Part shown: positions 1 through 64,000 of the stretch, one piece after another | Position numbering within the stretch: position 1 is the stretch's first letter | Layout: the number at the start of each line of letters is the position of its first letter | Source: Parasphingorhabdus sp. | GTDB lineage: Bacteria > Pseudomonadota > Alphaproteobacteria > Sphingomonadales > Sphingomonadaceae | Length of the DNA: 64,000 nucleotides | NCBI RefSeq assembly: GCF_965233695.1 | Contig: NZ_OZ247497.1 | Coordinates: 2,495,277 to 2,559,276 of the forward strand | Direction: 5' to 3' | The notes under the pieces: model-generated | Seen by the model: only the letters and a program-made list of their open reading frames with translations | What the model was told of the DNA's origin: nothing | The model's database searches: none | Made by a program: the position numbers and the translations under genes

Positions 1-1051
<1,051 letters not shown>

Positions 1052-1122
1052 CTATCTGTTAGGTTCAGGGCACTTTGCAGGGTTTGACATAGTAGGTAAC
1101 TTCCAGTGTTGGCATTGACAAA

Positions 1123-1752
1123 TTGCGACTCCCCTCTCTTTATCGCGACGCAAATTTGGATTCGATAGGGCTTGTTTTGGCATCGGAAAAACACAACAAT
1201 TCTGGAAAATCGGGCGATGCTGGCGACGGCAATAGTCCTGATGAAGCCATGCCCGACAACGATCTTGCAGAGCTGTTTGCCCAGTTCAAACTGCCACTGG
1301 AGAAATATTTCCGCAAAAGAGTTTATAACCAGAACGAAGTCGAAGATCTTGTTCAGGATGTATTCTTTCGGCTGACATCGCGCGCCGACAATGCTGATCT
1401 GGAACGGCCAGAGGCGTTTATTTTCCAGATCGCGGCGAATTTGTTACGCGACAAGGCTCGGCGCGAAGCCACCAAACGCGCTTTTACGAAACAATTATCT
1501 GACCAAAATGAAAATGCTTTTGAGGAAATTTCTCCCGAGCGCGTCTTGCTAGGTAAAGAGAAAGTAGTGGCGCTGAAAAACGCATTGAACGAATTGCCTG
1601 AACGCACACGGACCGTATTCCTGCTGCACAGGTTTGAGGAGTTTAAATATCGTGAGATTGCGCAACAATTGGGTATATCGATGAGTTCAGTTGAAAAGCA
1701 TATGATGGATGCCATCAAACATCTTACGAAGCGGTTGGGGTCGTCCGAATGA
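1123..1752 (+). CDS. ECF RNA polymerase sigma factor, FecI-like (true start may be 1249)
   Basis: Region 2 (EVEDLVQDVFFRL, AFIFQIAANLLRD) and region 4 (LPERTRTVFLLHRFEEFKYREIAQQLGISMSSVEKHM); 4-bp overlap with the FecR gene. Confidence 0.92.
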   Translation: MRLPSLYRDANLDSIGLVLASEKHNNSGKSGDAGDGNSPDEAMPDNDLAELFAQFKLPLEKYFRKRVYNQNEVEDLVQDVFFRLTSRADNADLERPEAFIFQIAANLLRDKARREATKRAFTKQLSDQNENAFEEISPERVLLGKEKVVALKNALNELPERTRTVFLLHRFEEFKYREIAQQLGISMSSVEKHMMDAIKHLTKRLGSSE

Positions 1753-2816
1753 AAGATGCTGATCCCATGAGCCCCGCTGGCGGCAACAATGGCGTTGAGG
1801 AACAAGCGGCCTATTGGTTCGCGCGATTGCGTGCGGACAATGCCAGCAAGGGAGATCAGAGGCGCTTCAAGGGCTGGTTGGAAGAGTGTCCACAGCATGC
1901 CGAAGCATATGCTTTGCAGGAAGAAGTCTGGACGGCAATGCAGGACTGCGCGGTGGACGACGATATCATGGCGATGCGGCAAAATGCCTTGGCGCAAAAC
2001 CCGTCCGCTGCAAATAACAATGTCTGGCTAAAATATGGCGCGATTGCTGCTACACTTCTGGTCCTGGCCGTTTCTGTAGTGATGCTAAACCCATTCGCCA
2101 ATTGGGATGGTTCCGGGTCCACTGCTCCCGCAGATCAATTGGCTGAAGCAGGGGCTCAGGAATCTCCGATCTATCGAACGGGCGTTGGGCAGCGATCAAC
2201 GGTGAACCTGCCCGATGGATCCGTGGTTGAACTGAACACGGACAGTCTGATCCAAGTCAATTACAGCGAAGCAGGTCGAGACGTGATCTTGCTGCGCGGT
2301 GAAGCGCTTTTTGAGGTGGCAAAGGATGTCAACCGTCCCTTTGTGGTTGAGGCAGACGACAAGTTGATAACCGCTATTGGAACATCCTTTTCTGTCAGGC
2401 GGTCGGATGATGAAGTACGGGTCACACTAATAGAAGGCATTGTAACGGTCGACAAAGAAAGCGGTGACGATGCCAATGCCGTCAGCACAAAACAAATGCG
2501 GCCGGGAGAGCAGCTCGTCGCAGCTGGTGATTTGCCGTTCAAGGTCAATGTCATCAACACCGCTACGGTTACGAGTTGGAAAGACGGCAGGTTGATTTTC
2601 GACAATGAACCGCTGGGTATGATTGTTGATGAAGTGAACCGCTACTCCACACGCAAACTTGTGGTGGGTGATTCTGCATTGGCCGACATGCGGGTTAGCG
2701 GTATTTTTCAGGTCGGCTCAATAGACAGTTTCGCTGCTGCGTTAGAGGCTTCTTTCCCGGTAAAGAACAGCGCTCCTGCGGATGAAGGCGACATTGTTCT
2801 CGATTGGAAAGAGTGA
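1749..2816 (+). CDS. FecR-family anti-sigma factor / transmembrane sensor
   Basis: EQAAYWFARL N-terminal motif, single TM segment, YRTGVGQRSTVNLPDGSVVELNTDS FecR domain, C-terminal SWKDGRLIFDNEPL. Confidence 0.93.
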   Translation: MKDADPMSPAGGNNGVEEQAAYWFARLRADNASKGDQRRFKGWLEECPQHAEAYALQEEVWTAMQDCAVDDDIMAMRQNALAQNPSAANNNVWLKYGAIAATLLVLAVSVVMLNPFANWDGSGSTAPADQLAEAGAQESPIYRTGVGQRSTVNLPDGSVVELNTDSLIQVNYSEAGRDVILLRGEALFEVAKDVNRPFVVEADDKLITAIGTSFSVRRSDDEVRVTLIEGIVTVDKESGDDANAVSTKQMRPGEQLVAAGDLPFKVNVINTATVTSWKDGRLIFDNEPLGMIVDEVNRYSTRKLVVGDSALADMRVSGIFQVGSIDSFAAALEASFPVKNSAPADEGDIVLDWKE

Positions 2817-2900
2817 CATTTAGTCACTGAAAAATAAGACTTTTGTCTACCAACATCACTTAATATAATACGATTTTTTTCTCTCAATCCGAAAAGATTA

Positions 2901-2928
2901 TGAGGAAAGCAGATGCTCGCGCGTCTTA
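2901..2928 (+). promoter_or_regulatory. Putative ECF-sigma promoter, TGAGG-N16-CGTCTTA, upstream of the TonB receptor
   Basis: TGAGG at 2901-2905 and CGTCTTA at 2922-2928; same motif and spacing at 6699-6726; CGT is a typical ECF -10 core. Confidence 0.65.
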
Positions 2929-2993
2929 CTTTACATCGGGCCAGTTAGCGGATGACTGACGGCCTGCAGGGAAAGATAAGACAGGGGATCATA

Positions 2994-5900
2994 ATGCAAT
3001 CTCGTTCGTTTAAACTGCTGCAGGCAGCGATGCTTACCGGTGCGGCCAATATCGCAATTGTCGGGTCGGCGCAGGCGCAGGACCAAGCCATGTCCTTCAA
3101 CATGCCCAGCCAGCCTTTGTCCTCCGCTTTGAGGGATTATGCTCTCAAGACCGGGAAAAACCTGGTCTATCCACCCAGCATGGTCGCGAACAAAAGGGCC
3201 AACGCTGTGTCCGGTCGTCATACGCCAAAACAGGCTTTGCGTTTGTTATTGAGAGGAACGTCTATTTCCTTTCGCGAGCTTGAGGGCAATGTTCTAGCGC
3301 TCACCGTGATTGGCAATTCGCGGCTCCGCCAAAATGCGGCCAACCCGGCGACTGTTTCTCCGGCGGTCGTACAGAGCGCTTCGGCCACTAGCGCAATGCA
3401 AGCCGATCCCGGTATTGATGATGGCCCGACCGGAGTGGTTTCCGGTACCGTCGTGAACAGGAGCACCGGAGCGGCGTTAAAAGGGGCGCTGGTGCGTATC
3501 GATGGCACAAATCTCGAAACGGTCACTGATGACCGCGGGCAATATTATTTTCCCGCAGTTCCCCGCGGCCAGCGTGTTGTGCGCGTCGAATATCTGGGTG
3601 AACAGACGCAAACCGCAATCGTTTCGGTCACCGCTGGATCACGTGAGCAAGCGAATATAGAGCTCGGTGCCGCCAATCAGGATATTGTCGTCTTCGGCTA
3701 TCGCAGTTCTATCCAACAAGCGCTGAACAAACAGAAAAATGCGGATAACAATGCGACGATTGTGTCCTCGGATTTGCTTGGCGGATTTCCAGCGGAGACG
3801 GTTTCCGAAGCGCTACGGCGTGTGCCGGGCGTTGCTTTTGGGCGGGATGATGAAACCGGGGAAGGATCGCGTATCACAGTTCGCGGGTTCAGCTCGGAAG
3901 CGATTAACGTGCAACTTAACGGCCTGGAAGTGCAAGGCACAGGATTTGAACGCACCGTCGATCTGAGCGGATTCCTGACGGACAATATTTCTGAAATTAC
4001 CATCCACAAATCCTTGTTGCCCAGCCATGAAGGGACGGGTTCTGGTGGACTGGTCGAGATTGAGACCAAGTCGGGGCTCGATTACGGGGATTTCTCGCTC
4101 AATCTTTCTGTCGAGGGCGAAACCAATTTCGACCGCGCCTTTGGTGAGGAGTATCAGATCAATGGAACGGTCGCAAAGAAGTTGACCGACAATTTCGGGA
4201 TTGCGGCGTCGCTACAATATCGGAAAACGGATCGGTTGAATTATACGGCATCGGTGGTCGACGTTATTCCTTCGGTTTTTCCCGTCGGTGCGACTTCTCT
4301 TTTTAACACGCCGGCAAGTCTTGAATTTCCGTTTGATCCGGAACTCGATCAACAACGGCTTATTACGAGCGCGCAATATGCCCGTACCGATCGCGCGGAA
4401 GAGGCCATAGTGGGTTCGGTGAACCTCGCATGGGATGTCGCGGATCATACCCGCTTCCGTTTGGACTTTCAGCGCAATGAGTCGAATATAGTTAGCAGTA
4501 GATCTACCTCTACTATTGGATATTCGTCTTTTTCTACCGATATGCCCATTCCGGAGCTGGACAATGAAGTGCGTCGGCGCGTGACGTTAAGGTCGTTGAA
4601 TCCGCGCCTCATACTTACATCGACGGATGAACAGCGCACGAGCGATAGTATCAGTTTTCGGGGCGACACGGATGTCGGGCGTTGGGAATTTGAATATAAG
4701 GCCGGTTATGGACGGTCCGAGTTCAAGGGGGATAATAGTTTCGTTAATTTCAACGCTGTGGCAACAAATCTGACGGATCTTATTGATCCCGAAACTATTG
4801 TGATCAATCCTGATGATGACGCCGCTGCAACTCCGCGGGTAGTCAATGGCGGGTTCGTTACGGCTGGTAACGGATTAATCATCCCATCGCTAACGCAGGC
4901 CGGAATTGATTTTGTAAACGATCCTTCTAATTACAATTTTTTCAACGCTGTCATTAACCCGATCGAGAATGTGACTGAAACTTATACTGGGGAGTTTCAG
5001 GCGCGATATAACACGCCTCTGGATTTTCTTGAATATATGGAACTGGGCGGCAAATACCAACGCAACACTCGTACTACCAATGACAATCCGTCCAATCCTC
5101 GGACGATCGCAAGTCAGCGATACACAAGGATTGCGAGCCTTCCCACACCTGTAACATTGTTCAATAACGGCACATTTGACCAGGACGGTCTTGCGAAATT
5201 AGGTGTATCAGAATTTTCCATTCCGTTTCTAAGTCCCTCAAATACAAGCAATATTGTTGATCAACTGCCAGATTTCATAACCGATGACCCTGCTACAGAT
5301 TTCAATGAGGCAAGGTTCACTTTCTTGGACTTCGCGGCGCTGGATCCGCTTGTAACGGGCGCTGCCCTAATACCTACCAAAACCATTGAAGAAAGATTTT
5401 CCGGCTATCTGGAATCAAAGCTTACCGTTGGTGATTTCGATCTTATTGCTGGCGTTCGCTATGAGAGGGAGAAGCGGTCCGGCGTAACCATTACTTCGCA
5501 GAGTTTCGTTTTGAACGAGCCAGGCAGGCGCAGCGAGCCCCGTGAAACATTTGTGGAAGCAGGCCTGGTCAGTTTCGACAGCACTTCTGGTTCGGTGGAT
5601 ACATGGACGCCCAGCTTTCTGCTGACCTATCGCCCGATTGAAAATTTCACCGCACGCCTCGGATATTTCCGTTCCACTATCAATCCGGATTTCCGGTTGC
5701 TAAACCGATCCACCACTTTCAGCGTTGACCTTCGCCCCCAATTTGCGCGTGTGACGATATTGGAAGCCAATCCCAGTCTGAAGCCGTCGACGACCGACAA
5801 TTTCGACCTGGATATTGCTTATTATTTCGATGACTCCCCCGGCCTGGTTCGCGCAGGCTTCTTCTATAAAAAGATCAGCAACAATTTTACTAATGTGTCC

Positions 5901-6578
5901 TTCACGGCGGTCGATAACACAGATGTGCGTCAGAGATTTTTGGATCGGTACCAGCCGCTCGCCGCGACCCGGCCTGATCTCCTTGACCTTGACCCCGGCA
6001 CGGTATTCCTCGTCAATCGGCCTGAAAACGGTGAAGGTGGCACGATTTGGGGCATCGAGGGCGAGCTTATCCGGCGGCTGAACTTCTTACCCGGTTTTCT
6101 AAGTGACTTCGGGGTTCTCGCCAACGTGACCTATACTAACGGCGATTTTCCGACATTGGTTTCGGCCCGTGACGATGATGGCAATACCATTCAACTCAGC
6201 CTTGATCGCCCGTTACGTGATCAGGCGCGGTGGGTGTACAACCTGTCGCTCGATTATGAGCGGGATGGCTTCCAGGGGCGCGTCATCTACACCAGCCAGT
6301 CCGCGACAGTAGAAACTTTCGACGAATTTAACATCAATACGGTTATTCCGGGTTATGACACGCTCGACGCGCGTTTTTCCTATAGCTTTGAAAAAGCGGG
6401 GGGACTGTTCACTCTGTTTTTGGAAGGCGACGACTTACTGCGTGGTTCCAAAAAGCCGGACATACGACAAACGACCAGCTCGCAATTTGGTGATGGAAAT
6501 ACGTCGTTCAATTTCCCCGACACGTTTCAATTTAACGGCGGTCGCACCATCACGATGGGTATCCGTGCGAAATTTTAG
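2994..6578 (+). CDS. TonB-dependent transducer with N-terminal STN signalling domain and carboxypeptidase-regulatory-like domain
   Basis: RBS AGGGGA before ATG 2994; signal peptide; STN (FNMPSQPLSSAL...); GVVSGTVVN...GALVRIDGTNLETVTDDRGQY; plug (SEALRRVPGV, ITVRGF); terminal Phe (GIRAKF). Confidence 0.92.
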   Translation: MQSRSFKLLQAAMLTGAANIAIVGSAQAQDQAMSFNMPSQPLSSALRDYALKTGKNLVYPPSMVANKRANAVSGRHTPKQALRLLLRGTSISFRELEGNVLALTVIGNSRLRQNAANPATVSPAVVQSASATSAMQADPGIDDGPTGVVSGTVVNRSTGAALKGALVRIDGTNLETVTDDRGQYYFPAVPRGQRVVRVEYLGEQTQTAIVSVTAGSREQANIELGAANQDIVVFGYRSSIQQALNKQKNADNNATIVSSDLLGGFPAETVSEALRRVPGVAFGRDDETGEGSRITVRGFSSEAINVQLNGLEVQGTGFERTVDLSGFLTDNISEITIHKSLLPSHEGTGSGGLVEIETKSGLDYGDFSLNLSVEGETNFDRAFGEEYQINGTVAKKLTDNFGIAASLQYRKTDRLNYTASVVDVIPSVFPVGATSLFNTPASLEFPFDPELDQQRLITSAQYARTDRAEEAIVGSVNLAWDVADHTRFRLDFQRNESNIVSSRSTSTIGYSSFSTDMPIPELDNEVRRRVTLRSLNPRLILTSTDEQRTSDSISFRGDTDVGRWEFEYKAGYGRSEFKGDNSFVNFNAVATNLTDLIDPETIVINPDDDAAATPRVVNGGFVTAGNGLIIPSLTQAGIDFVNDPSNYNFFNAVINPIENVTETYTGEFQARYNTPLDFLEYMELGGKYQRNTRTTNDNPSNPRTIASQRYTRIASLPTPVTLFNNGTFDQDGLAKLGVSEFSIPFLSPSNTSNIVDQLPDFITDDPATDFNEARFTFLDFAALDPLVTGAALIPTKTIEERFSGYLESKLTVGDFDLIAGVRYEREKRSGVTITSQSFVLNEPGRRSEPRETFVEAGLVSFDSTSGSVDTWTPSFLLTYRPIENFTARLGYFRSTINPDFRLLNRSTTFSVDLRPQFARVTILEANPSLKPSTTDNFDLDIAYYFDDSPGLVRAGFFYKKISNNFTNVSFTAVDNTDVRQRFLDRYQPLAATRPDLLDLDPGTVFLVNRPENGEGGTIWGIEGELIRRLNFLPGFLSDFGVLANVTYTNGDFPTLVSARDDDGNTIQLSLDRPLRDQARWVYNLSLDYERDGFQGRVIYTSQSATVETFDEFNINTVIPGYDTLDARFSYSFEKAGGLFTLFLEGDDLLRGSKKPDIRQTTSSQFGDGNTSFNFPDTFQFNGGRTITMGIRAKF

Positions 6579-6602
6579 AACGAACCCGTTTCCCCCATCT
6601 GT

Positions 6603-6648
6603 TTCCTGAGGCCGTTCCCACCCCAACACCCCGCATCGGCCTCAGGAA
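6603..6648 (+). terminator. 12-bp stem-loop between receptor and protease genes; no U-tract
   Basis: TTCCTGAGGCCG (6603-6614) pairs with CGGCCTCAGGAA (6637-6648); 22-nt loop. Confidence 0.5.
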
Positions 6649-6698
6649 GCAGCACAAAGTCGTGGATTAGAACGGGGTGCAAATATCAAGTCATTTGT

Positions 6699-6726
6699 TG
6701 AGGGATTGGCGTTCCGGTGCGTCTTA
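6699..6726 (+). promoter_or_regulatory. Putative ECF-sigma promoter, TGAGG-N16-CGTCTTA, upstream of the M16 protease
   Basis: TGAGG at 6699-6703 and CGTCTTA at 6720-6726; matches the 2901-2928 copy. Confidence 0.65.
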
Positions 6727-6785
6727 TATAGTAATAGCCGTTAGCCAGTCCGAATGAACCCCCCTGATTCTCTGGAGACCTAGTA

Positions 6786-9686
6786 ATGCGACAGATATCC
6801 CGGTTGCGATTTCTCAATGCGCTGGTTGTCATATCCTGCTTATTCGTTGCAACTCCTGCATTGACACAGGCGAGCAATCAAAACGCCGGCTTCGCCCATG
6901 ACGGGAGTGACCTGAAACCAGATTCCCGGGTCATTTACGGGACACTCGACAATGGCCTGCGCTATGCGGTGATGAAGAACAGCACGCCCAGCGGGGTTGC
7001 AGCGTTGCGGATGCGGATAGCCACCGGTTCGCTGAACGAGACGGACGAGCAGCAGGGGATTGCTCATTTCCTTGAACATATGGCTTTTAACGGTTCCAAA
7101 AATGTTGCCGAAGGGGAAATGATCAAGCGGCTCGAGCGCTATGGTCTGTCCTTTGGCGCGGACACCAATGCCAGTACCGGTTTCAGCCAAACGACGTACA
7201 AGCTAAACCTGCCCACTGTCGGCGAAGAAATACTGAACGAAGCCTTTTTCCTCATGCGGGAAACAGCGCAAAACCTGACGCTTGATAAAGATGCCATCGA
7301 GCGCGAACGCGGCGTTATTGCTTCGGAAAAACGCAGCCGGGATTCGGTCAACTTTCAGGCATTGATTGCCAATATGGGTTTCCTGACCGAAGGCAGCGGA
7401 CTGGTTGATCGCTTGCCCATTGGCAAAGACGAAACCATCGCGACAATGCCGCGCTCAGAATTTGTCAAATATTATCGTGGTTATTACCATCCGGAAAACA
7501 CCTTCATCGCCTTTATCGGGGATGTGGACACCAATCTGGCAATCAAAAAGATCGAAACCTATTTTGGTAACTGGCAACCACCTTCGGCCCCTGCGCCCGC
7601 GGCGCAAATCCCGCCGGTAAATATCGTTCCTGGAAAAGTCGGCTATCATCAGAACGACGAGATATTGACCTTTGTTTCGCTTGGTATCAAGCATCCCTAT
7701 GAAAAGCGTCCGGATAATCTGGCGCGACGCAAAGAGGGCTTTCTGCGTGCGCTGGGGGCACAGATTGTCAATCGCCGCCTGGATCGCAAAGTCGATTCAG
7801 GTGACGCCCCCTATCTTGATGCGTCAATCTCCCGCTATGCACCGGAGGATACGGTGGACGCATGGGTCATCCGCATGCGCAGCAATCCGGAAAACTGGCG
7901 CGCAGCGCTGGCTGGGGGAGACCAGGAAATACGCCGCGCCTTTACCTATGGTTTTTCCCAATCGGAACTGGATGAAGCACTGGCGCGGTGGCGAAAAAGA
8001 CTGGAGGTGGCAGTTGACCGAAAAGCTACGCGCAAGACCTATGCGGGATTGGAGTATAACTATGCCAAGGAACTGGTCGATAGCTTCGCCAATGAGCGTG
8101 TTTTCACTGCGCCGGAAGATGATCTCGATCGGTTCGAAAAATTTGCTGCAGAGATATCATTGGCCGATGTCGAGAGGGTCTTTCGTGAACGCTGGACGGG
8201 AATTGAAAAACCATTTGTCTATCTTGCGACTAGCGCAAAGCTGGACAATCCCGAAGCGGAGATACGATCTGCTCTAGACGCATCACGTAAGATTGCGGTT
8301 TCACCTTTGGAGAGCGATCAGGCGAAAAAATTTGCCTACACCAATTTTGGCCAAAAGGGACTCGTGGTGAAGGAAGCTTATTTGCCTGATGCGGATGCTT
8401 ACTCGATACTATTTGCCAATAATGTGCGGCTTAATTTCAAACAGACCGATTTTGATGCCGATACCATTGGCATTCGAGTAAGAATTGGCAGTGGATTTCT
8501 CTCCATGCCACAAAAGGATGAAAGCTTGCGACGCCTGGCTGAAAACCTTTTAAATGGTAGCGGCGTTCAAGAGCATAGCGCAGATGAGCTGCATACGCTT
8601 TTTGCCGGTAAACGTGTCGGGACAAGAGTGCGTCTGCGTCCGGATAACGATGCGCTAGAAATTATCGGTGGAACCAACCGGGAGAACCTGTCCGATCAAC
8701 TCAATCTGATGACTGCCCATGTGACGGCTCCAGCCTATCGGGAGCAAACTGTTAGGCGCTATCATGACAAGATGAAAGCATGGTATCCGACACATGATGC
8801 GACGCCGCTGACCGTAGCAGAGAAGGAATTACCGCGCATGATAAGGTCCGGTGATCGTCGTTATGGATACGACGATTTGGAGAGCTTTCTAGCGCCTACG
8901 ATCGAGGATGTGCGCGACTGGATGGGGCCGCAACTCGAAAATGGTTTGATCGAAATCACAATCGTTGGCGATGTCGACCGAGCAACAACAATTGCTGAAG
9001 TTGCCCGGACCTTTGGTGCATTGAGCAAAAGAGCAGACAGCAAGGAAAAATATACCGATATGCGCAAGCTGGATTTCCCGGCGCCGCCAGCCGATCCGTT
9101 TGTTTATTATCATCAGGGCAATGCAGACCAGGCCGTCGTCCGGGTTTACTGGCCAGCACCCGATGCGTCGGATCCCGCCAGTATTTTTAAAATGCAAGTG
9201 TTGCGAAGCATTTTTCGTAACCAGCTGACAACGGTCCTCAGGGAGGAAATGGGGGCGACCTACTCGCCAGGCGCAGGTCTATTCGTCAACGATCTGTTCG
9301 AGGGCTATGGCTATATTTTTGCCAGCGTGATCGCAGCGCCGGATCAAGTCGATGCCGTGCGTCAGGCCATATTGGAGGTAGGACAGGATCTTGCGGGTGG
9401 AACCATTGATCAGGATATTTTCGGGCGCGCGTTGAAACCTATTGTCGATGATATTGACAGCACGCTGCAAAACAACAGCTATTGGCTTTCCGTGTTGGGC
9501 GATGCGCAGACCGAGGGGCACGGGATTGTCAGGCACCGACAGCGCGAGTCGGTTCTCAAGATGATGGCAGTTGAAGATATAAACGCCTTGGCAGCCGAGG
9601 TTTTTGTCGGGAAAAATGCTGTCGCTGCTTATGTTTTGCCGATCACGCAGCAAGAGGACATGATGGAAATGGTACAGCGACCATAA
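6786..9686 (+). CDS. Periplasmic M16 (insulinase/PqqL-like) zinc metalloprotease
   Basis: Signal peptide; inverted zincin motif IAHFLEHMAFNGS; GTLDNGLRY, ADTNAST, IERERGVI; about 966 aa two-half architecture. Confidence 0.92.
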   Translation: MRQISRLRFLNALVVISCLFVATPALTQASNQNAGFAHDGSDLKPDSRVIYGTLDNGLRYAVMKNSTPSGVAALRMRIATGSLNETDEQQGIAHFLEHMAFNGSKNVAEGEMIKRLERYGLSFGADTNASTGFSQTTYKLNLPTVGEEILNEAFFLMRETAQNLTLDKDAIERERGVIASEKRSRDSVNFQALIANMGFLTEGSGLVDRLPIGKDETIATMPRSEFVKYYRGYYHPENTFIAFIGDVDTNLAIKKIETYFGNWQPPSAPAPAAQIPPVNIVPGKVGYHQNDEILTFVSLGIKHPYEKRPDNLARRKEGFLRALGAQIVNRRLDRKVDSGDAPYLDASISRYAPEDTVDAWVIRMRSNPENWRAALAGGDQEIRRAFTYGFSQSELDEALARWRKRLEVAVDRKATRKTYAGLEYNYAKELVDSFANERVFTAPEDDLDRFEKFAAEISLADVERVFRERWTGIEKPFVYLATSAKLDNPEAEIRSALDASRKIAVSPLESDQAKKFAYTNFGQKGLVVKEAYLPDADAYSILFANNVRLNFKQTDFDADTIGIRVRIGSGFLSMPQKDESLRRLAENLLNGSGVQEHSADELHTLFAGKRVGTRVRLRPDNDALEIIGGTNRENLSDQLNLMTAHVTAPAYREQTVRRYHDKMKAWYPTHDATPLTVAEKELPRMIRSGDRRYGYDDLESFLAPTIEDVRDWMGPQLENGLIEITIVGDVDRATTIAEVARTFGALSKRADSKEKYTDMRKLDFPAPPADPFVYYHQGNADQAVVRVYWPAPDASDPASIFKMQVLRSIFRNQLTTVLREEMGATYSPGAGLFVNDLFEGYGYIFASVIAAPDQVDAVRQAILEVGQDLAGGTIDQDIFGRALKPIVDDIDSTLQNNSYWLSVLGDAQTEGHGIVRHRQRESVLKMMAVEDINALAAEVFVGKNAVAAYVLPITQQEDMMEMVQRP

Positions 9687-9948
9687 TTCTTCACTAATTG
9701 TTTCTGTGTCATTGCAGGGAATGTTGTGCGCAAAGCTTCCCGCTATTGCGACCAGCAAGCAGGCAGCACGAATCTGGCAAAGAACCTTTCCGTAGCGTAC
9801 GGAAAAACTCCTTGCCCAAAATTTCCAAGGCAGCTGCCATCGCAGCTTTGTTTCATCGGGCCTAAAACCTTGAGGCCAGGTTTTTCCTTGGAATATCCTG
9901 AAATTTCAATGTCGATCACCAGGAAGTGACGCCCTGTTCTATTTCCGT

Positions 9949-10002
9949 TTGACAGCCTTTCAGCCTTAACATTATAAGATAATGCGAATCATAATCATTA
10001 TC
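9949..10002 (+). promoter_or_regulatory. Sigma70-type promoter overlapped by two staggered Fur boxes
   Basis: TTGACA at 9949-9954 and TATAAG at 9973-9978. GATAATGCGAATCATAATCATTATC (9978-10002) holds two 19-mers offset by 6 bp, each matching 16/19 to GATAATGATAATCATTATC. Confidence 0.85.
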
Positions 10003-10022
10003 AATAATACCCAGGTGAACTT

Positions 10023-12275
10023 ATGAAACAGCTTTCATGCCGCAAGCGGCCTATCTTCGCGTGCAGCACGATTGCGCTATGCTTTTCTCAAGCGGTTTAT
10101 GCAGCGGATGATGTTGACGATGGGTTCGATGCGAATGAAGGCATAACCGTCACTGCAACCCGCGCACCTGTTGCTATTGAGGACGCGCCCGCAACGGTAA
10201 CGGTCATTGATGCAGAGCGGCTCGCAGATGAACTGGCAACTGACGTTCGCGACATTGTCCGTTTCGAACCGGGTATTTCCGTACGCCGTGCACCGGCGCG
10301 TTTTGGCGCGGCTTTGGGCTCCACGGGCAGGGCAGGGAATGAGGATTTCAACATTCGAGGCATCGGCGGCAACCGCGTGCTCATCCAGGTAGACGGCATT
10401 CGCTCGCCACAAGGATTTAGTTTTGGTGCGCAGGATGTCGGCCGCGGCAACGCAACAGATGTCGGTCTTATCAAATCGGTGGAGATCCTCCGCGGTCCAG
10501 CCTCGGCGCTCTACGGCAGCGATGGGCTGTCCGGTGTTGTCAGTTTTACGACATCTGACCCCGTTGATTTTATTGCAGGCGGTAATGCTGTCGGTGGTTT
10601 TGCGCGGGCACAATATAGTTCCGCGGATGAAGAATTTTCCGAGACAATCGCCATTGCCGGGCAGACGGGTGATTTTTCCGCCATGCTGGCTTACTCACGC
10701 CGTGATTTCAAGGAACTCGATAATCAGGGCACAAATGACGTCGAAGGTTCCGAACGGACGACGCCAAATCCACAAGACGGCCAGTCCGACGCGTTTCTGG
10801 GCAAGCTGGTCTGGAACAACGGTGGCCACCGTGTCCGATTGACCGGCGAATATCTGAAACGGGAAGTTTCGTCCAATGTGCTGTCCGGATTAGGACCGGT
10901 TTTTCTGTTTCCAGGACCGCCGAGCTGGATCGTCGATAGCTTGACCGCCGAAGACAGCACTGAACGGGTGCGTGCGTCGATTGACTGGACTTATGAAACT
11001 GAAGAAGATGGTGTCGGATTGATTGATTACGCGCATGTCGCTGCCTATTGGCAGGATGGCGAGGATGTTCAGTTCGCGAGCGAGGGGCGGATTGCAACCG
11101 GAGCAACGCCGCGGCCAGATCGCGAGCGCCTAAATACATTCAACAATCGCGTCTATGGCGTCGCTGCTGACTTCCGGTCAAGCTTCACTACCGGGCCAAT
11201 CAGGCACAATATCACCTATGGCGGTGACTATAGCATTACTCGGCAAGACGGCCTGCGCGATGGTTTGGTTCCGCCAACCGGTGAATTTTTCCCGTCCCGC
11301 GCTTTCCCTGTAACCGATTTTTCGCTGGGCGGTTTTTTCATCGGTAATGCAATGGAATTTGCCGACGGCATCTTCACGCTCTACCCGGCTCTGCGCTTCG
11401 ACTTCTACGACCTCAATCCTGAAGAAGACCCCCTGCTGCCGGGTTTTGTTCCAACCGGACAAGATGGATCAAAAATCTCGCCGAAAGTCGGCGCGGTCTG
11501 GAAATTGGGTGGTAATGTCCGCATGTTCGGCAATTATGCCCGCGGCTTTCGTGCACCTACGCCCAGTCAGGTCAATAATTTCTTCGAGAATCTAGCCTTT
11601 GGCTACACATCGGCACCAAATCCTGATCTGGACCCGGAAACGAGCGAAAGCTTTGAGGCCGGAATCCGGTATAATGCAGACGGAATTGATCTCGGCCTCA
11701 CAGTCTTCTCGGCAAACTATGACGACTTTATCAGTCAGGAAGTAATCGGGGGTTCCTTCACGCCTGCCGATCCGGCGGTATTCCAGTTTATCAATCTGAA
11801 CAGTGTCGATGTATATGGGATTGAGGCCCGCGCTTCTTATGAAGCCGAAAATGGTTTTCGCGCACGGTTTGCCATCGCCTTTGCGGACGGAACGGTGGAA
11901 GCGCCCGACACGACCGATATATCTTTATCGACGATTGATCCGCTCAATGCGATTCTGGGCGTGGGATATCGCGATCCCGGCAATCGGTTCGGCGGCGAGA
12001 TGATTATCTCTTACAATGCGCGCAAGGAAGCCAACGAAACCATTGGCGTGTGCAATGAGGTCTGTTTCCGTCCCGATGAGTCGGCAATTATCGATGCGAC
12101 CGCATTTTACCGGATCACAGACAATTTTACGATCCGGGCCGGCATATTCAACATTACTGACAAGAAATATGCGCTGTGGAGCGACGTTCGCGGATTGAGC
12201 GCATCATCCAGCATTACCGACGCTTTCACCCAGCCCGGACGGAATGCGAGCATTTCCATCAGCGCCAGCTTTTAA
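10023..12275 (+). CDS. TonB-dependent heme/hemoglobin-family receptor
   Basis: FRAP and NPDL motifs (GFRAPTP...APNPDLDPE); plug EILRGPASALYGSDGLSGVV; terminal Phe; Fur boxes upstream. Confidence 0.88.
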   Translation: MKQLSCRKRPIFACSTIALCFSQAVYAADDVDDGFDANEGITVTATRAPVAIEDAPATVTVIDAERLADELATDVRDIVRFEPGISVRRAPARFGAALGSTGRAGNEDFNIRGIGGNRVLIQVDGIRSPQGFSFGAQDVGRGNATDVGLIKSVEILRGPASALYGSDGLSGVVSFTTSDPVDFIAGGNAVGGFARAQYSSADEEFSETIAIAGQTGDFSAMLAYSRRDFKELDNQGTNDVEGSERTTPNPQDGQSDAFLGKLVWNNGGHRVRLTGEYLKREVSSNVLSGLGPVFLFPGPPSWIVDSLTAEDSTERVRASIDWTYETEEDGVGLIDYAHVAAYWQDGEDVQFASEGRIATGATPRPDRERLNTFNNRVYGVAADFRSSFTTGPIRHNITYGGDYSITRQDGLRDGLVPPTGEFFPSRAFPVTDFSLGGFFIGNAMEFADGIFTLYPALRFDFYDLNPEEDPLLPGFVPTGQDGSKISPKVGAVWKLGGNVRMFGNYARGFRAPTPSQVNNFFENLAFGYTSAPNPDLDPETSESFEAGIRYNADGIDLGLTVFSANYDDFISQEVIGGSFTPADPAVFQFINLNSVDVYGIEARASYEAENGFRARFAIAFADGTVEAPDTTDISLSTIDPLNAILGVGYRDPGNRFGGEMIISYNARKEANETIGVCNEVCFRPDESAIIDATAFYRITDNFTIRAGIFNITDKKYALWSDVRGLSASSSITDAFTQPGRNASISISASF

Positions 12276-12301
12276 TGCTATTAAGACGAGGAGAACCAAC
12301 G

Positions 12302-13312
12302 ATGAAACTGAGATATTATGCTGGCCTGCTGGCTGTAGCGATGGCTCCAACGCCGCTATGGGCGAGCCAACCCGCAACCATTCAAACCGAAACCACAAAG
12401 AACGCAGCCTTTGAACAAGACCGCGCAGATATTCTGGCGATGGCCGGGAACTATAAAGTGCGGTTTGATATGCAGGAATCAACCGCATGGCAGGAAGACT
12501 ATGAGCCTCGCGAGCGCAAGATTTCAGGCGGTAATGAAGTGGTGCGCGTAATTGAAGATACAGGCACCAAAATCATTCTCCAGCATTTGCTGGTGGTTGA
12601 TATGGGCGACGGCAAAGACTTCATTGTGAAGCATTGGCGTCAGGATTGGGAATATGAACCGCAGCATATTCTCGTATACTCCGACCGTCATCGCTGGTCA
12701 CTTGAACCTGTTCCGGCTCAGCAACGCAAGGGACAATGGTCTCAAACGGTATATCAGGTGGATGACAGCCCGCGCTATGCTGGGATCGGTGCATGGGAAA
12801 CCGAAGCCGGTATTCGGCGTTGGAGCTCCAACTGGACTTGGCGTCCGCTCGCCCGGCGCGATGCGGTACGTGATCCGGTTTACGATCGCTATTATGCGAT
12901 CAACCGGCACTCCCCGATGCCGAATGGCTGGATCCATTTTCAGGACAATACAAAAATGGGCATGATCGATGGCAAGCTGACGCCGATTGTTCAGGAATAT
13001 GTGCTGAACACCTACACCAAATTTGATGATTATAATGTCAAAGCGGCCGATGATTATTGGGCAAAGACCAAGGACTATTGGGCAGAGGTCCGGGCATCAT
13101 GGGACAAGGCCTTTGCCTCCCATCGCGGCGTAACCGTGGAAGAGGAAGCGCAGACAGGTACGGTGATCAGCGGCGAACTGCTCAGCATGGGAACGAAAAT
13201 TGCAGACGGAGAAATGGATGCCGGAGTGGCATCCGACAAAGCCAGAAGCCTTATTGCCCGAGCAACAAAGCCGGACGCTTTGAGAACGGCGACGAATAGC
13301 CAGGCACGCTAA
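12302..13312 (+). CDS. Secreted protein of unknown function, DUF6607-like
   Basis: RBS GAGGAG before ATG 12302; signal peptide; FEQDRADILAMAG, KHWRQDWEYE, WSQTVYQVDDSPRY and WRPLARRD motifs. Family assignment is from memory, not from a search. Confidence 0.65.
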   Translation: MKLRYYAGLLAVAMAPTPLWASQPATIQTETTKNAAFEQDRADILAMAGNYKVRFDMQESTAWQEDYEPRERKISGGNEVVRVIEDTGTKIILQHLLVVDMGDGKDFIVKHWRQDWEYEPQHILVYSDRHRWSLEPVPAQQRKGQWSQTVYQVDDSPRYAGIGAWETEAGIRRWSSNWTWRPLARRDAVRDPVYDRYYAINRHSPMPNGWIHFQDNTKMGMIDGKLTPIVQEYVLNTYTKFDDYNVKAADDYWAKTKDYWAEVRASWDKAFASHRGVTVEEEAQTGTVISGELLSMGTKIADGEMDAGVASDKARSLIARATKPDALRTATNSQAR

Positions 13313-13481
13313 ACCCATACCGGCCTTTGCCATATTGGGTCGTGGCTGGCCAAATATGTACTGTTGAAAATTTTTGCGTAGTAACTGGCTTATACTCTGT
13401 TAATGACATGGCGGCTGGCAGCGCTGTGGATTGTAGTTGGTCCAGTTCATGCGTCATATCCTAGCTAACAAGGAGCAATTC

Positions 13482-14519
13482 ATGCGTTTTGGTATCTTCG
13501 GTCTCGTCATAGCAATTCTGGGACTGTCCGCGTGCAGCGGCGGTGCGCCCGACGGTGCTGGTGCCTCTGAAGGGAAAGTGTTGGTTGTATTTTCGTCCCG
13601 CCACTATGATTCGGATTATGCGCTTTATGACGCTTTTGAAGAGGCGACCGGCGTTGATGTCCGCACGATTGAAGCCGACGGTGATCTTCTGGTCGAGCGC
13701 TTGAAAGCCGATGGCAAACGCAGCCCTGCCGATGTTATCGTGACAGTCGATGCCGGACGTCTCTGGCGGGCTGAACAGGAAGGGCTTTTCGCGCCTCTCG
13801 ATTCCGCTAAGCTGAATGAAGCTGTCCCGGCCGGCATGCGGCATCCTGATGGTCTCTGGTTTGGCCTAGCTAAACGCGCTCGCGTGCTGGTTTATGCCCC
13901 TGACCGGGTCGATGAAGCCAAGCTGACCGGATATGAATCGCTCGCCGATCCCGCTTTCAAGGGTAAGGTATGTGCGCGGTCATCCGGCAATATCTACAAT
14001 ATTTCTTTGCTGGCAGCATTGATCGACCGGTGGGGAACAGAAAAGGCGCAGGAATGGGCGACCAATGTCGCTGGCAATTTTGCCCGTGATCCTCTGGGCG
14101 GCGATACAGACCAGATCAAGGCGGTTGCCGCTGGCGAATGTGATATTGCGCTGGTCAATCACTATTATTTCGCTCGGCTGATGAACGATGAAAAAGACAA
14201 AGGCTTAGTCGAGAACCTGGCGGTTTACTGGCCGAACGCCGATGCCGGTGTTCACGTCAACCTTTCGGGGGCTGGCGTTGCCAAAAATGCGCCTAACCCG
14301 GAACTCGCGCGGCAGTTTATCGAATTTGCGATGACCGAACAGCCGCAGCGTTTTTTCGCTGAACTGACGAACGAATATCCAGTCGTACCGACAATCAAAT
14401 ATGAAAATGCCGCGCTGGAAAAACTGGGTGAGTTTAAAGAAGATCCGATAGCGCTTTCAAAACTGGGTGAAAATCAGGCGGAGGCTCAACGGCTGTTTGA
14501 TCGCGCCGGTTGGCCCTGA
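13482..14519 (+). CDS. Fe(3+) ABC transporter substrate-binding lipoprotein (FutA/FbpA-like)
   Basis: RBS AAGGAG; lipobox LSAC; SSRHY, SPADV, DAGRL and VNHYY motifs. Confidence 0.9.
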   Translation: MRFGIFGLVIAILGLSACSGGAPDGAGASEGKVLVVFSSRHYDSDYALYDAFEEATGVDVRTIEADGDLLVERLKADGKRSPADVIVTVDAGRLWRAEQEGLFAPLDSAKLNEAVPAGMRHPDGLWFGLAKRARVLVYAPDRVDEAKLTGYESLADPAFKGKVCARSSGNIYNISLLAALIDRWGTEKAQEWATNVAGNFARDPLGGDTDQIKAVAAGECDIALVNHYYFARLMNDEKDKGLVENLAVYWPNADAGVHVNLSGAGVAKNAPNPELARQFIEFAMTEQPQRFFAELTNEYPVVPTIKYENAALEKLGEFKEDPIALSKLGENQAEAQRLFDRAGWP

Positions 14520-14537
14520 TTCCCGATTTCGGTTAAT

Positions 14538-16148
14538 ATGGGGCAATATACGCAGCGAATTTGGCGCGGGATCAGCCCGACGCCCTTAGGCGTGATCGCG
14601 GCCCTTATCTGCACCTTGCCGGTCGTGGCCCTGATCCCACTAGGGCTAACTGGCGGTGGCAGTCACATGGGCCATTTGTGGGATACCCAGCTTGCCGATT
14701 ATGTCAGCAACTCGGCCGCTTTATTGGTCATTACTCTATTTGGAACCCTTTTGCTGGGCGTGCCTACCGCCTGGATGACCTCGCGCTTTGATTTTCCGGG
14801 TAGGCGGATATTGCTGGTCGCATTGCCGTTATCCCTCGCCATGCCCAGCTATGTTTCGGCCTATGCCTGGTTATCGATGACCGCTGTTGGAGGTCCTGTT
14901 TATGATGCCACGGCTGGTGCCATCCCCACTGTTAGTGGTCTTTTGGGAGCTGGCTTTGTTTTCTCGATATCCTTTTATCCCTATGTTTTTCTTCTCGCGC
15001 GGCAGGCTTTTGAAAGCAGCGGTACCAACAGTTTTGAAGCAGCGCGAACCCTAGGCGCGAGCCCGTTGCAGGCATTCTTCACCGTCTCCCTGCCGCTCGC
15101 ACGACCCGCGATAATGGCCGGGACAGCGCTGGTGGCCATGGAAACGCTGGCCGACTATGGCACCGTCGATTTTCTGGGTACGCCAACATTCACGGTGGGT
15201 ATTCTCCGGTCCTGGATTTCTTTCGGCGATCCGCAAGCTGCAGCGCGACTGGCTCTTATTCTGTTGTTGGTAACCTTGCTCATTTTCGGTGGAGAGCGGC
15301 TGGCGCGGCGCGGTGCCCGGGTCGCGGAAGCCGGCGGCCGGAACAAACCACAACACCGGGTCCAGTTGTCACGCTCTGCTACGCTGATTACGATCCTGCT
15401 CTGCGCCATACCGGTATTTTTTGGTCTGATCGCGCCCGGCGCTCATCTCGTTTCACTCGCTGTGGAAACGCAGCCCGTTCGCTCTCCGCTCGAAGCCTTT
15501 TGGGGCACGATAAAGGTTGCTTCTTTATCAGCGCTGGTTGCCGCCATTCTGGGCATGGGCGCAGCATATGCCGCCCGCACCGGAGGCTGGTTTGCGAACG
15601 CGGCGGTCCGCGCGGCCCATACGGGCTATGCCGTTCCCGGTGCCGTTGCCGCGCTCGGTGTAATCGCACTGATCTCTGCATCGCAGACCCTGCTGACCAC
15701 AATATCAGGGTCGGCAGCGCCGTTGATAGCGGGCGGTGGACTAGTTGCCCTGCTGTTTGCCTATCAGGCCCGCTTTGCAGCCGCCGCCATCAGTCCGTGT
15801 GAGACTGCGCTTGGCCGCATCACGCCATCAATGGATCAGGCTGCACGGTCGCTTGGTGCCAGCCCATGGGCGGTTATTGGCCGTATTCATTTGCCACTGG
15901 CGTTCAGCGGTATTGCCACAGCCGCGTTGTTGGTGTTTGTGGAAGTGATGAAAGAACTTCCCGCCACCATGATCTTGCGTCCGCTGGATTTCGAAACGCT
16001 GGCCGTCAGCGCACATCATTATGCTTCTGACGAGCGGCTATCCCAAGCGGCGCTGCCGTCCCTAATGCTTGTCGCAATCGGATTGCCAATCATGATGATC
16101 GTCAGCTGGCTCGTGTCGCGCGGCCAAACGGAAAGTGCAGGGGCATGA
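14538..16148 (+). CDS. Fe(3+) ABC transporter permease (FbpB-like)
   Basis: Two BPD_transp halves (EAARTLG, QAARSLG); METLADYG and MKELPAT motifs. Confidence 0.9.
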   Translation: MGQYTQRIWRGISPTPLGVIAALICTLPVVALIPLGLTGGGSHMGHLWDTQLADYVSNSAALLVITLFGTLLLGVPTAWMTSRFDFPGRRILLVALPLSLAMPSYVSAYAWLSMTAVGGPVYDATAGAIPTVSGLLGAGFVFSISFYPYVFLLARQAFESSGTNSFEAARTLGASPLQAFFTVSLPLARPAIMAGTALVAMETLADYGTVDFLGTPTFTVGILRSWISFGDPQAAARLALILLLVTLLIFGGERLARRGARVAEAGGRNKPQHRVQLSRSATLITILLCAIPVFFGLIAPGAHLVSLAVETQPVRSPLEAFWGTIKVASLSALVAAILGMGAAYAARTGGWFANAAVRAAHTGYAVPGAVAALGVIALISASQTLLTTISGSAAPLIAGGGLVALLFAYQARFAAAAISPCETALGRITPSMDQAARSLGASPWAVIGRIHLPLAFSGIATAALLVFVEVMKELPATMILRPLDFETLAVSAHHYASDERLSQAALPSLMLVAIGLPIMMIVSWLVSRGQTESAGA

Positions 16149-17185
16149 CCGATACCATGATGACCGGCCGCGGTCTGGTGAAATCGCATCGCGGACGGCG
16201 GGTACTTGATACCGTCGATATCGATCTCAAGCGAGGATGCATCACTGCCATTCTCGGCCCCTCGGGAGCAGGGAAATCAACTTTGCTGCGGGTCATGGCT
16301 GGCCTTGAAGATCTGGATTCCGGTGAAATCGCCGGATCAGGGCAACTGCTAACCAACGGCCAGGTCATCGTTCCGCCTGAAAAGCGCAGTGTTGGTCTGG
16401 TTTTTCAGGACTTTGCGCTGTTTCCGCATCTGACTGCACTGGGCAATGTCATGTTCGGATTGCGTTCCGGTCCGGCCGCATCCCGCCGCGAAATAGCAAT
16501 GGATCGATTGGCTGCGGTGCAGATGGATGACAGGGCGGATGCCTATCCACACACATTATCGGGGGGCGAGCAGCAGCGGGTTGCCTTGGCGCGTGCGCTT
16601 GCGCCCGAGCCGGAAATCGTTCTGCTCGATGAAGCATTTTCCGGATTGGATGCCCACCTGCGTTCCGAACTGCGTGATATGGCTGTGCGCGAACTGAAAA
16701 GGTCAGGCGCTGCTGTGCTGGTCGTGACACATGATGCTGAAGAAGCACTGTATATGGCGGATGAGCTTGCCTTGATGGTCGATGGCGCGATCATTCAGTC
16801 AGGCACACCGTCAGATGTATATCTCAAACCGCAATCACTTTCGGCGGCCCAGTTGCTGGGCGAAGTCAATATTTGGGCAGGTCGTGTTGCCAATGGTGTC
16901 CTCGAAAGTCCGTTCGGAACGGTGAACGCGGACCAGATAGATGATGGCGGTGAGGCCAGTTTATTGATCCGGCCTGAAGGTGTGATGCTGGATGATGCCA
17001 AACCGGATGGCCGGTTTTCAGTCGCGGAAGTCCATCCTCTCGGCGCCACCGCTACGGTCAAAGTGCAGGCGCTATCCGGAGAATGCTGGCAAGCCAGAGT
17101 GCCGACCTCGCGTAGGTTGAAAGCGGGCATGTTGGTGTCGATTGAACTGGATCCCTCTCTGGTCAGCGTCGTAGCGGAACTATAA
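16145..17185 (+). CDS. Fe(3+) ABC transporter ATP-binding protein (FbpC-like)
   Basis: Walker A GPSGAGKS, signature LSGGEQQR, Walker B LLDEAFS, FQDFALFPH; 4-bp overlap with the permease. Confidence 0.92.
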   Translation: MTDTMMTGRGLVKSHRGRRVLDTVDIDLKRGCITAILGPSGAGKSTLLRVMAGLEDLDSGEIAGSGQLLTNGQVIVPPEKRSVGLVFQDFALFPHLTALGNVMFGLRSGPAASRREIAMDRLAAVQMDDRADAYPHTLSGGEQQRVALARALAPEPEIVLLDEAFSGLDAHLRSELRDMAVRELKRSGAAVLVVTHDAEEALYMADELALMVDGAIIQSGTPSDVYLKPQSLSAAQLLGEVNIWAGRVANGVLESPFGTVNADQIDDGGEASLLIRPEGVMLDDAKPDGRFSVAEVHPLGATATVKVQALSGECWQARVPTSRRLKAGMLVSIELDPSLVSVVAEL

Positions 17186-17521
17186 AGCCAGCCTATCTCA
17201 CACGGTCAATTTGACAAGCGCGACCCAGTCTTTGTTTTTTGTTGCCGATGGCGCGGCCAGGTTCAGCCAAACGGTTTCTGAAAAGCTGAGCAACCCGCTT
17301 CGATCATAAGGTTTCAGTAAATGTGATTTCGATTAGAGCTGAATTGGAAAATGCTTTCCTACATCTTGGCACCTGTGCAATGGTCAGATTGCCCTATTGC
17401 AACCAAAATCCATGGCACATCGCATTTTGACCCGTAAAATCCGTGCGATTTTTTATCGATTCTGTGTCGAAGCTGTATAATCTTTATGTTGGGAGCCAGA
17501 AAGCTGAACGAATCACTTTGG

Positions 17522-18949
17522 CTATTTGCGATAATCGAGCGGCGGCTCGCGATCGCCGAGTAACGACTTGTAGACATAATCCGGCCCTCGCGCCTTGTCG
17601 AATTCGGCCTTGGCCTCTGCGCGCAATTCCGGATTGGTATAGAGTTCAATCGCGGCAAGGGTCAGTGTCTTGGCAGCAGCTTGCGTGCCCTTGAAGCCGA
17701 TCGACATGCCGCTGGCCGCCGATGACTGCCAGCTATGGGCAGAGGTGCCAGGTACCCATGTTGCGGTGCGCAGGCCGACGGTGGGCGTCGCATAAGACAC
17801 ATCACCGACATCGGTCGAGCCATAGCCCAGCGTAACTTCATAGGGCTGGATCTCTGCCTGGCTACCCAGCTCCAGTTCGGGGTTGTCAAAGCTGGCATAG
17901 ATAGTCTCGGCAAATTTCTGCTCTTCCGGAGAGTAGCTGATCCCACCGACCTGACGCAGTTTTGCGTCCATCATCTTGGCCAGCGGTTCGTTGACCAGCA
18001 GCGGATTGTTTCCGTGGATTACTTCCCAATCCACCTTGGTGCCGGTACCGAGCGCTGCGCCGCGCGCGGCATCTTCGAGGCGCTTCCAGATGGCGTCGAC
18101 ACCGTCGGGATCGGGATGGCGGACATAGTAAAAGACTTCGGCAAAATCCGGAACGACATTGGGCGCGGTGCCGCCGTCGGTAATTACATAGTGAATACGT
18201 GAATCCTGCGGCACATGTTCACGCATCATGTTGATCATGAGGTTGAACGCTTCTACTCCGTCAAGAGCGGAGCGGGCTTTTTCCGGAGCACCAGCCGCGT
18301 GGGCAGATACGCCGCGGAACCGAAATTTGGCAGAGCGGTTGGCCAATGTGGTTCTGGCTGCAGCGGAGTTTTCATCACCGGCATGCCAGTGCAAGGCAAA
18401 ATCAACATCGTCGAATAGCCCTGCGCGTACCATATAGACCTTGCCGCTACCGCCTTCTTCGGCCGGCGTACCATAAAGGCGGACACGACCGGGCGTGCCC
18501 GTTGCTTCCAGCCATTTCTTTACCGCAATAGCGGCCTCGAGCGACCCGGCGCCAAACAAGTTATGGCCACAGGCATGGGCCGCACTCTTGCCGGCAATGG
18601 GGGACCGCGTTGCGACAGCATCCTGATTTATGCCGGGCAGGGCGTCATATTCTGCCAATATGGCGATCACCGGGCCGCCCTTGCCATATTCCGCGACAAA
18701 GGCTGTGGGGATTTCGGCAACACCTGTGTCTATGTTAAATCCTTGCGCTCTCAACTGCTGCTGCAACAGGGCGCTGGCTTTTTCCTCCTGGTATCCAACT
18801 TCAGCCCAGTCCCATATCTGCCGTGCTACACCAGCTGTGTTGTTATAACGTGCATCTATATCTTGCAGGACTTTGATCTCTTGTGCGTCCTCGGCATGAA
18901 CAACAGATGGCATCGTGGTAAGCGCGAATAAGATGGCAAAGCGTTTCAT
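17522..18949 (-). CDS. Secreted M20-family amidohydrolase (AbgB-like)
   Basis: Signal peptide; LAEYDALPG, HACGHN, GTPAEEGG, GSTDVGDVS motifs. Confidence 0.88.
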   Translation of the reverse strand: MKRFAILFALTTMPSVVHAEDAQEIKVLQDIDARYNNTAGVARQIWDWAEVGYQEEKASALLQQQLRAQGFNIDTGVAEIPTAFVAEYGKGGPVIAILAEYDALPGINQDAVATRSPIAGKSAAHACGHNLFGAGSLEAAIAVKKWLEATGTPGRVRLYGTPAEEGGSGKVYMVRAGLFDDVDFALHWHAGDENSAAARTTLANRSAKFRFRGVSAHAAGAPEKARSALDGVEAFNLMINMMREHVPQDSRIHYVITDGGTAPNVVPDFAEVFYYVRHPDPDGVDAIWKRLEDAARGAALGTGTKVDWEVIHGNNPLLVNEPLAKMMDAKLRQVGGISYSPEEQKFAETIYASFDNPELELGSQAEIQPYEVTLGYGSTDVGDVSYATPTVGLRTATWVPGTSAHSWQSSAASGMSIGFKGTQAAAKTLTLAAIELYTNPELRAEAKAEFDKARGPDYVYKSLLGDREPPLDYRK

Positions 18950-19154
18950 AAATTTCCCCGATGTGGTGACGTGTCAGGGGAGGATGGCATAACAACATAT
19001 GATTGCGCAACAATATTACCGGCGACGGAGAATTGCCACAAACGCAAGTCAATTGCAAAAATGCAACTCGCAGGTGCAGCATTTCACATTGCAACTTACT
19101 TTTATGTAAGCATACTGATCCCGCAACCTCCCCACACCTGAATGGAGACTTATC

Positions 19155-19421
19155 ATGAACAAATTTGCTTCGATTATCCTCGCCGCAACAGCTCTATCCC
19201 TGACGACCCCCTCTGCTTTCGCGGCAGACGTACAGCGCAATGATCGCCTGTACGATGCTAACGGCTCCAGTGTCGCCAAAATCAGCCGCGTTGCTGAAGA
19301 CGGTGACGTACTGGTGATCTATAAGGGTAAGGTTCGCCGCATTCAGGCTGAAACCCTGTCCAACACCGATGGCAAGTTGATGACGACACTGACCAAAAAG
19401 GAATTGCGCCGTTTGAAGTAA
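19155..19421 (+). CDS. Small exported protein of unknown function
   Basis: RBS GGAGA; signal peptide ending SAFA; followed by an intrinsic terminator. Confidence 0.8.
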   Translation: MNKFASIILAATALSLTTPSAFAADVQRNDRLYDANGSSVAKISRVAEDGDVLVIYKGKVRRIQAETLSNTDGKLMTTLTKKELRRLK

Positions 19422-19458
19422 GCCGAACGGAAATATTTCGCCTTTGGCGATGACTAGG

Positions 19459-19490
19459 AGCCGGCGCACCCCCTCATGCGCCGGCTTTTT
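19459..19490 (+). terminator. Intrinsic terminator
   Basis: AGCCGGCGCA / TGCGCCGGCT stem followed by a T-run, between convergent genes. Confidence 0.85.
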
Positions 19491-20079
19491 ATTTTGAGCG
19501 CGATCTTTGGGCTTCAGCCTTGGCAAGATCGTCTGGCGTGTTGATATTCATGAACATCTCTTCATCCGGCCAGCTGACGAGCTGCGCATCGCATTGCCGC
19601 GCCAGCCAATGCAACGAGGGCGATTGCTCACCGATTTCATGGGTGCCGCGCACGCTGTTGAGAATGTCGCAGCGCCAATAGCCAAATACAGGATGCAGGC
19701 GTTCCGGTCCTTGCGCCACCGCACATCCGGCCACTGTTCCCAAGCGCTGGACGAGGTTATCGGGTGCGAACGGAGCGTCTACCGGAATGGTGATAAACCC
19801 GACCGCTTCGGGACAAAGTATTGGTAAATGGGCGGCGATGGTGAAAATTGCTCCCACAGGTCCACCGGGAGCATCGGGATCGTCGCTGATAATATCGATG
19901 CCCGTATCAAAATCGCTGGCCGCCGAGAGCCATATTCGATCGACAAGGGGGCGATATTTAGTAACAGCGCGATCAACAAGCCGCTCACCGTCAAGGGAGA
20001 TTGCAGCTTTGTCCTTACCCATTCGGCGGGATTGGCCGCCGGCCAGGATAACCAGACAGATCGGAGGGTTGTCATTCAT
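19489..20079 (-). CDS. mobA: Molybdenum cofactor guanylyltransferase
   Basis: LVILAGGQSRRMGKDKA, GGPVGAI, PVDAPF, FMNINTPDDL motifs. Confidence 0.9.
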   Translation of the reverse strand: MNDNPPICLVILAGGQSRRMGKDKAAISLDGERLVDRAVTKYRPLVDRIWLSAASDFDTGIDIISDDPDAPGGPVGAIFTIAAHLPILCPEAVGFITIPVDAPFAPDNLVQRLGTVAGCAVAQGPERLHPVFGYWRCDILNSVRGTHEIGEQSPSLHWLARQCDAQLVSWPDEEMFMNINTPDDLAKAEAQRSRSK

Positions 20080-20205
20080 CGCAATAGGCTCCGGCGCGAA
20101 GGGCGCTGGTCGCTATGTTGACTTCAGCTGCCCATTCTGTCCAGCAATTCCCCAATCAAATCAGTCAGCTGGGAATCTCGGCTCCGCAAATCTGTCGATT
20201 GCTCG

Positions 20206-20391
20206 CTATCCGCGACTTGCTCCAACGTCGATGTCTTCTGCGGCGGATTGCAAACATTGCGAGGCCGCCGGTTCCGCTGCTCTCGATATCGCGGGGAAAG
20301 CTATCGCCTGCAGCACCAGCAATATTGGAACGACTGACTGTCCCAGCCTCTTCAGAGCTGGCATGAAACCACGAGATTGACGCTTCTGCAT
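20206..20391 (-). CDS. Possible short exported hypothetical protein (doubtful)
   Basis: Hydrophobic signal-like stretch VVPILLVLQAIAFPAISRA; fills the recF-mobA gap; no other support. Confidence 0.25.
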   Translation of the reverse strand: MQKRQSRGFMPALKRLGQSVVPILLVLQAIAFPAISRAAEPAASQCLQSAAEDIDVGASRG

Positions 20392-20439
20392 AACAAGGCG
20401 CTTAGTAGAAAGGCCCGAATTGACTGCTAAAGCTTATGG

Positions 20440-21513
20440 TTAACGCTTTCTAACGGTTCCATTAGCGACGCAGAAATGGAGCGCGTCATCCGGTATATCG
20501 ACGAACAGGGCCGCTTCCGTTCCGGTCAACCAGACCTGACCACCTTTACTCGACAGCTTTTCGAACAGCGCGGCCCTTCGGACGGGATCGAGATGGGCAG
20601 CGACCTCATCGAGCAAGAGAATCGGGCGATTTCCCCGCTGTTCAGCGATAAGATCGGCATGTGCCAATATGATCGAAAATAGCAGCGCTTTCTGTTCACC
20701 GGTGGAGCATTTTTCTGCCGGTTGTTTCTTGCCTGCATGAACCACGCTAAGGTCGGCACGGTGCGGTCCCGTCAACGTCCGGCCAGCGCGGCGGTCCGCC
20801 TGGCGACCTTTTGCAAGTGCTTGATGCAATGCTGATTCGCTGCGGAGATCCTTGTCATCCAGATATAGTTTTGCCGCCGCGAACAAACCGTCGTCGGTCA
20901 TCGCCAGAGCGCTATTCAATCCCTCGGTAATGCGAAAGCGCGCTTCGGCAACGGCGCTGCCAAATCCGGCCAGCTGCCCGTCAAGCGCGTCCAGCCATTC
21001 GCTGTCCGGCATATATTCATCCGCCAATAGCCGGTTCCGCTCCCGCCGTGCGGCATCATAACGGGCGCAGTTTCTGGCATGTTCCGGCTCCAGCGCCGTG
21101 ACGAGGCGATCCAGAAAATTACGCCGTCCCGATGCGCCTTCCATGAATAACCGGTCCATCGCTGGCGTGAGCCATAATATCGAAAGCCATTGGGCCAGGT
21201 CATTTGTCGGTACCGCCGCGCCATTTATCCGTGTTTTGCGGCGTTCGGGATGTTCCGGGCTTGTCCCGGTCCCAAGTTGGATATCGTCCAGCTGCGCAGC
21301 AACAGCGAAATCACCGATGCTGTCTTCATGGGCCATGTCTTTCAGGGCTGCCCGCCTTAGCCCGCGCCCCGGAGATAAAAGCGATACCGCCTCCAGGATG
21401 TTGGTCTTCCCAGCACCATTATCGCCGCTCAGCACGACAAACCCTGGCGCGGCCTCCAGCCGCAGCTGCCGATAGTTCCGGAAATTTTGCAGGGTGAGCT
21501 GAGAGATCGTCAT
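20440..21513 (-). CDS. recF: DNA replication/repair protein RecF
   Basis: FRNY, Walker [41 protein letters not shown]. Confidence 0.96.
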
Positions 21514-21610
21514 AACAGGCTTTAAACTCTAGCCTTCCCCCAGAGGGATGAGAAGAAAATTCGCCGCGCTTGCCAATGTTGTTCATCTATCATTCATTAA
21601 ATGCTAAAAG

Positions 21611-21629
21611 TTAGTGAAAAGCGCTAACT
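21611..21629 (+). promoter_or_regulatory. Putative PspF-type upstream activator sequence
   Basis: TTAGTGAAAAGCGCTAACT matches 16/19 to the E. coli pspA UAS as I recall it (TTAGTGTAATTCGCTAACT). It lies about 75-90 bp upstream of a -24/-12 promoter that precedes pspC. Confidence 0.6.
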
Positions 21630-21701
21630 ATCAGTTTTACGCAATTTGACAATTGGCCAAAAAATTGACTAAATATCTGAATAATAACAATAATCAAAAA
21701 C

Positions 21702-21717
21702 TGGCACGGCCTGTGCA
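21702..21717 (+). promoter_or_regulatory. Sigma54 (RpoN) -24/-12 promoter
   Basis: TGGCACGGCCTGTGCA: GG (21703-21704) and GC (21715-21716) are separated by exactly 10 nt; TGGCACG half-site is consensus; AT-rich stretch upstream. Confidence 0.75.
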
Positions 21718-21780
21718 ATGTATGAGACATCTTCGGAAACACAACAACGAAGCCCAGTTTTAAAAGAAAAGGAAATCAAA

Positions 21781-21900
21781 ATGTTCACGAATGTCTCAAA
21801 CAATATCGCCGCCGCTTTCGCCGCTCTTGTCTCTGCCGCCGTATTTGTCGGTGCCAGCGTTGGACCAGCGATCAACAATGCCGGTTCTCTTGTAATCTAA
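21781..21900 (+). CDS. 39-aa hydrophobic microprotein, copy 1
   Basis: RBS AAGGAAAT; MFTNVSNNIAAAFAALVSAAVFVGASVGPAINNAGSLVI; paralog directly downstream. Confidence 0.8.
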   Translation: MFTNVSNNIAAAFAALVSAAVFVGASVGPAINNAGSLVI

Positions 21901-21930
21901 TCCCAACCCAATCCCCTGAAAGGAAATATC

Positions 21931-22050
21931 ATGACCTACGAACTTAAAAACAAATTTCTCGCTTCTTTCGCCGCTCTGTTCTCCGCCGCAATTTTTGTCA
22001 GCGCAAGCGTTGCTCCTGCAATGAACGCTGCTGGTTCGATGGTGATCTGA
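21931..22050 (+). CDS. 39-aa hydrophobic microprotein, copy 2 (not in ORF track)
   Basis: RBS AAGGAAAT; MTYELKNKFLASFAALFSAAIFVSASVAPAMNAAGSMVI; 23/39 identical to copy 1 without gaps. Confidence 0.8.
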   Translation: MTYELKNKFLASFAALFSAAIFVSASVAPAMNAAGSMVI

Positions 22051-22133
22051 TGGCAAACGAGAAAAAGACCACCCGTTCTACGCCAACCAGCTGGCCGGAA
22101 CCGATTTCATCTAACAAAAGGAAAAACAGCCCA

Positions 22134-22313
22134 GTGAAAAACAAACTGAAACTCGACAAAGCCAATGGCAAGCTGATGGGCGTATGTTCCGGCCTTGCAA
22201 ATTGGAGCGGCATGGACGCTAATTTGCTGCGGATAATCTTCGTACTTGCGACAATTTTCGGCTTTGGTTCTGCCATCATCATCTATCTTGCGATCGGCCT
22301 GATTGTTGACTGA
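22134..22313 (+). CDS. pspC: PspC-domain membrane protein
   Basis: RBS AAGGAA before GTG 22134; KLKLDKANGKLMGVCSGLA...LLRIIFV...IIYLAIGLIV is the PspC signature. Confidence 0.85.
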   Translation: MKNKLKLDKANGKLMGVCSGLANWSGMDANLLRIIFVLATIFGFGSAIIIYLAIGLIVD

Positions 22314-22437
22314 TTAAAGATCCAGTGTCGCATGAATGATATAACATACAGAAAACATTGAATAATAATCATAGACCGCTCTGATAAATCCGTGTATTTA
22401 GTGACAACTAGTCATTGAGTAATTTATCGGAGCGCAG

Positions 22438-23418
22438 ATGTCCGACGGGTCCAATCATAGTCACGATCACCACGGACATCATGGCCATCACGGTCATCTC
22501 TTTCACAGTCATCACGATCGCCATGGCCCGCACGGCCATATGCCGACTAATTTCAGTCGTGCCTTCGCCTTCGGTATCACGCTCAATATCATCTACATCA
22601 TCGTCGAAGTTACCTTTGGCCTGCTATCCGGCTCGATGGCGCTGCTCGCCGATGCCGGACATAATTTGTCAGACGTTCTCGGGCTGGCCGTTGCATGGGC
22701 AGGGGCCGAGCTTTCAAAACGGCCGCCCAGCAAACAGTTCACTTATGGCCTGGGCGGATCTTCCATTTTGGCAGCGCTGTTAAATGGACTCTTTCTGCTG
22801 GTGGCTTGCGGTGCCATTGCCTGGGAGGCGATCGAGCGATTTAGTGCGCCGAGCGAGGTGGCATCGACAACAATCATCATTGTGGCATCGGTCGGTATCG
22901 TGATTAACTTCGGCACCGCCATGCTGTTCCTGCGCGGTCAGAAAGAAGATATAAATATTCGCGGCGCCTTTTTGCACATGATGGCCGATGCCGCGGTCTC
23001 CGCCGGAGTGGTTCTGGGCGGCATACTGATTTTCTATACCGGCAAGAACTGGATCGACCCGCTCATCAGCCTGTTCATCGTTGCGCTCATTTTCTGGAGC
23101 ACCTGGGGCTTGCTGACCGAAGCCATCCGGATGTCGCTGGCCGGCGTACCGCGCAATATTGACGTCGAGGAAGTCTTTGAAGCGCTGTCCGGACTGCCGG
23201 GGGTTGAGACGGTTCATGATCTGCATGTCTGGCCAATGAGCACCAGCGAAACCGCAATGACGGCTCATCTTGTCATTCCCGGCGGCCATCCCGGCAAGGG
23301 ATTTCTCGCGGATGTTCAGGCGGATATGAAGAAGCGCTTTTCCATTCATCACATCACTATCCAGATTGAGCTGGAGGATGAAGAGGCCGAGCTTTGTCAG
23401 ACGGATTGTGGCTCATAA
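22438..23418 (+). CDS. Cation diffusion facilitator (CzcD/ZitB-like Zn/Co/Cd exporter)
   Basis: His-rich N-terminus; ALLADAGHNLSD, AFLHMMAD and VHDLHVW motifs. Confidence 0.93.
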   Translation: MSDGSNHSHDHHGHHGHHGHLFHSHHDRHGPHGHMPTNFSRAFAFGITLNIIYIIVEVTFGLLSGSMALLADAGHNLSDVLGLAVAWAGAELSKRPPSKQFTYGLGGSSILAALLNGLFLLVACGAIAWEAIERFSAPSEVASTTIIIVASVGIVINFGTAMLFLRGQKEDINIRGAFLHMMADAAVSAGVVLGGILIFYTGKNWIDPLISLFIVALIFWSTWGLLTEAIRMSLAGVPRNIDVEEVFEALSGLPGVETVHDLHVWPMSTSETAMTAHLVIPGGHPGKGFLADVQADMKKRFSIHHITIQIELEDEEAELCQTDCGS

Positions 23419-23434
23419 AAATCAGGAACAAATC

Positions 23435-23468
23435 GCCCATAGTTCCAATTTGCCCATAGTTCCAATTT
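23435..23468. repeat. 17-bp tandem duplication GCCCATAGTTCCAATTT x2
   Basis: Exact copies at 23435-23451 and 23452-23468. Confidence 0.9.
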
Positions 23469-23532
23469 GATAGCTACGAAGTTGACAAAGTGGACATAGT
23501 CCTTTGCATCGTTTCATTCTTGTATTCCGGGC

Positions 23533-23678
23533 CAAAGTTCACACAAATCACACAGGGTATCGATCTGGTGAATTCACGATGTGTGGGTGCAAAGTTCACA
23601 CAAATCACACCCCATTGGTCATATGGCATTGTTCCATCGGCATCGGAGGCCCCGATGCAAAGTTCACACAAGTCACAC
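23533..23678. repeat. Three 21-bp direct repeats CAAAGTTCACACAA(A/G)TCACAC
   Basis: Copies at 23533-23553, 23590-23610 and 23658-23678; spacers of 36 and 47 bp. Confidence 0.9.
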
Positions 23679-23919
23679 CGGTTCTCCTGCGCGATTCAAG
23701 CGATGCATTTATCAATATTCAGGGCTGAGAAAGAGCGGCGAAACATTATCATATTTCCACCTGTGTAGGAAAGAGCAGTTGCCTGATAGGACCCCCGCTG
23801 CGACGATCATCGCAACCATCGCGCCATTCATCCGAAAAACCGGCTTCGTTCAGCAACCGGACTGCCATCTGTGCCATTATAGCAGTGCTATGGGGGCAAG
23901 TAATCTCAGGAGTTTGGTC

Positions 23920-24216
23920 ATGCGACTATTTGCAAAGAAACTATCAATCCTTTCTGTCACCGCAGTCTCGGCATTATCCCTCTCGGCCTGCGCGGGAAAC
24001 TATGCTGGTGAAGGCGCGGCTGCCGGAGCGGCGACCGGCGCGATTATCGGTGCGGTAACCGGCGATACAGGTGATGCCTTAAAGGGCGCGGCCATTGGCG
24101 CTGCTGCTGGTGCAGCGGCAGGTTATTTCATCGACAAAGATGACGATTGTGACGGCTATAATGATGATGGCGAGCTTGACGATGATTGTCGCGGGGAACC
24201 CGGTTATCCGGATTAA
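23920..24216 (+). CDS. Glycine-zipper (YMGG-like) lipoprotein
   Basis: RBS AGGAG before ATG 23920; lipobox LSAC; GAAAGAATGAIIG...GAAIGAAAGAAAG; acidic tail with two Cys. Confidence 0.85.
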   Translation: MRLFAKKLSILSVTAVSALSLSACAGNYAGEGAAAGAATGAIIGAVTGDTGDALKGAAIGAAAGAAAGYFIDKDDDCDGYNDDGELDDDCRGEPGYPD

Positions 24217-24237
24217 TCGTCCGTCGTTTTGAATGTT

Positions 24238-24261
24238 TGGCCGCCGCTTGTGTGGCGGCCA
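24238..24261. terminator. Hairpin between convergent genes
   Basis: TGGCCGCC / GGCGGCCA stem. Confidence 0.55.
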
Positions 24262-24294
24262 GATTATCCGGCACGTCCTGACCGCGTCGGTGCC

Positions 24295-25077
24295 CTATGC
24301 TCCGGGAAGGCCCACGGCGCGGCGATAGAGATGCCATGTCGCGTGGCCGAGAACGGGCAGGACAATGAGGAGCCCGAGGAACAAGGGCAGCATGGCCACA
24401 AATAACGCGATCGCGATAATGAAAGCCCAGACCAGCAATATGAACTTGTTCGATCGCACCGTGGCAAGGCTCACAATGATGGCAGTAATGAAGTCGACCT
24501 GGCGATCGACCAGCATCGGCAGGCTGACGACCGTAATCGCATAAAAGGCCAGTGCCATAAGTCCGCCCACGACAGTGCCGACCAGCAGCATCATGATACC
24601 AGCGGTCGTGCGAAACAATGCGAGTGATTCTGATCCGATGCCGGATTCCGCCATGAAAACTGCAAAAATGCCATGGGCGACCATCAACCAGAATGCGAAA
24701 GCGACAAACAATATGACGCCCATGCTCAAAATCTGCTCATCGCCGCGCCCGCGCAATGCGCCGAGCACCGCGCGCCAACTCATTGGCATGCCGGCTTCCC
24801 GCCGACGGCTGACTTCATAAAGTCCGACGGCGACAAATGGCGCCAGCAACGGAAAGCCCGCCGCCGCCGGAACCAGCCATGCGATCTCGCCACGCTCGAA
24901 AAGTGCGAAATAGAGAAACATACCGGCAGCCACATAGATTGCGCCGAAAAACAGGCCGAATAGCGGATAGGCTCTGAAATCATTCCAACCCGCCGCCAAC
25001 GCGTCGCGAAGATCGCTCATGGTAAGATCGCTCGCGACCATCGCCGGTGCGATTTGCGCTTGCCCGCTCATGTTCAT
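24295..25077 (-). CDS. Integral membrane protein, DUF2189-like
   Basis: ALAAGWNDF, GFPLLAPFVAVGLYEVSRR, PVLGHATWHLYRR; multiple TM segments. Confidence 0.85.
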   Translation of the reverse strand: MNMSGQAQIAPAMVASDLTMSDLRDALAAGWNDFRAYPLFGLFFGAIYVAAGMFLYFALFERGEIAWLVPAAAGFPLLAPFVAVGLYEVSRRREAGMPMSWRAVLGALRGRGDEQILSMGVILFVAFAFWLMVAHGIFAVFMAESGIGSESLALFRTTAGIMMLLVGTVVGGLMALAFYAITVVSLPMLVDRQVDFITAIIVSLATVRSNKFILLVWAFIIAIALFVAMLPLFLGLLIVLPVLGHATWHLYRRAVGLPGA

Positions 25078-25277
25078 GACATTCCCTCCTGTGGAAACTT
25101 GATAGGATTATGCCGGAAATCGCACTTTACTACAACCAATTTGCCCCGCAGGCCTGCAACATAGCCATTATTGAGAGTTGTGTTTTTGGGCAGTAAAACG
25201 GCTTATGTTTGTCATGTGATTTAAAAAAGCACCGCAATTTTCAGTATGATCGCATGTCTTCGGGAGAGGAATATTAC

Positions 25278-26096
25278 ATGGCGCATATGTTGGTGGAGGC
25301 CCAAACAGACGAGACCGAACCTCATCTGGAAGAACTGCTGGAAAGCGTTTCCATTCGCGAGCCGAAAGATATTCGCCGGGCTGCTTGTAACCTTCATGAC
25401 ATAGCGCAACGAAGAGGGTTCAGAGTGGCTCTCTGCGCCGATATCTCATCCGGCAAGACGATGGAGGATGCAGAAGGCAATTGCGTGAATGCAGACGTTT
25501 TCGGCTGGGTAAAGCATTCGGAACTTTGGTGGAAAGATCCGCAATATGCATTGCACAGTCCTATTCCGCGGGCCTGCCGATATGAAAGCGAGCCCTTTTG
25601 GTGTGATGCGAGCGGCTTTCATGTCCATCCGCCCAACAGTTTTCTGGATGATATCGACCTGCAAAACTATTTTGCCGCGTTGAAAGGGCGATATAACGCG
25701 CTGATCGTCGTGCCGGTACATTTGCCCTTTGGCCAGGTGTCCGCCAACAGTTTTCCTGCCATAAACCCCCAAGCCGAAAGCTTTCCGGAAAGCTTTGCGA
25801 AATTTGGCCATCTGTTAGGCGCGCTCACGCGAAGGATTATATGCGGCTATGTATCCCTGTCGCGAAAATCAAAACATATCCCGTCGGACTGCGGTTTGTC
25901 GAAGCGGGAAGCGGAATGCATCCGCTGGGCGTCGGTAGGCAAGACCGATGAAGAGATAGGCGAGATTATTTCGGTCTGCCGGTCGACCGTGCGCTACCAT
26001 ATCAGCCGGGCTGGCGAAAAGCTGGAGGCGGTCAATCGCACCCAAACCGTATTCAAGGCCACGCAGCTCGGTTATCTGGGCAATAGTCATGGTTGA
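25278..26096 (+). CDS. LuxR-family transcriptional regulator (solo)
   Basis: RBS GGAGAGG; C-terminal HTH LSKREAECIRWASVGKTDEEIG...TVRYHI; autoinducer-domain-like N-terminus (EPFW). Confidence 0.88.
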   Translation: MAHMLVEAQTDETEPHLEELLESVSIREPKDIRRAACNLHDIAQRRGFRVALCADISSGKTMEDAEGNCVNADVFGWVKHSELWWKDPQYALHSPIPRACRYESEPFWCDASGFHVHPPNSFLDDIDLQNYFAALKGRYNALIVVPVHLPFGQVSANSFPAINPQAESFPESFAKFGHLLGALTRRIICGYVSLSRKSKHIPSDCGLSKREAECIRWASVGKTDEEIGEIISVCRSTVRYHISRAGEKLEAVNRTQTVFKATQLGYLGNSHG

Positions 26097-26381
26097 ATGG
26101 CCAGTATTTCGGCCGGCCGCTGACTCATTTCGTCCTTGATTTGGCCAGCGCTACACATCCGGTATTTTGCTGTACCATCGTATTTGGCGATTTTTGTAAA
26201 ATATAATGATGAATTGGTTGATTTGAACGTAACTAAATTACTTCAACCGTAAATTTCCTGACCTTTTGGCCAGTTGAGTCAACAGCCAGTGCGCGTCAGT
26301 CTCTCGCTACAACAATGCTGGGACACACCGGCAACGAGGATTGTCCGTTACCAATGTGACGGACGTAAATGGGAGAGAGCT

Positions 26382-28925
26382 ATGAACATGCGCGCACAAC
26401 GTTACGAATCCCGCTTGACCGCCAAATCTGTCAAGGCAGTTTTGATGGCAACGGTTGCCACATTCACTGTTTCAGGCTTCGCAAATCCGGCCTTCGCACA
26501 GGAAGCAGCGGAAGAAGAAGACAATGTGATCATTACCGTAACAGCGCGTAAGCAGACCGAGTCATTGCAAGAGGTGCCGGTAACGGTGACTGCAATTGGC
26601 GGGGATACGCTCGACAGATATCAGATCAACGAAGTCGCCGATGTTGTAAGCCGCGTCCCTGCACTAAACGTCCAGGTCGGTGGATCCGGTGCCGGAGGAC
26701 AGATCAGTTTGCGCGGGGTCGGAACGACCAATATTTCCGCCGCGTTTGACTCTGCCGTCGCCTTTGATTTTGATGGCGTACAGGTGAGCACGATGCGTCT
26801 GGTACAAGCGTCATTTTTTGACGTGGAGCAGATAGATATTCTCAAAGGCCCGCAATCCCTGTTCTTTGGCAAGAGCGCGACGGCGGGCGTTTTCTCGGTT
26901 CGATCGGCTAACCCCACGCCCAATTGGGAGGCGGGCGTCAAAGTCTCTCAGGAATTTGAGGAAAATGGCACCACCATCGGTGGCTATATCTCGGGACCGC
27001 TTAACGATACGCTGGGTATCAGGGTCGCCGGCCAATATCAGAATATCGAGAAATATGTGGAACTGGAGGCTGGTACGCCTTCGGTCTTTGCAAATTCGGG
27101 CAAGGGATTGGAAAATATTGTCGGCCGCGTGACCCTGCAATGGGATCCGACCGACAATTTCTCGGCGAACCTGAAGTTGAACTATAACCGCAACGAAGGC
27201 GACAGTTTGCTTGGGCATTCCGACATTGATTGTGGTGCCAATGGCGTCGCCGATCCGGTGTTTTTCGCGCTGACCGGAACCTTCTTTGAATCAAACAGCA
27301 GCTGCGACATTCAGGACGGCCTTTATCCGCACCCGGACGGCAATCCTGATCTGCTGGTGATTGCGCCCGGAACGACAGGCGCGGATCGCTATGTCGGGCA
27401 ATCTTATAACGAGACGGAAACATTCTTTGCCCGCCTCGCGATGGATCTGGAGCTTTCCGACACGCTGACATTGTCAACAGTGACCGGCTATCTCGATCTC
27501 GATAACGAGCATCTGGATCATTTCAGCTATGTCGGTATTCGAACCGATGGCCTGCCGGGCGGCGCTCCGGCTCCTTTTTCCGATGCGCTGGAGCAATTCA
27601 CGCAGGAAATTCGCCTAGCCAGTGATTTCGACGGGATGTTCAACTTTGTCGTGGGCGGTTTCTGGGAAAGCCGGAAGCAGCCGCTGGAAACCTCCCAAAA
27701 CGCGTTTCTTGGCACGTTCCTGTTCCCTGATTCCCGCGGAATTACCTATGACTGGGTTGCGCAGCGGACAACCAAAAGCGAGGCGCTATCTTTCTTCGCC
27801 AGCGGTACTCTGGATATCACGGATCAACTGGAACTGTCTGGCGGCGTGCGTTGGACCGATGAACAGAAGACCCACAGATCAAATTTCCCGTTCGTTCACA
27901 ACGCGCTGACATTCCTGAACCCGATCGTTGGCGGACTGGGTCTGGTTGTTCCCGAAGGCTTTAACACCGGGCCAATCAAATTTTCGGACAGCAATATTTC
28001 CCCGGAAATCACCTTGAAATATCAGGCGACACCTGATCTCAATTTCTACGCGTCTTACAAGACCGGATTCAAATCGGGCGGTATTGATAACAGCATCCTG
28101 CCAACCTCTTCGGTTCAGCTGGTTGTTCCGGGATTTGCCGAGCAGTTCCCGGCTCTGTTCCCTGATCCGGTGGCGGCTCGTGAAGCGGCGCTGGATTCGA
28201 TCATTTATGATTCCGAAACCGCCAAAGGCGGCGAGGTCGGGATGAAGGCCTTGCTGGGCGGCGGCGCTTTCCGCGTGAATACGTCGCTCTATTATTTCGT
28301 GTTCGATGATTTGCAGGTTCAGAATTTTGATGGCGCCAACACGCGCTTTCTGACCGTCAACGCCGGTGAGTTGACCACTCAAGGTTTCGACATTGACTGG
28401 TCATGGAGCACGCCGCTTGAGGGGCTGAACCTTTCGGGGACGCTGGGTTACACCGATGCCAAATTCACCGATACGTTCCTGGCAGATGCCGGACCTGACG
28501 GCGTGGGCGGGACTGCCGATGATATCGACATTGATGGTCGCCGCGCCGCGCGTGCACCAAAATGGTCGGGCAATATCGCGGTTGACTGGCTCATCCCCGT
28601 TGGTGATACTCTGGAATTCGGCCTGAGCGGTAATGCCGCCTACAGCGGTTCCTATTTCGCCGGAAACAACAATTTCGCTGATTTTGTGCAGGATGACTAT
28701 GTTTCGCTGGACGCGTCTGTGTCGATTGGTGATCAGGACGGCAAATGGAAATTGTCGCTTATCGGTGTCAATCTGACCGACGAAATCTGGGCCAATACCG
28801 TTGGCGATCGGCCATTCTTGGATGCCGGCAATGCCCTTGGTCGCGCGACCGGTGGCGGTGACGACCGGGTGGTCACACAAAACCGGGGCCGTCAAGTGTT
28901 CGTCGAGGCTGCATTCAAGTTCTGA
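26382..28925 (+). CDS. TonB-dependent receptor
   Basis: RBS GGAGAG; signal peptide; TVTARKQTESLQEVP, ILKGPQSLFFG; terminal Phe. Confidence 0.93.
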   Translation: MNMRAQRYESRLTAKSVKAVLMATVATFTVSGFANPAFAQEAAEEEDNVIITVTARKQTESLQEVPVTVTAIGGDTLDRYQINEVADVVSRVPALNVQVGGSGAGGQISLRGVGTTNISAAFDSAVAFDFDGVQVSTMRLVQASFFDVEQIDILKGPQSLFFGKSATAGVFSVRSANPTPNWEAGVKVSQEFEENGTTIGGYISGPLNDTLGIRVAGQYQNIEKYVELEAGTPSVFANSGKGLENIVGRVTLQWDPTDNFSANLKLNYNRNEGDSLLGHSDIDCGANGVADPVFFALTGTFFESNSSCDIQDGLYPHPDGNPDLLVIAPGTTGADRYVGQSYNETETFFARLAMDLELSDTLTLSTVTGYLDLDNEHLDHFSYVGIRTDGLPGGAPAPFSDALEQFTQEIRLASDFDGMFNFVVGGFWESRKQPLETSQNAFLGTFLFPDSRGITYDWVAQRTTKSEALSFFASGTLDITDQLELSGGVRWTDEQKTHRSNFPFVHNALTFLNPIVGGLGLVVPEGFNTGPIKFSDSNISPEITLKYQATPDLNFYASYKTGFKSGGIDNSILPTSSVQLVVPGFAEQFPALFPDPVAAREAALDSIIYDSETAKGGEVGMKALLGGGAFRVNTSLYYFVFDDLQVQNFDGANTRFLTVNAGELTTQGFDIDWSWSTPLEGLNLSGTLGYTDAKFTDTFLADAGPDGVGGTADDIDIDGRRAARAPKWSGNIAVDWLIPVGDTLEFGLSGNAAYSGSYFAGNNNFADFVQDDYVSLDASVSIGDQDGKWKLSLIGVNLTDEIWANTVGDRPFLDAGNALGRATGGGDDRVVTQNRGRQVFVEAAFKF

Positions 28926-28950
28926 TCAGCATCTCCCGTTGATCAAACAT

Positions 28951-28984
28951 GGCCGGAGTGGAGCAGTCCATTCCGGCCTTTTTT
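28951..28984 (+). terminator. Intrinsic terminator
   Basis: GGCCGGAGTGGA / TCCATTCCGGCC stem followed by TTTTTT. Confidence 0.85.
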
Positions 28985-29070
28985 GTAGGTTGGTGGCTAG
29001 CCAAACCGCCAATTTACACGGCAACTTACAGGTTTACGGTGATTGGCAATAATAGCTCGGGACAGGATGA

Positions 29071-29610
29071 TTGGCAAATATGGACAGACAAACGGAAATT
29101 GACCACGCGCTGGATAAGCTGGCCATCATGGAATTGCCCGGCCGATACATGCGCGGGCTGGATCGTCTCGACCGCGATCTGTTGCGGGCACAATTTTGGG
29201 ACGACGCCTATCTGGATTACGGCATTTACACCGGAGGAGCGGACGGGTTTGCAGATTTCTGCATGGACGCACTATCCAGCCATCTCGCGAACCATCATAT
29301 GATCGGTCAGAATAATGTCGAAATTCTCGGTGACGAGGCGTTCGGAGAGGTTTATTTCTATGCCTTTCACCGGGTCGTCGATGACTCTGGCGAGGCACGC
29401 GATGTCATGATCAACGGTCGCTATCTCGACCGCTATGAAAAGCGCGATGGCATCTGGAAATTTGCCTATCGGAGCGAAGTGGTCGACTGGTCCCGCGATG
29501 ATCCGGCTGCTGACCGGTTTCTCGAAGGATCGGGCAATATCCTCGGCACGCGCAAACCCGATGATCCACTTTATAATCGTGACAATATGCGCCGCCCGGA
29601 GGATCGTTGA
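29071..29610 (+). CDS. NTF2-like (SnoaL_4) protein
   Basis: YMRGLDRLDRDLL, FWDDAYLDYG, HHMIGQ, GRYLDRYEKRDGIWK. Confidence 0.85.
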   Translation: MANMDRQTEIDHALDKLAIMELPGRYMRGLDRLDRDLLRAQFWDDAYLDYGIYTGGADGFADFCMDALSSHLANHHMIGQNNVEILGDEAFGEVYFYAFHRVVDDSGEARDVMINGRYLDRYEKRDGIWKFAYRSEVVDWSRDDPAADRFLEGSGNILGTRKPDDPLYNRDNMRRPEDR

Positions 29611-29774
29611 TAGCGTCGCTTAGTGTATCGGCTCTCTCCCAAACCAATTTCCCCATTAAGGCCCGGCGGATATTCCCAAGCATCTTGACAAGGTTTCAAA
29701 TAGACTTAGGCCATCACAGTCAAAATACGGTTCTCCAGATGGTCCGTATTTGATCGATATAGGGAGGTTCCAAC

Positions 29775-30947
29775 ATGCGTGAAGCAGTCGTCGTATCTTA
29801 TGCCCGTACCGGGCTCGCTAAAGCCGGACGGGGTGGGTTTAACATCACACCGCCGATGACGATGGCAGCACACGCCATCAAGCACGCCGTTGCCAAATCG
29901 GGCGTCGAGAGTGATTTTGTCGACGACAGCCTGATGGGCAATGTCGCCCACGCTGCGCCCAATATCGGTCGTAATGCCGCGCTTCTCGCTGGGCTGCCCA
30001 AGTCCACCGCTGGTGCCACGATCAACCGTTTCTGTTCGTCGGGCATGCAGGCCATCGCCATGGCGGCCAACCATATTCGCGGCGATGGCGCGGATTGCGT
30101 TGTAGCAGGCGGCGTGGAAAGCATTTCAATGCAAGGACAGCGCGCGCCGGAAGGCAGCATCGATAACGAAATTCTGAAAATTGCACCCGATATCTTCATG
30201 CCCATGATCGATACCGCGGATATCGTGGCGGAGCGTTATAATGTCAGCCGCGAATATCAGGACGAATATTCCCTGCAATCGCAGCAGCGTATGGCCAAGG
30301 CTCAGGAAGCCGGGCTTTTCGCCGATGAGATCGTACCGATGCAGACGAAGATGAAAGTCGTCGACAAGGAAACCAAGGAAGAGAGCATTGTCGACTACAC
30401 CGTTGATCGCGACGAGTGCAATCGCCCGACCACGACCCTGGAAGGTCTTGCGAAATTGCAGCCGGTCATGGGCGAAGGCAAATATATCACTGCCGGCAAT
30501 GCCAGTCAGTTGTCCGATGGTGCCGCTGCGGTTCTATTGATGGAAGCCAAAGAGGCCGAACGACGCGGGCTGGAACCGCTGGGCCGTTTTGTGTCCTGGG
30601 CCGTCGCCGGATGTGAACCGGATGAAATGGGCATTGGTCCGGTCTTTGCCGTGCCGAAGCTGCTCGAACGGCAAGGCCTGACCGTCGATGATATCGATAT
30701 CTGGGAACTCAACGAAGCCTTTGCGAGCCAGTGCCTGTACAGCCGCGATCGTCTGGGCATTGATCCGGAAAAATATAACGTCAACGGCGGCTCGATTTCG
30801 ATTGGCCACCCCTTTGGCATGACCGGGGCGCGCTGTGCCGGGCATTTGTTGCAGGAAGGCCGCCGTCGTGGCGCCAAATGGGGCGTCGTCACCATGTGTA
30901 TCGGTGGCGGGCAGGGCGGAGCAGGCCTGTTCGAAATCTACCCCTGA
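29775..30947 (+). CDS. Acetyl-CoA C-acyltransferase (thiolase)
   Basis: NRFCSSG, NEAFA, GHPFG and TMCIGGG catalytic motifs. Confidence 0.95.
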   Translation: MREAVVVSYARTGLAKAGRGGFNITPPMTMAAHAIKHAVAKSGVESDFVDDSLMGNVAHAAPNIGRNAALLAGLPKSTAGATINRFCSSGMQAIAMAANHIRGDGADCVVAGGVESISMQGQRAPEGSIDNEILKIAPDIFMPMIDTADIVAERYNVSREYQDEYSLQSQQRMAKAQEAGLFADEIVPMQTKMKVVDKETKEESIVDYTVDRDECNRPTTTLEGLAKLQPVMGEGKYITAGNASQLSDGAAAVLLMEAKEAERRGLEPLGRFVSWAVAGCEPDEMGIGPVFAVPKLLERQGLTVDDIDIWELNEAFASQCLYSRDRLGIDPEKYNVNGGSISIGHPFGMTGARCAGHLLQEGRRRGAKWGVVTMCIGGGQGGAGLFEIYP

Positions 30948-30988
30948 ACTTTCGAGACAATACGCATATTTAAGGAATAGAAGCAGTT

Positions 30989-31918
30989 TTGGATCAACTA
31001 ACGGACGAACAAGTCGAACGCCGGCTTTCGGAAGCTTTGGCCAATCGCGCCTCCGTGTCTGCGGAGAAGCTGATAGCCGGATTGCTCCGCACCTTTAATC
31101 TTGCGGCAGACGGTGAAGACGAATTTGTCTTTCCGGCGCTCAATTCATCGGCGCGGGAGCGGATTTTTGGTGGTCAGGTGATTGCGCAAGCCATTGTCGC
31201 AGCGGATCGTACGGTCGATGCCGAGAAGAATATTCACTCGCTCCATTCCTATTTTCTGCGCGCGGGAGATGAAACAAAGCCGCTGCATTTTCGGGTGCAT
31301 CGCGACTTTGACGGCCGCAGCATTTCCAATCGCAGGGTCGTCGTTCGGCAGAATGACAAGGTTATTTTCAACCTGACGGCCTCTTTCCAAAAAGCGGCTG
31401 ACGGGCTGCAACATCAGATATCCATGCCGGATGTCATGCCGCCCGACCAGTGCATGAGCGCGATGGAGCAAATTGCCCGTAACCCGCAGGTATCGGACAA
31501 GCATATCGAACGGATGAGCATGCCGCGACCCTTTGATGTGCGCAGCTTTCGCCCCGAAGGCAAAAGCCCGGACGCGCGCCAGTATCAATGGTTCAAGACC
31601 GTAGCCCCACTGCCGGATGATCCGTTGATCCATCGCGCCACTTTGGCCTTTGCGTCCGACATGGGATTGCTCTCCACGTCAATGATACCTCATGGCCTGC
31701 ACTGGACCACGCCGGGTCTATTTTCGACCAGTCTTGATCATGCGATGTGGTTCCATGATGACTTTAGAATGGATCAATGGATCTGCTATGTGATGGACAG
31801 CGATTGGACCGGCCACACGCGCGGCCTCAATCGCGGCGCCCTCTATACGCAGGATGGCAAGCTGGTGGCGTCAGCTGTTCAGGAAGGCTTGATCCGACTG
31901 ACGCCCCAAAAAAGCTAA
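30989..31918 (+). CDS. tesB: Acyl-CoA thioesterase II
   Basis: IFGGQVIAQA, HSLHSYFLRAGD, RDFDGRS, LAFASD, SLDHAMWFH, QEGLIR. Confidence 0.9.
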   Translation: MDQLTDEQVERRLSEALANRASVSAEKLIAGLLRTFNLAADGEDEFVFPALNSSARERIFGGQVIAQAIVAADRTVDAEKNIHSLHSYFLRAGDETKPLHFRVHRDFDGRSISNRRVVVRQNDKVIFNLTASFQKAADGLQHQISMPDVMPPDQCMSAMEQIARNPQVSDKHIERMSMPRPFDVRSFRPEGKSPDARQYQWFKTVAPLPDDPLIHRATLAFASDMGLLSTSMIPHGLHWTTPGLFSTSLDHAMWFHDDFRMDQWICYVMDSDWTGHTRGLNRGALYTQDGKLVASAVQEGLIRLTPQKS

Positions 31919-31921
31919 ACG

Positions 31922-33664
31922 CTAGAAAAGCGATTTCAGATCGCGTTTCAGTATCTTGCCATTGGCATTACGCGGCAGGCTGTCGGCACTGAACAGGACT
32001 TTGACCGGCACTTTGAAATTTGCGAGACGGGCCCGTACCCACTCCTGCAATTCCGCTTCCGTGGCCGTTTGCCCCTGAACCAGATGCACAATTGCCGCCG
32101 GTTCTTCACCCAGGGTCTTGTGCTCAATACCGACAAGAGCGGCATCCATTACCGCGGGATGATCATAGAGGACATTCTCAACCTCGGACGAATAGATATT
32201 CTCCCCGCCGCGGATGATCATGTCTTTGGCGCGGTCGACAACATAGCAAAAACCCTCGTCATCCAGTCGCGCCAGATCGCCGGTGCGGACCCAGCCATCG
32301 ACGAAGGTTTCGGCGGTTGCGTCTGGCCGGTTCCAATAGCCCTTCACCACCATCGGGCCGCGTGCCCAAAGCTCGCCCACTTCGCCGATCGGCATTTCGT
32401 GGGCGCCATCCTCGCTCATGACTTTCAGGTCGGCTGCGGCGACGGGCGGGCCGCAGCTTGTCGGGCGATTGAGATAATCCTCGGCGCTATGCGATGTCAC
32501 CGTCGCCATGGTTTCGGTCATGCCCCAGCCATTGCCGGGAAGCGCGCCAAAGACTTCGTAGATTTTGCGGGCCAATTCGGGCGCAGAAGGCGCGCCACCA
32601 TAGCTGATCGCATCGATGGAACTCAGATCATATTGATCCCGCTCGGGATGTTCGATCAACTGCCAGGCAATAAACGGCACACCGCCGGTGGCATTGACCT
32701 TTTCCCGTTCGATAATCTCCATCGCCTTGACGGTATCCCACTTGTGCAGGAAGACCATCTTATGCCCCCCTTGAACGGTCGGCATCATGATCGCGGAGCA
32801 AGCGGTACAGTGGAACATCGGTACAACGGTAAGGCCAACCCGAACGGTCGGTTCCGGAACCTCATGGCCCCGGCGCAAGGCTGCCGCAGCGCCTGAATAA
32901 CCGACCGAAATGGCATTGGTGGTCAGATTGCGATGGGACCCCAGCGCGCCCTTGGGCTGGCCGGTCGTGCCGCTGGTGTAAAAAATCGTCGCCGGATCAT
33001 CAGGCGCCAGCTCGACCGCCGGCAAGTCCTGATCGGGAAGGCTCCCATAATCATTGGGCTTCCCGATACTATCTTCCAGCGCGCGGGCGGGTTCTGCCAA
33101 GGCGCCTGAACTGCGCGCCACAATGACATGGTGCAAGTCAGGCAAGTCCGCCCTGTGCGGAGAAATCCGGTCCCATCGCTCGGCATCACATAACAACACG
33201 CTGGTGCCGGAATTTGCGAGGCCAAAAACCAGCTCCTGATCCGTCCACCACGCGTTGAGCGGCACGACGATCGCGCCGATAGAGGCCGCTGCGAAGAAGA
33301 TCACCGGCCATTCCGGCAAATTGCGCATGGCGAGCGAAACCCGGTCGCCCTTCGATACACCGATATTCTGAAGCTCCACCGCCAGAGCCGCCACGGCGCG
33401 ATACCAGTTGGCATAGGTGACACGCTCGTCGGCAAATATCAGAAATTCGCTGTCGCCATGACCGCGCGCATGTTCCGCCATCGCCGCGAGCGTGGGCAGA
33501 GCATTTTTCCAGACACGGGTCGATACGCCATCGATATCGACCATTTCCATTTCAAACGGCTGCCCCGGCGCGCATAATAATGCGTCCACATCTTTGCGTG
33601 ATCGTACGGGCCATCCAGCAGGCGGTGTCCACTTTTCCAGTGGATCTATTGCTTCAGCTGACAA
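31922..33664 (-). CDS. Long-chain fatty-acid--CoA ligase (class I adenylate-forming)
   Basis: YTSGTTGQPKG, GWGMTET, RTGDL, DMIIRGGEN. Confidence 0.92.
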   Translation of the reverse strand: MSAEAIDPLEKWTPPAGWPVRSRKDVDALLCAPGQPFEMEMVDIDGVSTRVWKNALPTLAAMAEHARGHGDSEFLIFADERVTYANWYRAVAALAVELQNIGVSKGDRVSLAMRNLPEWPVIFFAAASIGAIVVPLNAWWTDQELVFGLANSGTSVLLCDAERWDRISPHRADLPDLHHVIVARSSGALAEPARALEDSIGKPNDYGSLPDQDLPAVELAPDDPATIFYTSGTTGQPKGALGSHRNLTTNAISVGYSGAAAALRRGHEVPEPTVRVGLTVVPMFHCTACSAIMMPTVQGGHKMVFLHKWDTVKAMEIIEREKVNATGGVPFIAWQLIEHPERDQYDLSSIDAISYGGAPSAPELARKIYEVFGALPGNGWGMTETMATVTSHSAEDYLNRPTSCGPPVAAADLKVMSEDGAHEMPIGEVGELWARGPMVVKGYWNRPDATAETFVDGWVRTGDLARLDDEGFCYVVDRAKDMIIRGGENIYSSEVENVLYDHPAVMDAALVGIEHKTLGEEPAAIVHLVQGQTATEAELQEWVRARLANFKVPVKVLFSADSLPRNANGKILKRDLKSLF

Positions 33665-33694
33665 ATTTTTCTCTCCTAATTGATGTTCGCGAAC

Positions 33695-35731
33695 CTATCC
33701 GTTGAACGTGCCGCCTGCAGCTGCCTTTTCCTGCAGCAGGTCTGCGACCGGTAGATTATGTTTTTTCAGGCCGGCGACAATATTGTCGAGCCCGACGGTG
33801 TCGGCCCAGAACATCGGACCGCCGGTATAAAGCGGCCAGCCATAGCCGTTGATCCAGACGACATCGATATCGCTCGCGCGCTGTGCCATGCCTTCTTCGA
33901 GGATTTTTGCCCCTTCGTTGACCATCGGATAGAGAAGCCGCTCGCGAATTTCATCTTTCGAAATGTCGCGCTGCTCCTTGCCGGCTTTGGCGGCGAATTC
34001 AGCGATAATCTGTTTCACTTCATCAGAGGGCGTGCGTTGCCGCGCTTCATCATAATCATAAAAGCCCTTGCCGACTTTCTGTCCCCAGCGACCAACAGCG
34101 CATAAAGCATCGCGCAATGTTTCGATGCGTTCGGGATCGCGATGCCATCCGATATCGACACCGGCCAGATCGGACATTTGGAACGGCCCCATCGGGAAAC
34201 CGAATTCCAGCAAGACGTCATCGACTTCCCAATAATTGGCGCCTTCCATGATCATCTGATTGGCTTGCTCCTGACGCGGGCTGAGCATCCGGTTGCCGAT
34301 AAAGCCGGGGCAAACGCCAGAGACGGCTGCGACCTTGCCGATCTTCTTCGACAGCTTCATCGCCGTCATCAGCACGTCATCGGCGGTCTTTTCACCGCGC
34401 ACGATTTCGAGCAATTTCATGACATTGGCCGGGGAGAAAAAGTGCAGGCCGAGCACATATTCCGGCCGCTTGGTGACTGCTGCAATCTCGTCAATATTCA
34501 GATAGCTGGTGTTACTGGCTAGGATCGCGCCCTGTTTCACGATGCCGTCGAGCTTGGCAAAGACTTCCTTTTTGACATCCATATTTTCAAATACCGCCTC
34601 GATCACCAGATCGCAGTCGGCCAGATCATCATAGGACAGGCTGGGCGTCAAAATGCTCATCGCGCCCTCGACTTGCTCTTCGGTCATCCGGCCGCGCTTG
34701 GCGGTATTCTCGTAATTTTTGCGGATCACATTGACGCCGCGGTCCAGCGCTTCTTCTTTCAGTTCGACAATGGTCACCGGGATGCCAGCCGACAGAAAGT
34801 TCATGCCAATGCCGCCGCCCATGGTGCCGGCCCCCAAAATGCCGACTTTCTTGATCGGGATCAGCTCGATTTTGGGATCAATGCCGTCAATCTTGTTCGC
34901 CGCGCGTTCGGCGAAGAAATAGTGGCGCATGGCGGCCGACTGGGTACCGGTCATCAGCTTTGTGAACAATTCCCGTTCTTTCGCGACGCCGTCTGCATAG
35001 GATAGTTCGCCTGCGGCTTTCACCGCCTGAATGCCGGCTTCGGGCGCATCAAAGCCACGGATTTTGCGGCCGTTTTTCTGACGGAACTCGTCAAATATGG
35101 CCGGGTTTTTGATGCCATCTTCATTGGCCGTGCCTTCGGACGAGCGTGGTGGCTCCTTGCCGATTTGTTCGCGCGCAAAGGCTATCGCATCCTCGGCGAG
35201 ACTATCCTCACCAACCAGCTTGTCGACCAGGCCAATGGAGTGCGCCTTTTTCGCGGAGATCGGATTGCCAATCACCACCATCGGCAATGCCGCCTCTGCG
35301 CCAACGACGCGCGGCAGGCGCTGGGTTCCGGCGGCACCGGGAATGAGGCCCAGCTTCACTTCGGGCAAGCCCATTTTAGCCGATGGTACCGCAACCCGGT
35401 AATGGCAGGCCAAGGCAACTTCACAGCCGCCGCCAAGCGCCGTCCCGTGGATCGCGGCAACAACCGGCTTGCTGCTGGCCTCCAACCGGTCAATGGCCTC
35501 ACCCAGATTGGGCCCCTGCATCGGTTTGCCAAATTCGGTAATATCTGCGCCGGCAAAGAAGGTACGCCCATCGCAGCGGATGACCACTGCCTCAACCGTA
35601 TCGTCAGACAGCGCCTCTTCTATGCCATCGACAAGTCCCTGGCGAACAGCCGCGCCAAGCGCGTTAACCGGTGGGTTGTTCGAGACGATGACCAAAATAT
35701 TATCATGTTTTTCAGTGGTAACGACAGACAT
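33695..35731 (-). CDS. Enoyl-CoA hydratase / 3-hydroxyacyl-CoA dehydrogenase multifunctional protein
   Basis: [49 protein letters not shown]; RBS AGGAG before ATG 35731. Confidence 0.94.
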
Positions 35732-36070
35732 TTTCTTCTCCTGCAAGATCATGCTTGGGCGGCAAGGAGATGCGGCGTGCATGAAGACCAGGCCCGGATA
35801 ACGAGCAAGCGAATGGGCTATCACAAACAATTGCGATTGGAAATCAGGCTTGTGAAGTTCTTGGAATTGATAATGCTGTCGCTGACCTCATTTGGAATGA
35901 TGAGATCACATTGATCCATCCGAAGTGCAGCTGGCTGCCTTGTTTTCTGTTTATAAGTTGCGATCAAACTTCTCTATGCGCACATCGCATCAATCCCACA
36001 TAACATGCAGGATGTGCGTCGTTTGTCACTTCTCTTAAGTTCTGAACGCAACGATTCTTGCCATGTCAAA

Positions 36071-36089
36071 CTATCCGATAGGCGGATAG
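36071..36089. promoter_or_regulatory. Palindromic operator candidate, site 1
   Basis: CTATCCG-ATAGG-CGGATAG, a perfect 7-5-7 palindrome upstream of the TonB receptor. Confidence 0.65.
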
Positions 36090-36217
36090 GGATTTAATTG
36101 AAGCAACATTCCGTGAAAATTTGAGCAAGTTTGAAGACGGTTCGGGAGCAACCGTCAAGATAGGCGCGTTGAAAATATAGCTTTTCCAAAAGGTTCAGAT
36201 TTCACGGAGGAAAAATA

Positions 36218-38557
36218 ATGCGCGTTCAAAAAGCGAGTCTAATAGCCCTTGCAGTAGCAAGCGGATTTGTAGTTCCAAGCGTTGCGGTTGCCCAAACATC
36301 TGAGGCTGCCGAAGCAGATGATGGCAATATCATTGTCGTAACAGCGCGTAATCGTGCTGAGAATATTCAGGAAGTGCCTCTCGCCATCACAGCGTTTGAC
36401 GCAGAAGACATATCCCGCCAGGCGATTCAGGAACTGGATGATGTTGCGCGCTTTACGCCAGGTTTCAGCTTTGAGGATTTCTCCGGCGGTATCGGCACAC
36501 CGGTTATTCGCGGACAGGCCCAAACACGCGTCACCGCTCTGGAATCGAATGTTTCAACCTTTTTGGACGGCATTTACATACCGCGCGCCTGGGCTGTGGA
36601 CCTCGGTACAACAAGTCTTCAGCGTATTGAGATCGTCAAGGGACCGCAAAGCGCGCGTTATGGACGCAACGCTTTTGCCGGCGCAATCAACTATATTCCA
36701 AGGAAAGCCGAGATTACGGGAGAGATTTCCGGCGAGATCGAGGGCACAATTGGGTCTGACGAGCGCTATGATATTGGCGGTTTTCTAAACTTCTCGGTCA
36801 ATGAATGGTTCGCCATTGCAGGTTCTTACGAATATTCATCGTTTGACGGCTCTTGGGAAAATGACCACCCGTTCGCCGACAGCCTGGACTTGGATCGCGG
36901 TACATCTGGCAATGTCGGTGGTCGGGACAATCAAGCCATTTCGGTTTCCGCAGCGTTCAAACCGTTGGACGGAGTACGCCTGGAAGCGTCCTACAATCAT
37001 TTTAACAGAAAAGAAGAAGCCCGCGCGAACCGCTATCTGGCGGAAGTTCTGGGTGATTTCAATTGTGGTTCCAATCGCAGCATTTTTGGCGTGGGCCCGA
37101 ATCCTGCGCTGATTTGCGGCGACTTGCCTGCACCGGGAGATTCAGTCATCGTCGACCCGCGGGCCTATGGTGTCCACTCAAAAACCGGCTTTTTCCGGGC
37201 CAATCTGGAAATTGACGTTTCTGATGCGCTGACATTCAGCTATTTGTTCGGCAACGTAAACGGCGATGTTGATATTGCGGTCAGCGGCGAACCGGAACCC
37301 ATCAATTGCGGAACGCTGGTTGCCGGGCGGTGTAATTTCCAGAATACACCGGTTGGCAGCATGGATTATGATTCCCATGAGGTACGGCTCAATTTTGACA
37401 ATTCGGGTCAGTTTCGTGGAGCAATCGGGATCTATTATTCCGATGGTACGGACATCACGACATTTACGAGCAACAATCTAAATCCGATTGTCAGTGCCGA
37501 TGATCCTTTTCCGGGCGATCCATTCGCCTTTCTTTTGGGAGACACCACCACCGACACCGAAATCAAATCGATTTTTGGTGAAATTCATTGGACATCGGCA
37601 AGTGGCGTGCTGCGCTTGGGCGCAGAAGGACGATATTCCGAGACCGAGATTACAGCAACGGACAATCGCAGAGCTTTAATATTGGGTGATACGTTTAAAG
37701 ATTTCGCGCCGCGCTTTACGGCCGAATATGATCTCAGTGATGAGAGTCTTCTTTTTGCCACGGTCGCAAAAGGGTCAAAGGCCGGTGGCTTCAACCCCAC
37801 AGCAATCGCTCCGGAGAACCAGGTTTTTGACAAAGAGACCAACTGGACCTTTGAAATTGGTTCCAAAAATACGTTTCTGGGCGGTGATCTTCGTCTCAAC
37901 GGATCGATATATTACACGGATTGGCGGGATGTGGTGATCAATTCTCCCGATCCGGATGCGACTGACCCGAATGCCACCGCAATTGCCCAAAATCTTGGTG
38001 GTGCGTCTATCTATGGTATCGAGCTTGATGCCTTTTATCAGATCACCGATAACCTGAGCATTGACGCGACTTTCTCGCATTCTGAAGCAACCTATGATGA
38101 TGGTACTATCGATCAGCGCTTTGCGCGGACACGTGGTACGCCGGGTACGCCCTTTTTCATCTCCGCACCTTGTGATGATGTGGTGTGTAACTCCAATGGC
38201 GATGTTGGCGGCAATGATATTGAACGTACGCCACCGACCCAGGCATCCTTTGGTATCCAGTGGGAGGGAGAAATCGGTTCCGGAGATAGCAATTATTATC
38301 TGCGGACGGATTTCAGCTATCAAAGCGACTTTTTCGCATCGACGGCCAATGTCGGGACAATTCCGGACCGCTTTCTGGTCAATGGCAGTGCAGGCGTTAC
38401 CTTCGGAAACTTTTCTGTAAATGCCTGGATACGCAATGCTTTTGACAAAAAATATGTGTCCAATGCTTTCGTTGTGGTTCTGCCCTTCGGTACCACCTAT
38501 GGTGAATTTTTCGGTGAGCGGCGCACATTTGGCCTGACAGGCAAAGTTAATTTCTAA
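36218..38557 (+). CDS. TonB-dependent receptor
   Basis: RBS GGAGG; signal peptide; VTARNRAENIQEVP, IVKGPQSARYGRNA; terminal Phe. Confidence 0.93.
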   Translation: MRVQKASLIALAVASGFVVPSVAVAQTSEAAEADDGNIIVVTARNRAENIQEVPLAITAFDAEDISRQAIQELDDVARFTPGFSFEDFSGGIGTPVIRGQAQTRVTALESNVSTFLDGIYIPRAWAVDLGTTSLQRIEIVKGPQSARYGRNAFAGAINYIPRKAEITGEISGEIEGTIGSDERYDIGGFLNFSVNEWFAIAGSYEYSSFDGSWENDHPFADSLDLDRGTSGNVGGRDNQAISVSAAFKPLDGVRLEASYNHFNRKEEARANRYLAEVLGDFNCGSNRSIFGVGPNPALICGDLPAPGDSVIVDPRAYGVHSKTGFFRANLEIDVSDALTFSYLFGNVNGDVDIAVSGEPEPINCGTLVAGRCNFQNTPVGSMDYDSHEVRLNFDNSGQFRGAIGIYYSDGTDITTFTSNNLNPIVSADDPFPGDPFAFLLGDTTTDTEIKSIFGEIHWTSASGVLRLGAEGRYSETEITATDNRRALILGDTFKDFAPRFTAEYDLSDESLLFATVAKGSKAGGFNPTAIAPENQVFDKETNWTFEIGSKNTFLGGDLRLNGSIYYTDWRDVVINSPDPDATDPNATAIAQNLGGASIYGIELDAFYQITDNLSIDATFSHSEATYDDGTIDQRFARTRGTPGTPFFISAPCDDVVCNSNGDVGGNDIERTPPTQASFGIQWEGEIGSGDSNYYLRTDFSYQSDFFASTANVGTIPDRFLVNGSAGVTFGNFSVNAWIRNAFDKKYVSNAFVVVLPFGTTYGEFFGERRTFGLTGKVNF

Positions 38558-38592
38558 TCGCTTGTGTCACAAAGCCTTTGGCTTCGTCACGC

Positions 38593-38626
38593 ATTGCCGG
38601 GCACCTTGGGGGAGGTGTCCGGCAAT
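38593..38626. terminator. Hairpin between convergent genes
   Basis: ATTGCCGGGCACCT / AGGTGTCCGGCAAT stem with one G-U pair. Confidence 0.7.
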
Positions 38627-38658
38627 TTGATTCTGATTTCTTGTTTCCGCGATTGTGC

Positions 38659-40998
38659 TCAACCCAAAAATAACTCAGCCGCTGCATCGATAATCGCGTT
38701 CTCGTCTATCCGGTAGGCATTGTAGAGATCAGGCAAGTCTCCGGTCTGGCCAAAGCGATCGGTGCCGAGAGGACTGACCTTCATGCCTCGCACAGCACCC
38801 AGCCAGGACAGGGCTGAAGGAGAGCCATCCAGAACCGTGATCAAGCCTGCATCCGGTGACAATTCGTCCAGCATTAGCTTGGCATGACAGGCCTCTTTAT
38901 CTTTGCCTTGCCAGCGCGCGGCACATTGGTCTGACCATCCGCGATGGAGCAGGTCGGGTGATGTCACGTTGAGCAATCCCAGCCCGGGGATATCCGTGAC
39001 CAGACTGTCATAAGCCTGCAGCACTTCCGGCGCTATCGCTCCGGTAAAGGCAATGGCTGCCTCCGCGCCTTTGGTGGGTCTGCGTAACCAATAGGCACCC
39101 TTGAGTGCGTCCGCTTCCCAGCTGTCATTGTCACGCTCTATTTGCGCGATCGATCGTGTGCTGAGGCGCAAATAAACGGAACTGCCGTCTTCGCGCTGCA
39201 TATGATCAAAGGCCCAGCGCATCATCAACGCCACTTCGTCAGCCCAGACCGGCTCGAAATAGACCAGGCCAGGTTGCCCCATCCCGATCAATGGTGTGTT
39301 GATCGATTGATGGGCGCCGCCCTCCGGCCCTAGTGTCAGGCCGGACGGTGTCCCGACCAGCAGAAAACGCGCGTCCTGATAACAGCCATAGTTTAGCGCA
39401 TCGAGGCCGCGGGCGATGAAGGGATCATAGACCGTCCCCACCGGCAGTAAACGCGTTCCGAAATGCGGGGCCGTCAGTCCCATCGACGTGAGCATCAGGA
39501 AGAAATTATTCTCCGCTATGCCCAATTCGATATGCTGACCTGCGCCATGCGCGGACCATTTTTGCGCGGAAGGAATTTTGGCTTGTTGGAAAACATCGGC
39601 TACTTCCTGACGCCGAAAAAGACCGCGCTGGTTCACAAAGGCACCGAGATTGGTTGTCTGGGTAACGTCGGGAGCCGTCGTAACGATCCGGTCGCCGATT
39701 TCTTCTCCCGATTTTGCAAGATCCAGAAGAACTTTGCCAAACGCAGCCTGGGTGGATTGTTCCGCACCCGCTGGTACTTCGAACCGATCCGGGACGACGA
39801 CCGGAGCGGCCTTTGGCTCCGGTTTCTGCCTTGCAAGCGCGCTTTTTTCGACGAAAGCTTTCAGTTGTGCTGCCGCATTGTCGCCCAGTCCGCCATAGGC
39901 TTCCCACTCAGCGCCTTGCTCGATTCCCAGGCTGTTGCGATAACCCTCCATCTGCGTCGGGTTCATCATGCCGGAATGATTGTCTTTGTGACCCGCCAAG
40001 GGCAGGCCAAAGCCCTTCACGGTATAGGCAATGAACAGTGTTGGTCGCTCATCATCACAGGCATCAAATGCATCCGACAGCGTTTCGACACAGTGACCGC
40101 CGAGATTGGTCATCAGATCGGCAAGTGCATCATCATCGAAACCGGCGAGCAGCTTTTTCACATTGGGCTTGCCGCCGATATCGTCAATCAGCCGCTTGCG
40201 CCATGCTTCGCCACCTTGATAGGTCAGCGCGGCAAAATCCGCATTGGGACAATTGTCTATCCATTGTTCGAGTGTCTTGCCGCCGGGTTTCTTGAATGCC
40301 GCCTGTTGCCGCTTGCCGTATTTCAAGGTGACCACGCGCCAGCCGCAGGTTTCGAAAATGTCATCAAACCGGCGGAACATGCGGTCTGCGGTCGTGCTGT
40401 CCAGCGACTGCCGGTTGTAATCCACAACCCACCAGCAATTGCGGATATCATGCTTGTAGGCCTCGATCAGGCACTCATAGATATTGCCTTCGTCCAGCTC
40501 GGCATCACCCATCAGGGCGATCATCCGGCCGGCATCGCTTTCTTCCATTTGCCCATGGGCGATCAGATAATCTTGCATCAAACTGGAAAAAGCGGTCACC
40601 GCCACACCAAGGCCGACCGACCCGGTGGAAAAATCGACCGGGATGGTGTCTTTGGTCCGCGACGGGTAGCTTTGCACACCGCCGAGGCCGCGAAAGCGTT
40701 CCAGCTTTTCCTGACTCTGATTGCCGAGCAGATAGTGGATGGCATGGAGCACAGGGCCAGCATGGGGCTTGACCGCGACTTTGTCCTGCGGTCGCAACGC
40801 ATGAAAATATAGCGCCGCCATGATCGCGGTTATCGAGGAACAGCTCGCCTGATGACCGCCGACTTTCAGCCCGTCACGCTTTTCCCGGATGTGATTGGCA
40901 TTGTGCACCGTCCATGACGACAGCCACCGCAACCGTGATTCCAGCAGTTCCAGCATCTGCATTTCATTTGATATCTTACTGTTCGTTTTTGTGGTCAT
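38659..40998 (-). CDS. AceE-like / transketolase-like ThDP-dependent 2-oxoacid dehydrogenase E1
   Basis: KVGGHQAS, STGSVGLG, ThDP motif GDAELDEG, ELGIAENN, EGGAHQS. Confidence 0.85.
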   Translation of the reverse strand: MTTKTNSKISNEMQMLELLESRLRWLSSWTVHNANHIREKRDGLKVGGHQASCSSITAIMAALYFHALRPQDKVAVKPHAGPVLHAIHYLLGNQSQEKLERFRGLGGVQSYPSRTKDTIPVDFSTGSVGLGVAVTAFSSLMQDYLIAHGQMEESDAGRMIALMGDAELDEGNIYECLIEAYKHDIRNCWWVVDYNRQSLDSTTADRMFRRFDDIFETCGWRVVTLKYGKRQQAAFKKPGGKTLEQWIDNCPNADFAALTYQGGEAWRKRLIDDIGGKPNVKKLLAGFDDDALADLMTNLGGHCVETLSDAFDACDDERPTLFIAYTVKGFGLPLAGHKDNHSGMMNPTQMEGYRNSLGIEQGAEWEAYGGLGDNAAAQLKAFVEKSALARQKPEPKAAPVVVPDRFEVPAGAEQSTQAAFGKVLLDLAKSGEEIGDRIVTTAPDVTQTTNLGAFVNQRGLFRRQEVADVFQQAKIPSAQKWSAHGAGQHIELGIAENNFFLMLTSMGLTAPHFGTRLLPVGTVYDPFIARGLDALNYGCYQDARFLLVGTPSGLTLGPEGGAHQSINTPLIGMGQPGLVYFEPVWADEVALMMRWAFDHMQREDGSSVYLRLSTRSIAQIERDNDSWEADALKGAYWLRRPTKGAEAAIAFTGAIAPEVLQAYDSLVTDIPGLGLLNVTSPDLLHRGWSDQCAARWQGKDKEACHAKLMLDELSPDAGLITVLDGSPSALSWLGAVRGMKVSPLGTDRFGQTGDLPDLYNAYRIDENAIIDAAAELFLG

Positions 40999-41074
40999 GA
41001 TCTCGGCGTTCCAGATGAGTTGCAACTACACATAGACATCATGGTCTTTATGCACCAGCTTAGGAATTGCACCC

Positions 41075-41091
41075 TGTCCATCTGATGGACA
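41075..41091. promoter_or_regulatory. Palindromic operator candidate, site 2
   Basis: TGTCCATC-T-GATGGACA, a perfect palindrome in the divergent E1/ALDH intergenic region. Confidence 0.6.
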
Positions 41092-41202
41092 AAATCAATT
41101 GTGCATGTTTCGGTTGGCGCGAAGCTATCTATTGTCACTTTTCGGAATGGCGCTTTCTCGCGGCGGATGCCATTTCTGGTCACCAGAAATTGAGGATATT
41201 AT

Positions 41203-42717
41203 ATGCAAGAGATCAATCTTTCCATCCCCCGGCCTGGTCCGGCTGCGACAAAGTTTCTGGAAAAAGGCATATATTCCAATCTGGTAAATGGCGAATGGCT
41301 GTCCTGCCAAAGCGGTGAAACCTTTGATACGCTCGATCCCGCAACCGGTGAAGTGATCGGAAAGCTTCAGAGATCGGGGGCAGGGGATGTCGAAAAGGCG
41401 GTCCGCGCGGCGCGCAACGCTTTTGACAACGGATCATGGTCCAAAATAACCCCGATGGAACGCAGCCGGATCCTCTGGAAAATAGCGGACCTGTTGGAAG
41501 CCAATATTGACGAACTGGCGGAACTGGAAACGCTGGATCAGGGAAAAGCGCTATATGTCGGGCGCTGGGCAGAAATTCCCGGTGCAGTGAACCAGTTTCG
41601 ATATTTTGCCGGCCTGGCGACCAAGATCGAGGGCGCAACCATTCCCACGTCGATCAATTACCAGCCCGAGGGCAAGGAGGTTTTCGCCTATACCCAGAAA
41701 GAACCGGTGGGCGTGGTCGGTGCGATTGTACCGTGGAATTCGCCTCTGGTTCTCACCGCAATGAAGCTCGCTCCTGCCCTGGCGGCCGGGTGTACGGTGG
41801 TGCTGAAGCCGGCGGAGAATACATCACTGACAGCAGTAAGGCTGGTTGAACTGATGCAGGAAGCCGGGCTGCCCGACGGCGTGATAAATCTGGTAACGGG
41901 ATTCGGGCATGAGGCCGGCGCTGCTTTGGCCGAACATAAGGATGTCGATAAAATCGCGTTTACCGGTTCGACGCAAACCGGTCGCGCCATCATGAATGCG
42001 GCGCAAGGCAATTTGAAACGGATAACATTGGAGCTCGGCGGAAAGTCGCCGGTCATCATCATGCCTGATGCCGATATTGATGCGGCTATTCAAGGCGCTG
42101 CCAATGCGATATTCTTCAATGGCGGACAGGTGTGTATCGCCGGATCCCGCCTATACTGCCACCGCTCGATCATGGATAAAGTGGCCGAGGGGATTGCTGC
42201 GATTGGCGGACAGATCAAGCTCGGCCACGGTCTTGATCCGGAAACGCAAATGGGGCCGTTGGTGTCGAAAGAACATAGCGCCAAAGTTGCCGCCTATATT
42301 GCGGACGGCAAATCGGCTGGCGCCTCGATATTGTCGGGGGGCGAAACAGGTGGTCCCAATCAGAGTTTTGTCGAACCGACCGTGATCACGGATGTGACGC
42401 CGGATATGCGGATTGTCCGCGAAGAAATTTTCGGTCCAGTGGTCGTTGTGACCCCGTTTGACGATACAGAGGAAGTTGTCGCTGCTGCGAACGATAGCGA
42501 CTATGCGCTGGCAGCTGGCGTCTGGACCGAAGGCCTTTCGAACGGCATGCGTATGGCTAATCGCCTGAAAGCCGGAACGGTCTGGGTCAATGGCCATGCC
42601 ATGTACGATGCGTCGCTTCCCATTGGCGGGATGAAACAGTCGGGCTGGGGCCGCGATAGTGGGCAGGCTGCTCTGGAAAACTATCTGGAGCTAAAGACCG
42701 TCTGCGCGATCATCTGA
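41203..42717 (+). CDS. NAD(+)-dependent aldehyde dehydrogenase
   Basis: PWNSP, KPAENT, FTGS, LELGGKS, catalytic Cys in GQVCIAG, EEIFGP. Confidence 0.95.
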   Translation: MQEINLSIPRPGPAATKFLEKGIYSNLVNGEWLSCQSGETFDTLDPATGEVIGKLQRSGAGDVEKAVRAARNAFDNGSWSKITPMERSRILWKIADLLEANIDELAELETLDQGKALYVGRWAEIPGAVNQFRYFAGLATKIEGATIPTSINYQPEGKEVFAYTQKEPVGVVGAIVPWNSPLVLTAMKLAPALAAGCTVVLKPAENTSLTAVRLVELMQEAGLPDGVINLVTGFGHEAGAALAEHKDVDKIAFTGSTQTGRAIMNAAQGNLKRITLELGGKSPVIIMPDADIDAAIQGAANAIFFNGGQVCIAGSRLYCHRSIMDKVAEGIAAIGGQIKLGHGLDPETQMGPLVSKEHSAKVAAYIADGKSAGASILSGGETGGPNQSFVEPTVITDVTPDMRIVREEIFGPVVVVTPFDDTEEVVAAANDSDYALAAGVWTEGLSNGMRMANRLKAGTVWVNGHAMYDASLPIGGMKQSGWGRDSGQAALENYLELKTVCAII

Positions 42718-42721
42718 CTCT

Positions 42722-43639
42722 TCAGCCGAGTTGTTCCGGAAAATGGGCTTCGTGATTGTCGGCATACCAGTCAGCAATTTCTTCTCTTGTCGCCCACCAT
42801 ATGCCGTCCAGCCCCTGCGCATATTCAATAAATTCTCGCAAGGCGCGGATGGTATAGGCGCGGCCCGATACGTGCGGATGCAGGCCAACATTCATGATCC
42901 GTCCGGTTGTTGCGCCTTCCTTGTGCAGCACTGTCAGCTCTTCAATCAGCAGGTCGCGATACTCATCGGTGGTGCGGGCGTTGCGGGTCAATATGGTGAA
43001 GTCGTTGATGACATTGGAATAGGGCGTCGCGACTATCGGCCCTGCATCCGTGCGGATCATATAGGGCTGATCATCATTCATGATATCGCAGTAAAATTTG
43101 AAGCCTTCCTCGACCAATATGGTGGGCGTATTCAATGTTCCGCGTAGCGAGGAGGACAGCCAACCTGTGGGTCGTTTGCCCGTATGCTTTTCATACATCT
43201 CGACCGACCGGCGAATAATGTCGCGTTCGGCATCAATATCATCATGAAAATCCGTCAGCAGTTCGCCCTGCTCATGATTATGGGCAATCAGTTCCCAGCC
43301 GCGCTCCAGACAGGCATCGGTCATGGCCTTGCGCCGCTCAAAGGTTACCGCATTGGTGGTGCATCCTGCTTTGGCGCCAAGTTCGTCAAAAAGATCAAAC
43401 ATGCGCCAGATACCGACGCGCTGGCCATATTCGCGCCAGCTATAGTTCGGATAATCGGGTATCCGCCCGGCCAGTGCATTGGGCAGCAAGGCAGGGCCAC
43501 CGGCATAATAGGGCTGGTCCGTATCTTTCACGAGATCCCAGGTTTCCAGATTGAAGGTAAACATCAATGCCACTTTTGCGCCGTTCGGCCACTTCAGCGG
43601 CGCACGCTCTGGCAGCGGGACATAATCATAATCAAACAT
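42722..43639 (-). CDS. Polysaccharide-deacetylase-fold amidohydrolase (PuuE/allantoinase-like)
   Basis: WPNGAKVA, NLETW, EYGQRVGIWR, IAHNH, DDQPY, LHPHVSG. Confidence 0.85.
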   Translation of the reverse strand: MFDYDYVPLPERAPLKWPNGAKVALMFTFNLETWDLVKDTDQPYYAGGPALLPNALAGRIPDYPNYSWREYGQRVGIWRMFDLFDELGAKAGCTTNAVTFERRKAMTDACLERGWELIAHNHEQGELLTDFHDDIDAERDIIRRSVEMYEKHTGKRPTGWLSSSLRGTLNTPTILVEEGFKFYCDIMNDDQPYMIRTDAGPIVATPYSNVINDFTILTRNARTTDEYRDLLIEELTVLHKEGATTGRIMNVGLHPHVSGRAYTIRALREFIEYAQGLDGIWWATREEIADWYADNHEAHFPEQLG

Positions 43640-43652
43640 CTGTATGTCTTTC

Positions 43653-44432
43653 CTAAAATTCTTCCATCAGGCGGCCGAATCCGCTGACCTGATCGGTAAT
43701 GCCATTTTGGCGCAGCGCATTCCAATAGGTTGCGGTGTTGATCGCGATGACGGGCTTGCCCAGATACATTTCTGCTGCTGCCGCCAAGCGCGTCATAGAC
43801 AGGTTGGTTCCAACCTGGACGAGTGCATCAACATCATCGCCATCAAGAGCCCGCAATTCTTCTCGCAATGTCTCTGTTGGTACTTGCGCAATCGAAGTCC
43901 AGCTGGGACAGCGCAGGCAAGTGTCTCGGACGACTTCAACACCATGATCGGCCATGAAATGGGCAACATGCGCATTGGCTGACGGGTAGTAAGGTGACAG
44001 CACCACAATCTTTTTGATCCCGCCATAGGCTTTGAAAGCCTCGATCAGCGATTGGGATCCCGTGCATAATTTCAGACCCGCCTCGCTCTCGATATTCTCG
44101 CGCCATTTCTGCGCGCCTTCGGCCCCACCGTAAAAGGTGACGGCGGACATGCCCATGACCAGATAGTCGGGATTGCAGGTCAGGACACCGCGTACAGCAT
44201 CCAGCGTGTTGCGGGAAATTTCCAGCGTGCCTGCCATGAAAGTTTCGTCCGAGATTGCCTGCGCGTCTTCCACGACAATTCGGCTATAGTGATTGGTCAC
44301 ACCGCGCACACGCAAATCATCAAAATCCGGCTGGACGACAGTGTTGGTAGACGGCCCCAGAACCCCGAACAATCTGCGATAGCCAAGAGCGTCGGGATCA
44401 GGGCGGGGTTTTGGATTAGACTTCAGGGGCAT
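43653..44432 (-). CDS. Asp/Glu racemase superfamily protein (maleate isomerase / arylmalonate decarboxylase-like) lacking both catalytic Cys
   Basis: GPSTNTVVQPD, LSPY, KPVIAINTA; GMSA and VGTNL at the usual Cys positions. Confidence 0.82.
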   Translation of the reverse strand: MPLKSNPKPRPDPDALGYRRLFGVLGPSTNTVVQPDFDDLRVRGVTNHYSRIVVEDAQAISDETFMAGTLEISRNTLDAVRGVLTCNPDYLVMGMSAVTFYGGAEGAQKWRENIESEAGLKLCTGSQSLIEAFKAYGGIKKIVVLSPYYPSANAHVAHFMADHGVEVVRDTCLRCPSWTSIAQVPTETLREELRALDGDDVDALVQVGTNLSMTRLAAAAEMYLGKPVIAINTATYWNALRQNGITDQVSGFGRLMEEF

Positions 44433-45637
44433 CAGGCGACCAGTTTTTCCTGTTCCAGACTTTCAATCATCGATTGCCGCAACAGGAAGCCTTCGCGCGC
44501 TTCCGGGTCACTGTGGACACGCTGCATTTCTTCTTTGCGGCGCTTATGCTCTTCGCTCTCGCCTCCAGCCAGATATTGCATGTTTCTAATCGTCTGTGCC
44601 TGAATAAAATCATGGGTTGTTTTATGGCGTTGCCGTTCGAAAATGCCCAGCGCTTCGTCGGCATCCGCACCCTTGTTATATATACGCGCAAATTTGTCGC
44701 ACAGATTAAACGCATCGTGAATGCCGCTGTTCATGCCAAAACCCCCAATCGGGTTATTAAGATGCGCTGCATCGCCAATAATCGCAACCCGGTCATGCAT
44801 GAACTGCTTCGCCACCCGCTGATGCACGCGGTATATGGTACGATGCGCGGTCTCGACATTTTCCCCATTGCCAACCAGCCGATCAAACACGTCATTCTTC
44901 TTCTCTTCGGCGAGCAGCTCGTCATCCGGCTGTTCTTCCTTGGCAGGAACGAGCACGCGCCAGAGCGATGGCACTCTTAGGAGAACCATCCATTCTTTTG
45001 GATCCGACACATAATTGACATGGCATAGATTCGGCAGTTTCTGTTCCAACGGCTCAGTGGTGGTGTAACAGAGAAACTTTTCCGGATAGGTGAAACCATC
45101 AAAATCCGTATCAAGCCATTTGCGGATGATGCTGTTCGATCCATCAGCTCCGATCAGATAGTCCGCACGAATCTGGACAATCTCTTGCGGATTTTCGGCA
45201 TAGACATCGACTCCGGTCTGATCCTGGTCAAATCCGACCACGCGGTGTGCGAAGCGCACGTCTGCTCCGGGCAGGTTGCGTACGCTGTCTGACAACATGC
45301 GCGAGAGATGATATTGCTCGCACTGGACGCGATAGGGAAAGGGCGTGTGGTCAGAAATCTCGCCCATGTCAAAGTCGATGACCTCGCCCGTCTGGCGCTC
45401 CCGAAAATGATAAATCGGTGCTTTCAAGCCTTTTTCGATCAGTTTTTCGGTTATCCCGAACTGATCCAGCATCTCCAGAGTTGGTGGATGAAAGGTGGAG
45501 GCGCGCAAATCCAGCGCGCAATCGCCACCGGATTCCAACAGGATAACGTCTATGCCTTTATTCGCTAGGAAATAGGCCGCGACGCTCCCGACAGGTCCTG
45601 CACCCGCGATTACGATCTGTGTTTTCAGATGCTGCAT
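44432..45637 (-). CDS. FAD-dependent monooxygenase (MhpA-like)
   Basis: GAGPVG, GADGSNS, GDAAHLNNPIGGFGMNSG. Confidence 0.9.
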   Translation of the reverse strand: MQHLKTQIVIAGAGPVGSVAAYFLANKGIDVILLESGGDCALDLRASTFHPPTLEMLDQFGITEKLIEKGLKAPIYHFRERQTGEVIDFDMGEISDHTPFPYRVQCEQYHLSRMLSDSVRNLPGADVRFAHRVVGFDQDQTGVDVYAENPQEIVQIRADYLIGADGSNSIIRKWLDTDFDGFTYPEKFLCYTTTEPLEQKLPNLCHVNYVSDPKEWMVLLRVPSLWRVLVPAKEEQPDDELLAEEKKNDVFDRLVGNGENVETAHRTIYRVHQRVAKQFMHDRVAIIGDAAHLNNPIGGFGMNSGIHDAFNLCDKFARIYNKGADADEALGIFERQRHKTTHDFIQAQTIRNMQYLAGGESEEHKRRKEEMQRVHSDPEAREGFLLRQSMIESLEQEKLVA

Positions 45638-45746
45638 ATGTATTGCTGCTCCAGCGTTTGTGTGTCTGGCGCCATAAGGAATTATCCGGGGCGCGGAGCG
45701 CTGTTCTGTTCTACTATTCGCACTGCGGTAACGCCGTTGCCAAAAC

Positions 45747-45763
45747 TATCCGTCGAGTGGATA
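45747..45763. promoter_or_regulatory. Palindromic operator candidate, site 3
   Basis: TATCC-GTCGAGT-GGATA; shares the 10-mer AAACTATCCG with site 1; divergent intergenic region. Confidence 0.62.
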
Positions 45764-45836
45764 TTGATCCCTCTTTAAACCCAGATCCGAGTCTTGTTGT
45801 TTATAGGAAGGCTGAATTGACAGAGGACAGAATATC

Positions 45837-46799
45837 ATGGCTTTGAACAAACGCCCGCTTCGCGAGGTCACTCAACAGGATATCGACGACTATGCGAGAG
45901 ATGGTGTCGTCTGTCTACGCAGTGTGCTGGACCGCGACTGGATTGACCTGCTCGAACCGATTGCGAGAGAGGTCATAATCGACAAAAAGGACGTTGGCTT
46001 GCTGCCAACTATTCCGGGCCGCTATATGGCGCGTTGTATCGAGGAATATCGGCGTTTCGTTTTTGAATCACCGATTGCGGAGGTTGCTGGCAAAGTCATG
46101 CAGTCAAAGGAAATCCGGTTTTTCTTCGATGAATTTTTCGCCAAGCCACCGCAATCCGACGCCAAGACCCTGTGGCATTGTGACCGGATGGGCTGGCCGG
46201 TTAAAGGCAACATGGTGCCCTCTATCTGGATACCATTGACGCCGATTGTGAAAGCAAACTGCCTCGAAGTTCTGGCCGGCACGCAGCATGATGACGTGCC
46301 TTACTGGCTGTTTTCACCCAACGCCCGAAAGATGATCAAACCGGATGACCGGGTGCCGCATCCGGAAATCGAGAGCAAGCGCGGCGATCCGGATTTGCGT
46401 TTTCTGTCATGGGATATGGACCCGGGTGATCTGCTGATTGTGCATCCATGGGTGCTGCATTACTCCGCTGGTAATCCGACTGACGACTGGCGTGTTGCCA
46501 TCTCGGAACGGGTTTTCGGTGATGATATCCGCTGGGCACCCCGTCCGGATTGTGTAAATCTGGCTGGTGTCAGTTTTGACGAAATGCTCGAAGGCGAAAA
46601 GCCCGAGGGCTCCCACTTCCCGCTTTTATGGTCTGAAGATGGCCGTGCGGATGGCGATGCGCATTTCCCGCGAGGCTTTGCGACGCGCTGGCCAAAGCAG
46701 GAAATGGCCGGGGTGAATGAATATAAAGCATTCAAGGAACTGAAGGTCAAAGAAGATGCCGGGGAACTTTCCCGCAAAGACAGGGCGCCTGTGAACTGA
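45837..46799 (+). CDS. Fe(II)/2-oxoglutarate dioxygenase, PhyH family
   Basis: DGVVCLR, WHCD (HxD), distal His in HPWVLH, Arg in WRVAIS. Confidence 0.87.
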   Translation: MALNKRPLREVTQQDIDDYARDGVVCLRSVLDRDWIDLLEPIAREVIIDKKDVGLLPTIPGRYMARCIEEYRRFVFESPIAEVAGKVMQSKEIRFFFDEFFAKPPQSDAKTLWHCDRMGWPVKGNMVPSIWIPLTPIVKANCLEVLAGTQHDDVPYWLFSPNARKMIKPDDRVPHPEIESKRGDPDLRFLSWDMDPGDLLIVHPWVLHYSAGNPTDDWRVAISERVFGDDIRWAPRPDCVNLAGVSFDEMLEGEKPEGSHFPLLWSEDGRADGDAHFPRGFATRWPKQEMAGVNEYKAFKELKVKEDAGELSRKDRAPVN

Positions 46800-46807
46800 A
46801 GCCCGCG

Positions 46808-47632
46808 GTGACTCTGGCCAAAAAATTGCGCACACGATTGCAGCAACGAGAAATTCTCGTCGCTCCGGGCGTATATGATGCCTTCAGCGCCTATCGGGCG
46901 GAAGTCGCTGGCTTTGAGGCGATATTTGTTTCCGGTTCTGCGCTCGCCGCTGCGCATTTGGCACGCCCCGATATCGGGTTGCTCTCCGCGAGCGAGACAG
47001 CTGACATTGCCGCGCGCATTGCCGATCGCATCGGGATTCCGATGCTGGTTGATGCAGATCAGGGCTTCGGCAATGCCTTTGCGGTTGGCCGTACCGTCAG
47101 GATGCTGGAGCGGGCCGGAGCCTCTGCCATTCAAATTGAAGACCAGCAGGAAATAAAGCCGGCCGACAGCCCGCTTTCCCGCCCCCTTATTCTTCAGGAC
47201 GCCATGGTTGATAAAATCAAGGCGGCCCGCGATGCGCTAACCGATGCGGACGTAATGATCAGCGCGCGCAGCGATGCCATGGCCACAGAAGGGTTTGAGC
47301 GCGCATTGGAACGTGCCCATGCCTATGTCGAAGCGGGCGCTGATATGATCTTCGCGGAATCTTTGACCACGCGGGCACAGATGGCAGAATTTGTCCGGCA
47401 GATGGACGGCAAAGCTCCCTTGCTGCATAACCTGCTCCGCGACACGGATGAAGTGACCGACGCTCACATGGCGCAGCAGATTGGATATAGCGTCGCGCTA
47501 TTCCCTGGCACTGCGCTCGGCGCCGTCGGTGCGGCATTGGACCGGGCTTTTGCGGATCTCAAAAGCGCGCCGGAACTGCTTGGAGGTGAACCAAAAATCG
47601 ATCGCATCGGCGCGGATGCCTATTTGAAATAG
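46808..47632 (+). CDS. Isocitrate lyase / PEP mutase superfamily protein lacking the catalytic CGH loop
   Basis: APGVYDAFSA, VDADQGFG, IEDQ, ARSDA, AGADMIFAE; no Cys in the protein. Confidence 0.87.
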   Translation: MTLAKKLRTRLQQREILVAPGVYDAFSAYRAEVAGFEAIFVSGSALAAAHLARPDIGLLSASETADIAARIADRIGIPMLVDADQGFGNAFAVGRTVRMLERAGASAIQIEDQQEIKPADSPLSRPLILQDAMVDKIKAARDALTDADVMISARSDAMATEGFERALERAHAYVEAGADMIFAESLTTRAQMAEFVRQMDGKAPLLHNLLRDTDEVTDAHMAQQIGYSVALFPGTALGAVGAALDRAFADLKSAPELLGGEPKIDRIGADAYLK

Positions 47633-47641
47633 AGGAAGATA

Positions 47642-48379
47642 TTGATCATGAAACTTTTTTACTCCCCGTTTCACAGCTTCATTCACAAGGTTCTGGTCAC
47701 CGCACATGAGTGTGGGCATTGGGACGATATTGACTTTGTTCCAACCTTTCCGTTCAAGAATCTGGATGGGGAAGATCAGGGCGATGCTTACAGTATCGCT
47801 GCGCTCAACCCGCTCGACAAGGTGCCGACGCTTGCTACAGACACCGGTCAGGTCATCTATGGCAGCCAGGCGATCTGCGAATATTTCGATGCCAATAGCA
47901 AGGCACGCAAAATGTATCCGGCGTCGGGCCCGGCACGCTGGGATGCGATCACCCGGCTGGCTCTGGGAGACACGATTTTTGAAACGACGGTGCAAATGGT
48001 GGCCGAGCAATGGCAGGAGCCCGAGCAATGGAATATGCGGGTTTTTGAATCCTTATGGCCGAAATATATCCGCGCCCTCGATGGGCTCGAGCAACAGGCG
48101 GGCAGCTGGACGGATTTTGATATCGGCCATGCGTCGCTGCTGCACGCGATCAGCTATCTCGGTTTTCGCGCGGAATTTTATGAAGCCAAAGATCCGATCC
48201 ATCCCGATTTCCGGTGGCGCGATGGTCGTCCGGCGCTTTCGGACTGGTTTGATGCGGCGATCGAACGCCCTTCCGTACAGTCGCATTACAACAAGGATTT
48301 TGAAGGCGATACCAGTGCCAAACGCTGCCAGCGGGCGGTGCAGGACATACTCGCCTTGCAGAAGGAACATGCCAAATGA
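47642..48379 (+). CDS. Glutathione S-transferase family protein
   Basis: MKLFYS, NPLDKVPTL, GSQAICEY; C-terminal RPALSDWF...RPSV. Confidence 0.82.
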   Translation: MIMKLFYSPFHSFIHKVLVTAHECGHWDDIDFVPTFPFKNLDGEDQGDAYSIAALNPLDKVPTLATDTGQVIYGSQAICEYFDANSKARKMYPASGPARWDAITRLALGDTIFETTVQMVAEQWQEPEQWNMRVFESLWPKYIRALDGLEQQAGSWTDFDIGHASLLHAISYLGFRAEFYEAKDPIHPDFRWRDGRPALSDWFDAAIERPSVQSHYNKDFEGDTSAKRCQRAVQDILALQKEHAK

Positions 48380-49062
48380 TCGACTTCTATTACTGGCCGA
48401 CGCCCAACGGGCACAAAATATCGATCGCGCTCGAGGAATTTGCACTCGATTACCAGACCAAATCCATCAATATACTGACGGGTGAACAACATACGCCGGA
48501 ATTTCTGGCAATCAGCCCCAATAACCGTGTGCCCGCGATAGTCGATCATGACGGTCCAGACGGCCAGCCGCATGCGGTCTTTGAATCGGGGGCGATATTT
48601 CTCTATTTTGCGCAAAAGACCGGGAAATTCTGGCCGGAAGATCCGGTGCAGCAATCCATCGTAACGCAATGGCTGTTTTTCCAGAATGCCAGCGTTGGTC
48701 CGATGTTCGGGCAATGCGGCTATTTTAACGGCTATGCGAAAGAGCGCGTGGAGCACGGAATTCAGCGCTATTGCGGCGAAACCAAGCGGCTTTATGGCGT
48801 GATCGACAAGCGGCTGGGAGAGCAGGAATATCTGGCGGGCAGCGACTATTCCCTGGCTGATATGTCGACCTTTCCCTGGATGACCGAAAAACAGCAAAAT
48901 TTGCACGGCGTTGATGTCACCGCATTTTCGAATGTAGAGCGCTGGCTAGCCACTGTCGGTGCCCGTCCCGCGGTTCAGCGCGGCATGGCGGTCATGGAAG
49001 ACGACCTCAAAGTTGGCAATCCGACAGAGGAATCGTTCAAAGCCATGTTTGGTCAGGAGTGA
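48376..49062 (+). CDS. Glutathione S-transferase, YfcG-like
   Basis: YYWPTPNGHKI, SPNNRVPAI, FESGAI, YSLADM. Confidence 0.9.
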   Translation: MIDFYYWPTPNGHKISIALEEFALDYQTKSINILTGEQHTPEFLAISPNNRVPAIVDHDGPDGQPHAVFESGAIFLYFAQKTGKFWPEDPVQQSIVTQWLFFQNASVGPMFGQCGYFNGYAKERVEHGIQRYCGETKRLYGVIDKRLGEQEYLAGSDYSLADMSTFPWMTEKQQNLHGVDVTAFSNVERWLATVGARPAVQRGMAVMEDDLKVGNPTEESFKAMFGQE

Positions 49063-49069
49063 CCGCGTC

Positions 49070-50266
49070 TCAGCGGGATAGGCCATTCAGTATCAGGTTG
49101 ACGATTTTCGCGTCGTCATAGGCGAAATTCACCTGGCCTGTGCGGACGATGGTCAACCCGCTGGATGGAACGACATAGACACGCTGTCCGCCGAACCCGT
49201 CAAAGAACAGCACATCTTCGGCCAGATAGGGCGCGCCATGGGTCACCGCTAACGGGTTTTGTTGGCTATAGCGGCGTTTGGCAACATAAGGCGATCCCCG
49301 CCAGACATGCAGGCCATAATTGGGATTGGTCGGTGCTGGCTCTGCCATGGCCTTGATCCATTCGGCAGAGATGATTTGTTTGCCCTGCAATAGGCCCTGA
49401 TTGCGGATCAGTTCACCGATCCGGGCCCAGTTGTGCGGGTTTGTGAACAGGCCGGAATAATAATGCGGAGCGCCGCCTTCCCGGTCGAGCCACAGCCTGG
49501 CTGTGTCATTGCCGACCGGACACCAGAGCTTTTGTTCCAGATAACCGGCATAGCTGTCATAGCCTTTTGCCTGAAGCGCGCGATCCAAGGCGATGCCAGC
49601 GATCTGGCTGTTCACATTATTATAGCGAAACTCTGCACCGGGACCATCGGCCAGCGGATAGTCCAGTGCCACCGCATTGATATCGGCTGCCAAAAGCAGT
49701 TCCCGTGATTTCCCGCCGGGATCGGAAAAGCTGTAAAGTTTCAGCCCGCTTTCCATATGCAGCAGCTGCCTCAGCGTAATCTGGCCGCGCGGATCATCTT
49801 TCCATTCGCTGATATATTGTCCCGCGCGATCATCCAGCGATCCGATAATGCCTTCATCAATGGCAATCCCGTACACCAGTGCAAGGACGGATTTGTGCAT
49901 GGAGTAGCTGTCAGTCGGGGTCGCCGCACCGGCATCGCCAGCATAGCTTTCATGCAATATCTTTCCGTCTTTCAGAATGACGAGGCCCACGCCGTTTTCC
50001 GCCTTGGAATAGCTATCGGCTTGCGCAATGGCGGCGGCAAGACGGGCCGACATCGCGTCCCCGGTCGTGGGCAGCTTCTGTTCGTCACATTTTTCGCCGA
50101 TGGTGACCGTTGGCTGGAACAGGTCGACATCCAGAACGGTCGCGCCTGTTAAGGCTTCGGATGCGGCGGCTATATCACGTTGCGGAACGGCGCTGGTCGC
50201 CGGTGCCATGCAGGCGGCCAGCGATGAAAGCAATGCGCCTGCTATGCTGATTTGTATGGTTCGCAT
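49070..50266 (-). CDS. Serine hydrolase lipoprotein (beta-lactamase fold, NylB-like)
   Basis: Lipobox LAAC; SxxK (SMHK); YNN; GFGGQ. Confidence 0.87.
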   Translation of the reverse strand: MRTIQISIAGALLSSLAACMAPATSAVPQRDIAAASEALTGATVLDVDLFQPTVTIGEKCDEQKLPTTGDAMSARLAAAIAQADSYSKAENGVGLVILKDGKILHESYAGDAGAATPTDSYSMHKSVLALVYGIAIDEGIIGSLDDRAGQYISEWKDDPRGQITLRQLLHMESGLKLYSFSDPGGKSRELLLAADINAVALDYPLADGPGAEFRYNNVNSQIAGIALDRALQAKGYDSYAGYLEQKLWCPVGNDTARLWLDREGGAPHYYSGLFTNPHNWARIGELIRNQGLLQGKQIISAEWIKAMAEPAPTNPNYGLHVWRGSPYVAKRRYSQQNPLAVTHGAPYLAEDVLFFDGFGGQRVYVVPSSGLTIVRTGQVNFAYDDAKIVNLILNGLSR

Positions 50267-50269
50267 GCT

Positions 50270-51217
50270 CTAGTCCTTTGTGACTTCAACGCCGGATAAT
50301 GGCTCCGGGCCTTCTGCAACCTTTCCTGGCTTCAGATGCAGGTCGAGAAACTGTATGGTCGTTGCAATTGCATGGTCGAAGCGCTTTGCGATTTCCGGCC
50401 GGATGGATCCGCCCCGCCCGAAAAGCCCGTCAAAATAATGATCGACATCATCCCCGACCCACAGCCACCGCGCGCCTTTGGGGGTGGCTTCATAAGCCGC
50501 TTTATGGAGCCGCCAGTCGTCGATAAAACCCGGCAGGATATCCGCAGTTCCGGTCACCGTCAGACTTGGTACGTCAATAGTCGACCAGCCCTTGGCATCG
50601 ATCATCTTTGCAAGCGGACCGGGCGGGGAATAGGCCACGAGTGCAGCGACATTTTCGATTTTGCGATTGGGGCGCGAGCCATCGGGCTCCGTTGCAATCG
50701 CTCCGGCGCCAATCTGAGCTATCAGCGCGCCATAGCTATGCCCCATTATTGCGATCCGGTTTGCATCGATAGTGAATCCACGTCTTTTGAGCCGCGCAAC
50801 CATCGGATCAGGGGCTGCGGCAAGATGCGCGATCTCGTCATTGCGCGTCGTCCAAACGGTTTCAGACTTGGGCTTGGGATCCAGCGCCAATATCTCTGCA
50901 TCCAAATGGGTTGGCGCGAGAATAATATATCCCGCCTCAGCAATCGGCTGGAGCATATTAAGGTAGCGGTCCGGGCTTGAAAAAGCACCGGTTGAGAACA
51001 CGATCAGCGGAAAGGTGCCTGATCTGTCTGGTGCGAATATCGTAACAGGGAATTCGTGGCCGCTTTTGGTTGTCAACATTGTCTGAATTTCGGTGACGAC
51101 AAGCTTTGGGGGTGCATTCGGAATCGTCGACGTGGTCTGCATCGCCAGCGCGGCACCACTTGCCAAACCCAATAAGAGCAATGCTACGCTTCGGAGCAGA
51201 CGACGCCAATGAATCAT
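50270..51217 (-). CDS. Secreted alpha/beta hydrolase (PAF-acetylhydrolase / chlorophyllase-like fold)
   Basis: Signal peptide; PLIVFSTGAFSS, GYIILAPTH, nucleophile elbow GHSYG, GTAD, DHY. Confidence 0.8.
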   Translation of the reverse strand: MIHWRRLLRSVALLLLGLASGAALAMQTTSTIPNAPPKLVVTEIQTMLTTKSGHEFPVTIFAPDRSGTFPLIVFSTGAFSSPDRYLNMLQPIAEAGYIILAPTHLDAEILALDPKPKSETVWTTRNDEIAHLAAAPDPMVARLKRRGFTIDANRIAIMGHSYGALIAQIGAGAIATEPDGSRPNRKIENVAALVAYSPPGPLAKMIDAKGWSTIDVPSLTVTGTADILPGFIDDWRLHKAAYEATPKGARWLWVGDDVDHYFDGLFGRGGSIRPEIAKRFDHAIATTIQFLDLHLKPGKVAEGPEPLSGVEVTKD

Positions 51218-51504
51218 TCTGCGCCCGTCAGATCACCGATAATGGTTTTGACAATCGCGCCAGTGCGTTGATCCAACCGGCTCTGCAGCGTTTCATCGGG
51301 CTGATAATTTTCAACCGCCTCTGTAACGTCGATGCCTTTGTCCGCCAGTATTTTTTCCAGCACCATCTGCCGGTCGGTCAGCACGCAGATTTCCCGGGTC
51401 AGACTGATCAGGGCCCGACCGAGATTGTCGACTTGTTCGGGATGCAGCAGCTTGCCTTCGGGGAAGTTAAAGCTGGTAGGCGTGTCGCGATCCGGACCGC
51501 TCAT
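51214..51504 (-). CDS. Small hypothetical helical protein
   Basis: 4-bp overlaps with both neighbours; DNLGRALISLTREICVLTDRQMVLE. Confidence 0.75.
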   Translation of the reverse strand: MSGPDRDTPTSFNFPEGKLLHPEQVDNLGRALISLTREICVLTDRQMVLEKILADKGIDVTEAVENYQPDETLQSRLDQRTGAIVKTIIGDLTGAE

Positions 51505-52541
51505 GCCGGTTTGCGCCCTTTAACGACATGCGGATACATGCCGTCGGCACTGACATCTACAAAGCCTACTTTTCTGGCGATTTCGGCCAGGTCAAGGCTG
51601 GCGGTTTCGCGCCAGAAGGGCTCACCGCCATATTTGGCACTGCGATCGGCTTTCCATACGCTCAGCTTGTCCAGATCGGCATAGCGGGTGGCATCCGACA
51701 TGATCATGTCGCCGCCGGGTTCGAGCACGCGGAAGGCTTCCGCAAAAACCTGCTCGACGACGTCAGCAGGAATTTCGTGGATCAGGATATAGGACGCGAC
51801 AAGATCAAAGCTGGCATCCTCAAAATCTGTATTTTCGGCCGCCCGCTGATAGAGTTTCCAGTTCCAGCCATTGGCATTGGCCGTGCGATGGGCATGTTCC
51901 AGCATCCGCGCTGACAATTCGACACCGGTAATCTGTGCATCCGGATAGGTTTTGGCGAGCGCGGTGGTGAAGTGCCCGCTCGAACAACCCATGTCGAGTA
52001 TCCGCTCATAGCTGTCCCGCGGGGCCATTTCCGCAACATTTTGCCTTTGCTTGAATATCCCACCAGGGAAGAAACGCGCGACCATTTTCTTGTGGATAAT
52101 TTCGCCATGGACATAGCCCATATGCTCATGCGCATCCCAGCCGCCCTCCGTGCGGTGAAAATGGACGCCCTCCCAATAAGCAGGAAGCTTAAGCTCCGGG
52201 TCAAGTACAAGGCTTGCCGGTCCCTTGGTGGTTGCATCCAGAACGGGCTGCAATTCCGGTTTGATTTCTTCAAAGGCTTCCCATGAAATCCGGCCATGGC
52301 TGCGGCTGTGCCAATCCCCCATCAGGCGCTGGGTCGCGAAAGCGGTGGAGTCCGACAACGCGTTGTCGATTGCCTCTTCCCGTTCATCCAGATCATCCGG
52401 CAAGTTATCAACGTCCAGTCGGTCGCTAATTTCAGACGTCACTTTTTGCGACACCGGCGCAGAAGCCACACCCAATTGCGCCAGAAAATCGAGCGAGGCG
52501 CGGCCACGTTGTTTTAACTTGGGATCTTGCAATTCCATCAT
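51501..52541 (-). CDS. Class I SAM-dependent methyltransferase with N-terminal extension
   Basis: ILDMGCSSG, ITGVELS, SFDLVASYILIHE, LEPGG. Confidence 0.88.
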   Translation of the reverse strand: MMELQDPKLKQRGRASLDFLAQLGVASAPVSQKVTSEISDRLDVDNLPDDLDEREEAIDNALSDSTAFATQRLMGDWHSRSHGRISWEAFEEIKPELQPVLDATTKGPASLVLDPELKLPAYWEGVHFHRTEGGWDAHEHMGYVHGEIIHKKMVARFFPGGIFKQRQNVAEMAPRDSYERILDMGCSSGHFTTALAKTYPDAQITGVELSARMLEHAHRTANANGWNWKLYQRAAENTDFEDASFDLVASYILIHEIPADVVEQVFAEAFRVLEPGGDMIMSDATRYADLDKLSVWKADRSAKYGGEPFWRETASLDLAEIARKVGFVDVSADGMYPHVVKGRKPA

Positions 52542-53965
52542 GATTTCTCCTGTTTATTCGCTTCATTTTGGGCACTGTTCTGTGCGCCGGAAGCCTGCAA
52601 TTCCTGTTCGGTTAACTTATAGCCCGATAAAATCCAGATGGCGACGAGCCCAAATAGGGCAGGGAGCCAGCTCACTGAAAATAGCAGGGCGGTGTCGACA
52701 TTGCCACCTTGCGGCACGTCAAAGGGCAGCTTGTTGTTAAACCCGGCGAAGGACAGCGCGAAGCCCACGATCAGCGGGCCGACCGCGCCGGTCAGCTTCT
52801 CCACGAAACTATATAGCGCAGTAAATGCGCCCTCGCGCCGCACGCCGGTGCGGTTGGCATCGGCATTGATGATATCGGTCAGCATCGACATCGCCATGAC
52901 CACATTACCGGTAAACGCAATCCCGACGAATGCGGCGCGCACCACGATTGACCATAAAGGCTCGCCCTCGCTGGCCAGGGACCAGCTCAGCGCGTATAAA
53001 ATATTGACGCCGGCCGCCAGATAATAGGCGTTCTTTTTCCCGTATCGCTGGGAGAATTTCACGAGCAGCGGCGCGAAGATAATCGTCGAAATTGTCACTG
53101 TCGTCCCGAAGATCGCCAGAATGTTGAAATCCCGGCCAAGGCTTTGGACGAAAAAATAGGCAAAAGCGGCGCCTGCGGTTTGCACGCCCATCAGTTGTGC
53201 AAATTTCACGCTAATCAGGCGCAGAAAATGCTTGTTGCTGCGGACCGCGTTAAATTCTTGTACCACTTGAGCTGCGTTGCTTTTGGTGCTTTTCTGCGCG
53301 CCCTGCGTGAACCGGGCAGAAGAGGTAGTGAAATAGGCGATCATGGTGCTGATCAGGATGAGTACCGCACAACCGACGCCGACAATGGCATAGCTTGATG
53401 GTTCGGTTTTGCCGAGTGCTTCGAGTACCACCTTCACTCCGGCTGTTGCCACGAAAGAACCGAGCGAGATAAAAACCATGCGATAGGCATGGATCGAGGA
53501 GCGTTCATGATAATTATCGGTCATTTCCGCCGGCATCGACATATAGGGAATATTGTAGATCGTGTAGGCGATGGCGTAAAAGCTCAGGACTATGAAAATG
53601 TAAAAGGCCGTCAGATACTGGTTCTCGAATGACGGCGAGGTAAAGATCAGAGCAAAGCTGATCGCGCCGGTAATCGAGCCCCAGAACAGAAAGGGCCTGC
53701 GCCGTCCCTTGGCCGATTCAAATCGGTCGCTCCACACGCCAACGATCGGATCTGTAACAACGTCAATCAGTTTGGCCAGAAATATGACAAGCCCGGCAAG
53801 CCACGGCTCGATTTGCAAAATACTGGCCGTGAACAGCAGGATCAGGCCGGAAACACCATTCATCAGCAGCGCGACGCCAAATGCACCGGAGCCCCAGCCG
53901 AGTTTCAGGGAAGCGGGAAGAGCCTGTTTGGTCCTGACGTCGGATGCTTCGGCTAAGGTGGCCAT
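52538..53965 (-). CDS. MFS transporter, GPH/MelB-like
   Basis: DVVTDPIVGVWSDR, GRRRPF, IPYMSMPAEMT, RREGAF. Confidence 0.88.
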   Translation of the reverse strand: MATLAEASDVRTKQALPASLKLGWGSGAFGVALLMNGVSGLILLFTASILQIEPWLAGLVIFLAKLIDVVTDPIVGVWSDRFESAKGRRRPFLFWGSITGAISFALIFTSPSFENQYLTAFYIFIVLSFYAIAYTIYNIPYMSMPAEMTDNYHERSSIHAYRMVFISLGSFVATAGVKVVLEALGKTEPSSYAIVGVGCAVLILISTMIAYFTTSSARFTQGAQKSTKSNAAQVVQEFNAVRSNKHFLRLISVKFAQLMGVQTAGAAFAYFFVQSLGRDFNILAIFGTTVTISTIIFAPLLVKFSQRYGKKNAYYLAAGVNILYALSWSLASEGEPLWSIVVRAAFVGIAFTGNVVMAMSMLTDIINADANRTGVRREGAFTALYSFVEKLTGAVGPLIVGFALSFAGFNNKLPFDVPQGGNVDTALLFSVSWLPALFGLVAIWILSGYKLTEQELQASGAQNSAQNEANKQEKS

Positions 53966-53971
53966 GAACTG

Positions 53972-55261
53972 CTATTTCCCTTCTTGCGGCACGGGTTGCG
54001 GTTCGTCAGGCCCCCGCTTGATCGCATTGATAACAAGATTGGGAATGTAGCTGTTGTCCCATGGCTTGTCTTTCGGTGGACGGTCGCCTGTTCGCACAAT
54101 GATCAATCTTTGCGAGGGGACAATATAGACCACCTGATTGCCATTGCCGTCAAACAGGAACAGATCCCTGTCGGCATAGGGCTCGCTGTGCAGCGTTTTG
54201 CCGGCTTCCATTGACGGATGCAGCGGCCCGCGGCTTTCGACATAGTCACCGGCAACCCAGACGCCGAGGCCGGCATGCGGATTTTCTTTGGTCGGGGTTC
54301 GCATGGCATTGACATAGCCATCCGGAAGCAGTCTTTCGCCCTCCCAGACCCCGTCATTCAGCAACAAAATACCCAGCCTGACCCATGTTTGCCCGGGCAG
54401 TTGAATGCAGCATCCGGCATGGGCAACACCACCGGGCCGGTTGACCCAGACCGTCCCACCCTGAGCGCCAATGGGGATCAGCAACGCGTCGCTGACATAA
54501 TCGTGATAGCGTTGTCCGGTCGCGCGCTCGATAACCGGCGCGACCAGTTCGGAATTGGCATTGGCATATTCGTACCGGCTGCCCGGTTCGTTCACCAGGG
54601 GATATTCATTGATGATCACTTCGTCATGGCGGGGGTGGAGATAGGCGCGGTTCAGCACATTTTCCGGGCCGCCTCCAAAACCCTGCGGCAACAACCCGCT
54701 GCGCATGTCGAGCAGGTGGCGGATCAGGATTTTGGATTTGCCGGGATCGCTTTTCCATTCGGTGATGAAGTCTGCAACCGGCTGGTCGAGCGATTTAATA
54801 TGCCCCTGCTGGATAGCGCGGCCGACGATGATCGCGGTCAATGGCTTGGCCAGCGATTTCGCATTGATGAGATAATCGCGATCCGCCTCGCCAAAATAGC
54901 TTTCCTGGACCAGCGCCCCGTCATGCCAGACCAGAAAGGCGGAACTGTTGCGCTCCCGGGCAAATTGCTCTGCCTTTTGCAGGGGCGATGCATCGATGCG
55001 TGCTGGTCCTACCGGTAGCGGCTGATAGGGCGACGCGCCGCGGACCGGCTCCAGCGGGTCGTAGGCGGGCAGGCCGCCACCGGCGATGGCGGCCTTCTGT
55101 TGTGCTTCGTAACGCTGCATGTAGAGCGCTTCGTCGGCCGCGCCGGTGCTTGCGGCGCTATCAGGCGGTGCGGCTGCTCCAACTTCCGTGTTCATGGTGC
55201 ATCCGCCAATCGCCATGGCAAGCGGCAGGATGAAGTGCGCGGTTCTAGTCCATAAGGTCAA
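53972..55261 (-). CDS. Serine hydrolase lipoprotein (beta-lactamase fold)
   Basis: TTG start at 55261 after AAGGGA gives the signal peptide MTLWTRTAHFILPLAMAIGGC; SxxK (SLAK); YAN; GNGNQ. Confidence 0.85.
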   Translation of the reverse strand: MTLWTRTAHFILPLAMAIGGCTMNTEVGAAAPPDSAASTGAADEALYMQRYEAQQKAAIAGGGLPAYDPLEPVRGASPYQPLPVGPARIDASPLQKAEQFARERNSSAFLVWHDGALVQESYFGEADRDYLINAKSLAKPLTAIIVGRAIQQGHIKSLDQPVADFITEWKSDPGKSKILIRHLLDMRSGLLPQGFGGGPENVLNRAYLHPRHDEVIINEYPLVNEPGSRYEYANANSELVAPVIERATGQRYHDYVSDALLIPIGAQGGTVWVNRPGGVAHAGCCIQLPGQTWVRLGILLLNDGVWEGERLLPDGYVNAMRTPTKENPHAGLGVWVAGDYVESRGPLHPSMEAGKTLHSEPYADRDLFLFDGNGNQVVYIVPSQRLIIVRTGDRPPKDKPWDNSYIPNLVINAIKRGPDEPQPVPQEGK

Positions 55262-56228
55262 CGGTAATCCCCTTGTTTTCGGCCTCGGCCATCCGCCAGA
55301 TCGCATGCGCGGCGGCGAGATCCTGCGAGGCGACACCGAGTGATTTGTACATCGTAATCTGGTCATCATTCTGACGGTCTGGAGCGTTGCCATTGATCAC
55401 TTCGCCGATTTCACCGACAATATGAGCATCCGTTATAACACCCCGCTCAATCGCACCGAGCAATTCACCGGCTGCTGCCATCGCTGCGTCACGATAGTCG
55501 ACGTAGAAGCGTGATTTGGAAACTGCTCCGTCATCAACTTCAGCAGTCGTGGGAATGGCGGAGCCGACGAGATTAATATGCTGGCCGGCCTTTAAATCGG
55601 CTGCAAACAGAACTGCCGTCTTGGCAGAAGTGGTGGTGCAGATAATGTCCGCATCCGCCGCGGTCTCGGCGACCGTTTTCCACGCAATCGTCTCTACGCC
55701 GGTCTCATCAGCTACCTTGGCGGCAAAGGCACTGGCGCGCTCTGTATCACGGCCCCAGACATTGATATTATCAATGTCCCGCACCGCCCGCATGGCATGC
55801 ACATGGCGCATAGCCTGTTCGCCGTTGCCGATAATCGCCAGTCTGGTTGCGTTCTTGCGCGCCAGAATGTCCGTTGCGAGCGCGCTTGCTGCGGAGGTCC
55901 GGATCGCAGTTAGCGAGGACCCCTCGATCATCGCCAGCGGAATGCCCTTGACGCTATCAAATAGCATCACCATCCCGACATGGGTGCCGAGCGGGTCGTC
56001 ATGCGGGCGATCATATTTGCAAACCAGCTTGATACCAAAGCAAGCGGGTTCTCCCAATGTACCGGGCATGATAGCCAGTTTTCCGGGCGCATCGGGGATC
56101 GGCATGAATTGCCGGATCGGAAGGGAGACGTTGCGGCGGGAGGTCGCGGACATCGCTTGTCGCATAACGTCGACACAGGGCCTAACCGGCAAAAGCCGCT
56201 CAACATCGGATTGAGTAACAATCCGCAT
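55245..56228 (-). CDS. Ornithine cyclodeaminase / mu-crystallin family protein (imine reductase-like)
   Basis: GIKLV, LTAIRTSAASA, IIGNGEQA, ADIICTTT, YKSLGVASQDL. Confidence 0.9.
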   Translation of the reverse strand: MRIVTQSDVERLLPVRPCVDVMRQAMSATSRRNVSLPIRQFMPIPDAPGKLAIMPGTLGEPACFGIKLVCKYDRPHDDPLGTHVGMVMLFDSVKGIPLAMIEGSSLTAIRTSAASALATDILARKNATRLAIIGNGEQAMRHVHAMRAVRDIDNINVWGRDTERASAFAAKVADETGVETIAWKTVAETAADADIICTTTSAKTAVLFAADLKAGQHINLVGSAIPTTAEVDDGAVSKSRFYVDYRDAAMAAAGELLGAIERGVITDAHIVGEIGEVINGNAPDRQNDDQITMYKSLGVASQDLAAAHAIWRMAEAENKGITVDLMD

Positions 56229-56728
56229 CAGCCCGGATTTCTTGGCGGCAGGAACCGCATCTTGTCCATCACCTCCTGGACATTGTCGGGCCGGTCAAAT
56301 GGTTCCGGCATAGCGTCACCCGGTTTGCGGTCCTTGCCAATGGCATAGAACCAGTCTTCCAGTCCGGGCGGGAAGAAGACCCAGAACATTTTCATGTCGA
56401 TATCGCCGGTATTCTTGATCCAGTGGGTGCAGTTGCGGGCAAACAGGATTGTCGTTCCGGGAACGAATTTTGACACTTTGCCATCAATATCGACCTCACC
56501 CGTTCCTTCATAAACAAAAACCAGTTCGTGATTTTGTTTATGACCATGCTCGCGCACCATACAGCCGGGCGGCAATAACTGAATCCCGCTGGAAAAGGTG
56601 TCATAAGGCATGTTGTCGGGCGTGAGATTGACATCGACATAGCCGCGCGAGGGCATGGGTTGCCATAGGGAACGACCTTCATCGGGCCCGACAATGACCG
56701 ATTGTCCCTTGGTGATGTCGTCCGCCAT
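56228..56728 (-). CDS. Cupin-domain protein
   Basis: REHGHKQNHE motif 1; ARNCTHWIKN motif 2. Confidence 0.85.
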   Translation of the reverse strand: MADDITKGQSVIVGPDEGRSLWQPMPSRGYVDVNLTPDNMPYDTFSSGIQLLPPGCMVREHGHKQNHELVFVYEGTGEVDIDGKVSKFVPGTTILFARNCTHWIKNTGDIDMKMFWVFFPPGLEDWFYAIGKDRKPGDAMPEPFDRPDNVQEVMDKMRFLPPRNPG

Positions 56729-56737
56729 GACAGCCTC

Positions 56738-57547
56738 CTATTGCGCCAAGAATTCCAGTACGCGTTTGTTATAGATCTCGGTCGATACAATCGGGCTGAA
56801 GTGCCCGCCGCGGTCGAGCAGGTGGGTCTCCGCTCCCTGGATCAAATCGCCCATTTCCTGGGTAAAACCGGGCGGTGTGATTTGATCATCCATGGACCCG
56901 ATGCATAATGTCGGTGTGGCAATCTCATGCAGACGGCTGCGCAAGTCATGCGTGTAGACTGCGTTAATTCGCGACAATTCCACTTCCAATCCCGGAAATG
57001 CCGCAAGCCGTTCTTCCATAAAAGCTCGTGCCGATGTCATTTGCGGCTGCAAATGAGAACTCGGCATGGCGAGATAAGTGCCCATAGTGAGATAAGCGAG
57101 CGGCCCGCAGCTTATCAGTATCTCTCGCCGCGTCCGGAAAAGCTCGGTCAAATAAGTGTCAGGACCGGCCCAGCTGCATGAAAGCACGAGCTTTGTAAGC
57201 CGCGCCGGTTGATCAAGTGCGATATGCTGTCCGATTGCACCGCCAGTGGAATGGCCAACAAGGCTTGCTTTCTTGATCTCCATGGCATCCATCAATGCGA
57301 GCACATCTTGCGCCATATGTTCGGCACCATAGACAACCTTGTCGGGCGTGCTGTTACCGCAACCGCGATGGTCGAACGTGATAACCCGAAAATCTTTGGC
57401 AAAGTCCTGGACCTGATTGTTCCAGAAGGCTCCGCGCCCTCCTAGGCCGGCAACCAGCAAGAGGTCTGGCCCATTGCCGGTGATCTCGACGTGAATTTCC
57501 GCGTCACCGACATCAATGTGCTGTATATCGGTCGGGATCACACTCAT
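56738..57547 (-). CDS. Alpha/beta hydrolase, RutD-like, with Ser nucleophile
   Basis: ATG at 57547 overlaps the ALDH stop; GLGGRGAFW, FDHRGCG, GHSTGG, GGH. Confidence 0.85.
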   Translation of the reverse strand: MSVIPTDIQHIDVGDAEIHVEITGNGPDLLLVAGLGGRGAFWNNQVQDFAKDFRVITFDHRGCGNSTPDKVVYGAEHMAQDVLALMDAMEIKKASLVGHSTGGAIGQHIALDQPARLTKLVLSCSWAGPDTYLTELFRTRREILISCGPLAYLTMGTYLAMPSSHLQPQMTSARAFMEERLAAFPGLEVELSRINAVYTHDLRSRLHEIATPTLCIGSMDDQITPPGFTQEMGDLIQGAETHLLDRGGHFSPIVSTEIYNKRVLEFLAQ

Positions 57548-59025
57548 AGGGCAGTGAATACCGTTTTGGTGTTGAGGTAGTTTTCCAGGCCGTCTTTGCC
57601 GTTTTCCCGGCCAATGCCTGACTGTTTGTAACCACCGAGCGGCACATCCCAATCCGCTCCCATGACCGCGTTGATACACATGATACCGGCTTTGATCTTG
57701 CCGACCATACGGTGCGCGGTAGAGATATTTTGCGTCCATACGGCTCCGGCCAGACCGTATTGGGTGTCGTTGGCTAAGGCGAGCGCTTCTTCCTCAGTCT
57801 TGAAACTCTGAGCCACCACCACCGGGCCAAAGATTTCTTCCTGAACAATTTTCATGTCATTTCTGGTCTGATCGATAACCGTTGGCTCAAGGAAATAACC
57901 GCTTTCGCCATGACGCACGCCGCCCGATGCAATATGTGCACCTTCTTTTTGGCCTTGTTCGATATAGGCGCTGACCCGCTCGAACTGTTTGGCGGATACC
58001 AAGGGGCCCATGGTGCTCTCTTCATCCAGACCGTTGGTAAGATTCATCGATTTACCTACGGCGGCGATGCCATTGACAACTTCGTCCTTAATATCTTCAT
58101 GCACATAGATGCGTGAGGGTGCGGTACAGGTCTGACCGCTGTTGAAGAATATGCCCATGGCAGATGCTGGAATGGCTTTTTCAAGGTCCGCATCGGGCAT
58201 GATGATGTTGGGCGATTTTCCGCCAAGCTCCAGCGTGACTTTCGTCAGGTTCTCGGCCGCCGCATGGGCGATAATTTTGCCTGTTGTGGTAGAGCCGGTA
58301 AATGCAATTTTATCAATACCGGGATGATTGATCAGACTATTGCCAACCGTATGGCCGTATCCGGTCACGATATTCAATACGCCTTCGGGAAGACCCGCTT
58401 CCAATGCCAGTTCCCCCAAGCGCAGTGCAGAAAGCGATGTGTCTTCGGCCGGTTTCAATATGGCGGTACAACCAGCGGCCAATGCAGGACCAAGTTTCAT
58501 GGCCGCCATCACCAACGGGTAATTCCACGGTACAATCAGTGCAACTACACCAACAGGCTCCTTCAGCGTGTAGACGTGATGATCGCCCGGCAAATTTATG
58601 GTGTGGGTTGTTCCCTGAATTTTGTCGGCCCAGCCCGCATAATAGCGGAAGGCCCCGATGGAGGCAAAAACATCACCGCGGGCAAAGTTAATCGGCTTGC
58701 CATTATCGAGTGTTTCCAGCTGCGCCAGTTCTTCGGCATGCGCCTCCATCAAATCCGCGATCTTGTGAATTATGCGTGAGCGCTCGCCAGGCTTCATCTC
58801 CGGCCAGGCGCCGCTTTCAAATGCCTCTCGTGCGGTCGAAACGGCCTCGTCAATATCGGCATCGCTCGCATTGCCAATTCCGGAAATCCGATGGCCATCG
58901 GCAGGGTTTATGACGTCAATCAGCGCGTCACTGCCAGCGTCCTTCCACTGACCGCCAATTAGTAATTTCTGGTCCCTGGCGATGAATGATGTTGTTTCGG
59001 ATGCGAGGGTGATCACGGCCATCAA
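57544..59025 (-). CDS. NAD(+)-dependent aldehyde dehydrogenase
   Basis: PWNYP, KPAEDT, FTGS, LELGGKS, GQTCTA, EEIFGP. Confidence 0.95.
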   Translation of the reverse strand: MMAVITLASETTSFIARDQKLLIGGQWKDAGSDALIDVINPADGHRISGIGNASDADIDEAVSTAREAFESGAWPEMKPGERSRIIHKIADLMEAHAEELAQLETLDNGKPINFARGDVFASIGAFRYYAGWADKIQGTTHTINLPGDHHVYTLKEPVGVVALIVPWNYPLVMAAMKLGPALAAGCTAILKPAEDTSLSALRLGELALEAGLPEGVLNIVTGYGHTVGNSLINHPGIDKIAFTGSTTTGKIIAHAAAENLTKVTLELGGKSPNIIMPDADLEKAIPASAMGIFFNSGQTCTAPSRIYVHEDIKDEVVNGIAAVGKSMNLTNGLDEESTMGPLVSAKQFERVSAYIEQGQKEGAHIASGGVRHGESGYFLEPTVIDQTRNDMKIVQEEIFGPVVVAQSFKTEEEALALANDTQYGLAGAVWTQNISTAHRMVGKIKAGIMCINAVMGADWDVPLGGYKQSGIGRENGKDGLENYLNTKTVFTAL

Positions 59026-60410
59026 AAAGACTCCATTTCGGTTTTCTGTATCATTTTGCGATAGGGTTTGAGCGCGAAACAGACCAAAACCAAGCCAATA
59101 ATCATTGTGGCAGGTGGCGCGAGTGCTAGCGACTGATCAATGGCGGCGGGTGATCCGAAAACATAATCAGTCAACCACGCGACCAATAGCGGTCCGGCAG
59201 AATAGCCGAGCAAATTGGCAATCAGCAGATAGACGGCAATGACCTGCGCCCGCATGCGGTTGGGGGTGATCAACGGGAATGTTGCAACACCGGCTCCAAA
59301 GGGAACAGTTCCGAAGAACAAGACTAGGGCTAGCAGAGCCAGCGCAACCCATGGTGACGATACTAACGGAAAAGCTATTGCGAAGGGTAAAGCGCACAAT
59401 ATCGCGATGATCGGCAACCGCAAAGTAGCGTCCTTTATTCCGGAAGCCAGCATTTTCTCTGCTGCAAAACCGCCTGCGACAACGCCTGTGACGCCGCCAA
59501 ACATCACTACTGGTCCAAAAAATTGACCGACCTCCAATTGAGTCCATTCATGAACCCGAATGAAATAGCTTGGTGCCCATGCGCCGATACCAAACTGGGC
59601 CGCTGCAAAACAGGAGAAGCCGAAGAAAAGCGGAAAGAACACAAGGGCATTGCTACGGATAAAGCTCAATATTTCCAGAGCTGGCGGAGCGTCATCATCG
59701 GAAAGAACGACATTACCATCTTTGCGGGCGGGTTCGCGAATCAGCAACAGGCAAAAGAAAACCGGAACACTGAGTAGGGATACCGTAAAAAAAGTTATCT
59801 GCCACGGTTTGAACGTCCCGAAAGGCAGCGTTATCGGTCCTATCGCTTCCAATTGAGCGTAAAGATAACCGCCGATCACAAGAGCCAGACCCGATCCAAT
59901 AAAGCCCGTTCCGGTAAAAACACCGATAGCGGCGGGTAGTTTTTCTTTGGGAAAATAGTCGCTGATCATCGAAAAACCGGCAGGCGACAGGGTTGCCTCG
60001 CCGATCCCGACGAACATCCTTGCGAAAAATAGAAAAACAAAGCCCATGGCGAGGCCGCTGCCGAATGTTGCAGCAGACCAGCAGATGAGGCCGCCCAATA
60101 TTACCCATTTCCTGTTATATCGATCTGCGATCCAGGCCAGTGGAATAGCCATGACTGCGTAAAGCAACGCGAAGGAAAAGCCTTGCAACAAGCTGATCTG
60201 GACATCGGTAAGGCCAAGATCGATCTTGATCGGATCCACCAACAGATTGATAATTTGTCGATCAATATAACTTACAATTGCGGCAAAAGAGAGCGCTGCC
60301 ACGACCAACCAAGAACGCAAGGGGGAATGAGCGGTATCCTCTGGTGATACCGATGGAGTGGCTGGTTCCAAATCAATTGCAGGTGAAATTGAAGTCATTG
60401 GATGTGACAC
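59022..60410 (-). CDS. MFS transporter (spinster-like); start may be 60398
   Basis: SYIDRQIINLLVDPIK, ADRYNRK, ARMFVGIGEA, SMISDYFP. Confidence 0.9.
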   Translation of the reverse strand: MSHPMTSISPAIDLEPATPSVSPEDTAHSPLRSWLVVAALSFAAIVSYIDRQIINLLVDPIKIDLGLTDVQISLLQGFSFALLYAVMAIPLAWIADRYNRKWVILGGLICWSAATFGSGLAMGFVFLFFARMFVGIGEATLSPAGFSMISDYFPKEKLPAAIGVFTGTGFIGSGLALVIGGYLYAQLEAIGPITLPFGTFKPWQITFFTVSLLSVPVFFCLLLIREPARKDGNVVLSDDDAPPALEILSFIRSNALVFFPLFFGFSCFAAAQFGIGAWAPSYFIRVHEWTQLEVGQFFGPVVMFGGVTGVVAGGFAAEKMLASGIKDATLRLPIIAILCALPFAIAFPLVSSPWVALALLALVLFFGTVPFGAGVATFPLITPNRMRAQVIAVYLLIANLLGYSAGPLLVAWLTDYVFGSPAAIDQSLALAPPATMIIGLVLVCFALKPYRKMIQKTEMESF

Positions 60411-60450
60411 TATGATACTGTTGCCAAAAGCGCAGCATGAGATGCAGGTT

Positions 60451-60467
60451 TAACCGTCAGCCGGATA
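60451..60467. promoter_or_regulatory. Palindromic operator candidate, site 4 (one mismatch)
   Basis: TAACCG-TCAGC-CGGATA in the divergent MFS / oxidoreductase intergenic region. Confidence 0.55.
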
Positions 60468-60523
60468 AGAAGTTTTGCTGCCCTCGTCATTTCCCTCGCG
60501 CTATCGCACAAAAGGGAATGAAT

Positions 60524-62104
60524 ATGGATGCCGACATAGCAAAAGGACAAGAAAGGCAAGGCTACAATGGCCTGGCTGCCATTTGTGGTACGGATGCGGT
60601 GACTACCGATGAAGCCCGCCTGCGCTACTTTTCGCAGGACCTGTTTTTTGAAGGTATCCTGCCGCTTGCAATTGTGAGTCCGGCAACCACCGATATGGTT
60701 GTCAGGATAGTTCAGTTCTGCCGAGCACAGGGTTGTGCAATTTTTCTGCGCGGTGGAGGCATGTCTTACACAAAGGCTTTCCAGCCTACATCTGCAAACG
60801 CCATCATGCTTGATTTTTCCAGGCTATCAGCCATTCGTGAGATATCGGTTGAGGATGGCCACGTCACGGTGGAAGCGGGCTGCACATGGGCTGCACTGGA
60901 TGAAGCACTTGCCAAGCATGACAGGCGCGCACGGTTTTGGGGACCCATGTCGGGGCGATCGGCAACAATTGGTGGCTCCATGAGTCAAGGGACTGTGACT
61001 TTTGGCTCTGGCACCAATGGTGCTTCGGCGAATGCCGTCAAAAGCTTCGAGGTGGTGACCGGTGCCGGTGAGCTGTTACACAGCGGCTCCGATGGTACGA
61101 CAGGAACACGGCCATTTAACCGCAATTTCGGGCCGGATTTGACGGGTATATTCGCCAATGATGCCGGGGCGCTGGGAATCAAGACAGCGGTGACCCTCGA
61201 AATTGAACCACGCCCGGCGCAGGTTAGCGGTCTGTCCTTTGCCTATGATGATTTCGATGCCATGGCGCAGCTGTTTTCCGATCTGTCCATGCGCCGTCTG
61301 TCATCGGAGATGATTGCAATGGATGGCGACGTCGCGCGACAAAATTCGGGCGCGCCTGATCTCTTGGAAGACGCAAAAGCGATGTGGCGTATTGGCAAGG
61401 CGGCCGGAAATCCATTGTCAGCCGTCGGCCGAATGTTTCGCATTGCAATGAGTGGGCGGCGATTTCTGGACAAGGCAAAATATACTGCGCATTTTGTGGT
61501 GGAAGGCCGGGACAAAGCAGAGCTTGAAAGCCGGATAAATGCCATTCGCGGATTTGCCAAATCAGGGGAGGAGATCGTCAATACCGTGCCGTTGATGACG
61601 CGCGCCGATCCGTTTCCGGTTCTGCCAGTGACGCATCCTGACGGCCGCCGGATGTTGCCGATCCATGGGGTGTTTCCTCAATCAGCATTGCAAGGTTTTC
61701 ATCAGGATTACCTATCCCTCAAGGCCAGTTTTGCCGAACGGATGACAGAGACGAACGTCACTATTGCGGAATTTTTTGCCGGTGTGGCGGGCATTGGATT
61801 GCTTTACGAACCCGTATTCTACTGGCCCGACAGCCTGTACGAATATCATAACCGCCTTACGCCTGATTATCTTGAAGGAAAAATGCCGGAGTTTCCGGAA
61901 AACCTGACGGCGCGGGAATTGGTCGGGGAGTTCGTGTCGGCTTTCAATGCGTTGGTGCATCAGCACGGCGGAACCCATTTTCAGATCGGGCGGCTCTACC
62001 CCTATACGGAAAATCGCGAAAGCGGTGCAGCCATGTTGCTTCGCGATCTCAAAACGTCACTGGATCCGGATAACATTATCAATCCGGGAGCGTTGGGCTT
62101 GTGA
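60524..62104 (+). CDS. FAD-binding oxidoreductase (PCMH/VAO-type, GlcD-like)
   Basis: RBS AAGGGA; RGGGMSY, ATIGG, VVTGAG, PDLTG, C-terminal LDPDNIINPG. Confidence 0.87.
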   Translation: MDADIAKGQERQGYNGLAAICGTDAVTTDEARLRYFSQDLFFEGILPLAIVSPATTDMVVRIVQFCRAQGCAIFLRGGGMSYTKAFQPTSANAIMLDFSRLSAIREISVEDGHVTVEAGCTWAALDEALAKHDRRARFWGPMSGRSATIGGSMSQGTVTFGSGTNGASANAVKSFEVVTGAGELLHSGSDGTTGTRPFNRNFGPDLTGIFANDAGALGIKTAVTLEIEPRPAQVSGLSFAYDDFDAMAQLFSDLSMRRLSSEMIAMDGDVARQNSGAPDLLEDAKAMWRIGKAAGNPLSAVGRMFRIAMSGRRFLDKAKYTAHFVVEGRDKAELESRINAIRGFAKSGEEIVNTVPLMTRADPFPVLPVTHPDGRRMLPIHGVFPQSALQGFHQDYLSLKASFAERMTETNVTIAEFFAGVAGIGLLYEPVFYWPDSLYEYHNRLTPDYLEGKMPEFPENLTARELVGEFVSAFNALVHQHGGTHFQIGRLYPYTENRESGAAMLLRDLKTSLDPDNIINPGALGL

Positions 62105-63285
62105 ACCAGGGACGCATGATTGATGCAAACACCAAAATTGCGATTGTTGGCGGCGGTATTGGGGGATTGGTGGCTGGTATCGCGCTTCAGAAAGCCGGGT
62201 TTAATCCAGTCATATATGAACGTGCGCCGGAATTTGGCGAAGTGGGGGCAGGTATTTCCATCTCACCCAATGCGACGCTCGGTTTGGAATCTCTCGGCTT
62301 CACTGATTATTTGAATGCCAATGCCAATGAGCCCTTGGAACAGCGTCTGTATCATGGCGAAACCGGGGAATTGCTCAAGACATTTGACCGCCGGGATTGC
62401 CGTGAGACATACAAAGCTGCCTATTGTCAGCTACACCGGGCTGACTTGCTCAATATGTTGATAGATGCGTTTGGCCGAAGCAATTGCGCAATGAATCACG
62501 GGCTTGCGGACGTTTATAGCCGCGTAGATGGTGTCATTCTGACCTTTGAAGATGGCAGCACCGCTGAAGCGGATATTGTCATCGCCGCAGATGGATTGCG
62601 GTCGGTCATCCGTGACAGCCTATTCGATTCCGAACCACCGGAATTTAGCGGGCATGTCGCCTGGCGCGCATTGGTGCCAGCGGAGAAACTGGGACCGAAA
62701 TCCGTCGAAAGGCTGAATATAAATCATCTGGGTACGGGGCGGAACATTGTCAGCTATCCCGTGCGCGGGACTGAACTGGTCAATATTGTGGCGCTGACCA
62801 AAGCTGAAGACTGGGCTGAAGAAAGCTGGAACGCGAAGGCGGAGAAGAGCGAGTTGGCGGCGCATTATGAAGGTTGGACGGACTATGTGATGGAGCTGTT
62901 GGAGGCTATACCCGGAGATGCTCTATATCGCTGGGGCCTGTTCATTCGTAAACCGCTTGAGAATTGGGTTAGCGGCCGGACCGCTTTGCTGGGCGATGCT
63001 GCCCACCCGATGCTCCCCTATATGGGGCAGGGCGCATCCTGTGCGATTGAAGATGGAGTCATTCTCGGTCGCGCTTTTGCGGTTGCGGAAACACCGGGCC
63101 AGGCACTGAAAATATATGCCGAGAGCCGAATAGAACGCGCTTCTCTCCTGCAATCAGAATCCAATCTCGGCGGCGATCGGTTGCAAGCCATTGATCCCTA
63201 TGCCTTTCGAGATACCCCGATCAAGAATGAGGACGCACTGGGTATTTTTGCTTATGATCCCGCCACCGTACCCCTGATAAAATAG
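62101..63285 (+). CDS. Group A FAD-dependent monooxygenase (salicylate hydroxylase / 6-hydroxynicotinate monooxygenase-like)
   Basis: GGGIGG, EVGAGI, HRADL, ADGLRS, GDAAHPMLPYMGQGA. Confidence 0.9.
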   Translation: MNQGRMIDANTKIAIVGGGIGGLVAGIALQKAGFNPVIYERAPEFGEVGAGISISPNATLGLESLGFTDYLNANANEPLEQRLYHGETGELLKTFDRRDCRETYKAAYCQLHRADLLNMLIDAFGRSNCAMNHGLADVYSRVDGVILTFEDGSTAEADIVIAADGLRSVIRDSLFDSEPPEFSGHVAWRALVPAEKLGPKSVERLNINHLGTGRNIVSYPVRGTELVNIVALTKAEDWAEESWNAKAEKSELAAHYEGWTDYVMELLEAIPGDALYRWGLFIRKPLENWVSGRTALLGDAAHPMLPYMGQGASCAIEDGVILGRAFAVAETPGQALKIYAESRIERASLLQSESNLGGDRLQAIDPYAFRDTPIKNEDALGIFAYDPATVPLIK

Positions 63286-63287
63286 AT

Positions 63288-64000
63288 TCAGACCGGCTTG
63301 GTCGCGATCAGGGATTGCAGAAAGTCATTGGAAACCGCTGGCCCCTGTTTCACTTCGAAACCGGCCGCTTCCAATATCCCTTTGAAATCGCTTGCGACAA
63401 AAGCGGGTGAATAAGGTTCGCAATTATCGCGACTGTCATTGTCGATCATGAATCGATAGCCGGCGGGCACCTGGCCTTTGTCGTTATTGGGAAATTCAAA
63501 GATCGAGAACACACCGCCGGGTCGTATGATCCGGAATAGCTCGGAGATAATTTCTTTCATCTTTTTGACTGGCACTTCATGGAACAGGATATAGGCCAGC
63601 ACCATATCGAAATGGTCATCGGGATAGCCGCTATCTTCCGCGAGCGCCTGCTTGAAATGAACATCCTTGCCACGTTGAACAGCGCGCATGTGGGCATAGC
63701 GGATAAGCGGCAGGCCCACGTCAAGACCCCAAACTTCTGCGTCCGGATAGAGATCTTTCAAGACCGTTGTGGACTGTCCGATGCTGCAGCCTACATCCAG
63801 AATGCGCTCGATTTTTCCGTCGGCAGGCCTGGTCGTTTTCTCGGCATGCTCGGTATGCATCTCGTCCTGGTCATTAAAACCTTCGTAGAAAATTTTGGTG
63901 CCGTAATGAAAGACAGCGCCGCCCAATGGATCATCGGTGTAGCCGCCCGGCTGACAATGAATTTCACAGCGGGTATAAGTAGGTGGTTCGAACGATGGAT
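63288..64000 (-). CDS. Class I SAM-dependent methyltransferase; 5' end outside the window
   Basis: Open frame to the window edge (PSFEPPTYTRCEIHCQPGGY...); ILDVGCSIG, AYILFHE, IRPGG. Confidence 0.87.
   Translation of the reverse strand, partial: PSFEPPTYTRCEIHCQPGGYTDDPLGGAVFHYGTKIFYEGFNDQDEMHTEHAEKTTRPADGKIERILDVGCSIGQSTTVLKDLYPDAEVWGLDVGLPLIRYAHMRAVQRGKDVHFKQALAEDSGYPDDHFDMVLAYILFHEVPVKKMKEIISELFRIIRPGGVFSIFEFPNNDKGQVPAGYRFMIDNDSRDNCEPYSPAFVASDFKGILEAAGFEVKQGPAVSNDFLQSLIATKPV

Follow-up and report, generated by a model that had tools for sequence, protein, structure and literature searches.

A four-gene module in the genome of a marine, Parasphingorhabdus-like sphingomonad (GC content about 50-52%) appears, on balance of the evidence, to be a substrate-inducible uptake-and-degradation system that acts on a peptide or small protein and is regulated by trans-envelope (cell-surface) signaling. 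It occupies positions 1123-9686 on the + strand of the analyzed 64,000-nt stretch of DNA (hereafter, the window) and comprises genes for an ECF sigma factor, a FecR-type anti-sigma factor, a TonB-dependent transducer and an M16 protease, all on the same strand. Both the coordinates and the domain content agreed with the original prediction of a sigma factor, FecR, STN-containing receptor and HXXEH-type M16 protease in one orientation; the single promoter motif that it placed ahead of the receptor and protease genes was also found, in exact form at both sites. The substrate-sensing import-and-proteolysis function that it proposed is supported, at the level of sequence data, by the linkage of the receptor with peptidases and by a promoter that tracks the protease gene. 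The features of the module are as follows.

1084..1143, + strand: conserved sigma-70-like promoter preceding the sigma gene, from an alignment of 11 close relatives
1249..1752, + strand (likely extent; ORF listed as 1123-1752): ECF sigma factor of the FecI-like clade (Pfam Sigma70_r2, r4_2, ECF)
1521..1547, + strand: third copy of the motif, inside the sigma coding sequence, proposed anti-sigma promoter (exact match, conserved across loci)
1749..2816, + strand: FecR-type anti-sigma/sigma regulator (Pfam DUF4880 and FecR; partial match to NCBIfam PRK09774)
2901..2929, + strand: predicted ECF-type promoter of the receptor gene, TGAGGAAAGCAGATGCTCGCGCGTCTTAC, exact motif about 50 nt before the receptor ORF
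2952..6578, + strand (likely start ATG 2994): TonB-dependent transducer, 1208 aa (Pfam; TIGR01782)
6595..6652, + strand: stable stem-loop after the receptor stop codon (stem of 16-20 bp, -42.4 kcal/mol, z = -4.7)
6699..6727, + strand: predicted ECF-type promoter of the M16 gene, TGAGGGATTGGCGTTCCGGTGCGTCTTAT, exact motif about 86 nt before the M16 ATG
6786..9686, + strand: PqqL-like M16 zinc protease, 966 aa (Pfam Peptidase_M16 and two M16_C; PDB matches)

Among NCBIfam models the sigma factor scored above the cut-off only for the superfamily model TIGR02937; its best partial matches, all below the cut-offs, were TIGR02985 (Bacteroidetes type) and FecI-type models. Its true start is probably the ATG at 1249 and not the TTG at 1123, since the latter falls within a conserved TTGACA-N17-CTTTAT promoter; the sigma factors of relatives could be aligned only from residue 4 onward, numbering from M43. 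The anti-sigma gene, whose start overlaps the sigma stop codon, encodes an N-terminal anti-sigma domain (DUF4880, residues 18-56), a single hydrophobic stretch at about residues 97-112 and a periplasmic FecR domain (142-232). The receptor consists of a signal peptide, an STN domain (residues 70-117), a disordered linker, an Ig-like CarboxypepD_reg domain (163-238), a TonB-box-like sequence DIVVFG at residue 244, a plug (261-355) and a large barrel. It belongs to the TonB-Xanth-Caul subfamily TIGR01782 (332.6 bits vs. a cut-off of 310, residues 245-1208), and its STN region matched the signaling domains of FpvA, PupA, HasR and FemA in PDB. In the AlphaFold2 model (mean pLDDT 79.6) the barrel is large and its outer loops are long. 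The zinc site of the protease is intact: HFLEH lies at residue 94, and ERERGVIASE, at residue 172, aligns with ERGVITEE of PqqL. The arrangement is that of the M16 family, where an active N-terminal unit, with HXXEH and a downstream Glu, precedes inactive M16_C units. Full-length PDB matches were 9ldy and PqqL (6ofs), with E-values of about 1e-52 to 1e-53. PqqL was matched over residues 43-938 by phmmer (E 2.4e-52), and BLASTP gave 27% identity to E. coli PqqL over 614 aa (E 9e-54).

The sequence TTGACA occurs at 1084-1089 and 1115-1120 in the promoter region ahead of the sigma gene, which is free of a Fur box. Exact matches to TGAGG-N16-CGTCTT were present at 1521-1547, 2901-2927 and 6699-6725 and nowhere else on either strand of the 64 kb; shuffled sequences gave an expectation of 0.01 matches per 64-kb window, and none of 100 shuffles contained three. 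The copy inside the sigma gene coincides with the codons F-E-E-I-S-P-E-R-V-L, lies some 200 nt ahead of the start of fecR and probably drives the anti-sigma gene alone. It is found at the equivalent position in 33 of 54 sigma genes and is kept, in genomes of 60%-68% GC, through the use of rare TTA/TTG and NNT codons. The stem-loop between the receptor and M16 genes lacks a T run, and the terminator scan made no intrinsic-terminator call there. Canonical terminators, seen as a hairpin followed by a T run in L013, L014, L022 and others, occupy the equivalent position in Erythrobacter-type loci.

The objects for comparison were 59 related loci (60 with the window) from Sphingomonadales, Caulobacterales, Maricaulis, hyphomonads, Woeseiaceae and Glaciecola. 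The linkage of sigma, FecR, receptor and M16 genes, for which a synteny search had been suggested, was found in Sphingomonadales and beyond, and the module is retained in four gene orders. The motif was located upstream of the receptor gene in 51 of the 60 loci with a relaxed pattern and in 36 with the strict one. Strict matches numbered 36 in 9.0 kb of receptor-upstream DNA and 23 in 6.2 kb of M16-upstream DNA, against 18 in 2.5 Mb elsewhere, which corresponds to a density about 500 times the background. Upstream of the M16 gene the motif was present in 28 of 40 loci, including all nine in which this gene is divergently transcribed; both gene orders with M16 on the opposite strand retain it (Qipengyuania in one case, Maricaulis, Woeseiaceae and relatives in the other), while in the order tbdt-sigma-fecR-m16 the protease gene occupies an operon position behind the motif-bearing receptor gene. 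In nine Erythrobacter-type loci, a lineage-specific change puts CATC in place of CGTC in the -10 element at the receptor and sigma-internal sites (9/9), and likewise at the M16 site in all eight that have one. An ECF-type promoter thus accompanies the M16 gene across the four gene orders and varies in step with that of the receptor gene, in line with the predicted co-induction. We infer that the sigma factor uses these promoters and very probably activates the receptor and M16 protease genes alike.

With a FecI-like sigma factor, a FecR-type regulator and an STN domain ahead of the TonB box, the module has the composition of FecIRA-type systems. It resembles Fec of E. coli and Fox, Fiu and Pup of Pseudomonas in the ECF sigma factor, the single-pass FecR-type regulator and the STN receptor; a sigma-type promoter is predicted ahead of its receptor gene. 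It differs in that its regulon would include a protease and its receptor carries an additional Ig-like domain; moreover, the known FecIRA systems sense iron carriers and have Fur-repressed sigma genes (a typical trait, though not a strictly defining one), whereas no Fur box was found at the window module. The Has system of Serratia (HasI/HasS/HasR with the hemophore HasA) likewise has a signaling receptor that senses a protein ligand, and its sigma factor induces the anti-sigma gene and not its own (Biville et al. 2004, as summarized elsewhere). From the position of the internal promoter, the same logic is predicted for the module, with the anti-sigma gene being induced and the sigma gene not. 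Unlike Has, which is a heme system under Fur that comprises a hemophore and a type I exporter, the module would have a protease as its co-induced enzyme and its anti-sigma promoter within the sigma coding sequence.

The following scheme may be proposed. The sigma and anti-sigma genes would be transcribed from the housekeeping-type promoter, independently of iron. Binding of the ligand to the large outer-membrane receptor would be signaled by the periplasmic STN domain to the FecR-type regulator, and the ECF sigma factor would be released or activated. It would then transcribe from three TGAGG-N16-CGTCTTA promoters, those of the receptor and M16 genes and the one inside its own coding sequence, the last raising expression of the anti-sigma factor only. 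The TonB-energized receptor would carry the ligand, presumably a peptide or protein, into the periplasm, where the clamshell M16 protease could cut it into pieces small enough for inner-membrane transport. The gene content of the loci gave no indication of the identity of the ligand.

A peptidase gene adjoins the module in 54 of the 56 loci with enough flanking sequence: M16 in 41, a DUF4953 Met-zincin in nine and S9 alone in four, with additional S9 or M3 peptidases in three loci. The predicted conservation of the protease next to homologous receptors was therefore observed. In 13 loci M16 is substituted by an unrelated Met-zincin or S9 enzyme, so the receptor is tied to peptide-bond hydrolysis and not to M16 chemistry as such. 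Where this hydrolysis takes place is the point on which the alternative that survives best differs. The co-induced protease could be exported or surface-anchored and cut protein outside the cell, the receptor importing the resulting oligopeptides in a Sus-like manner. All partner peptidases bear signal peptides, the DUF4953 Met-zincins are large secreted-type enzymes, hyphomonad-type M16 homologues have a lipobox with a non-Asp +2 residue suggestive of outer-membrane anchoring, and the N-terminal layout of the receptor is of the SusC type. However, the window M16 and those of its Parasphingorhabdus relatives have signal-peptidase-I type signals and no conserved Cys, and PqqL, the closest characterized homologue, is periplasmic. 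To our knowledge, M16 clamshell and S9 enzymes take only peptides or small unfolded chains, a preference that fits a step after import. The N-terminus of the window protease resembles a Sec signal peptide (judged by eye), and this together with the homology to PqqL suggests a periplasmic location; Sec export as such is compatible with other final locations, and the protease could act outside the periplasm, as several homologues are lipobox-bearing.

The comparison with Bacteroidota also bears on this alternative. SusC-like transducers with ECF sigma/anti-sigma pairs, from polysaccharide utilization loci (PULs) of the ECF10 and ECF239-240 types, share with the module the STN domain, the CarboxypepD_reg-type extension, the TonB box and the plug, as well as TIGR02985 as the best NCBIfam model of the sigma factor and the location of a nutrient-degrading enzyme next to the receptor. 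The architecture of the sigma factor and receptor is therefore nearer to this nutrient type than to the iron FecI type, which counts against iron control. The module differs in belonging to an alphaproteobacterium and in having peptidases where the PULs have glycoside hydrolases. Assignment of the barrel itself to SusC/RagA was rejected (TIGR04056, 38 bits vs. a cut-off of 368, covering residues 163-316 only). Neither a SusD-like gene nor a secretion system was present in the loci, which also argues against digestion outside the cell, and we regard this order of events as unlikely.

Iron piracy was judged improbable. In this reading, a protein carrying iron or heme would enter through the receptor and have its cofactor released by the M16 protease, a mode of action known from FusA/FusC and proposed for YddB/PqqL. 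The FusA/FusC system of Pectobacterium (with FusB and FusD) and YddA/YddB/PqqL of E. coli are protease-associated import systems (Grinter et al. 2019, PMC6793856), of which a TonB-dependent transporter paired with an M16 protease is the hallmark, and in the module, too, the receptor is linked to an M16 protease of the PqqL/FusC type, a single chain in which HXXEH is intact. In addition, it adjoins a Fur-controlled heme-type receptor gene and an ABC importer: a Fur box with 16 of 19 matches lies at 9978-10008, before the next gene. The predicted position beside a Fur-controlled iron locus is thus literally correct. However, synteny with the closest relative ends at the M16 stop codon and the heme locus is absent there, so that this locus is only a local neighbor. 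A scan for Fur boxes alone (at least 14 of 19 matches, in the 350 nt preceding the sigma, receptor and M16 genes) found none in the 60 loci, though it did recover the box of the heme-type receptor in the window. Since no locus has a Fur box near these genes and the heme locus is not conserved, the iron-scavenging option of the original prediction is disfavored. Replacement of M16 by a Met-zincin or S9 enzyme in 13 loci also argues against it.

Further evidence against iron piracy comes from the receptor. BLASTP against YddB gave an E-value of 0.001 for a plug-end segment only, FusA and YddB chains were absent from the phmmer PDB matches, and the Foldseek matches were generic TonB-dependent transporters with YddB at rank 40. 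Homology to FusA or YddB, judged for FusA from the PDB matches, was accordingly rejected beyond the general fold, and the precedent of whole-protein import is therefore not transferable by homology; the large, long-looped barrel of the model and the peptidase partners are circumstantial pointers to folded-protein import. The module further differs from the Fus and YddB/PqqL systems in its receptor subfamily, with STN and CarboxypepD_reg domains, in apparent control by an ECF sigma factor and FecR instead of Fur, in the lack of a dedicated TonB paralogue (FusB type) or ABC partner (FusD/YddA type), and in having a protease replaceable by non-M16 peptidases. The view that the described receptor-M16 systems are not FecIR-controlled held for the characterized Fus and YddB/PqqL systems, which are under Fur (PMC6793856); however, S1 Table of the same paper lists FecI/FecR beside FusA homologues, the Azonexus entry also with a FusC (M16) homologue. 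In these entries a FecI-type sigma factor and FecR adjoin a protein-import-type receptor, as in the module. They concern FusA homologues of beta- and gammaproteobacteria in iron-type contexts (Feo, a cytochrome-c-type partner) and are listed in PMC6793856 without regulation or promoter analysis. Occurrence of FecI/FecR beside FusA homologues is thus already known; the present module departs from those entries in receptor family and taxa, in showing no iron signals and in its promoter evidence.

An exporter in some loci points to another role. In eight of the 60 loci, a MacAB-TolC-like operon of four genes (MacB-type permease, ABC ATPase, HlyD-type adaptor and TolC-like protein) stands beside the module, with its own copy of the ECF motif in L045, L046 and L056, and this finding is not explained by a plain nutrient-uptake model. 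The module might sense a secreted peptide, such as a metallophore, signal or antimicrobial, which the pump expels and the protease processes or destroys. The Has system offers a precedent for a cell-surface-signaling regulon with an exporter of the ligand carrier, and the receptor barrel has been exchanged by recombination among close relatives, as an arms race would predict. Nevertheless, the pump is missing from the window and the other loci (52 of 60 in all), no precursor-peptide or biosynthetic genes were noticed at the loci, and interchange of M16, Met-zincin and S9 enzymes suits bulk catabolism more than specific processing; we consider this role highly improbable.

That the protease is part of the signaling itself, for example a periplasmic site-1 protease cutting the FecR-type regulator, is scarcely credible. 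[quoted passage not shown] Some M16 homologues (43%-45% identity) are isolated from any receptor, so the protease subfamily is not dedicated to the module, but the extreme view that the protease is an unrelated housekeeping neighbor sharing the motif by chance has a negligible probability given three exact copies vs. 0.01 expected, the roughly 500-fold enrichment over 60 loci, the co-varying -10 element and a linkage that survives four gene orders and several bacterial orders.

If the proposed uptake-and-degradation function is correct, the module may be the first recognizable member of a widespread, iron-unrelated class of proteobacterial cell-surface-signaling systems. As a tentative definition, which we hold with somewhat less assurance than the function of the module itself, a transducer of this class would sense extracellular peptides or small proteins and switch on a periplasmic peptidase of exchangeable type (M16, Met-zincin or S9), with an anti-sigma-only feedback promoter inside the sigma coding sequence kept by rare codons. 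Such a "peptide utilization locus" would be a proteobacterial counterpart of the PULs of Bacteroidota.

A set of four genes, for an ECF sigma factor, a FecR-type anti-sigma regulator, a TonB-dependent receptor and an M16 protease, occupies positions 1123–9686 of the window, the GC content of which is about 50–52%. By its homologues, the source bacterium falls in or near Parasphingorhabdus. As the original prediction had it, all four genes are transcribed in one orientation, from the + strand, and the same motif, TGAGG-N16-CGTCTT (hereafter the ECF motif, proposed to be the promoter read by the sigma factor of this module), is present in exact copies ahead of both the receptor and the protease genes. 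A third exact copy lies within the sigma gene. In the 64-kb window, both strands included, no exact match was found beyond these three; shuffled sequences gave an expectation of 0.01.

Genes and ECF motif copies of the module (window positions)
1123–1752, +, ECF sigma factor (open reading frame; likely start ATG 1249)
1521–1547, +, ECF motif, exact copy within the sigma gene
1749–2816, +, FecR-type regulator with DUF4880 and FecR domains, its start overlapping the sigma stop
2901–2927, +, ECF motif, exact copy ahead of the receptor gene
2952–6578, +, TonB-dependent receptor, 1208 aa
6699–6725, +, ECF motif, exact copy ahead of the protease gene, with spacing identical to that of the receptor copy
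6786–9686, +, M16 protease, 966 aa

The TTG at 1123, which opens the sigma reading frame in the ORF list, is probably not the start, since it falls within a TTGACA-N17-CTTTAT element that is located 5' of the sigma gene, is conserved in close relatives and looks like the housekeeping promoter of this gene.

From its N-terminus, the receptor consists of a signal peptide, an STN domain (residues 70–117), a linker that is disordered in the predicted structure, a CarboxypepD_reg Ig-like domain (163–238), a TonB-box-like DIVVFG (244), the plug and a very large barrel, and its score exceeds the curated cut-off of TIGR01782, the "Xanthomonas/Caulobacter" receptor subfamily. The protease consists of one active M16 and two M16_C units, with HFLEH at residue 94 and ERERGVIASE downstream, and its N-terminus reads as a Sec signal. 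This signal is of the signal-peptidase-I type in the window protease and its near relatives, whereas many homologues outside Parasphingorhabdus (proteins P0015, P0018, P0049–P0061 and others), including those of hyphomonad-type lineages, carry a lipobox (LAGC, LSAC, LTAC and similar), so lineages may differ in where in the cell the protease resides. A lipoprotein assignment of the window protease (VISC at residues 15–18) was rejected because the cysteine is not conserved among the Parasphingorhabdus homologues.

Scanning of one genome per species with the receptor alignment yielded 59 related loci, which were typed by tblastn with peptidase queries and by Pfam; together with the window they form a set of 60. 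The sigma and fecR genes adjoin the receptor gene in essentially all loci not truncated by a contig end. Of the 60 loci, 41 carry an M16 gene, counting the window itself and a locus where the M16 is a different one, and four gene orders were observed.

Gene orders in loci with M16
sigma-fecR-receptor-M16: 26 loci (Parasphingorhabdus, Erythrobacteraceae)
M16 divergent from sigma-fecR-receptor: 2 loci (Qipengyuania)
receptor-sigma-fecR-M16: 5 loci (Glaciecola, Algimonas, Litorimonas)
M16 divergent from receptor-sigma-fecR: 7 loci (Maricaulis, Woeseiaceae, others)

In the loci devoid of M16, the gene 3' of the receptor encodes another secreted-type peptidase. Nine loci (L011, L012, L017, L020, L031, L032, L033, L056, and L057) carry a DUF4953 Met-zincin of about 860–900 aa with DUF5117/5118, and an S9 prolyl-oligopeptidase-family enzyme replaces M16 in four (L021, L028, L030, and L035). 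Additional peptidases were found in three loci, of family S9 in L011 and L012 and of family M3 in L032. Altogether, a peptidase adjoins the module in 54 of the 56 loci with sufficient flanking sequence. One of the two exceptions, L034, contains merely a weak M19-like protein 2 kb away. The other, L018 of Qipengyuania citrea (8563–9914), has a receptor homologue lacking the first 350 residues with transposase-like ORFs 5' of it, and its module appears to be broken by an insertion sequence. The linkage is weaker from the protease side: two homologues with 44–45% identity stand alone (P0098 in L061 and P0084 in L062), adjoining a PEMT-type methyltransferase gene far from any receptor, while one with 43% identity belongs to a module. 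The stand-alone homologues suggest that a periplasmic peptidase of general function was taken into the module.

Downstream of the window receptor gene there is a stable stem-loop without a T run (−42 kcal/mol, z = −4.7), and Erythrobacter-type relatives have canonical terminators at this position. Given these elements and the separate motif copies, the receptor and protease genes look like distinct transcription units with the same promoter type. A scan of all loci with the strict motif TGAGG-N16-C[GA]TC[TA] showed roughly 500-fold enrichment at the module sites relative to other sequence.

Matches to the strict motif in all loci
150 nt upstream of receptor genes: 36 matches in 9.0 kb
150 nt upstream of M16 genes: 23 matches in 6.2 kb
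Fixed place within sigma genes: 33 matches in 13.5 kb
All other sequence of the loci: 18 matches in 2.5 Mb

All divergently transcribed M16 genes (9/9) have their own motif copy, and in the order receptor-sigma-fecR-M16 the protease gene is in an operon position behind the motif-bearing receptor gene. The −10 element varies in concert: in nine Erythrobacter-type loci CGTC is replaced by CATC at the receptor site (9/9), at the sigma-internal site (9/9) and at the M16 site (8/8 loci that have one there), and in the Algimonas/Litorimonas group it reads CGTT. Such co-variation is expected if one sigma factor reads every site; it probably stems from few evolutionary events and is supportive rather than statistical proof. 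The module sequence was present only in DNA-type runs among the public sequencing runs searched and in none of the RNA runs, so we infer promoter use from the genomic pattern. On these comparative grounds, the sigma factor very probably co-controls the receptor and the protease. The predicted co-induction of the two, serving import and proteolysis of a substrate, is thereby supported, and we consider the full model of uptake followed by periplasmic degradation fairly probable.

The motif copy within the sigma gene is located in the segment linking sigma regions 2 and 4, about 200 nt 5' of the fecR start. It is restricted to lineages with the order sigma-fecR-receptor, where it occupies the same position in loci L001–L036 and others. 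The codons under it specify F/V-E-E-I/L-S-P-E-R-V/I-L. In genomes of 60–68% GC, the leucine codon at the motif is TTA or TTG, although among the leucine codons of the receptor gene in the same genomes TTA makes up 0% and TTA and TTG together 1–8%. The codon preceding Glu-Glu has T in the third position (TTT, GTT, ATT), and Arg-Val in these high-GC genomes is CGC-GTC without exception. The sigma genes of L021, L033, and L057 encode a similar peptide without the motif, using ordinary high-GC codons (GTG-GTG, GTC-CTG). Moreover, the switch from CGTC to CATC was followed at the internal site at the cost of a Val-to-Ile change. The rare codons and this replacement indicate that the DNA sequence, and not the protein alone, is under selection. 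The internal motif is probably a sigma-dependent start that would raise expression of the anti-sigma gene alone. This predicted induction parallels the Has system of Serratia, in which the sigma factor is reported to induce hasS and not hasI; fecIR, by contrast, is described as not autoregulated. The internal promoter would be a clear example of regulatory DNA limiting the choice of codons within a regulator gene.

The original prediction also considered iron scavenging beside a Fur-controlled locus, and the known pairs FusA/FusC of Pectobacterium and YddB/PqqL of E. coli make Fus-like iron piracy the alternative to be weighed. The neighbor is indeed of this kind: a strong Fur box (16/19, three overlapping registers) is located at 9978–10008, 5' of the gene that follows M16, which encodes a heme/hemoglobin-type TonB receptor, with a DUF6607 gene and a three-gene ABC importer behind it (9978–12275, on to 17185). 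In comparison with L036, L005, and L003, the closest relatives, DNA similarity is lost no more than about 50 nt from the M16 stop codon, and none of the other loci of the set contains a homologue of the heme receptor; therefore, the adjacency is probably local and fortuitous. The characterized Fus and YddB/PqqL systems, as well as iron signaling systems, are Fur-controlled. Fur control of the module was rejected, since scanning with the 19-bp consensus (at least 14/19 matches, up to 350 nt upstream) revealed no Fur box close to the genes for the sigma factor, the receptor and M16, either in the window or elsewhere among the 60 loci. In addition, M16 is swapped for other peptidases in some loci. 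The lack of Fur boxes and the interchangeable peptidases favor peptide or protein catabolism over iron piracy, which is disfavored.

The homology of the protease to PDB entry 9ldy and to E. coli PqqL (27% identity over 614 aa, E 9e-54) extends over its full length; the match to FusC is confined to the N-terminal unit. The receptor was rejected as a YddB type by sequence: BLASTP similarity to YddB is restricted to the plug, and neither NCBIfam nor fold rank revealed a specific relation, YddB itself matching no NCBIfam model. PDB sequence matches of the receptor comprise the signaling domains of FpvA, PupA, HasR and similar proteins, and nothing more. Thus, with a PqqL-like protease and a receptor that shows no specific relation to YddB, the module would work like a protease-associated import system without its receptor belonging to the YddB type. 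The N-terminal layout of STN, Ig-like extension and TonB box resembles that of Bacteroidota SusC-type transducers, and the best model of the sigma factor is TIGR02985, likewise shared with Bacteroidota, but the barrel is not SusC-type and a SusD partner is absent. The described systems had been thought not to be FecIR-controlled, which holds insofar as the characterized ones are Fur-controlled; however, Grinter et al. 2019 (PMC6793856), although not mentioning sigma factors in the main text, tabulate FecIR adjoining a Fus-type receptor, once with M16. Our search for literature linking FecR, TonB-dependent receptors and M16 or insulinase found no paper; one genome report covers both M16 and TonB-dependent transporters without connecting them. 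The module belongs to known kinds, cell-surface signaling and protease-associated import, and is not a new category.

Among close relatives, recombination has made a mosaic of the receptor gene. Between L002 and L007, identity is 100% for sigma, 94% for FecR and 98% for M16, but 66% for the receptor, of which the first 400 residues are 76–98% identical and the barrel about 50%. Mosaicism was also seen in comparisons of the window with L036, L005, and L007, and the window M16 is 98% identical to a protein of a JGI contig, the receptor of which is 83% identical. The exchange of barrels suggests that the face which binds the ligand or is exposed to phage is under strong selection.

In eight loci (L039, L045, L046, L051, L054, L056, L058, and L059) the module adjoins four genes for a MacAB-TolC-like exporter (MacB_PCD/FtsX permease, ABC ATPase, HlyD adaptor, and OEP; e.g., L056:17895–22164), and the exporter operon has its own ECF motif copy in L045, L046, and L056. 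No such exporter was found in the window. Other window genes include one on the − strand at 1–1013, starting at about 1013 and running off the window start, the product of which looks, from its N-terminus, like a 2,4-dienoyl-CoA reductase FadH. Two more TonB-dependent receptors, without STN (26274–28925 and 36218–38557), and a fatty-acid beta-oxidation set (thiolase, acyl-CoA synthetase, and FadB-like; 29775–35830) are ordinary chromosomal context, and the ECF motif is not repeated there. A − strand cluster at 49070–57739 encodes two beta-lactamase-fold proteins, an MFS_2 transporter, an ornithine cyclodeaminase-family protein, an S33-type alpha/beta hydrolase and an aldehyde dehydrogenase, and may serve peptide or D-amino-acid catabolism. 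All sampled words of window 1100–9700 occurred in two 2025 runs of one coded organism, from a study that also includes a Hi-C library, and 24–38% of them in biofilm, algae, phycosphere, pond and sediment metagenomes. The bacterium may live in association with a eukaryotic host or an alga.

To our knowledge, TonB-dependent signaling in Proteobacteria has been studied almost wholly in iron systems, and receptor–M16 pairs as iron piracy by pathogens. The module joins signaling with such a pair in free-living marine and aquatic bacteria (sphingomonads, caulobacters, Maricaulis, and Woeseiaceae), with no Fur-type iron signal. If this reading is true, abundant heterotrophs would detect and import peptides too large for porins, an unsettled point in the turnover of marine organic matter, and one sigma factor with three promoters would offer genetics a simple route to the ligand.

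What the first reader, a model, noticed from the sequence alone, without database searches (positions are those of the whole stretch)
2901..6726. Identical TGAGG-N16-CGTCTTA motif in front of both the receptor and the protease
Seen: TGAGGAAAGCAGATGCTCGCGCGTCTTA (2901-2928) and TGAGGGATTGGCGTTCCGGTGCGTCTTA (6699-6726) share both boxes, the 16-nt spacing and the G before CGTCTTA. Both are intergenic, within 100 bp of a start codon. Inference: this is the -35/-10 recognition sequence of the adjacent ECF sigma and could define its genome-wide regulon.
Basis: partly seen in the sequence, partly recalled or inferred. Interest (0 to 1): 0.65.

Follow-up and report, generated by a model that had tools for sequence, protein, structure and literature searches.

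The report
Sigma-factor promoter motif, three local copies
The repeated TGAGG-N16-GCGTCTTA signal is very probably the promoter read by the neighbouring alternative sigma factor. It switches on an outer-membrane receptor, a protease and, from a third copy hidden inside the sigma gene, its own anti-sigma factor, which makes it a well-supported but fairly ordinary nutrient-sensing switch.

Summary
TGAGG-N16-CGTCTTA sits at 2901-2928 and 6699-6726, 66 and 60 nt before the receptor and M16-peptidase start codons. These are the only two exact copies in the 4.2-Mb genome.

In 11 orthologous Parasphingorhabdus/Sphingorhabdus loci the two boxes stay fixed (TTGAGGrA and GCGTC) while the spacers and upstream DNA diverge.

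- A matrix trained only on the intergenic sites ranks it third in the genome (27.6 bits; the next hit scores 17.3).
- Synonymous sites from there to the sigma stop are frozen (p = 6e-20).
- In another genus all three sites carry GCATC instead of GCGTC.

The regulon is therefore local rather than genome-wide: fecR, the receptor and the protease.

The sigma gene has no copy upstream, which matches the Serratia HasI/HasS/HasR logic. There is no Fur box, the receptor is of the Xanthomonas/Caulobacter nutrient type, and receptor-protease linkage is conserved. Together these point to peptide or protein scavenging rather than iron uptake.

Verdict: a new member of a known kind, with moderate interest.

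The parts
1177..1752 (+). ECF (FecI-like) sigma factor gene, 191 aa, TTG start (GTG in some orthologues). No copy of the motif lies upstream of it.
   Evidence: Pfam Sigma70_r2, Sigma70_r4_2 and Sigma70_ECF. NCBIfam best hits are FecI-like or Bacteroidetes-type ECF models, all below the equivalog cut-offs. The start was inferred from the orthologue alignment. The best PWM score in 901-1260 is -2 bits.
1518..1548 (+). P_int: third motif copy, TTTTGAGGAA-N13-GCGTCTTG, inside the sigma ORF. It lies in the sigma2-sigma4 linker codons (FEEISPERVL), about 200 nt before the fecR start.
   Evidence: 1-mismatch match. It scores 27.6 bits and ranks third genome-wide with a PWM that excluded it. It is present in all orthologues. 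Box codons are invariant while the spacer Ser codon is free. It covaries with P_rec and P_pep in other genera.
1492..1749 (+). Stretch of suppressed synonymous change, running from about 25 nt upstream of the P_int -35 box to the sigma stop and fecR start. Inferred to be the promoter plus the leader of a fecR transcript.
   Evidence: Synonymous codon identity is 0.82, with 41% of codons invariant in 12 species. The rest of sigma and all of fecR score 0.52-0.55 with 3% invariant. Mann-Whitney p = 6e-20.
1749..2816 (+). FecR-type anti-sigma / sigma regulator gene, 355 aa. Its start overlaps the sigma stop (ATGA).
   Evidence: Pfam DUF4880 and FecR. NCBIfam FecR model matched at 113.8 bits, below its 385-bit cut-off.
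2898..2928 (+). P_rec: TTATGAGGAA-N13-GCGTCTTA, the inferred sigma-dependent promoter of the receptor gene. The TSS is predicted at about 2931-2936.
   Evidence: The boxes are conserved and the spacer and upstream DNA diverged in the orthologues. PWM score 30.8 bits.
2939..2964 (+). Conserved 5'-proximal leader hairpin (GGCC-A-GTTAG / loop CGGATGA / CTGAC-GGCC) in the receptor mRNA leader. The whole leader, 2929-2993, is more conserved than the promoter spacer.
   Evidence: All 9 pairs are standard in 12 of 12 sequences. One pair is compensatory (U-A to C-G) and four changes are G-U tolerant. MFE fold. Hairpins of unrelated sequence occupy the same place in distant loci.
2994..6578 (+). TonB-dependent transducer, 1194 aa, with an N-terminal STN signalling domain and a CarboxypepD_reg domain.
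   Evidence: Pfam STN, CarboxypepD_reg, Plug and TonB_dep_Rec_b-barrel. NCBIfam TIGR01782 TonB-Xanth-Caul above its cut-off.
6599..6652 (+). Strong stem-loop (16 bp, 22-nt loop, no U-tract) just after the receptor stop. Inferred to be a transcript 3'-end or attenuator that separates the receptor and peptidase units.
   Evidence: dG -29.8 kcal/mol, z = -7.4, 0 of 200 shuffles as stable. The stem is conserved in the orthologues.
6696..6726 (+). P_pep: TGTTGAGGGA-N13-GCGTCTTA, the inferred sigma-dependent promoter of the M16 peptidase gene. The TSS is predicted at about 6729-6734.
   Evidence: TTGAGG and GCGTC are invariant in 12 loci while upstream DNA is unalignable. PWM score 34.2 bits.
6786..9686 (+). 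M16 (pitrilysin/insulinase-type) metallopeptidase, 966 aa. Appears to be monocistronic.
   Evidence: Pfam Peptidase_M16 and M16_C. Terminator-like hairpin at 9832-9847. M16 or Met-zincin genes follow the receptor in related loci.

Best explanation
This is a cell-surface-signalling unit of FecI/FecR/FecA architecture in a Parasphingorhabdus/Sphingorhabdus genome. TTGAGGrA-N13-GCGTC(TTA) is the -35/-10 promoter recognised by the locus's own ECF sigma factor.

Inferred mechanism, by analogy with FecA/FecR/FecI. Substrate binding to the STN-bearing TonB-dependent receptor is relayed to FecR. FecR releases or activates the sigma. RNA polymerase carrying the sigma then starts transcription a few nucleotides after GCGTCTTA at three places.
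1. P_rec (2898-2928) gives the receptor mRNA, whose leader carries a conserved 5' hairpin.
2. P_pep (6696-6726) re-initiates behind a strong hairpin and gives the M16 peptidase mRNA.
3. P_int (1518-1548), embedded in the linker codons of the sigma gene, gives a transcript for FecR alone.

The sigma gene has no such promoter upstream. Induction therefore raises the receptor, the protease and the anti-sigma/regulator but not the sigma. This could replenish FecR consumed by signalling, or pre-load anti-sigma for a fast shut-off, as proposed for HasS.

Shown here: the sequence motif, its uniqueness in the genome, its conservation, its covariation and the synonymous constraint. Inferred: sigma dependence, the transcription start sites, the inducer (probably peptides or protein fragments, not iron) and the physiological role of P_int.
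For: - **Gene content.** ECF sigma, DUF4880-FecR, an STN-Plug-barrel receptor and an M16 peptidase.
- **Uniqueness.** The exact motif occurs twice in 4.2 Mb, both copies here. The window holds 3 matches against 0.12 expected.
- **Footprinting.** In 11 orthologous loci (receptor 60-95% identical) all three sites are retained. The boxes are invariant while spacers and upstream DNA diverge.
- **Independent ranking of P_int.** A PWM built only from intergenic P_rec and P_pep sites scores 34.2, 30.8 and 27.6 bits for the three local sites. The next hit in the genome scores 17.3. The remaining hits lie inside ORFs, overlap a start codon, have the wrong spacing or lack the CGTC -10.
- **Synonymous constraint.** Synonymous identity is 0.82 in 1492-1749 against 0.52-0.55 elsewhere (p = 6e-20). 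The F, E, E, R and V codons of the boxes are fixed and the spacer Ser codon is free.
- **Covariation.** In G404 the internal, receptor and peptidase sites all read TGAGGA-N14-GCATC, and the sigma residue changes from ERV to ERI. A second species of that genus (G414) shows GCATC at the two sites seen there, internal and P_rec. In G038 both P_rec and the internal site have GACGAT as the -35 box, with EE changed to DD. L041 has TGCGG...CGTT in both (p about 0.02).
- **Natural controls.** L034 keeps the ERV residues but encodes them as GAG CGG GTG, so it has no internal site while keeping TGAGG...GCGTCTTA sites outside the gene. L040 has the motif upstream of the sigma gene instead.
- **No alternative promoter.** No sigma-70-like promoter is predicted before the receptor or the peptidase, and there is no motif upstream of the sigma gene.
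- **Precedent.** HasI drives hasS and hasR through a shared -35 element and is not autoregulated (review PMC9249621).
Against: - No binding or reporter data exist.
- The -35 box TGAGG lacks the AAC core common to many ECF promoters.
- The conserved protein motif (V/F)EExSPERVL, combined with GC-rich codon bias, can by itself produce a site-like sequence. Several GC-rich homologues (L054, L044, L038) carry an internal look-alike with no matching receptor promoter in the about 500 nt available.
- The synonymous constraint extends about 200 nt beyond the promoter. Some of it must have another cause, such as a leader structure or translational coupling, and that cause is unidentified.
- Another sigma or regulator recognising the motif cannot be formally excluded.
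Confidence: 0.8

Rival explanations
1. Only the two intergenic sites are promoters. The internal copy in the sigma gene would then be a by-product of the conserved linker peptide (FEE-SPERVL) and is not used for transcription.
For: The peptide motif is widespread among Sphingomonadales homologues. In GC-rich genomes it is encoded by GAG/CGC/GTC anyway. L054, L044 and L038 have site-like internal sequences with no detectable matching receptor promoter.
Against: In this 53% GC genus, synonymous positions of the box codons are invariant across 12 species while the spacer codon drifts. The constraint begins just upstream of the -35 box. L034 shows that the ERV residues do not force CGCGTC. In G404 and G414 the amino acid itself changed (V to I) in step with the GCATC variant of the other promoters. 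The site ranks third genome-wide with an independent PWM.
Confidence: 0.17
2. The motif is recognised by something other than the adjacent sigma, either another ECF sigma of the genome or a DNA-binding regulator. The co-location would then be coincidental or reflect co-regulation.
For: No experiment links the motif to this sigma. The genome has other ECF-like genes; for example, an ECF-like ORF ends at G000:C1:2733094 with a TTTTGAGGGA sequence.
Against: All credible sites in 4.2 Mb lie within 5.2 kb of this sigma. The motif travels with the sigma/FecR/receptor cassette across genera, and its boxes change when the sigma diverges. The geometry is that of a promoter, not an operator: a 5+5 core, a fixed 16-nt non-conserved spacer and a CGTC -10. 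This is the only FecI/FecR/STN system in the genome.
Confidence: 0.06
3. Chance similarity, or the remnant of a duplicated or mobile segment.
Against: 0 of 100 shuffles reach the observed count. The exact motif occurs only twice in the genome. The spacers are unrelated, so this is not a duplicated segment. The sites are conserved at orthologous positions in 11 other genomes.
Confidence: 0.01

Closest known systems
E. coli FecI / FecR / FecA ferric-citrate cell-surface signalling
   Same: Same gene set and order: ECF sigma, FecR-type regulator, then a TonB-dependent transducer with an N-terminal signalling domain. There is an ECF-type promoter in front of the transducer gene. There is a hairpin after the transducer gene. 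The region downstream of the start site is conserved here, and in fecA mutations there reduce transcription (PMC9249621).
   Different: No Fur box lies at the sigma or receptor promoters, although a good Fur box sits 3 kb away at 9978-10002. The receptor belongs to TIGR01782 (Xanthomonas/Caulobacter nutrient type) and carries an extra CarboxypepD_reg domain. A protease, not an ABC importer, is co-regulated. fecIR is not regulated by FecI at all, whereas here fecR has its own copy of the motif.
Serratia marcescens HasI / HasS / HasR haem-haemophore signalling
   Same: The sigma drives the receptor operon and the anti-sigma gene through a shared -35 sequence, and the sigma gene is not autoregulated (Biville et al. 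2004, as summarised in PMC9249621). The same wiring is inferred here from P_rec, P_int and the absence of a motif upstream of the sigma gene.
   Different: The has motif (TTTACGGGTTT) is unrelated to this one. There is no haemophore, haem receptor or Fur control here. Here the promoter lies about 200 nt inside the sigma ORF, in the linker codons, with dual coding constraint. The position of the hasS promoter relative to hasI was not checked.
E. coli rpoE-rseABC with the sigmaE-dependent rseA P3 promoter inside rpoE
   Same: An ECF sigma-dependent promoter sits inside the sigma coding sequence and transcribes the downstream anti-sigma gene.
   Different: It belongs to a different ECF group (RpoE-like). 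It is an envelope-stress rather than a nutrient-signalling system. rpoE also has an autoregulated upstream promoter.
Bacteroidota ECF sigma / anti-sigma / SusC-like trans-envelope signalling in polysaccharide utilisation loci
   Same: The receptor N-terminus has the same STN plus CarboxypepD_reg architecture, the target is a non-iron nutrient, and the sigma's best NCBIfam hit is the Bacteroidetes-type ECF model, below its cut-off.
   Different: This is an alphaproteobacterium. There is no SusD partner. The barrel is TIGR01782, not SusC/RagA.

Membership tests
FecI/FecR/FecA-type cell-surface signalling system | ECF sigma with sigma2 and sigma4 domains only | tested here: met
   Pfam Sigma70_r2, Sigma70_r4_2 and Sigma70_ECF. 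NCBIfam TIGR02937 above its cut-off; FecI models matched below the equivalog cut-offs.
FecI/FecR/FecA-type cell-surface signalling system | Adjacent FecR-type membrane regulator (N-terminal anti-sigma domain plus FecR domain) | tested here: met
   Pfam DUF4880 and FecR. The start codon overlaps the sigma stop.
FecI/FecR/FecA-type cell-surface signalling system | TonB-dependent transducer with an N-terminal STN signalling domain | tested here: met
   Pfam STN at residues 70-117 of the 1208-aa ORF translated from ATG 2952 (residues 56-103 counted from the real start at 2994), then Plug and barrel.
FecI/FecR/FecA-type cell-surface signalling system | Transducer gene transcribed from a promoter that depends on the cognate sigma | not testable with these tools
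   A conserved, locus-specific ECF-type motif lies 66 nt before the start codon.
FecI/FecR/FecA-type cell-surface signalling system | Iron (Fur) control of the sigma/regulator operon and an iron-carrier substrate | tested here: not met
   No Fur box with up to 3 mismatches lies anywhere in 1-9900, while one sits at 9978-10002 before the neighbouring receptor. The receptor is TIGR01782, not the siderophore type. The downstream gene is a peptidase.
Has-type wiring (sigma drives anti-sigma and receptor, not itself) | Anti-sigma gene preceded by a promoter that shares the receptor promoter's recognition sequence | tested here: met
   At sequence level only. P_int scores 27.6 bits with a PWM trained on the other sites. 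Supported by synonymous constraint and covariation.
Has-type wiring (sigma drives anti-sigma and receptor, not itself) | Sigma gene not autoregulated | tested here: met
   At sequence level only. The best PWM score upstream of the sigma gene (901-1260) is -2 bits.
Has-type wiring (sigma drives anti-sigma and receptor, not itself) | Haem/haemophore receptor and hasA-type operon | tested here: not met
   Receptor family TIGR01782 and an M16 peptidase downstream. The locus works like Has but is not a Has system.
ECF-type promoter | Bipartite -35/-10 with a fixed 16-17 nt non-conserved spacer and a CGT(C) -10 core | tested here: met
   TGAGG-N16-CGTC at all three sites and in all orthologues, with divergent spacers.
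ECF-type promoter | AAC core in the -35 element (common to many ECF groups; from general knowledge) | tested here: not met
   The -35 box is TTGAGGrA. FecI-like sigmas often deviate from AAC; HasI, for example, uses TTTACGGGTTT.
FecI-like clade ECF239-ECF243 of ECF classification 2.0 | Assignment by the ECF Hub group HMMs, and that group's predicted promoter motif | not testable with these tools
   The paper's supplements are not held. Only the genomic context criteria (FecR plus a TonB receptor) are met.

The most novel reading that the evidence does not exclude
The sigma gene encodes its own recognition site. The codons for the sigma2-sigma4 linker (FEE...ERV) double as a functional -35/-10 promoter that transcribes only the anti-sigma gene, so linker residues and promoter specificity co-evolve. 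Examples are V to I with GTC to ATC in G404 and G414, and EE to DD with GAGGA to GACGA in G038. This 'promoter inside the sigma ORF' would be a recurrent, previously undescribed way for Sphingomonadales cell-surface-signalling systems to obtain Has-like feedback on the anti-sigma alone. Relatives show alternative solutions, with the motif upstream of the sigma gene or absent.
Probability: 0.65. Interest if true: 0.55.

Novelty: new member of a known kind. Interest (0 to 1): 0.42.

Why it matters
The result gives a precise, testable promoter (TTGAGGrA-N13-GCGTC) and a complete predicted regulon of three transcription units for an uncharacterised, non-iron cell-surface-signalling system in marine sphingomonads. 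That system links a nutrient-type TonB receptor to a large secreted or periplasmic protease.

The internal copy is a clean natural example of overlapping protein and promoter codes. It produces a measurable footprint at synonymous sites and co-variation across genera. It also extends the Has-type rule, 'sigma induces its anti-sigma but not itself', beyond haem systems.

The sigma/promoter pair could also serve as an orthogonal expression part.

Tried and rejected
- **ECF group motif look-up.** The supplements of Casas-Pastor et al. 2021 are not held. A literature search for TGAGG/CGTC with ECF terms found nothing.
- **Paralogue test within the genome.** There is only one FecI/FecR/STN system, so no internal comparison was possible.
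- **Presence/absence test.** I searched the loose pattern TGAGG-N15-GCGTC in 41 relatives. The pattern is too short: it matches by chance everywhere, so the test was uninformative.
- **Rfam.** No family matches in 1000-7000, even at E <= 1.
- **ATG at 2952 as the receptor start.** Rejected, because orthologues have frame-breaking indels before ATG 2994.
- **Other genome PWM hits.** I examined the hits at G000 509566, 2290598, 2733065 and 1700646; 3405573 I examined only by translating its three + strand frames. These four lie inside ORFs, overlap a start codon, have the wrong spacing or lack the CGTC -10, and 3405573 also lacks the GAGG -35 core. I did not accept any of them as regulon members.
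- **Duplicated or mobile segment.** Rejected, because the spacers are unrelated.
- **G038:C548 (L025).** No internal site could be recognised.

Full report
**1. The observation**

TGAGGAAAGCAGATGCTCGCGCGTCTTA is at 2901-2928 and TGAGGGATTGGCGTTCCGGTGCGTCTTA is at 6699-6726, both on the + strand.
- With up to one mismatch the window holds three matches against 0.12 expected, and none of 100 shuffles reaches three.
- The window lies in a complete 4,196,552-bp genome. There the exact pattern TGAGG-N16-CGTCTTA occurs only twice on both strands, and both copies are these.
It lies on the same strand inside the sigma gene.

**2. Gene context**

The genes, with Pfam results and NCBIfam results:

| Coordinates | Product | Domains / family |
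|---|---|---|
| 1177-1752 | ECF sigma factor | Sigma70_r2, r4_2, ECF |
| 1749-2816 | FecR-type regulator; start overlaps the sigma stop | DUF4880 + FecR |
| 2994-6578 | TonB-dependent receptor, 1194 aa | STN, CarboxypepD_reg, Plug, barrel; TIGR01782 'TonB-Xanth-Caul' above cut-off |
| 6786-9686 | M16 metallopeptidase, 966 aa | Peptidase_M16, M16_C |

- The sigma start is a TTG at 1177 (GTG in some orthologues).
- The receptor starts at the conserved ATG 2994. The earlier in-frame ATG at 2952 is excluded because orthologues carry 1-nt indels between the two.
- The motifs therefore end 66 nt and 60 nt before the two start codons.
- No sigma-70-type promoter is predicted in either intergenic region.
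- A 16-bp stem-loop (6599-6652, dG -29.8 kcal/mol, z = -7.4) follows the receptor stop and precedes the second motif.
- This is the only FecI/FecR/STN-receptor system in the genome.
- Record titles of related loci place the organism in Parasphingorhabdus/Sphingorhabdus, family Sphingomonadaceae.

**3. Phylogenetic footprinting**

Eleven orthologous loci were found in other species, with receptor identity of 60-95%. Every one has GAGG-N16-CGTC at the three equivalent positions: inside the sigma gene, before the receptor and before the peptidase.

The alignments show classic footprints.
- Before the receptor, the sequence upstream of the -35 box and most of the spacer diverge, while TTTTGAGGrA and CTCGCGCGTCTTAC are fixed.
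- Before the peptidase, the upstream DNA cannot be aligned, but TTGAGG and GCGTC are invariant. The last three bases vary (TTA, TAC, CTA, TAA).

**4. Regulon scan**

I built a position weight matrix from the 17 distinct intergenic sites only (P_rec and P_pep of all orthologues).
- It scores 34.2 and 30.8 bits for the two sites in this genome.
- It scores 27.6 bits for the internal site, which had been left out of the training set.
- The next best position in 8.4 Mb of sequence scores 17.3 bits.
- I inspected 509566 and the hits with 15- or 17-nt spacers in their ORF context; they lie inside ORFs, overlap a start codon or lack CGTC. For 3405573 I only translated the + strand frames; it also lacks the GAGG core.
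- Nothing scores above -2 bits upstream of the sigma gene.

The predicted regulon is local and has three members. It is not genome-wide.

**5. Is the internal site real?**

It lies in the codons for FEEISPERVL, in the linker between sigma2 and sigma4, about 200 nt before the fecR start. Three lines of evidence argue for function.

(a) *Synonymous constraint.* Among 12 species, the identity of synonymous codons averages 0.55 in the first 315 nt of the sigma gene and 0.52 in fecR, with 3% of codons fully invariant. In 1492-1749 it averages 0.82 with 41% invariant (Mann-Whitney p = 6e-20). The rise begins about 25 nt upstream of the -35 box. The box codons (F, E, E and R, V) never vary, while the Ser codon in the spacer drifts freely (TCT, TCG, TCA).

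(b) *Covariation.*
- In G404, a different genus with a sigma 44% identical, the internal, receptor and peptidase sites read TGAGGAGATTACGCCCGAGCGCATC, TGAGGAAAAGCCAGACTGCTGCATC and TGAGGAAAAGCGGAGGACACGCATC. All three carry GCATC instead of GCGTC, and the sigma residue changes from ERV to ERI.
- A second species of that genus (G414) shows GCATC at the two sites seen there, internal and P_rec.
- In G038, another family, the receptor promoter and the internal site both have GACGAT as the -35 box. The linker changes from EE to DD, and a further copy lies upstream of the sigma gene.
- L041 has TGCGG...CGTT in both places (p about 0.02).

(c) *Natural controls.*
- L034 retains the ERV residues but encodes them as GAG CGG GTG. 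It has no internal site, although TGAGG...GCGTCTTA sites flank the genes.
- L040 places the motif upstream of the sigma gene instead.

*Caveat.* In several GC-rich homologues (L054, L044, L038) the peptide motif combined with codon bias yields a site-like sequence, and I could not find a matching receptor promoter in the 500 nt available. An internal look-alike alone is therefore not proof. I put the probability that P_int is used in this lineage at roughly 0.7.

**6. Leaders**

The receptor leader (2929-2993) is more conserved than the promoter spacer.
- It contains a hairpin at 2939-2964. All nine pairs are standard in 12 of 12 sequences. One pair is compensatory (U-A to C-G), and four one-sided changes go through G-U (fold).
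- Tolerance of G-U pairs points to an RNA structure rather than a DNA structure.
- Distant loci have hairpins of unrelated sequence at the same place.
- The function is unknown. I infer a 5'-proximal stabiliser or a regulatory element.
- For comparison, in E. coli fecA, mutations downstream of the start site strongly reduce transcription (PMC9249621).
- No Rfam family matches.
- The stretch of synonymous constraint from P_int to the fecR start coincides with the predicted 5' leader of a fecR transcript.

**7. What the system probably does**

Several observations argue against an iron-carrier system.
- No Fur box lies in the locus, whereas a good one sits at 9978-10002 before the neighbouring haem-type receptor.
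- The receptor belongs to the Xanthomonas/Caulobacter nutrient-receptor family.
- In related Sphingomonadales loci the receptor is followed by a large metalloprotease. In G302 and G389 an M16 gene lies 66 and 27 nt downstream, apparently co-transcribed. G404 has an M16 gene behind a terminator and its own promoter. G345 and two Sphingomonas MAGs have a Met-zincin (DUF4953/DUF5117) instead.

The conserved receptor-protease pairing, with non-orthologous replacement of the protease, suggests uptake and processing of peptides or protein fragments. This is an inference. The second promoter copy in this lineage looks like a way to re-initiate behind the strong post-receptor hairpin.

**8. Comparison with known systems**

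The architecture is that of FecI/FecR/FecA cell-surface signalling. The wiring matches the Serratia Has system: a promoter copy before the anti-sigma gene and none before the sigma gene. There HasI induces hasS and hasR through a shared -35 sequence and is not autoregulated, and the proposed benefit is rapid shut-off by accumulated anti-sigma (PMC9249621).

This locus is not a Has or Fec member, because the defining substrate and iron-control features are not met. A sigma-dependent promoter inside the sigma ORF is also known, from memory, for E. coli rpoE (rseA P3). I did not verify this here. I could not assign the ECF 2.0 group or compare its predicted motif.

**9. Verdict**

- It is a new member of a known kind.
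- The basic finding is ordinary for a cell-surface-signalling locus. The dual-coded internal promoter, with its synonymous-site footprint and cross-genus covariation, is the part worth an experiment.

Noticed in passing
window 2939-2964 (leader 2929-2993): The receptor mRNA leader is almost invariant across 12 species. It holds a 9-bp hairpin with one compensatory pair and four G-U-tolerant changes. Distant loci have unrelated hairpins at the same place. No Rfam match.
   Followed up: partly
window 6599-6652: A 16-bp stem-loop without a U-tract (dG -29.8, z -7.4) lies directly after the receptor stop and is conserved in the orthologues. It resembles the attenuating hairpin after E. coli fecA.
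   Followed up: partly
window 9978-10002: Two overlapping Fur-box matches (3 mismatches each; 0.03 expected) lie just before the next TonB receptor gene (10023-12275), overlapping a sigma-70-like promoter at 9966-9995. The signalling locus itself has none.
   Followed up: no
L022 8056-10701; L060 6257-8893; L058 6294-9203; L059 1929-4895 (-); L062 2140-5025 (-): In related Sphingomonadales loci the receptor is followed by either an M16 peptidase or a Met-zincin (DUF4953/DUF5117). The receptor-protease pairing is therefore conserved with non-orthologous replacement.
   Followed up: partly
window 1158-1166: GGATTCGAT is invariant in 12 orthologues just upstream of the sigma TTG/GTG start, within otherwise diverged sequence. 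It could be part of the ribosome-binding region or a regulator site for the sigma gene.
   Followed up: no
G000:C1:2733065-2733094 (- strand; outside the window): TTTTGAGGGATAAAGCATCTGCGCGCGTAA overlaps the stop codon of another ECF-sigma-like ORF and precedes a 239-aa ORF. It has a similar -35 box but a different -10, and may be that sigma's own downstream promoter.
   Followed up: no
L026 10200-10380 (- strand): A roughly 180-nt, extremely AT-rich segment lies between an upstream motif copy and the sigma start in an otherwise GC-rich genome (G038).
   Followed up: no
window 1681-1752: Downstream of P_int there is an in-frame ATG (1681) with a purine-rich stretch before it. It would give a 23-residue C-terminal sigma fragment ending at the ATGA overlap with fecR. 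This might allow translational coupling on the short transcript, but that is pure speculation.
   Followed up: no

What the first reader, a model, noticed from the sequence alone, without database searches (positions are those of the whole stretch)
10023..17185. Heme-type receptor plus unknown secreted protein plus free-iron ABC, with no hemin ABC or heme oxygenase
Seen: gene order receptor, DUF6607-like exported protein, FutA/FbpABC-like transporter; no HmuTUV, HemS/HmuS or HemO in the window. Inference: iron may be removed from heme in the periplasm by or with the DUF6607-like protein and imported as Fe3+, which would be a non-canonical heme-iron route. The protein has several His, Tyr and Trp residues that could bind a porphyrin.
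Basis: inference. Interest (0 to 1): 0.62.

Follow-up and report, generated by a model that had tools for sequence, protein, structure and literature searches.

The report
Heme-capture pair fused to ferric-iron importer
An iron-starvation operon in a sphingomonad joins a heme receptor and a homologue of the recently solved RhuH heme-scavenging protein to the cell's only ferric-iron pump, in a genome with no recognised way to import or break down heme, so how the iron leaves the heme is open.

Summary
On the + strand, behind one of the best Fur-box matches in the genome, lie five genes:
- a PhuR-like TonB-dependent receptor (10023-12275)
- a DUF6607 protein (12302-13312)
- a FutA-type Fe3+ binding lipoprotein (13482-14519)
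- a fused permease
- an ATPase (to 17185)

The "unknown" protein is not unknown. It is a homologue of RhuH, the Riemerella anatipestifer haemophore (PDB 8XJC). The match has E 3e-47, a predicted fold TM of 0.91, and the heme-iron ligand His conserved as His111.

The 4.2-Mb genome has no HemS, no heme oxygenase, no Dyp and no HutZ. Its only FecCD importer sits behind a cobalamin riboswitch.

Across about 150 related loci, receptor plus DUF6607 is a stand-alone two-gene module. FutABC joins it only in the window's closest relatives, where the five genes keep together in three different flanks. It also joins independently, in divergent orientation, in one Caulobacteraceae MAG.

The heme-capture reading is strong. 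Serial hand-over of heme iron to FutABC after release in the periplasm is plausible but unproven (about 30%). A dechelating role for DUF6607 has no direct support.

I rate this a new variant of a known kind, of moderate interest.

The parts
9966..9995 (+). Sigma-70-like promoter (TTAACA, 18 nt, CATAAT) that overlaps the Fur box
   Evidence: Best promoter-like match in 9600-17600, 10 of 12 positions.
9978..10008 (.). Fur box made of overlapping 19-mers (GATAATGCGAATCATAATCATTATCAATAAT)
   Evidence: Two overlapping matches, each with 3 mismatches to GATAATGATAATCATTATC. Only 5 sites in the 4.2-Mb genome match that well. A Fur-like box is kept at the same place in L091, L092 and L094.
10023..12275 (+). 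TonB-dependent receptor of the heme/hemoglobin/transferrin class, PhuR-like, 750 aa
   Evidence: TIGR01786 scores 384 bits and TIGR01785 scores 353 bits, both above cut-off. The best solved relative is PhuR (8THE), E 2.8e-90 over the full length. The FRAP box is present and NPDL replaces NPNL. It is the only receptor of this class in the genome.
12302..13312 (+). DUF6607 / RhuH-family heme-binding protein, 336 aa, with a Sec signal peptide and no lipobox
   Evidence: PF20311 scores 191 bits. PDB 8XJC (RhuH) matches at E 3e-47. The AF2 model has pLDDT 88.6, and Foldseek to 8XJC gives TM 0.91 and rmsd 2.6 A. His111 corresponds to RhuH His96. R158, Y159, R186 and Q214 are conserved.
13370..13408 (+). 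Conserved intergenic element of unknown role in the 169-nt gap between DUF6607 and futA
   Evidence: The same roughly 39-nt stretch occurs in the gap of L094, whose proteins are 79% identical. It is absent from the 63-nt gap of L091. No Fur box and no Rfam match.
13482..14519 (+). FutA/IdiA-type Fe3+ binding protein, 345 aa, lipoprotein (lipobox LSAC18)
   Evidence: Matches Synechocystis FutA2 (2VOZ) at E 7e-96 and Trichodesmium IdiA (6G7N) at E 3e-94. The five Fe3+ ligands are conserved as H41, Y42, Y172, Y228 and Y229. Single copy in the genome.
14538..16148 (+). FbpB-type fused permease with two BPD_transp_1 domains, 536 aa
   Evidence: Pfam finds two stretches of PF00528. Single copy in the genome.
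16145..17185 (+). FbpC-type ABC ATPase with a TOBE_2 domain; its start overlaps the permease stop by 4 nt
   Evidence: PF00005 and PF08402 both match. The ferric ABC ATPase model NF008513 scores 195 bits, below its cut-off.

Best explanation
This is a Fur-repressed composite iron-acquisition operon.

Its first two genes form a heme-capture module found widely in Pseudomonadota: a PhuR-like TonB-dependent receptor and, 26 nt downstream, a Sec-exported RhuH-family (DUF6607) protein. That protein binds heme through His111 and hands it to, or receives it from, the receptor. The last three genes are a FutA/FbpBC ferric-iron ABC importer, the only one in the genome.

Shown here:
- the identity of all five proteins
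- the conserved heme ligand in DUF6607 and the conserved Fe3+ ligands in FutA
- a single Fur box
- the absence of recognised heme importers and heme-degrading enzymes

Inferred:
- heme is the ligand
- the five genes are one transcript

I read the link to FutABC as a recent joining of two iron-supply modules into one transferable, co-regulated cassette, in a narrow clade close to Parasphingorhabdus by best protein hits. It is not the normal state of the DUF6607 module.

What happens to heme after the outer membrane is not encoded in any recognisable way. I put about 30% on the iron being released outside the cytoplasm and entering through FutABC. The rest I put on an unrecognised route for intact heme, or on direct use of heme.
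For: Identity of the parts:
- Protein family assignments.
- DUF6607 matches RhuH at E 3e-47. The predicted fold matches 8XJC with TM 0.91, and no other fold comes close.
- His111 is kept in at least 90% of 31 diverse family members.
- In RhuH, mutating the equivalent His96 to Ala lowers heme affinity about a million-fold (PMC11967795).

The pair as the conserved unit:
- The receptor-then-DUF6607 order is present in 70 of 80 genome loci with nothing else conserved.
- It also holds in 17 of 19 wider Pseudomonadota loci and in most of 49 long metagenome loci.

Regulation and the importer:
- The Fur box is among the 5 best matches in the genome. There is none before futA.
- The FutA ligands are conserved.
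- FutA and FbpB are single copy.

The five-gene cluster:
- It is kept in relatives whose DUF6607 is 96%, 85% and 79% identical, in three different flanking contexts.
- It is absent at 75% identity or less.
Against: - The receptor lacks PhuR's heme ligands: His124 aligns to Arg and Tyr519 to Asn. It also has no His between the FRAP and NPNL boxes; a 96%-conserved Tyr528 sits there instead. Heme as its ligand therefore rests on family membership and on its partner.
The 169-nt gap before futA, with its conserved element, could hold a separate promoter.
- A pure co-regulation reading does not explain why FutABC joined this module twice independently (L071).
- It also does not explain how any DUF6607-bearing sphingomonad gets iron out of heme without HemS or heme oxygenase.
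Confidence: 0.7

Rival explanations
1. Serial route. Heme enters the periplasm through the receptor. Its iron is released there, by DUF6607 itself or by an unknown partner. FutA picks it up as Fe3+ and FbpBC pumps it in. The five genes are then a complete outer-membrane-to-cytoplasm pathway for heme iron.
For: - The genome has no heme ABC importer, HemS, heme oxygenase, Dyp or HutZ.
- Among sampled Sphingomonadaceae, 0 of 41 have HemS and 3 of 41 have a heme oxygenase, including 19 of 21 DUF6607-positive genomes with neither.
- A single Fur box precedes all five genes.
- The cluster moves as a unit across three flanking contexts.
- FutABC has joined the module independently, in divergent orientation, in L071.
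- The DUF6607 family has many invariant polar residues besides the heme ligand.
- Periplasmic removal of iron from heme followed by free-iron import has precedents (PMC6460266, PMC3577903).
Against: - The receptor-DUF6607 pair stands alone in more than 95% of about 150 loci.
- FutA is found in only 3 of 41 family genomes, and in 1 of 21 DUF6607-positive ones.
- G135 has both, 580 kb apart.
- RhuH was found outside the cell and was described as a binder, not a degrader (PMC11967795).
- No dechelatase-like or oxygenase-like domain is present in the cluster.
Confidence: 0.3
2. Intact heme crosses the inner membrane by an unrecognised carrier and is degraded, or used as a cofactor, by unrecognised cytoplasmic proteins. 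FutABC is an unrelated inorganic-iron route that only shares the Fur promoter.
For: - The genome has 8 ABM-domain proteins, one with a faint HmuQ-like hit of 21 bits. It also has a PNPOx-like protein with a faint HutZ hit of 18 bits.
- Both are the superfamilies that hold IsdG-type and HugZ-type heme-degrading enzymes.
- FeoB is present as a second iron route.
- The pair works without FutABC in most genomes.
Against: - None of these candidates reaches a curated cut-off. The ABM candidate lacks the IsdG-like spacing between its Trp and His.
- The only type-II (FecCD) ABC importer is controlled by a cobalamin riboswitch and lies among cobalamin genes.
- No candidate lies near the module in any of about 150 loci.
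Confidence: 0.25
3. The ligand is not heme. The receptor-DUF6607 pair strips or carries ferric iron from some other complex and passes Fe3+ to FutA, as TbpA passes transferrin iron to FbpA in Neisseria.
For: - The receptor scores highest with the model that also covers transferrin and lactoferrin receptors.
- It lacks the known heme ligands of PhuR.
- FutA is a lipoprotein that could sit close to the receptor.
Against: - The best full-length relative is the heme receptor PhuR. TbpA matches only in the plug region.
- The receptor is 750 aa, not about 900 aa.
- The heme-iron ligand His and four of the five propionate-binding residues of RhuH are conserved in the partner protein.
- Most such pairs have no FutA in the genome.
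Confidence: 0.08

Closest known systems
RhuH-RhuR(-RhuA) heme uptake of Riemerella anatipestifer (PDB 8XJC; PMC11967795)
   Same: Same protein family (DUF6607): 34% identity, fold TM 0.91, and a conserved heme-iron His in the KHWRQDW motif. In both, the gene lies next to a Fur-regulated heme-type TonB receptor and the protein has a Sec signal without a membrane anchor.
   Different: - Here the gene follows the receptor on the same strand; in Riemerella it diverges from it.
- There is no HmuY-like RhuA here.
- The host is an alphaproteobacterium. The paper places the family mainly in Flavobacteriales.
- A ferric ABC importer is attached.
- RhuH Arg183 is Ala199 here.
PhuR / HasR-HasA heme receptor systems of Pseudomonas aeruginosa
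   Same: The receptor is homologous to PhuR over its full length (E 2.8e-90). It is iron-regulated and paired with a soluble heme-binding protein.
   Different: - No PhuSTUVW or HemO equivalent exists anywhere in the genome.
- PhuR ligands His124 and Tyr519 are not conserved.
- The partner protein has an unrelated fold.
TbpA/TbpB with FbpABC of Neisseria and Haemophilus
   Same: A receptor from the same NCBIfam family is coupled in function to a periplasmic Fe3+ binding protein and an FbpBC pump, so that only iron crosses the inner membrane.
   Different: - The receptor is much shorter than TbpA and closer to heme receptors.
- The partner is not TbpB-like.
- FutA belongs to the cyanobacterial FutA/IdiA branch with four Tyr and one His ligand.
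EfeUOB/EfeB of E. coli, FepABC of S. aureus, and Bacteroides FeoAB with CobN-like BtuS/HmuS
   Same: These are precedents for taking iron out of heme outside the cytoplasm and importing it with a free-iron transporter (PMC3577903, PMC6460266).
   Different: - No Dyp peroxidase is present (tested) and no FTR1-type permease motif was found. CobN-like genes were not searched for.
- The importer here is an Fe3+ ABC system.
- The extracting activity, if it exists, is unidentified.
FutABC / IdiA of cyanobacteria (2VOZ, 2PT1, 6G7N)
   Same: The window's FutA is closely similar to them (E 7e-96 to FutA2, 2VOZ) and keeps the same five Fe3+ ligands. The fused permease and the ATPase have the same architecture.
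   Different: Here the system is co-located with a TonB-dependent receptor in an alphaproteobacterium whose family rarely has FutA (3 of 41 genomes).

Membership tests
RhuH haemophore family (Pfam DUF6607, PF20311) | Significant match to the family profile and to the solved member | tested here: met
   PF20311 scores 191 bits against a cut-off of 27. 8XJC matches at E 3e-47 over residues 29-295.
RhuH haemophore family (Pfam DUF6607, PF20311) | Beta-barrel-like N-terminal domain with a C-terminal helical domain, a fold unlike other haemophores | tested here: met
   The AF2 model has pLDDT 88.6 and pTM 0.85. Foldseek to 8XJC_A gives E 1e-26, TM 0.91 normalised to the target, and rmsd 2.6 A. The next hits have TM below 0.55.
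RhuH haemophore family (Pfam DUF6607, PF20311) | Heme-iron ligand His96 and the propionate-binding residues R143, Y144, R170, R183 and Q198 | tested here: met
   His111, R158, Y159, R186 and Q214 align to these residues and are invariant or at least 90% conserved in 31 members. R183 aligns to Ala199, so that one is not kept.
RhuH haemophore family (Pfam DUF6607, PF20311) | High-affinity heme binding, heme extraction from hemoglobin, and release outside the cell | not testable with these tools
   Only a Sec signal peptide can be read from the sequence. The location (periplasm, vesicles or medium) is unknown.
TonB-dependent heme/hemoglobin receptors (TIGR01785/TIGR01786) | Score above the curated family cut-offs, with plug and barrel domains | tested here: met
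   TIGR01786 scores 384 bits (cut-off 324) and TIGR01785 scores 353 bits (cut-off 317). Plug and barrel domains are both found.
TonB-dependent heme/hemoglobin receptors (TIGR01785/TIGR01786) | FRAP and NPNL boxes with a heme-ligand His between them, and a His in the plug | tested here: not met
   FRAP is present and NPDL replaces NPNL. No His lies between the boxes; Tyr528 does, and it is kept in 96% of 81 orthologues. PhuR His124 aligns to Arg and Tyr519 to Asn.
FutA/FbpA ferric binding protein with FbpBC pump | Fe3+ ligands (one His and four Tyr in the FutA2 class), a fused double permease, and an ATPase with a TOBE domain | tested here: met
   H41, Y42, Y172, Y228 and Y229 align to the FutA2/IdiA ligands. 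Two BPD_transp_1 stretches are found in the permease, and ABC_tran plus TOBE_2 in the ATPase.
Canonical heme utilisation (HmuTUV/PhuTUV with HemS/PhuS or HemO) | A heme-specific type-II ABC importer and a cytoplasmic heme-binding or heme-degrading protein | tested here: not met
   No HemS and no heme oxygenase. The single FecCD system lies among cobalamin genes behind a cobalamin riboswitch of 118 bits. HutZ gives only 18 bits against a cut-off of 225.
IsdG/HmuQ-type heme-degrading monooxygenases | ABM fold with the Asn/Trp/His catalytic triad and a family-level score | tested here: inconclusive
   There are 8 ABM proteins. The best HmuQ score is 21 bits against a cut-off of 130, and in that protein the His lies 5 residues after the Trp rather than 9-10.
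EfeUOB/EfeB periplasmic heme deferrochelation | A Dyp-type peroxidase with an FTR1 permease | tested here: not met
   No Dyp_perox_N match in the genome. No open reading frame carries two REGLE motifs.

The most novel reading that the evidence does not exclude
DUF6607 proteins of Proteobacteria may be more than heme binders. They could be the missing agent that frees iron from heme outside the cytoplasm, by dechelation or by ring opening. Generic iron importers (FutABC here, FeoB elsewhere) would then complete the uptake. That would explain why sphingomonads and caulobacters carry receptor-DUF6607 pairs without any heme ABC importer, HemS or heme oxygenase.
Probability: 0.12. Interest if true: 0.8.

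Novelty: new variant of a known kind. Interest (0 to 1): 0.48.

Why it matters
- The RhuH haemophore family, described in 2025 as mainly a Flavobacteriales trait, is in fact widespread in Alphaproteobacteria. More than 5000 database proteins match it, and about 15% of sampled Sphingomonadaceae genomes carry it, always beside a heme-type receptor.
- These bacteria lack every recognised inner-membrane heme importer and heme-degrading enzyme that I tested for. They either use heme iron by an undescribed route or use the module for something else.
- The window's clade is the most useful place to test this. There the module is welded to a ferric-iron ABC importer behind one Fur box, which makes a clean prediction: heme-iron use should depend on futABC.
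- Heme is a significant iron pool in seawater and soil, so the answer bears on how common free-living heterotrophs obtain iron.

Tried and rejected
- **Fur-box scan of the genome and Pfam on genes next to the 10 best other sites.** This found another TonB receptor, a flavin reductase-like protein and unrelated genes. Nothing was heme-related.
- **ABM proteins and a PNPOx-like protein as hidden heme-degrading enzymes.** Only faint, sub-threshold hits came back, so these were neither accepted nor excluded.
- **The FecCD system as a heme importer.** Rejected. It has a cobalamin riboswitch upstream and cob genes around it. Its ATPase does score 239 bits with a heme ABC ATPase model whose cut-off is 261. 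Its orthologue lies next to the cluster in L091.
- **Domain fusions of DUF6607.** Only a tandem double-DUF6607 protein was found, with no informative partner.
- **Conserved neighbours in about 150 loci.** None beyond the receptor. One family has a DUF4198 gene downstream, and another has a 206-aa gene with no Pfam match between receptor and DUF6607.
- **Rfam on the cluster.** No match.
- **Literature search for DUF6607.** No paper uses the name.
- **Synteny in the same-genus genome G101.** This genome lacks both DUF6607 and FutA.
Full report
**What is there.**
The stretch 10023-17185 carries five genes on the + strand.

1. The first is a 750-aa TonB-dependent receptor. It exceeds the curated cut-offs of the hemoglobin/transferrin/lactoferrin model (TIGR01786, 384 bits against 324) and the heme/hemoglobin model (TIGR01785, 353 against 317). 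Its best solved relative is the Pseudomonas heme receptor PhuR (8THE), at E 2.8e-90 over the full length.
2. The DUF6607 gene starts 26 nt after the receptor's stop. The longest frame begins at GTG 12176, but the real start is ATG 12302. This is the start gene callers use in near-identical contigs, and it gives a typical Sec signal, MKLRYYAGLLAVAMAPTPLWA|S, with no lipobox.
3. A FutA-type binding protein follows after a 169-nt gap. Its real start is ATG 13482, behind the ribosome-binding site AAGGAG, and it has the lipobox LSAC.
4. A fused two-domain permease follows (14538-16148).
5. An ATPase with a TOBE domain ends the cluster (16145-17185). Its start overlaps the permease stop by 4 nt.

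Upstream, 9978-10008 holds overlapping Fur boxes (GATAATGCGAATCATAATCATTATC). Each has 3 mismatches to the 19-nt consensus, and only five sites in the 4.2-Mb genome match that well. The best promoter-like site of the region overlaps them. The gap before futA has no Fur-like site, either here or in the three closest relatives.

**The "unknown" protein is a RhuH homologue.**
A search of solved structures found PDB 8XJC, "haemophore", at E 3e-47. This is RhuH of Riemerella anatipestifer (PMC11967795). According to that paper:
- RhuH binds heme with a Kd of 3.4e-11 M and takes heme from hemoglobin.
- It is found in the medium and in vesicles.
- Its gene lies next to the Fur-regulated heme receptor gene rhuR.
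- His96 coordinates the heme iron, and H96A lowers affinity about a million-fold.

In the window protein, His96 is His111 within the same KHWRQDW motif. The propionate-binding residues R143, Y144, R170 and Q198 are R158, Y159, R186 and Q214. Only R183 is lost, being Ala199 here.

In an alignment of 31 members down to 28% identity, these residues are invariant or at least 90% conserved. An AlphaFold2 model built on that alignment is confident (pLDDT 88.6, pTM 0.85). It matches 8XJC with TM 0.91 and rmsd 2.6 A, and nothing else in the PDB comes close. Family membership is therefore well founded.

**The importer is a true ferric system.**
The binding protein matches Synechocystis FutA2 (2VOZ, E 7e-96), Trichodesmium IdiA (6G7N) and FutA1. 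The His-Tyr pair of the N-terminal lobe and the three Tyr of the C-terminal lobe ligate Fe3+ in FutA2/IdiA (PMC6254336). They align to H41, Y42, Y172, Y228 and Y229 here. FutA and FbpB are single copy in the genome. A FeoB is also present elsewhere.

**The missing heme genes are missing genome-wide.**
The window lies in a complete 4.2-Mb single-contig genome.
- It has no HemS/ChuS domain, no heme oxygenase and no Dyp peroxidase.
- For HutZ it gives only an 18-bit hit against a cut-off of 225, to a generic PNPOx-like protein.
- It has one FecCD permease. That gene sits between a BtuB-like receptor and CobO, CbiB, CobQ, CobT and CobS genes, behind a cobalamin riboswitch of 118 bits. It is therefore a corrinoid system.
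- Eight ABM-domain proteins exist. The best HmuQ score among them is 21 bits against a cut-off of 130, without IsdG-like spacing of the catalytic residues.
- ChuW/HutW and CobN-like dechelatases were not searched for.

**What is conserved elsewhere.**
- In 80 genome loci (Sphingomonadales, Caulobacterales and a few others), the receptor-then-DUF6607 order is present in 70. Clustering of all neighbouring reading frames found nothing else conserved.
- The same holds in 19 loci drawn from across the phylum. In one family the receptor is a different one and points the other way, as in Riemerella.
- It also holds in 49 long metagenome loci.
- DUF6607 occurs in 22 of 151 Sphingomonadaceae genomes. 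A same-genus genome lacks it.
- Of 41 sampled family genomes (21 with DUF6607, 20 without), none has HemS and three have a heme oxygenase. Nineteen of the 21 DUF6607-positive genomes have neither.
- FutA is rare, found in 3 of 41 genomes and in only 1 of the 21 with DUF6607. In that one (G135) it lies 580 kb from the module as a separate operon.

**Where FutABC is linked.**
The closest relatives of the window protein (96%, 85% and 79% identity) all keep the five-gene cluster, in three different flanking contexts. Relatives at 75% identity or less have only the pair. One Caulobacteraceae MAG (L071) has a complete futA-fbpB-fbpC set placed divergently, right next to its receptor-DUF6607 pair. 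Its proteins are 43-48% identical to the window's, so this is an independent joining. The link is therefore rare but has arisen at least twice, and once formed it travels as a unit.

**How it most likely works.**
Well supported:
- Under iron limitation Fur releases the promoter.
- The receptor and the RhuH-like protein form a heme-capture pair.
- FutA/FbpBC imports Fe3+.

Inferred:
- Heme is the ligand. The receptor lacks PhuR's His124 and Tyr519 and has no His between the FRAP and NPDL boxes. A Tyr at position 528 is conserved in 96% of 81 orthologues.
- All five genes are co-transcribed.

The open step is what happens to heme in the periplasm. My estimates:
- About 25%: an unrecognised carrier and enzyme handle intact heme.
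- About 8%: the ligand is not heme.
- The remainder: simple co-regulation, with heme used in ways not yet described.

The serial idea is not new in kind. EfeB/EfeUOB, and Bacteroides FeoAB with its CobN-like proteins, do the same job with other parts (PMC3577903, PMC6460266). A catalytic role for DUF6607 itself has no direct evidence. The only hint is the unusual number of invariant polar residues in the family.

**Verdict.**
The finding is best filed as a new variant of a known kind: a RhuH-type haemophore and receptor pair in Alphaproteobacteria, here fused to a ferric ABC importer, in a lineage without recognisable heme import or degradation. Two notes from earlier readers on other genomes described the same two-gene unit. 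My locus surveys confirm that this pair is the conserved module.

Noticed in passing
window 13370-13408: A roughly 39-nt element (ATTTTTGCGTAGTAACTGGCTTATACTCTGTTAATGACA) in the gap between DUF6607 and futA is conserved in L094, a relative whose DUF6607 is 79% identical. It is absent from the shorter gap of L091. It is not a Fur box and has no Rfam match. It could be an internal promoter or a regulator site.
   Followed up: partly
genome C1:2778287-2789022 (outside the window; locus L133): The genome's only FecCD-type ABC importer lies in a cobalamin uptake and salvage operon behind a cobalamin riboswitch (118 bits). Its ATPase scores closer to a heme ABC ATPase model (239 bits, cut-off 261) than to the E. 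coli BtuD model. In relative L091 the orthologous system lies directly upstream of the five-gene cluster.
   Followed up: partly
L099:8878-9498 (also in L100 and L102): In one gammaproteobacterial family a conserved gene of about 206 aa, with no Pfam match, sits between the receptor and DUF6607.
   Followed up: no
L106:8664-9485 (also in L107-L109): In another alphaproteobacterial family a DUF4198 periplasmic protein gene directly follows DUF6607. The neighbouring receptor there is a different one and is transcribed divergently, as in Riemerella.
   Followed up: no
protein P0126 (673 aa, metagenome representative): This protein is a tandem duplication of two DUF6607 domains in one chain. Many other family members carry a lipobox Cys instead of a plain signal peptide, which suggests outer-membrane-anchored forms.
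   Followed up: partly
window 13482-14519: FutA here is a predicted lipoprotein (LSAC, with Ser after the Cys) and not a free periplasmic protein. If it is anchored to the outer membrane it would sit near the receptor's periplasmic face.
   Followed up: no
literature against databases (PMC11967795): The RhuH paper places the family mainly in Weeksellaceae and Flavobacteriaceae. The protein searches here found over 5000 homologues and 831 clusters at 50% identity, with many in Sphingomonadales and Caulobacterales.
   Followed up: yes
window 6786-9686 and 17522-18949: The cluster is flanked by an M16 (pitrilysin-like) peptidase gene upstream and a convergent M20 amidohydrolase gene downstream. 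These flanks are kept only in the 96%-identical contigs, not in the 85% and 79% relatives.
   Followed up: yes

Follow-up and report, generated by a model that had tools for sequence, protein, structure and literature searches.

A putative satellite operon of the Psp envelope-stress regulon with two membrane microproteins and a minimal PspC in Parasphingorhabdus

The Psp response serves as a model of how transcription depends on enhancers and how membranes are repaired under stress. The enterobacterial psp regulon depends on sigma-54 and PspF and, to our knowledge, the regulon has been defined almost only in enterobacteria, as pspABCDE and pspG. The stretch of DNA from a marine Parasphingorhabdus (Sphingomonadaceae) analyzed here (64,000 nucleotides, referred to as the window) contains three small genes, two for microproteins and one for a short PspC, downstream of a region that resembles an enterobacterial psp promoter. 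This raises the questions of whether the operon belongs to the Psp regulon and what its products would do there. A first-pass annotation had proposed a satellite operon with a PspF-type enhancer, a sigma-54 promoter and previously unassigned microprotein members, and all features that it described are present at the positions it gave. A search of the literature found nothing specific on this operon or on psp in Sphingorhabdus or Parasphingorhabdus.

Enhancer and sigma-54 promoter

The operon is preceded by an enhancer for which the sequence supports a PspF-type assignment. The enhancer block (upstream activating sequence, UAS) spans 34 nt of the forward strand (21603-21636, about -125 to -92 from the predicted transcription start) and carries four half-sites in register, CTA(21604-06)-N5-TAG(21612-14)-N9-CTA(21624-26)-N5-CAG(21632-34). 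Its inner part is the 19-mer TTAGTGAAAAGCGCTAACT (21611-21629), for which the first-pass annotation had given a 16/19 match to the E. coli site. Alignment shows this figure to be correct: the counterpart in the pspF-pspA intergenic region of E. coli MG1655, TTAGTGTAATTCGCTAACT (locus L035, 1932-1950), is identical to the window 19-mer at 16 of 19 positions. Searching with the E. coli 19-mer and allowing up to three mismatches yielded one match in the 64-kb window and none in 100 dinucleotide shuffles. A terminator-like call at 21609-21629 was rejected, as no same-strand gene ends upstream and relatives keep the half-sites, not the stem.

The enhancer block is conserved in related loci and leads back to the E. 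coli sites. We compared 36 related loci from Sphingorhabdus, Parasphingorhabdus and other Sphingomonadales, whose upstream regions can be aligned without gaps from the 34-nt block through to the promoter. In 34 loci the block itself aligns gap-free with the consensus C[CT]A-N5-T[AG]G-N9-C[CT]A-N5-[CT][AG]G. In all loci TGGCAC follows the start of the block by 99-100 nt, compared with 89 nt in E. coli, which is 10 bp or one helical turn less. A weight matrix built exclusively from the 34 distinct Sphingomonadales blocks was then run on the E. coli psp and pspG regions. Within 3.5 kb around E. coli psp, ranks 1-4 of 6936 positions fell in the pspA enhancer region (L035 1904-1956), and within 4 kb around pspG the known UAS took ranks 2-3 of 7936. 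The comparison with the pspA and pspG sites that had been suggested as a check recovers both.

A sigma-54 type -24/-12 promoter, TGGCACGGCCTGTGCA, is located on the forward strand at 21702..21717, with GG at 21703-04 and GC at 21715-16 and one mismatch to TGGCACG-N4-TTGCW. Such a match in the window is not significant alone, with 1.03 chance matches expected per 64 kb, and the element owes its weight to conservation. TGGCAC-N5-NTGC[AT] is found 78-81 nt upstream of the first ATG in all 36 related loci, with TGGCAC and TGCA invariant throughout. Coordinates and invariance together bear out the promoter as first annotated. From the usual -24/-12 spacing, transcription is predicted to start at about 21727-21729. 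The sequence between enhancer and promoter is an AT-rich spacer on the forward strand that contains an IHF-like site, TAAATATCTGAAT (21670..21682, forward strand; consensus YAANNNNTTGATW, the reverse complement of WATCAANNNNTTR). The window copy of this site has two mismatches to the consensus. Across the 36 loci, a match begins exactly 32 nt upstream of TGGCAC in 31 when a loose pattern is used and in 16 with the exact consensus.

The start of the leader carries a short inverted repeat, CTTCG-N12-CGAAG (21731..21752, forward strand, about +4 to +25), which may act at the RNA level, as a 5' stem-loop, or at the DNA level, as an operator. In relatives the repeat reads CTTCGC/GCGAAG and its sequence is kept in Sphingorhabdus-type loci, while different palindromes occupy the position in loci L036 (TCCGG/CCGGA) and L037 (CAGGC/GCCTG). 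As a structured RNA the hairpin was rejected: its position is conserved but its predicted stability is low (-4.4 kcal/mol, z not significant) and does not exceed that of shuffles. An Rfam search of 21500-22450 found nothing near threshold.

Transcripts of the operon are represented in environmental RNA. In four plastic-biofilm metatranscriptome runs, the contigs jointly span parts of 21742-22620 but include almost nothing of recF. Three of these contigs end exactly at 21742, compared with the predicted start near 21728. We did not accept 21742 as the transcription start site, since branch points interrupt Logan contigs and paralogous loci and strains have the leader in common. The contig ends are compatible with a start near 21728 and may equally represent an assembly break at the conserved leader.

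The geometry of the window promoter recurs next to true pspF and pspA genes in metagenomes. We scanned metagenomes with the pattern CYA-N5-TRG-N9-CYA-N44-A-N6-TG-N22-TGGCACG-N5-TGCA, which fits 34 known loci, and ruled out the microprotein leader by two further positions at which a given base was forbidden, so that none of the known loci matches. The pattern was derived from microprotein loci only and used no information on psp genes; the test is therefore not circular. With the microprotein leader excluded, the scan returned 12 loci. In two of them, L048 and L054, the divergent regulator scores above the PspF equivalog cut-off (TIGR02974, 468.8 and 465.7 bits versus 443.55). L054 continues with a 61-aa one-helix ORF followed by pspA. 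L045 holds the first codons of a pspF-type gene, the promoter, a one-helix ORF of about 60 aa and then pspA, pspB and pspC, its PspA scoring 275 bits against the TIGR02977 cut-off of 242.95. In L046, the same promoter as in L048 is followed by an ORF with a TonB_C domain and the start of pspA. Two further loci encode microproteins, namely L049, with two, and L053, where two microproteins related to those of the window (E 4e-4 and 2e-3 in a small search space) are followed by PspC. No homology to the window microproteins was detectable for the small ORFs ahead of pspA in L045 and L054. In all, three distinct metagenome loci place the window geometry between a true pspF and pspA and, judged by this geometry, the window promoter is of the kind that sits between these two genes. 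Sequence identity, the ranks of the E. coli sites and the geometry scan are three independent tests that agree on the PspF-type UAS initially called.

Microproteins, minimal PspC and gene neighborhood

The promoter and the microproteins are the constant parts of the related loci. With one genome scanned per species, 32 loci were found, all located in Sphingorhabdus, Parasphingorhabdus or further Sphingomonadaceae. Type I loci consist of recF and, divergently, two microprotein genes and pspC (e.g. L001, L003 and L005-L009). Type II loci contain one to four tandem microprotein genes, no PspC and then a convergent gene. Whereas promoter and microproteins are kept in 36 of 36 loci, PspC is encoded in 17 and the rest have microproteins only. 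Because the same promoter also drives microprotein-only loci, the microproteins and not PspC represent the core cargo. Both locus types occur in several genomes, for example in Sphingorhabdus sp. EL138 (L007 and L027), and DNA contigs of the runs with the window sequence show that the same sample also has a further locus, of type II. Farther away within the Sphingomonadales, divergent arrangements of recF with one or more microprotein genes and pspC, with diverged microproteins, are found in L036 (a metagenome contig) and L037 (Altererythrobacter xixiisoli). The 10-kb flanks of distant microprotein genes contain no visible bEBP or pspA gene.

Microprotein A (MFTNVSNNIAAAFAALVSAAVFVGASVGPAINNAGSLVI, 39 aa; 21781..21900, forward strand) is preceded by the ribosome binding site AGGA at 21770-21773, and the stop codon of microprotein B (MTYELKNKFLASFAALFSAAIFVSASVAPAMNAAGSMVI, 39 aa; 21931..22050, forward strand) overlaps the pspC start (ATCTGATG). 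The two are paralogous and 59% identical. Codon statistics over 12 type I loci support both ORFs as real genes under purifying selection along the whole peptide. Variable sites at codon positions 1/2/3 number 13/2/27 for A and 14/5/31 for B, and synonymous to non-synonymous codon differences amount to 609:286 for A and 791:385 for B. In the other two frames of A the counts are 171:769 and 31:908. Both A and B contain a single hydrophobic stretch, with Kyte-Doolittle maxima over 19 residues of 2.27 (A) and 2.07 (B), and AlphaFold2 models a single helix from residue 2 to 38 (mean pLDDT 78.7). At the N-terminus they begin with about eight polar, mostly uncharged residues, followed by an Ala/Ser/Gly-rich helix, the motif A-S-V-[GA]-P-A and about nine further residues. 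This motif is the best-conserved part, and A14, A15, A19, S26 and P29 are invariant.

The microproteins appear to form a narrow, previously undescribed family of stand-alone proteins. Searches of Pfam and NCBIfam, which covered the PspB and PspD models, and a profile search of the PDB found no match, in agreement with their initial description as unassigned. Neither PspG nor PspB is scored by the microprotein profile. Only 30 clusters emerged when 1.84 billion representative proteins were searched exhaustively with a profile; all consist of small proteins with the match at their C-terminal end. Homologues are 38-40 aa long, carry generic database names, mostly 'hypothetical protein', and are often missing from annotation. 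Microprotein B is found in every PspC-linked locus.

The third gene encodes a minimal PspC of 87 aa (22050..22313, forward strand). Residues 32-86 form a PspC domain (Pfam PF04024, 56.5 bits versus a cut-off of 25, E 2.4e-15), in line with the short stand-alone PspC of the first-pass annotation. The N-terminus is variable, rich in Ser, Thr, Lys and Pro, includes SWPEP and represents a lineage-specific extension. The protein terminates one residue past the transmembrane helix, and all 30 aligned homologues end at GL[IL][VA][DN]. It falls short of the full-length PspC equivalog (TIGR02978, 52.7 bits versus 104) and covers only positions 3-59 of the 121 in that profile. By these sequence features it is a PspC-domain protein lacking the C-terminal half and not a canonical PspC orthologue. 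The long frame, which opens at the ATG of the TGATG overlap, is retained through indels in all type I loci, and most database entries of the short PspC have 87 aa. Judged by the overlap, translation of pspC is coupled to that of microprotein B. Also conserved is a potential internal start, GTG or ATG (GTG at 22134 in the window), that has an AGGA of its own and would allow a 59-aa form of PspC.

The genes around the operon provide no psp partner. The divergent neighbor recF (20440..21513, reverse strand; Pfam SMC_N and AAA families) lies outside the operon, and a gene for a His-rich CDF exporter is located 3' of pspC at 22438-23418. Searches with the E. coli proteins (phmmer, E up to 10) found no homologue of PspA, PspB, PspF or PspG in the 64-kb window, and no bEBP signature motif such as GAFTGA occurs there, confirming the absence of pspA, pspB and pspF originally noted. 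The window likewise contains no rpoN. Together with the second, microprotein-only locus type, this makes the label 'satellite' apt. In a tblastn search of a plasmid collection, E. coli PspF and PspA matched almost only enterobacterial plasmids. Exact-sequence queries with two proteins encoded close to the ends of the window returned no record. Comparison of contigs from runs X1, X2, X27 and X3 with metagenomic pspF (80% likeness) gave matches of 55-65 nt in conserved AAA+ stretches at the organism's depth. By sequence these matches indicate bEBP-like genes without identifying PspF, and a longer match came from a different organism at lower depth.

Regulation and function of the operon

We consider it probable that the locus is a satellite operon of the Psp envelope-stress regulon whose microproteins serve as inner-membrane effectors. 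Regulation by a PspF orthologue is likely, a view that we hold with good confidence. A PspF-type enhancer-binding protein encoded elsewhere would bind the four-half-site enhancer at 21603-21636, and a bend at the IHF-like site (21670-21682) would bring this activator to the closed complex of sigma-54 RNA polymerase on 21702-17. ATP hydrolysis would then open the promoter, with transcription starting near 21728, presumably in response to envelope stress. The resulting mRNA would carry the short 5' inverted repeat and encode two 39-aa single-helix membrane microproteins and the 87-aa PspC coupled to microprotein B. By analogy with E. coli PspG, the microproteins could be inner-membrane effectors made on demand, and microprotein B, which has the gene position of PspB in pspABC, may be a stoichiometric partner of the truncated PspC. 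Based on enhancer, promoter invariance and coding statistics, the original interpretation of a PspF-type, sigma-54 dependent satellite operon divergent from recF is upheld, with the microproteins as new likely members of the regulon.

An alternative with the same PspF and sigma-54 regulation would treat the microproteins and the short PspC as a minimal PspBC-like sensor or signaling module that feeds back on PspF, for example through engagement of PspA or another partner. This would agree with the gene order, in which microprotein B stands where pspB would be and shares with E. coli pspB the translational coupling to pspC, and with the view of PspC as a membrane-stress sensor domain (PMC11237479). 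However, the PspC encoded here lacks its whole C-terminal half and ends right after the transmembrane helix, and type II loci have the microproteins without any PspC, for which a bulk effector similar to pspG is a better fit than a sensor. A sensor module is therefore an unlikely explanation of the locus.

It is also conceivable that another enhancer-binding protein recognizes similar half-sites by chance and answers to a different signal. Metal stress would be a candidate, with the CDF exporter gene adjacent at 22438-23418, RNA contigs that extend from pspC into it and no pspF within the 64-kb window. Yet L036, L037 and the type II loci lack the CDF gene downstream, the same geometry is found between true pspF and pspA genes in the three metagenome loci, and the weight matrix specifically recovers the PspF sites of E. 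coli, which leaves a different activator very improbable. That the small ORFs encode toxic or exported peptides, similar to type I toxins or bacteriocins, or leader peptides tuning pspC translation would suit short, hydrophobic, tandemly duplicated products with one to four copies per locus and a strongly conserved C-terminal AS-V-[GA]-P-A motif, but is hardly credible given that about 40 loci contain no antitoxin, export, immunity or modification genes, that purifying selection acts on the whole peptide, that type II loci lack a downstream gene on which a leader peptide could act and that the ORFs are co-transcribed with PspC from a stress-type promoter.

Within the preferred reading of a Psp satellite operon, two more far-reaching ideas can be put forward. 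The microprotein helix presents small-residue faces (A11-A15-A19 and A20-G24-G28) and is followed by the invariant S-V-[GA]-P-A motif. We tentatively propose, while regarding it as rather unlikely, that these uncharged Ala/Ser/Gly-rich helices are the principal, PspA-independent Psp effectors in this lineage, produced in bulk from one or two PspF-dependent promoters and self-assembling or docking on PspC to seal or stiffen a damaged inner membrane. More speculatively, small residues at -3/-1 and a Pro at +1 could make them uncleavable pseudo-substrates of signal peptidase I in secretion stress.

Gamma- and Alphaproteobacteria appear to share the PspF enhancer code and the promoter geometry. 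As a matrix built on one of the two classes locates sites in the other, PspF regulons should be predictable from sequence across classes. The Psp regulon of Sphingomonadales appears to include membrane proteins of 38-40 aa that are sometimes the sole product of a PspF-type promoter. The locus bears on the role of small Psp membrane proteins and on whether PspC-domain proteins are able to act without PspA, and with three tiny genes under one promoter it represents a compact system for both questions.

Comparison with known Psp systems

The upstream region resembles the E. coli pspA promoter while its cargo differs. The E. coli pspA promoter has two UASs and IHF, and pspG has one UAS (PMC3709507). 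The window shares with pspA the order of elements, the 16/19 UAS, the AT-rich bend region and the TGGCACG -24 element. Three of the four half-sites are in register with the E. coli pspA UAS (CCA-N5-TAG-N9-CTA), and the E. coli leader also has a short stem-loop near +5. In contrast to E. coli pspA, the divergent gene is recF instead of pspF, the UAS-promoter distance is 10 bp longer, and the operon encodes two microproteins and a truncated PspC without PspA, PspB, PspD or PspE.

In genomic position, the locus is similar to E. coli pspG, which is likewise unlinked to pspF and pspA, has its own PspF-type UAS and sigma-54 promoter and encodes a small membrane protein. The direct analogue of pspG would be the microprotein-only type II loci. 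E. coli PspG has 80 aa and is hydrophobic over most of its length, whereas the microproteins consist of 38-40 aa with one helix and are encoded in one to four tandem copies. Searches with phmmer and profile models found no sequence similarity of the microproteins to PspB, PspD or PspG, and their resemblance to PspB and PspG, drawn by analogy, is functional and positional and not one of homology.

Psp genes are also found within Alphaproteobacteria, some of which contain pspFABC (PMC11237479). The alphaproteobacterial loci with divergent pspF and pspABC recovered in our scan (L045, L046/L048 and L054) have a UAS, IHF-like and sigma-54 geometry identical to that of the window, and in L045 and L054 a small single-helix ORF comes first after the promoter, as in the window. 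They differ in that their operons adjoin pspF and continue with pspA(BC). In Zymomonas, another member of the Sphingomonadales, the psp cluster ZMO1061-1065 has a small ORF, ZMO1062, ahead of pspA; ethanol induces its pspA, pspB and pspC, and expression of ZMO1062 to ZMO1065 is raised in xylose media (PMC3495753, PMC8645129).

The window PspC shares with canonical PspC (TIGR02978, about 120 aa) the PspC domain and a conserved Arg between the amphipathic segment and the transmembrane helix (PMC11237479). Unlike canonical PspC, it stops one residue after this helix and reaches half the equivalog cut-off score. In E. coli, pspB (L035 2802-3026) overlaps pspC (3026-3385), similar to the overlap at 22050 in the window. 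By gene position, though not as a homologue, pspBC is thus the closest parallel to the pair of microprotein B and PspC.

Loci outside the window with the same promoter architecture

Contigs from three sequencing runs whose DNA contigs include the window's sequence (X1, X2 and X27) were matched to window positions 21694-21720 and 21965-21992. These samples also contain a second contig, on which the promoter recurs together with a microprotein gene but the flanking sequences differ, and there is therefore a microprotein-only locus outside the window, either in the source organism or in a co-resident relative. In metagenome contigs, the geometry of PspF-type enhancer, IHF-like site and sigma-54 promoter is also followed by other cargo (L047, L051 and L052; L043 and L050; L046). 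This cargo consists of a secreted protein of 91-94 amino acids with two cysteines and no Pfam family, a 373 amino acid lipoprotein-like protein encoded on contigs of low GC and a TonB_C-domain protein whose gene sits between the promoter and pspA (L046). All three proteins represent candidate further members of the PspF regulon.

Other promoter-like sequences in the window

A second loose -24/-12-like match, TGGCACCAATGGTGCT (61009-61024), lies within an ORF encoding a FAD_binding_4 protein (60437-62104). No enhancer-like block was found with it and the match is probably due to chance. Upstream of the gene for a His-rich CDF exporter (22438-23418), a 72-nt stretch (22333-22404) is identical to that in L001, a recF-adjacent relative locus, while the flanking genes of the two differ by roughly 10%. 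The stretch includes a sigma-70-like match (22341-22369) and is probably a metal-responsive operator/promoter.

Elements between recF and the enhancer, and sites that they resemble

The element GTTCATCTATCATTC (21581-21595), separated from the PspF-type enhancer by 7 nt, fits [GA]TTC-N7-[GA]TTC, which differs little from GTTC-N7-GTTC, the LexA (SOS) box of Alphaproteobacteria. Of 16 recF-adjacent Sphingorhabdus-type loci, 15 have such an element at this position, and it is found in 0 of 18 microprotein-only loci. GTTCATCTATCATTC is probably an SOS operator of recF. GATGAGAAGAAAATTCGC (21548-21566), which precedes the start of recF by 35-55 nt, is kept in all recF-adjacent loci with variable sequence on either side, and may represent a promoter or 5'UTR element of recF.

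Near E. coli pspG, the top match to the matrix built from Sphingomonadales enhancer blocks falls at the 3' end of dusA (L039, 1620-1653). It precedes the known pspG enhancer by about 95 nt and may be an additional PspF site or a chance match. In the window, the AAATTCGCC core of GATGAGAAGAAAATTCGC resembles the upstream UAS of E. coli pspA.
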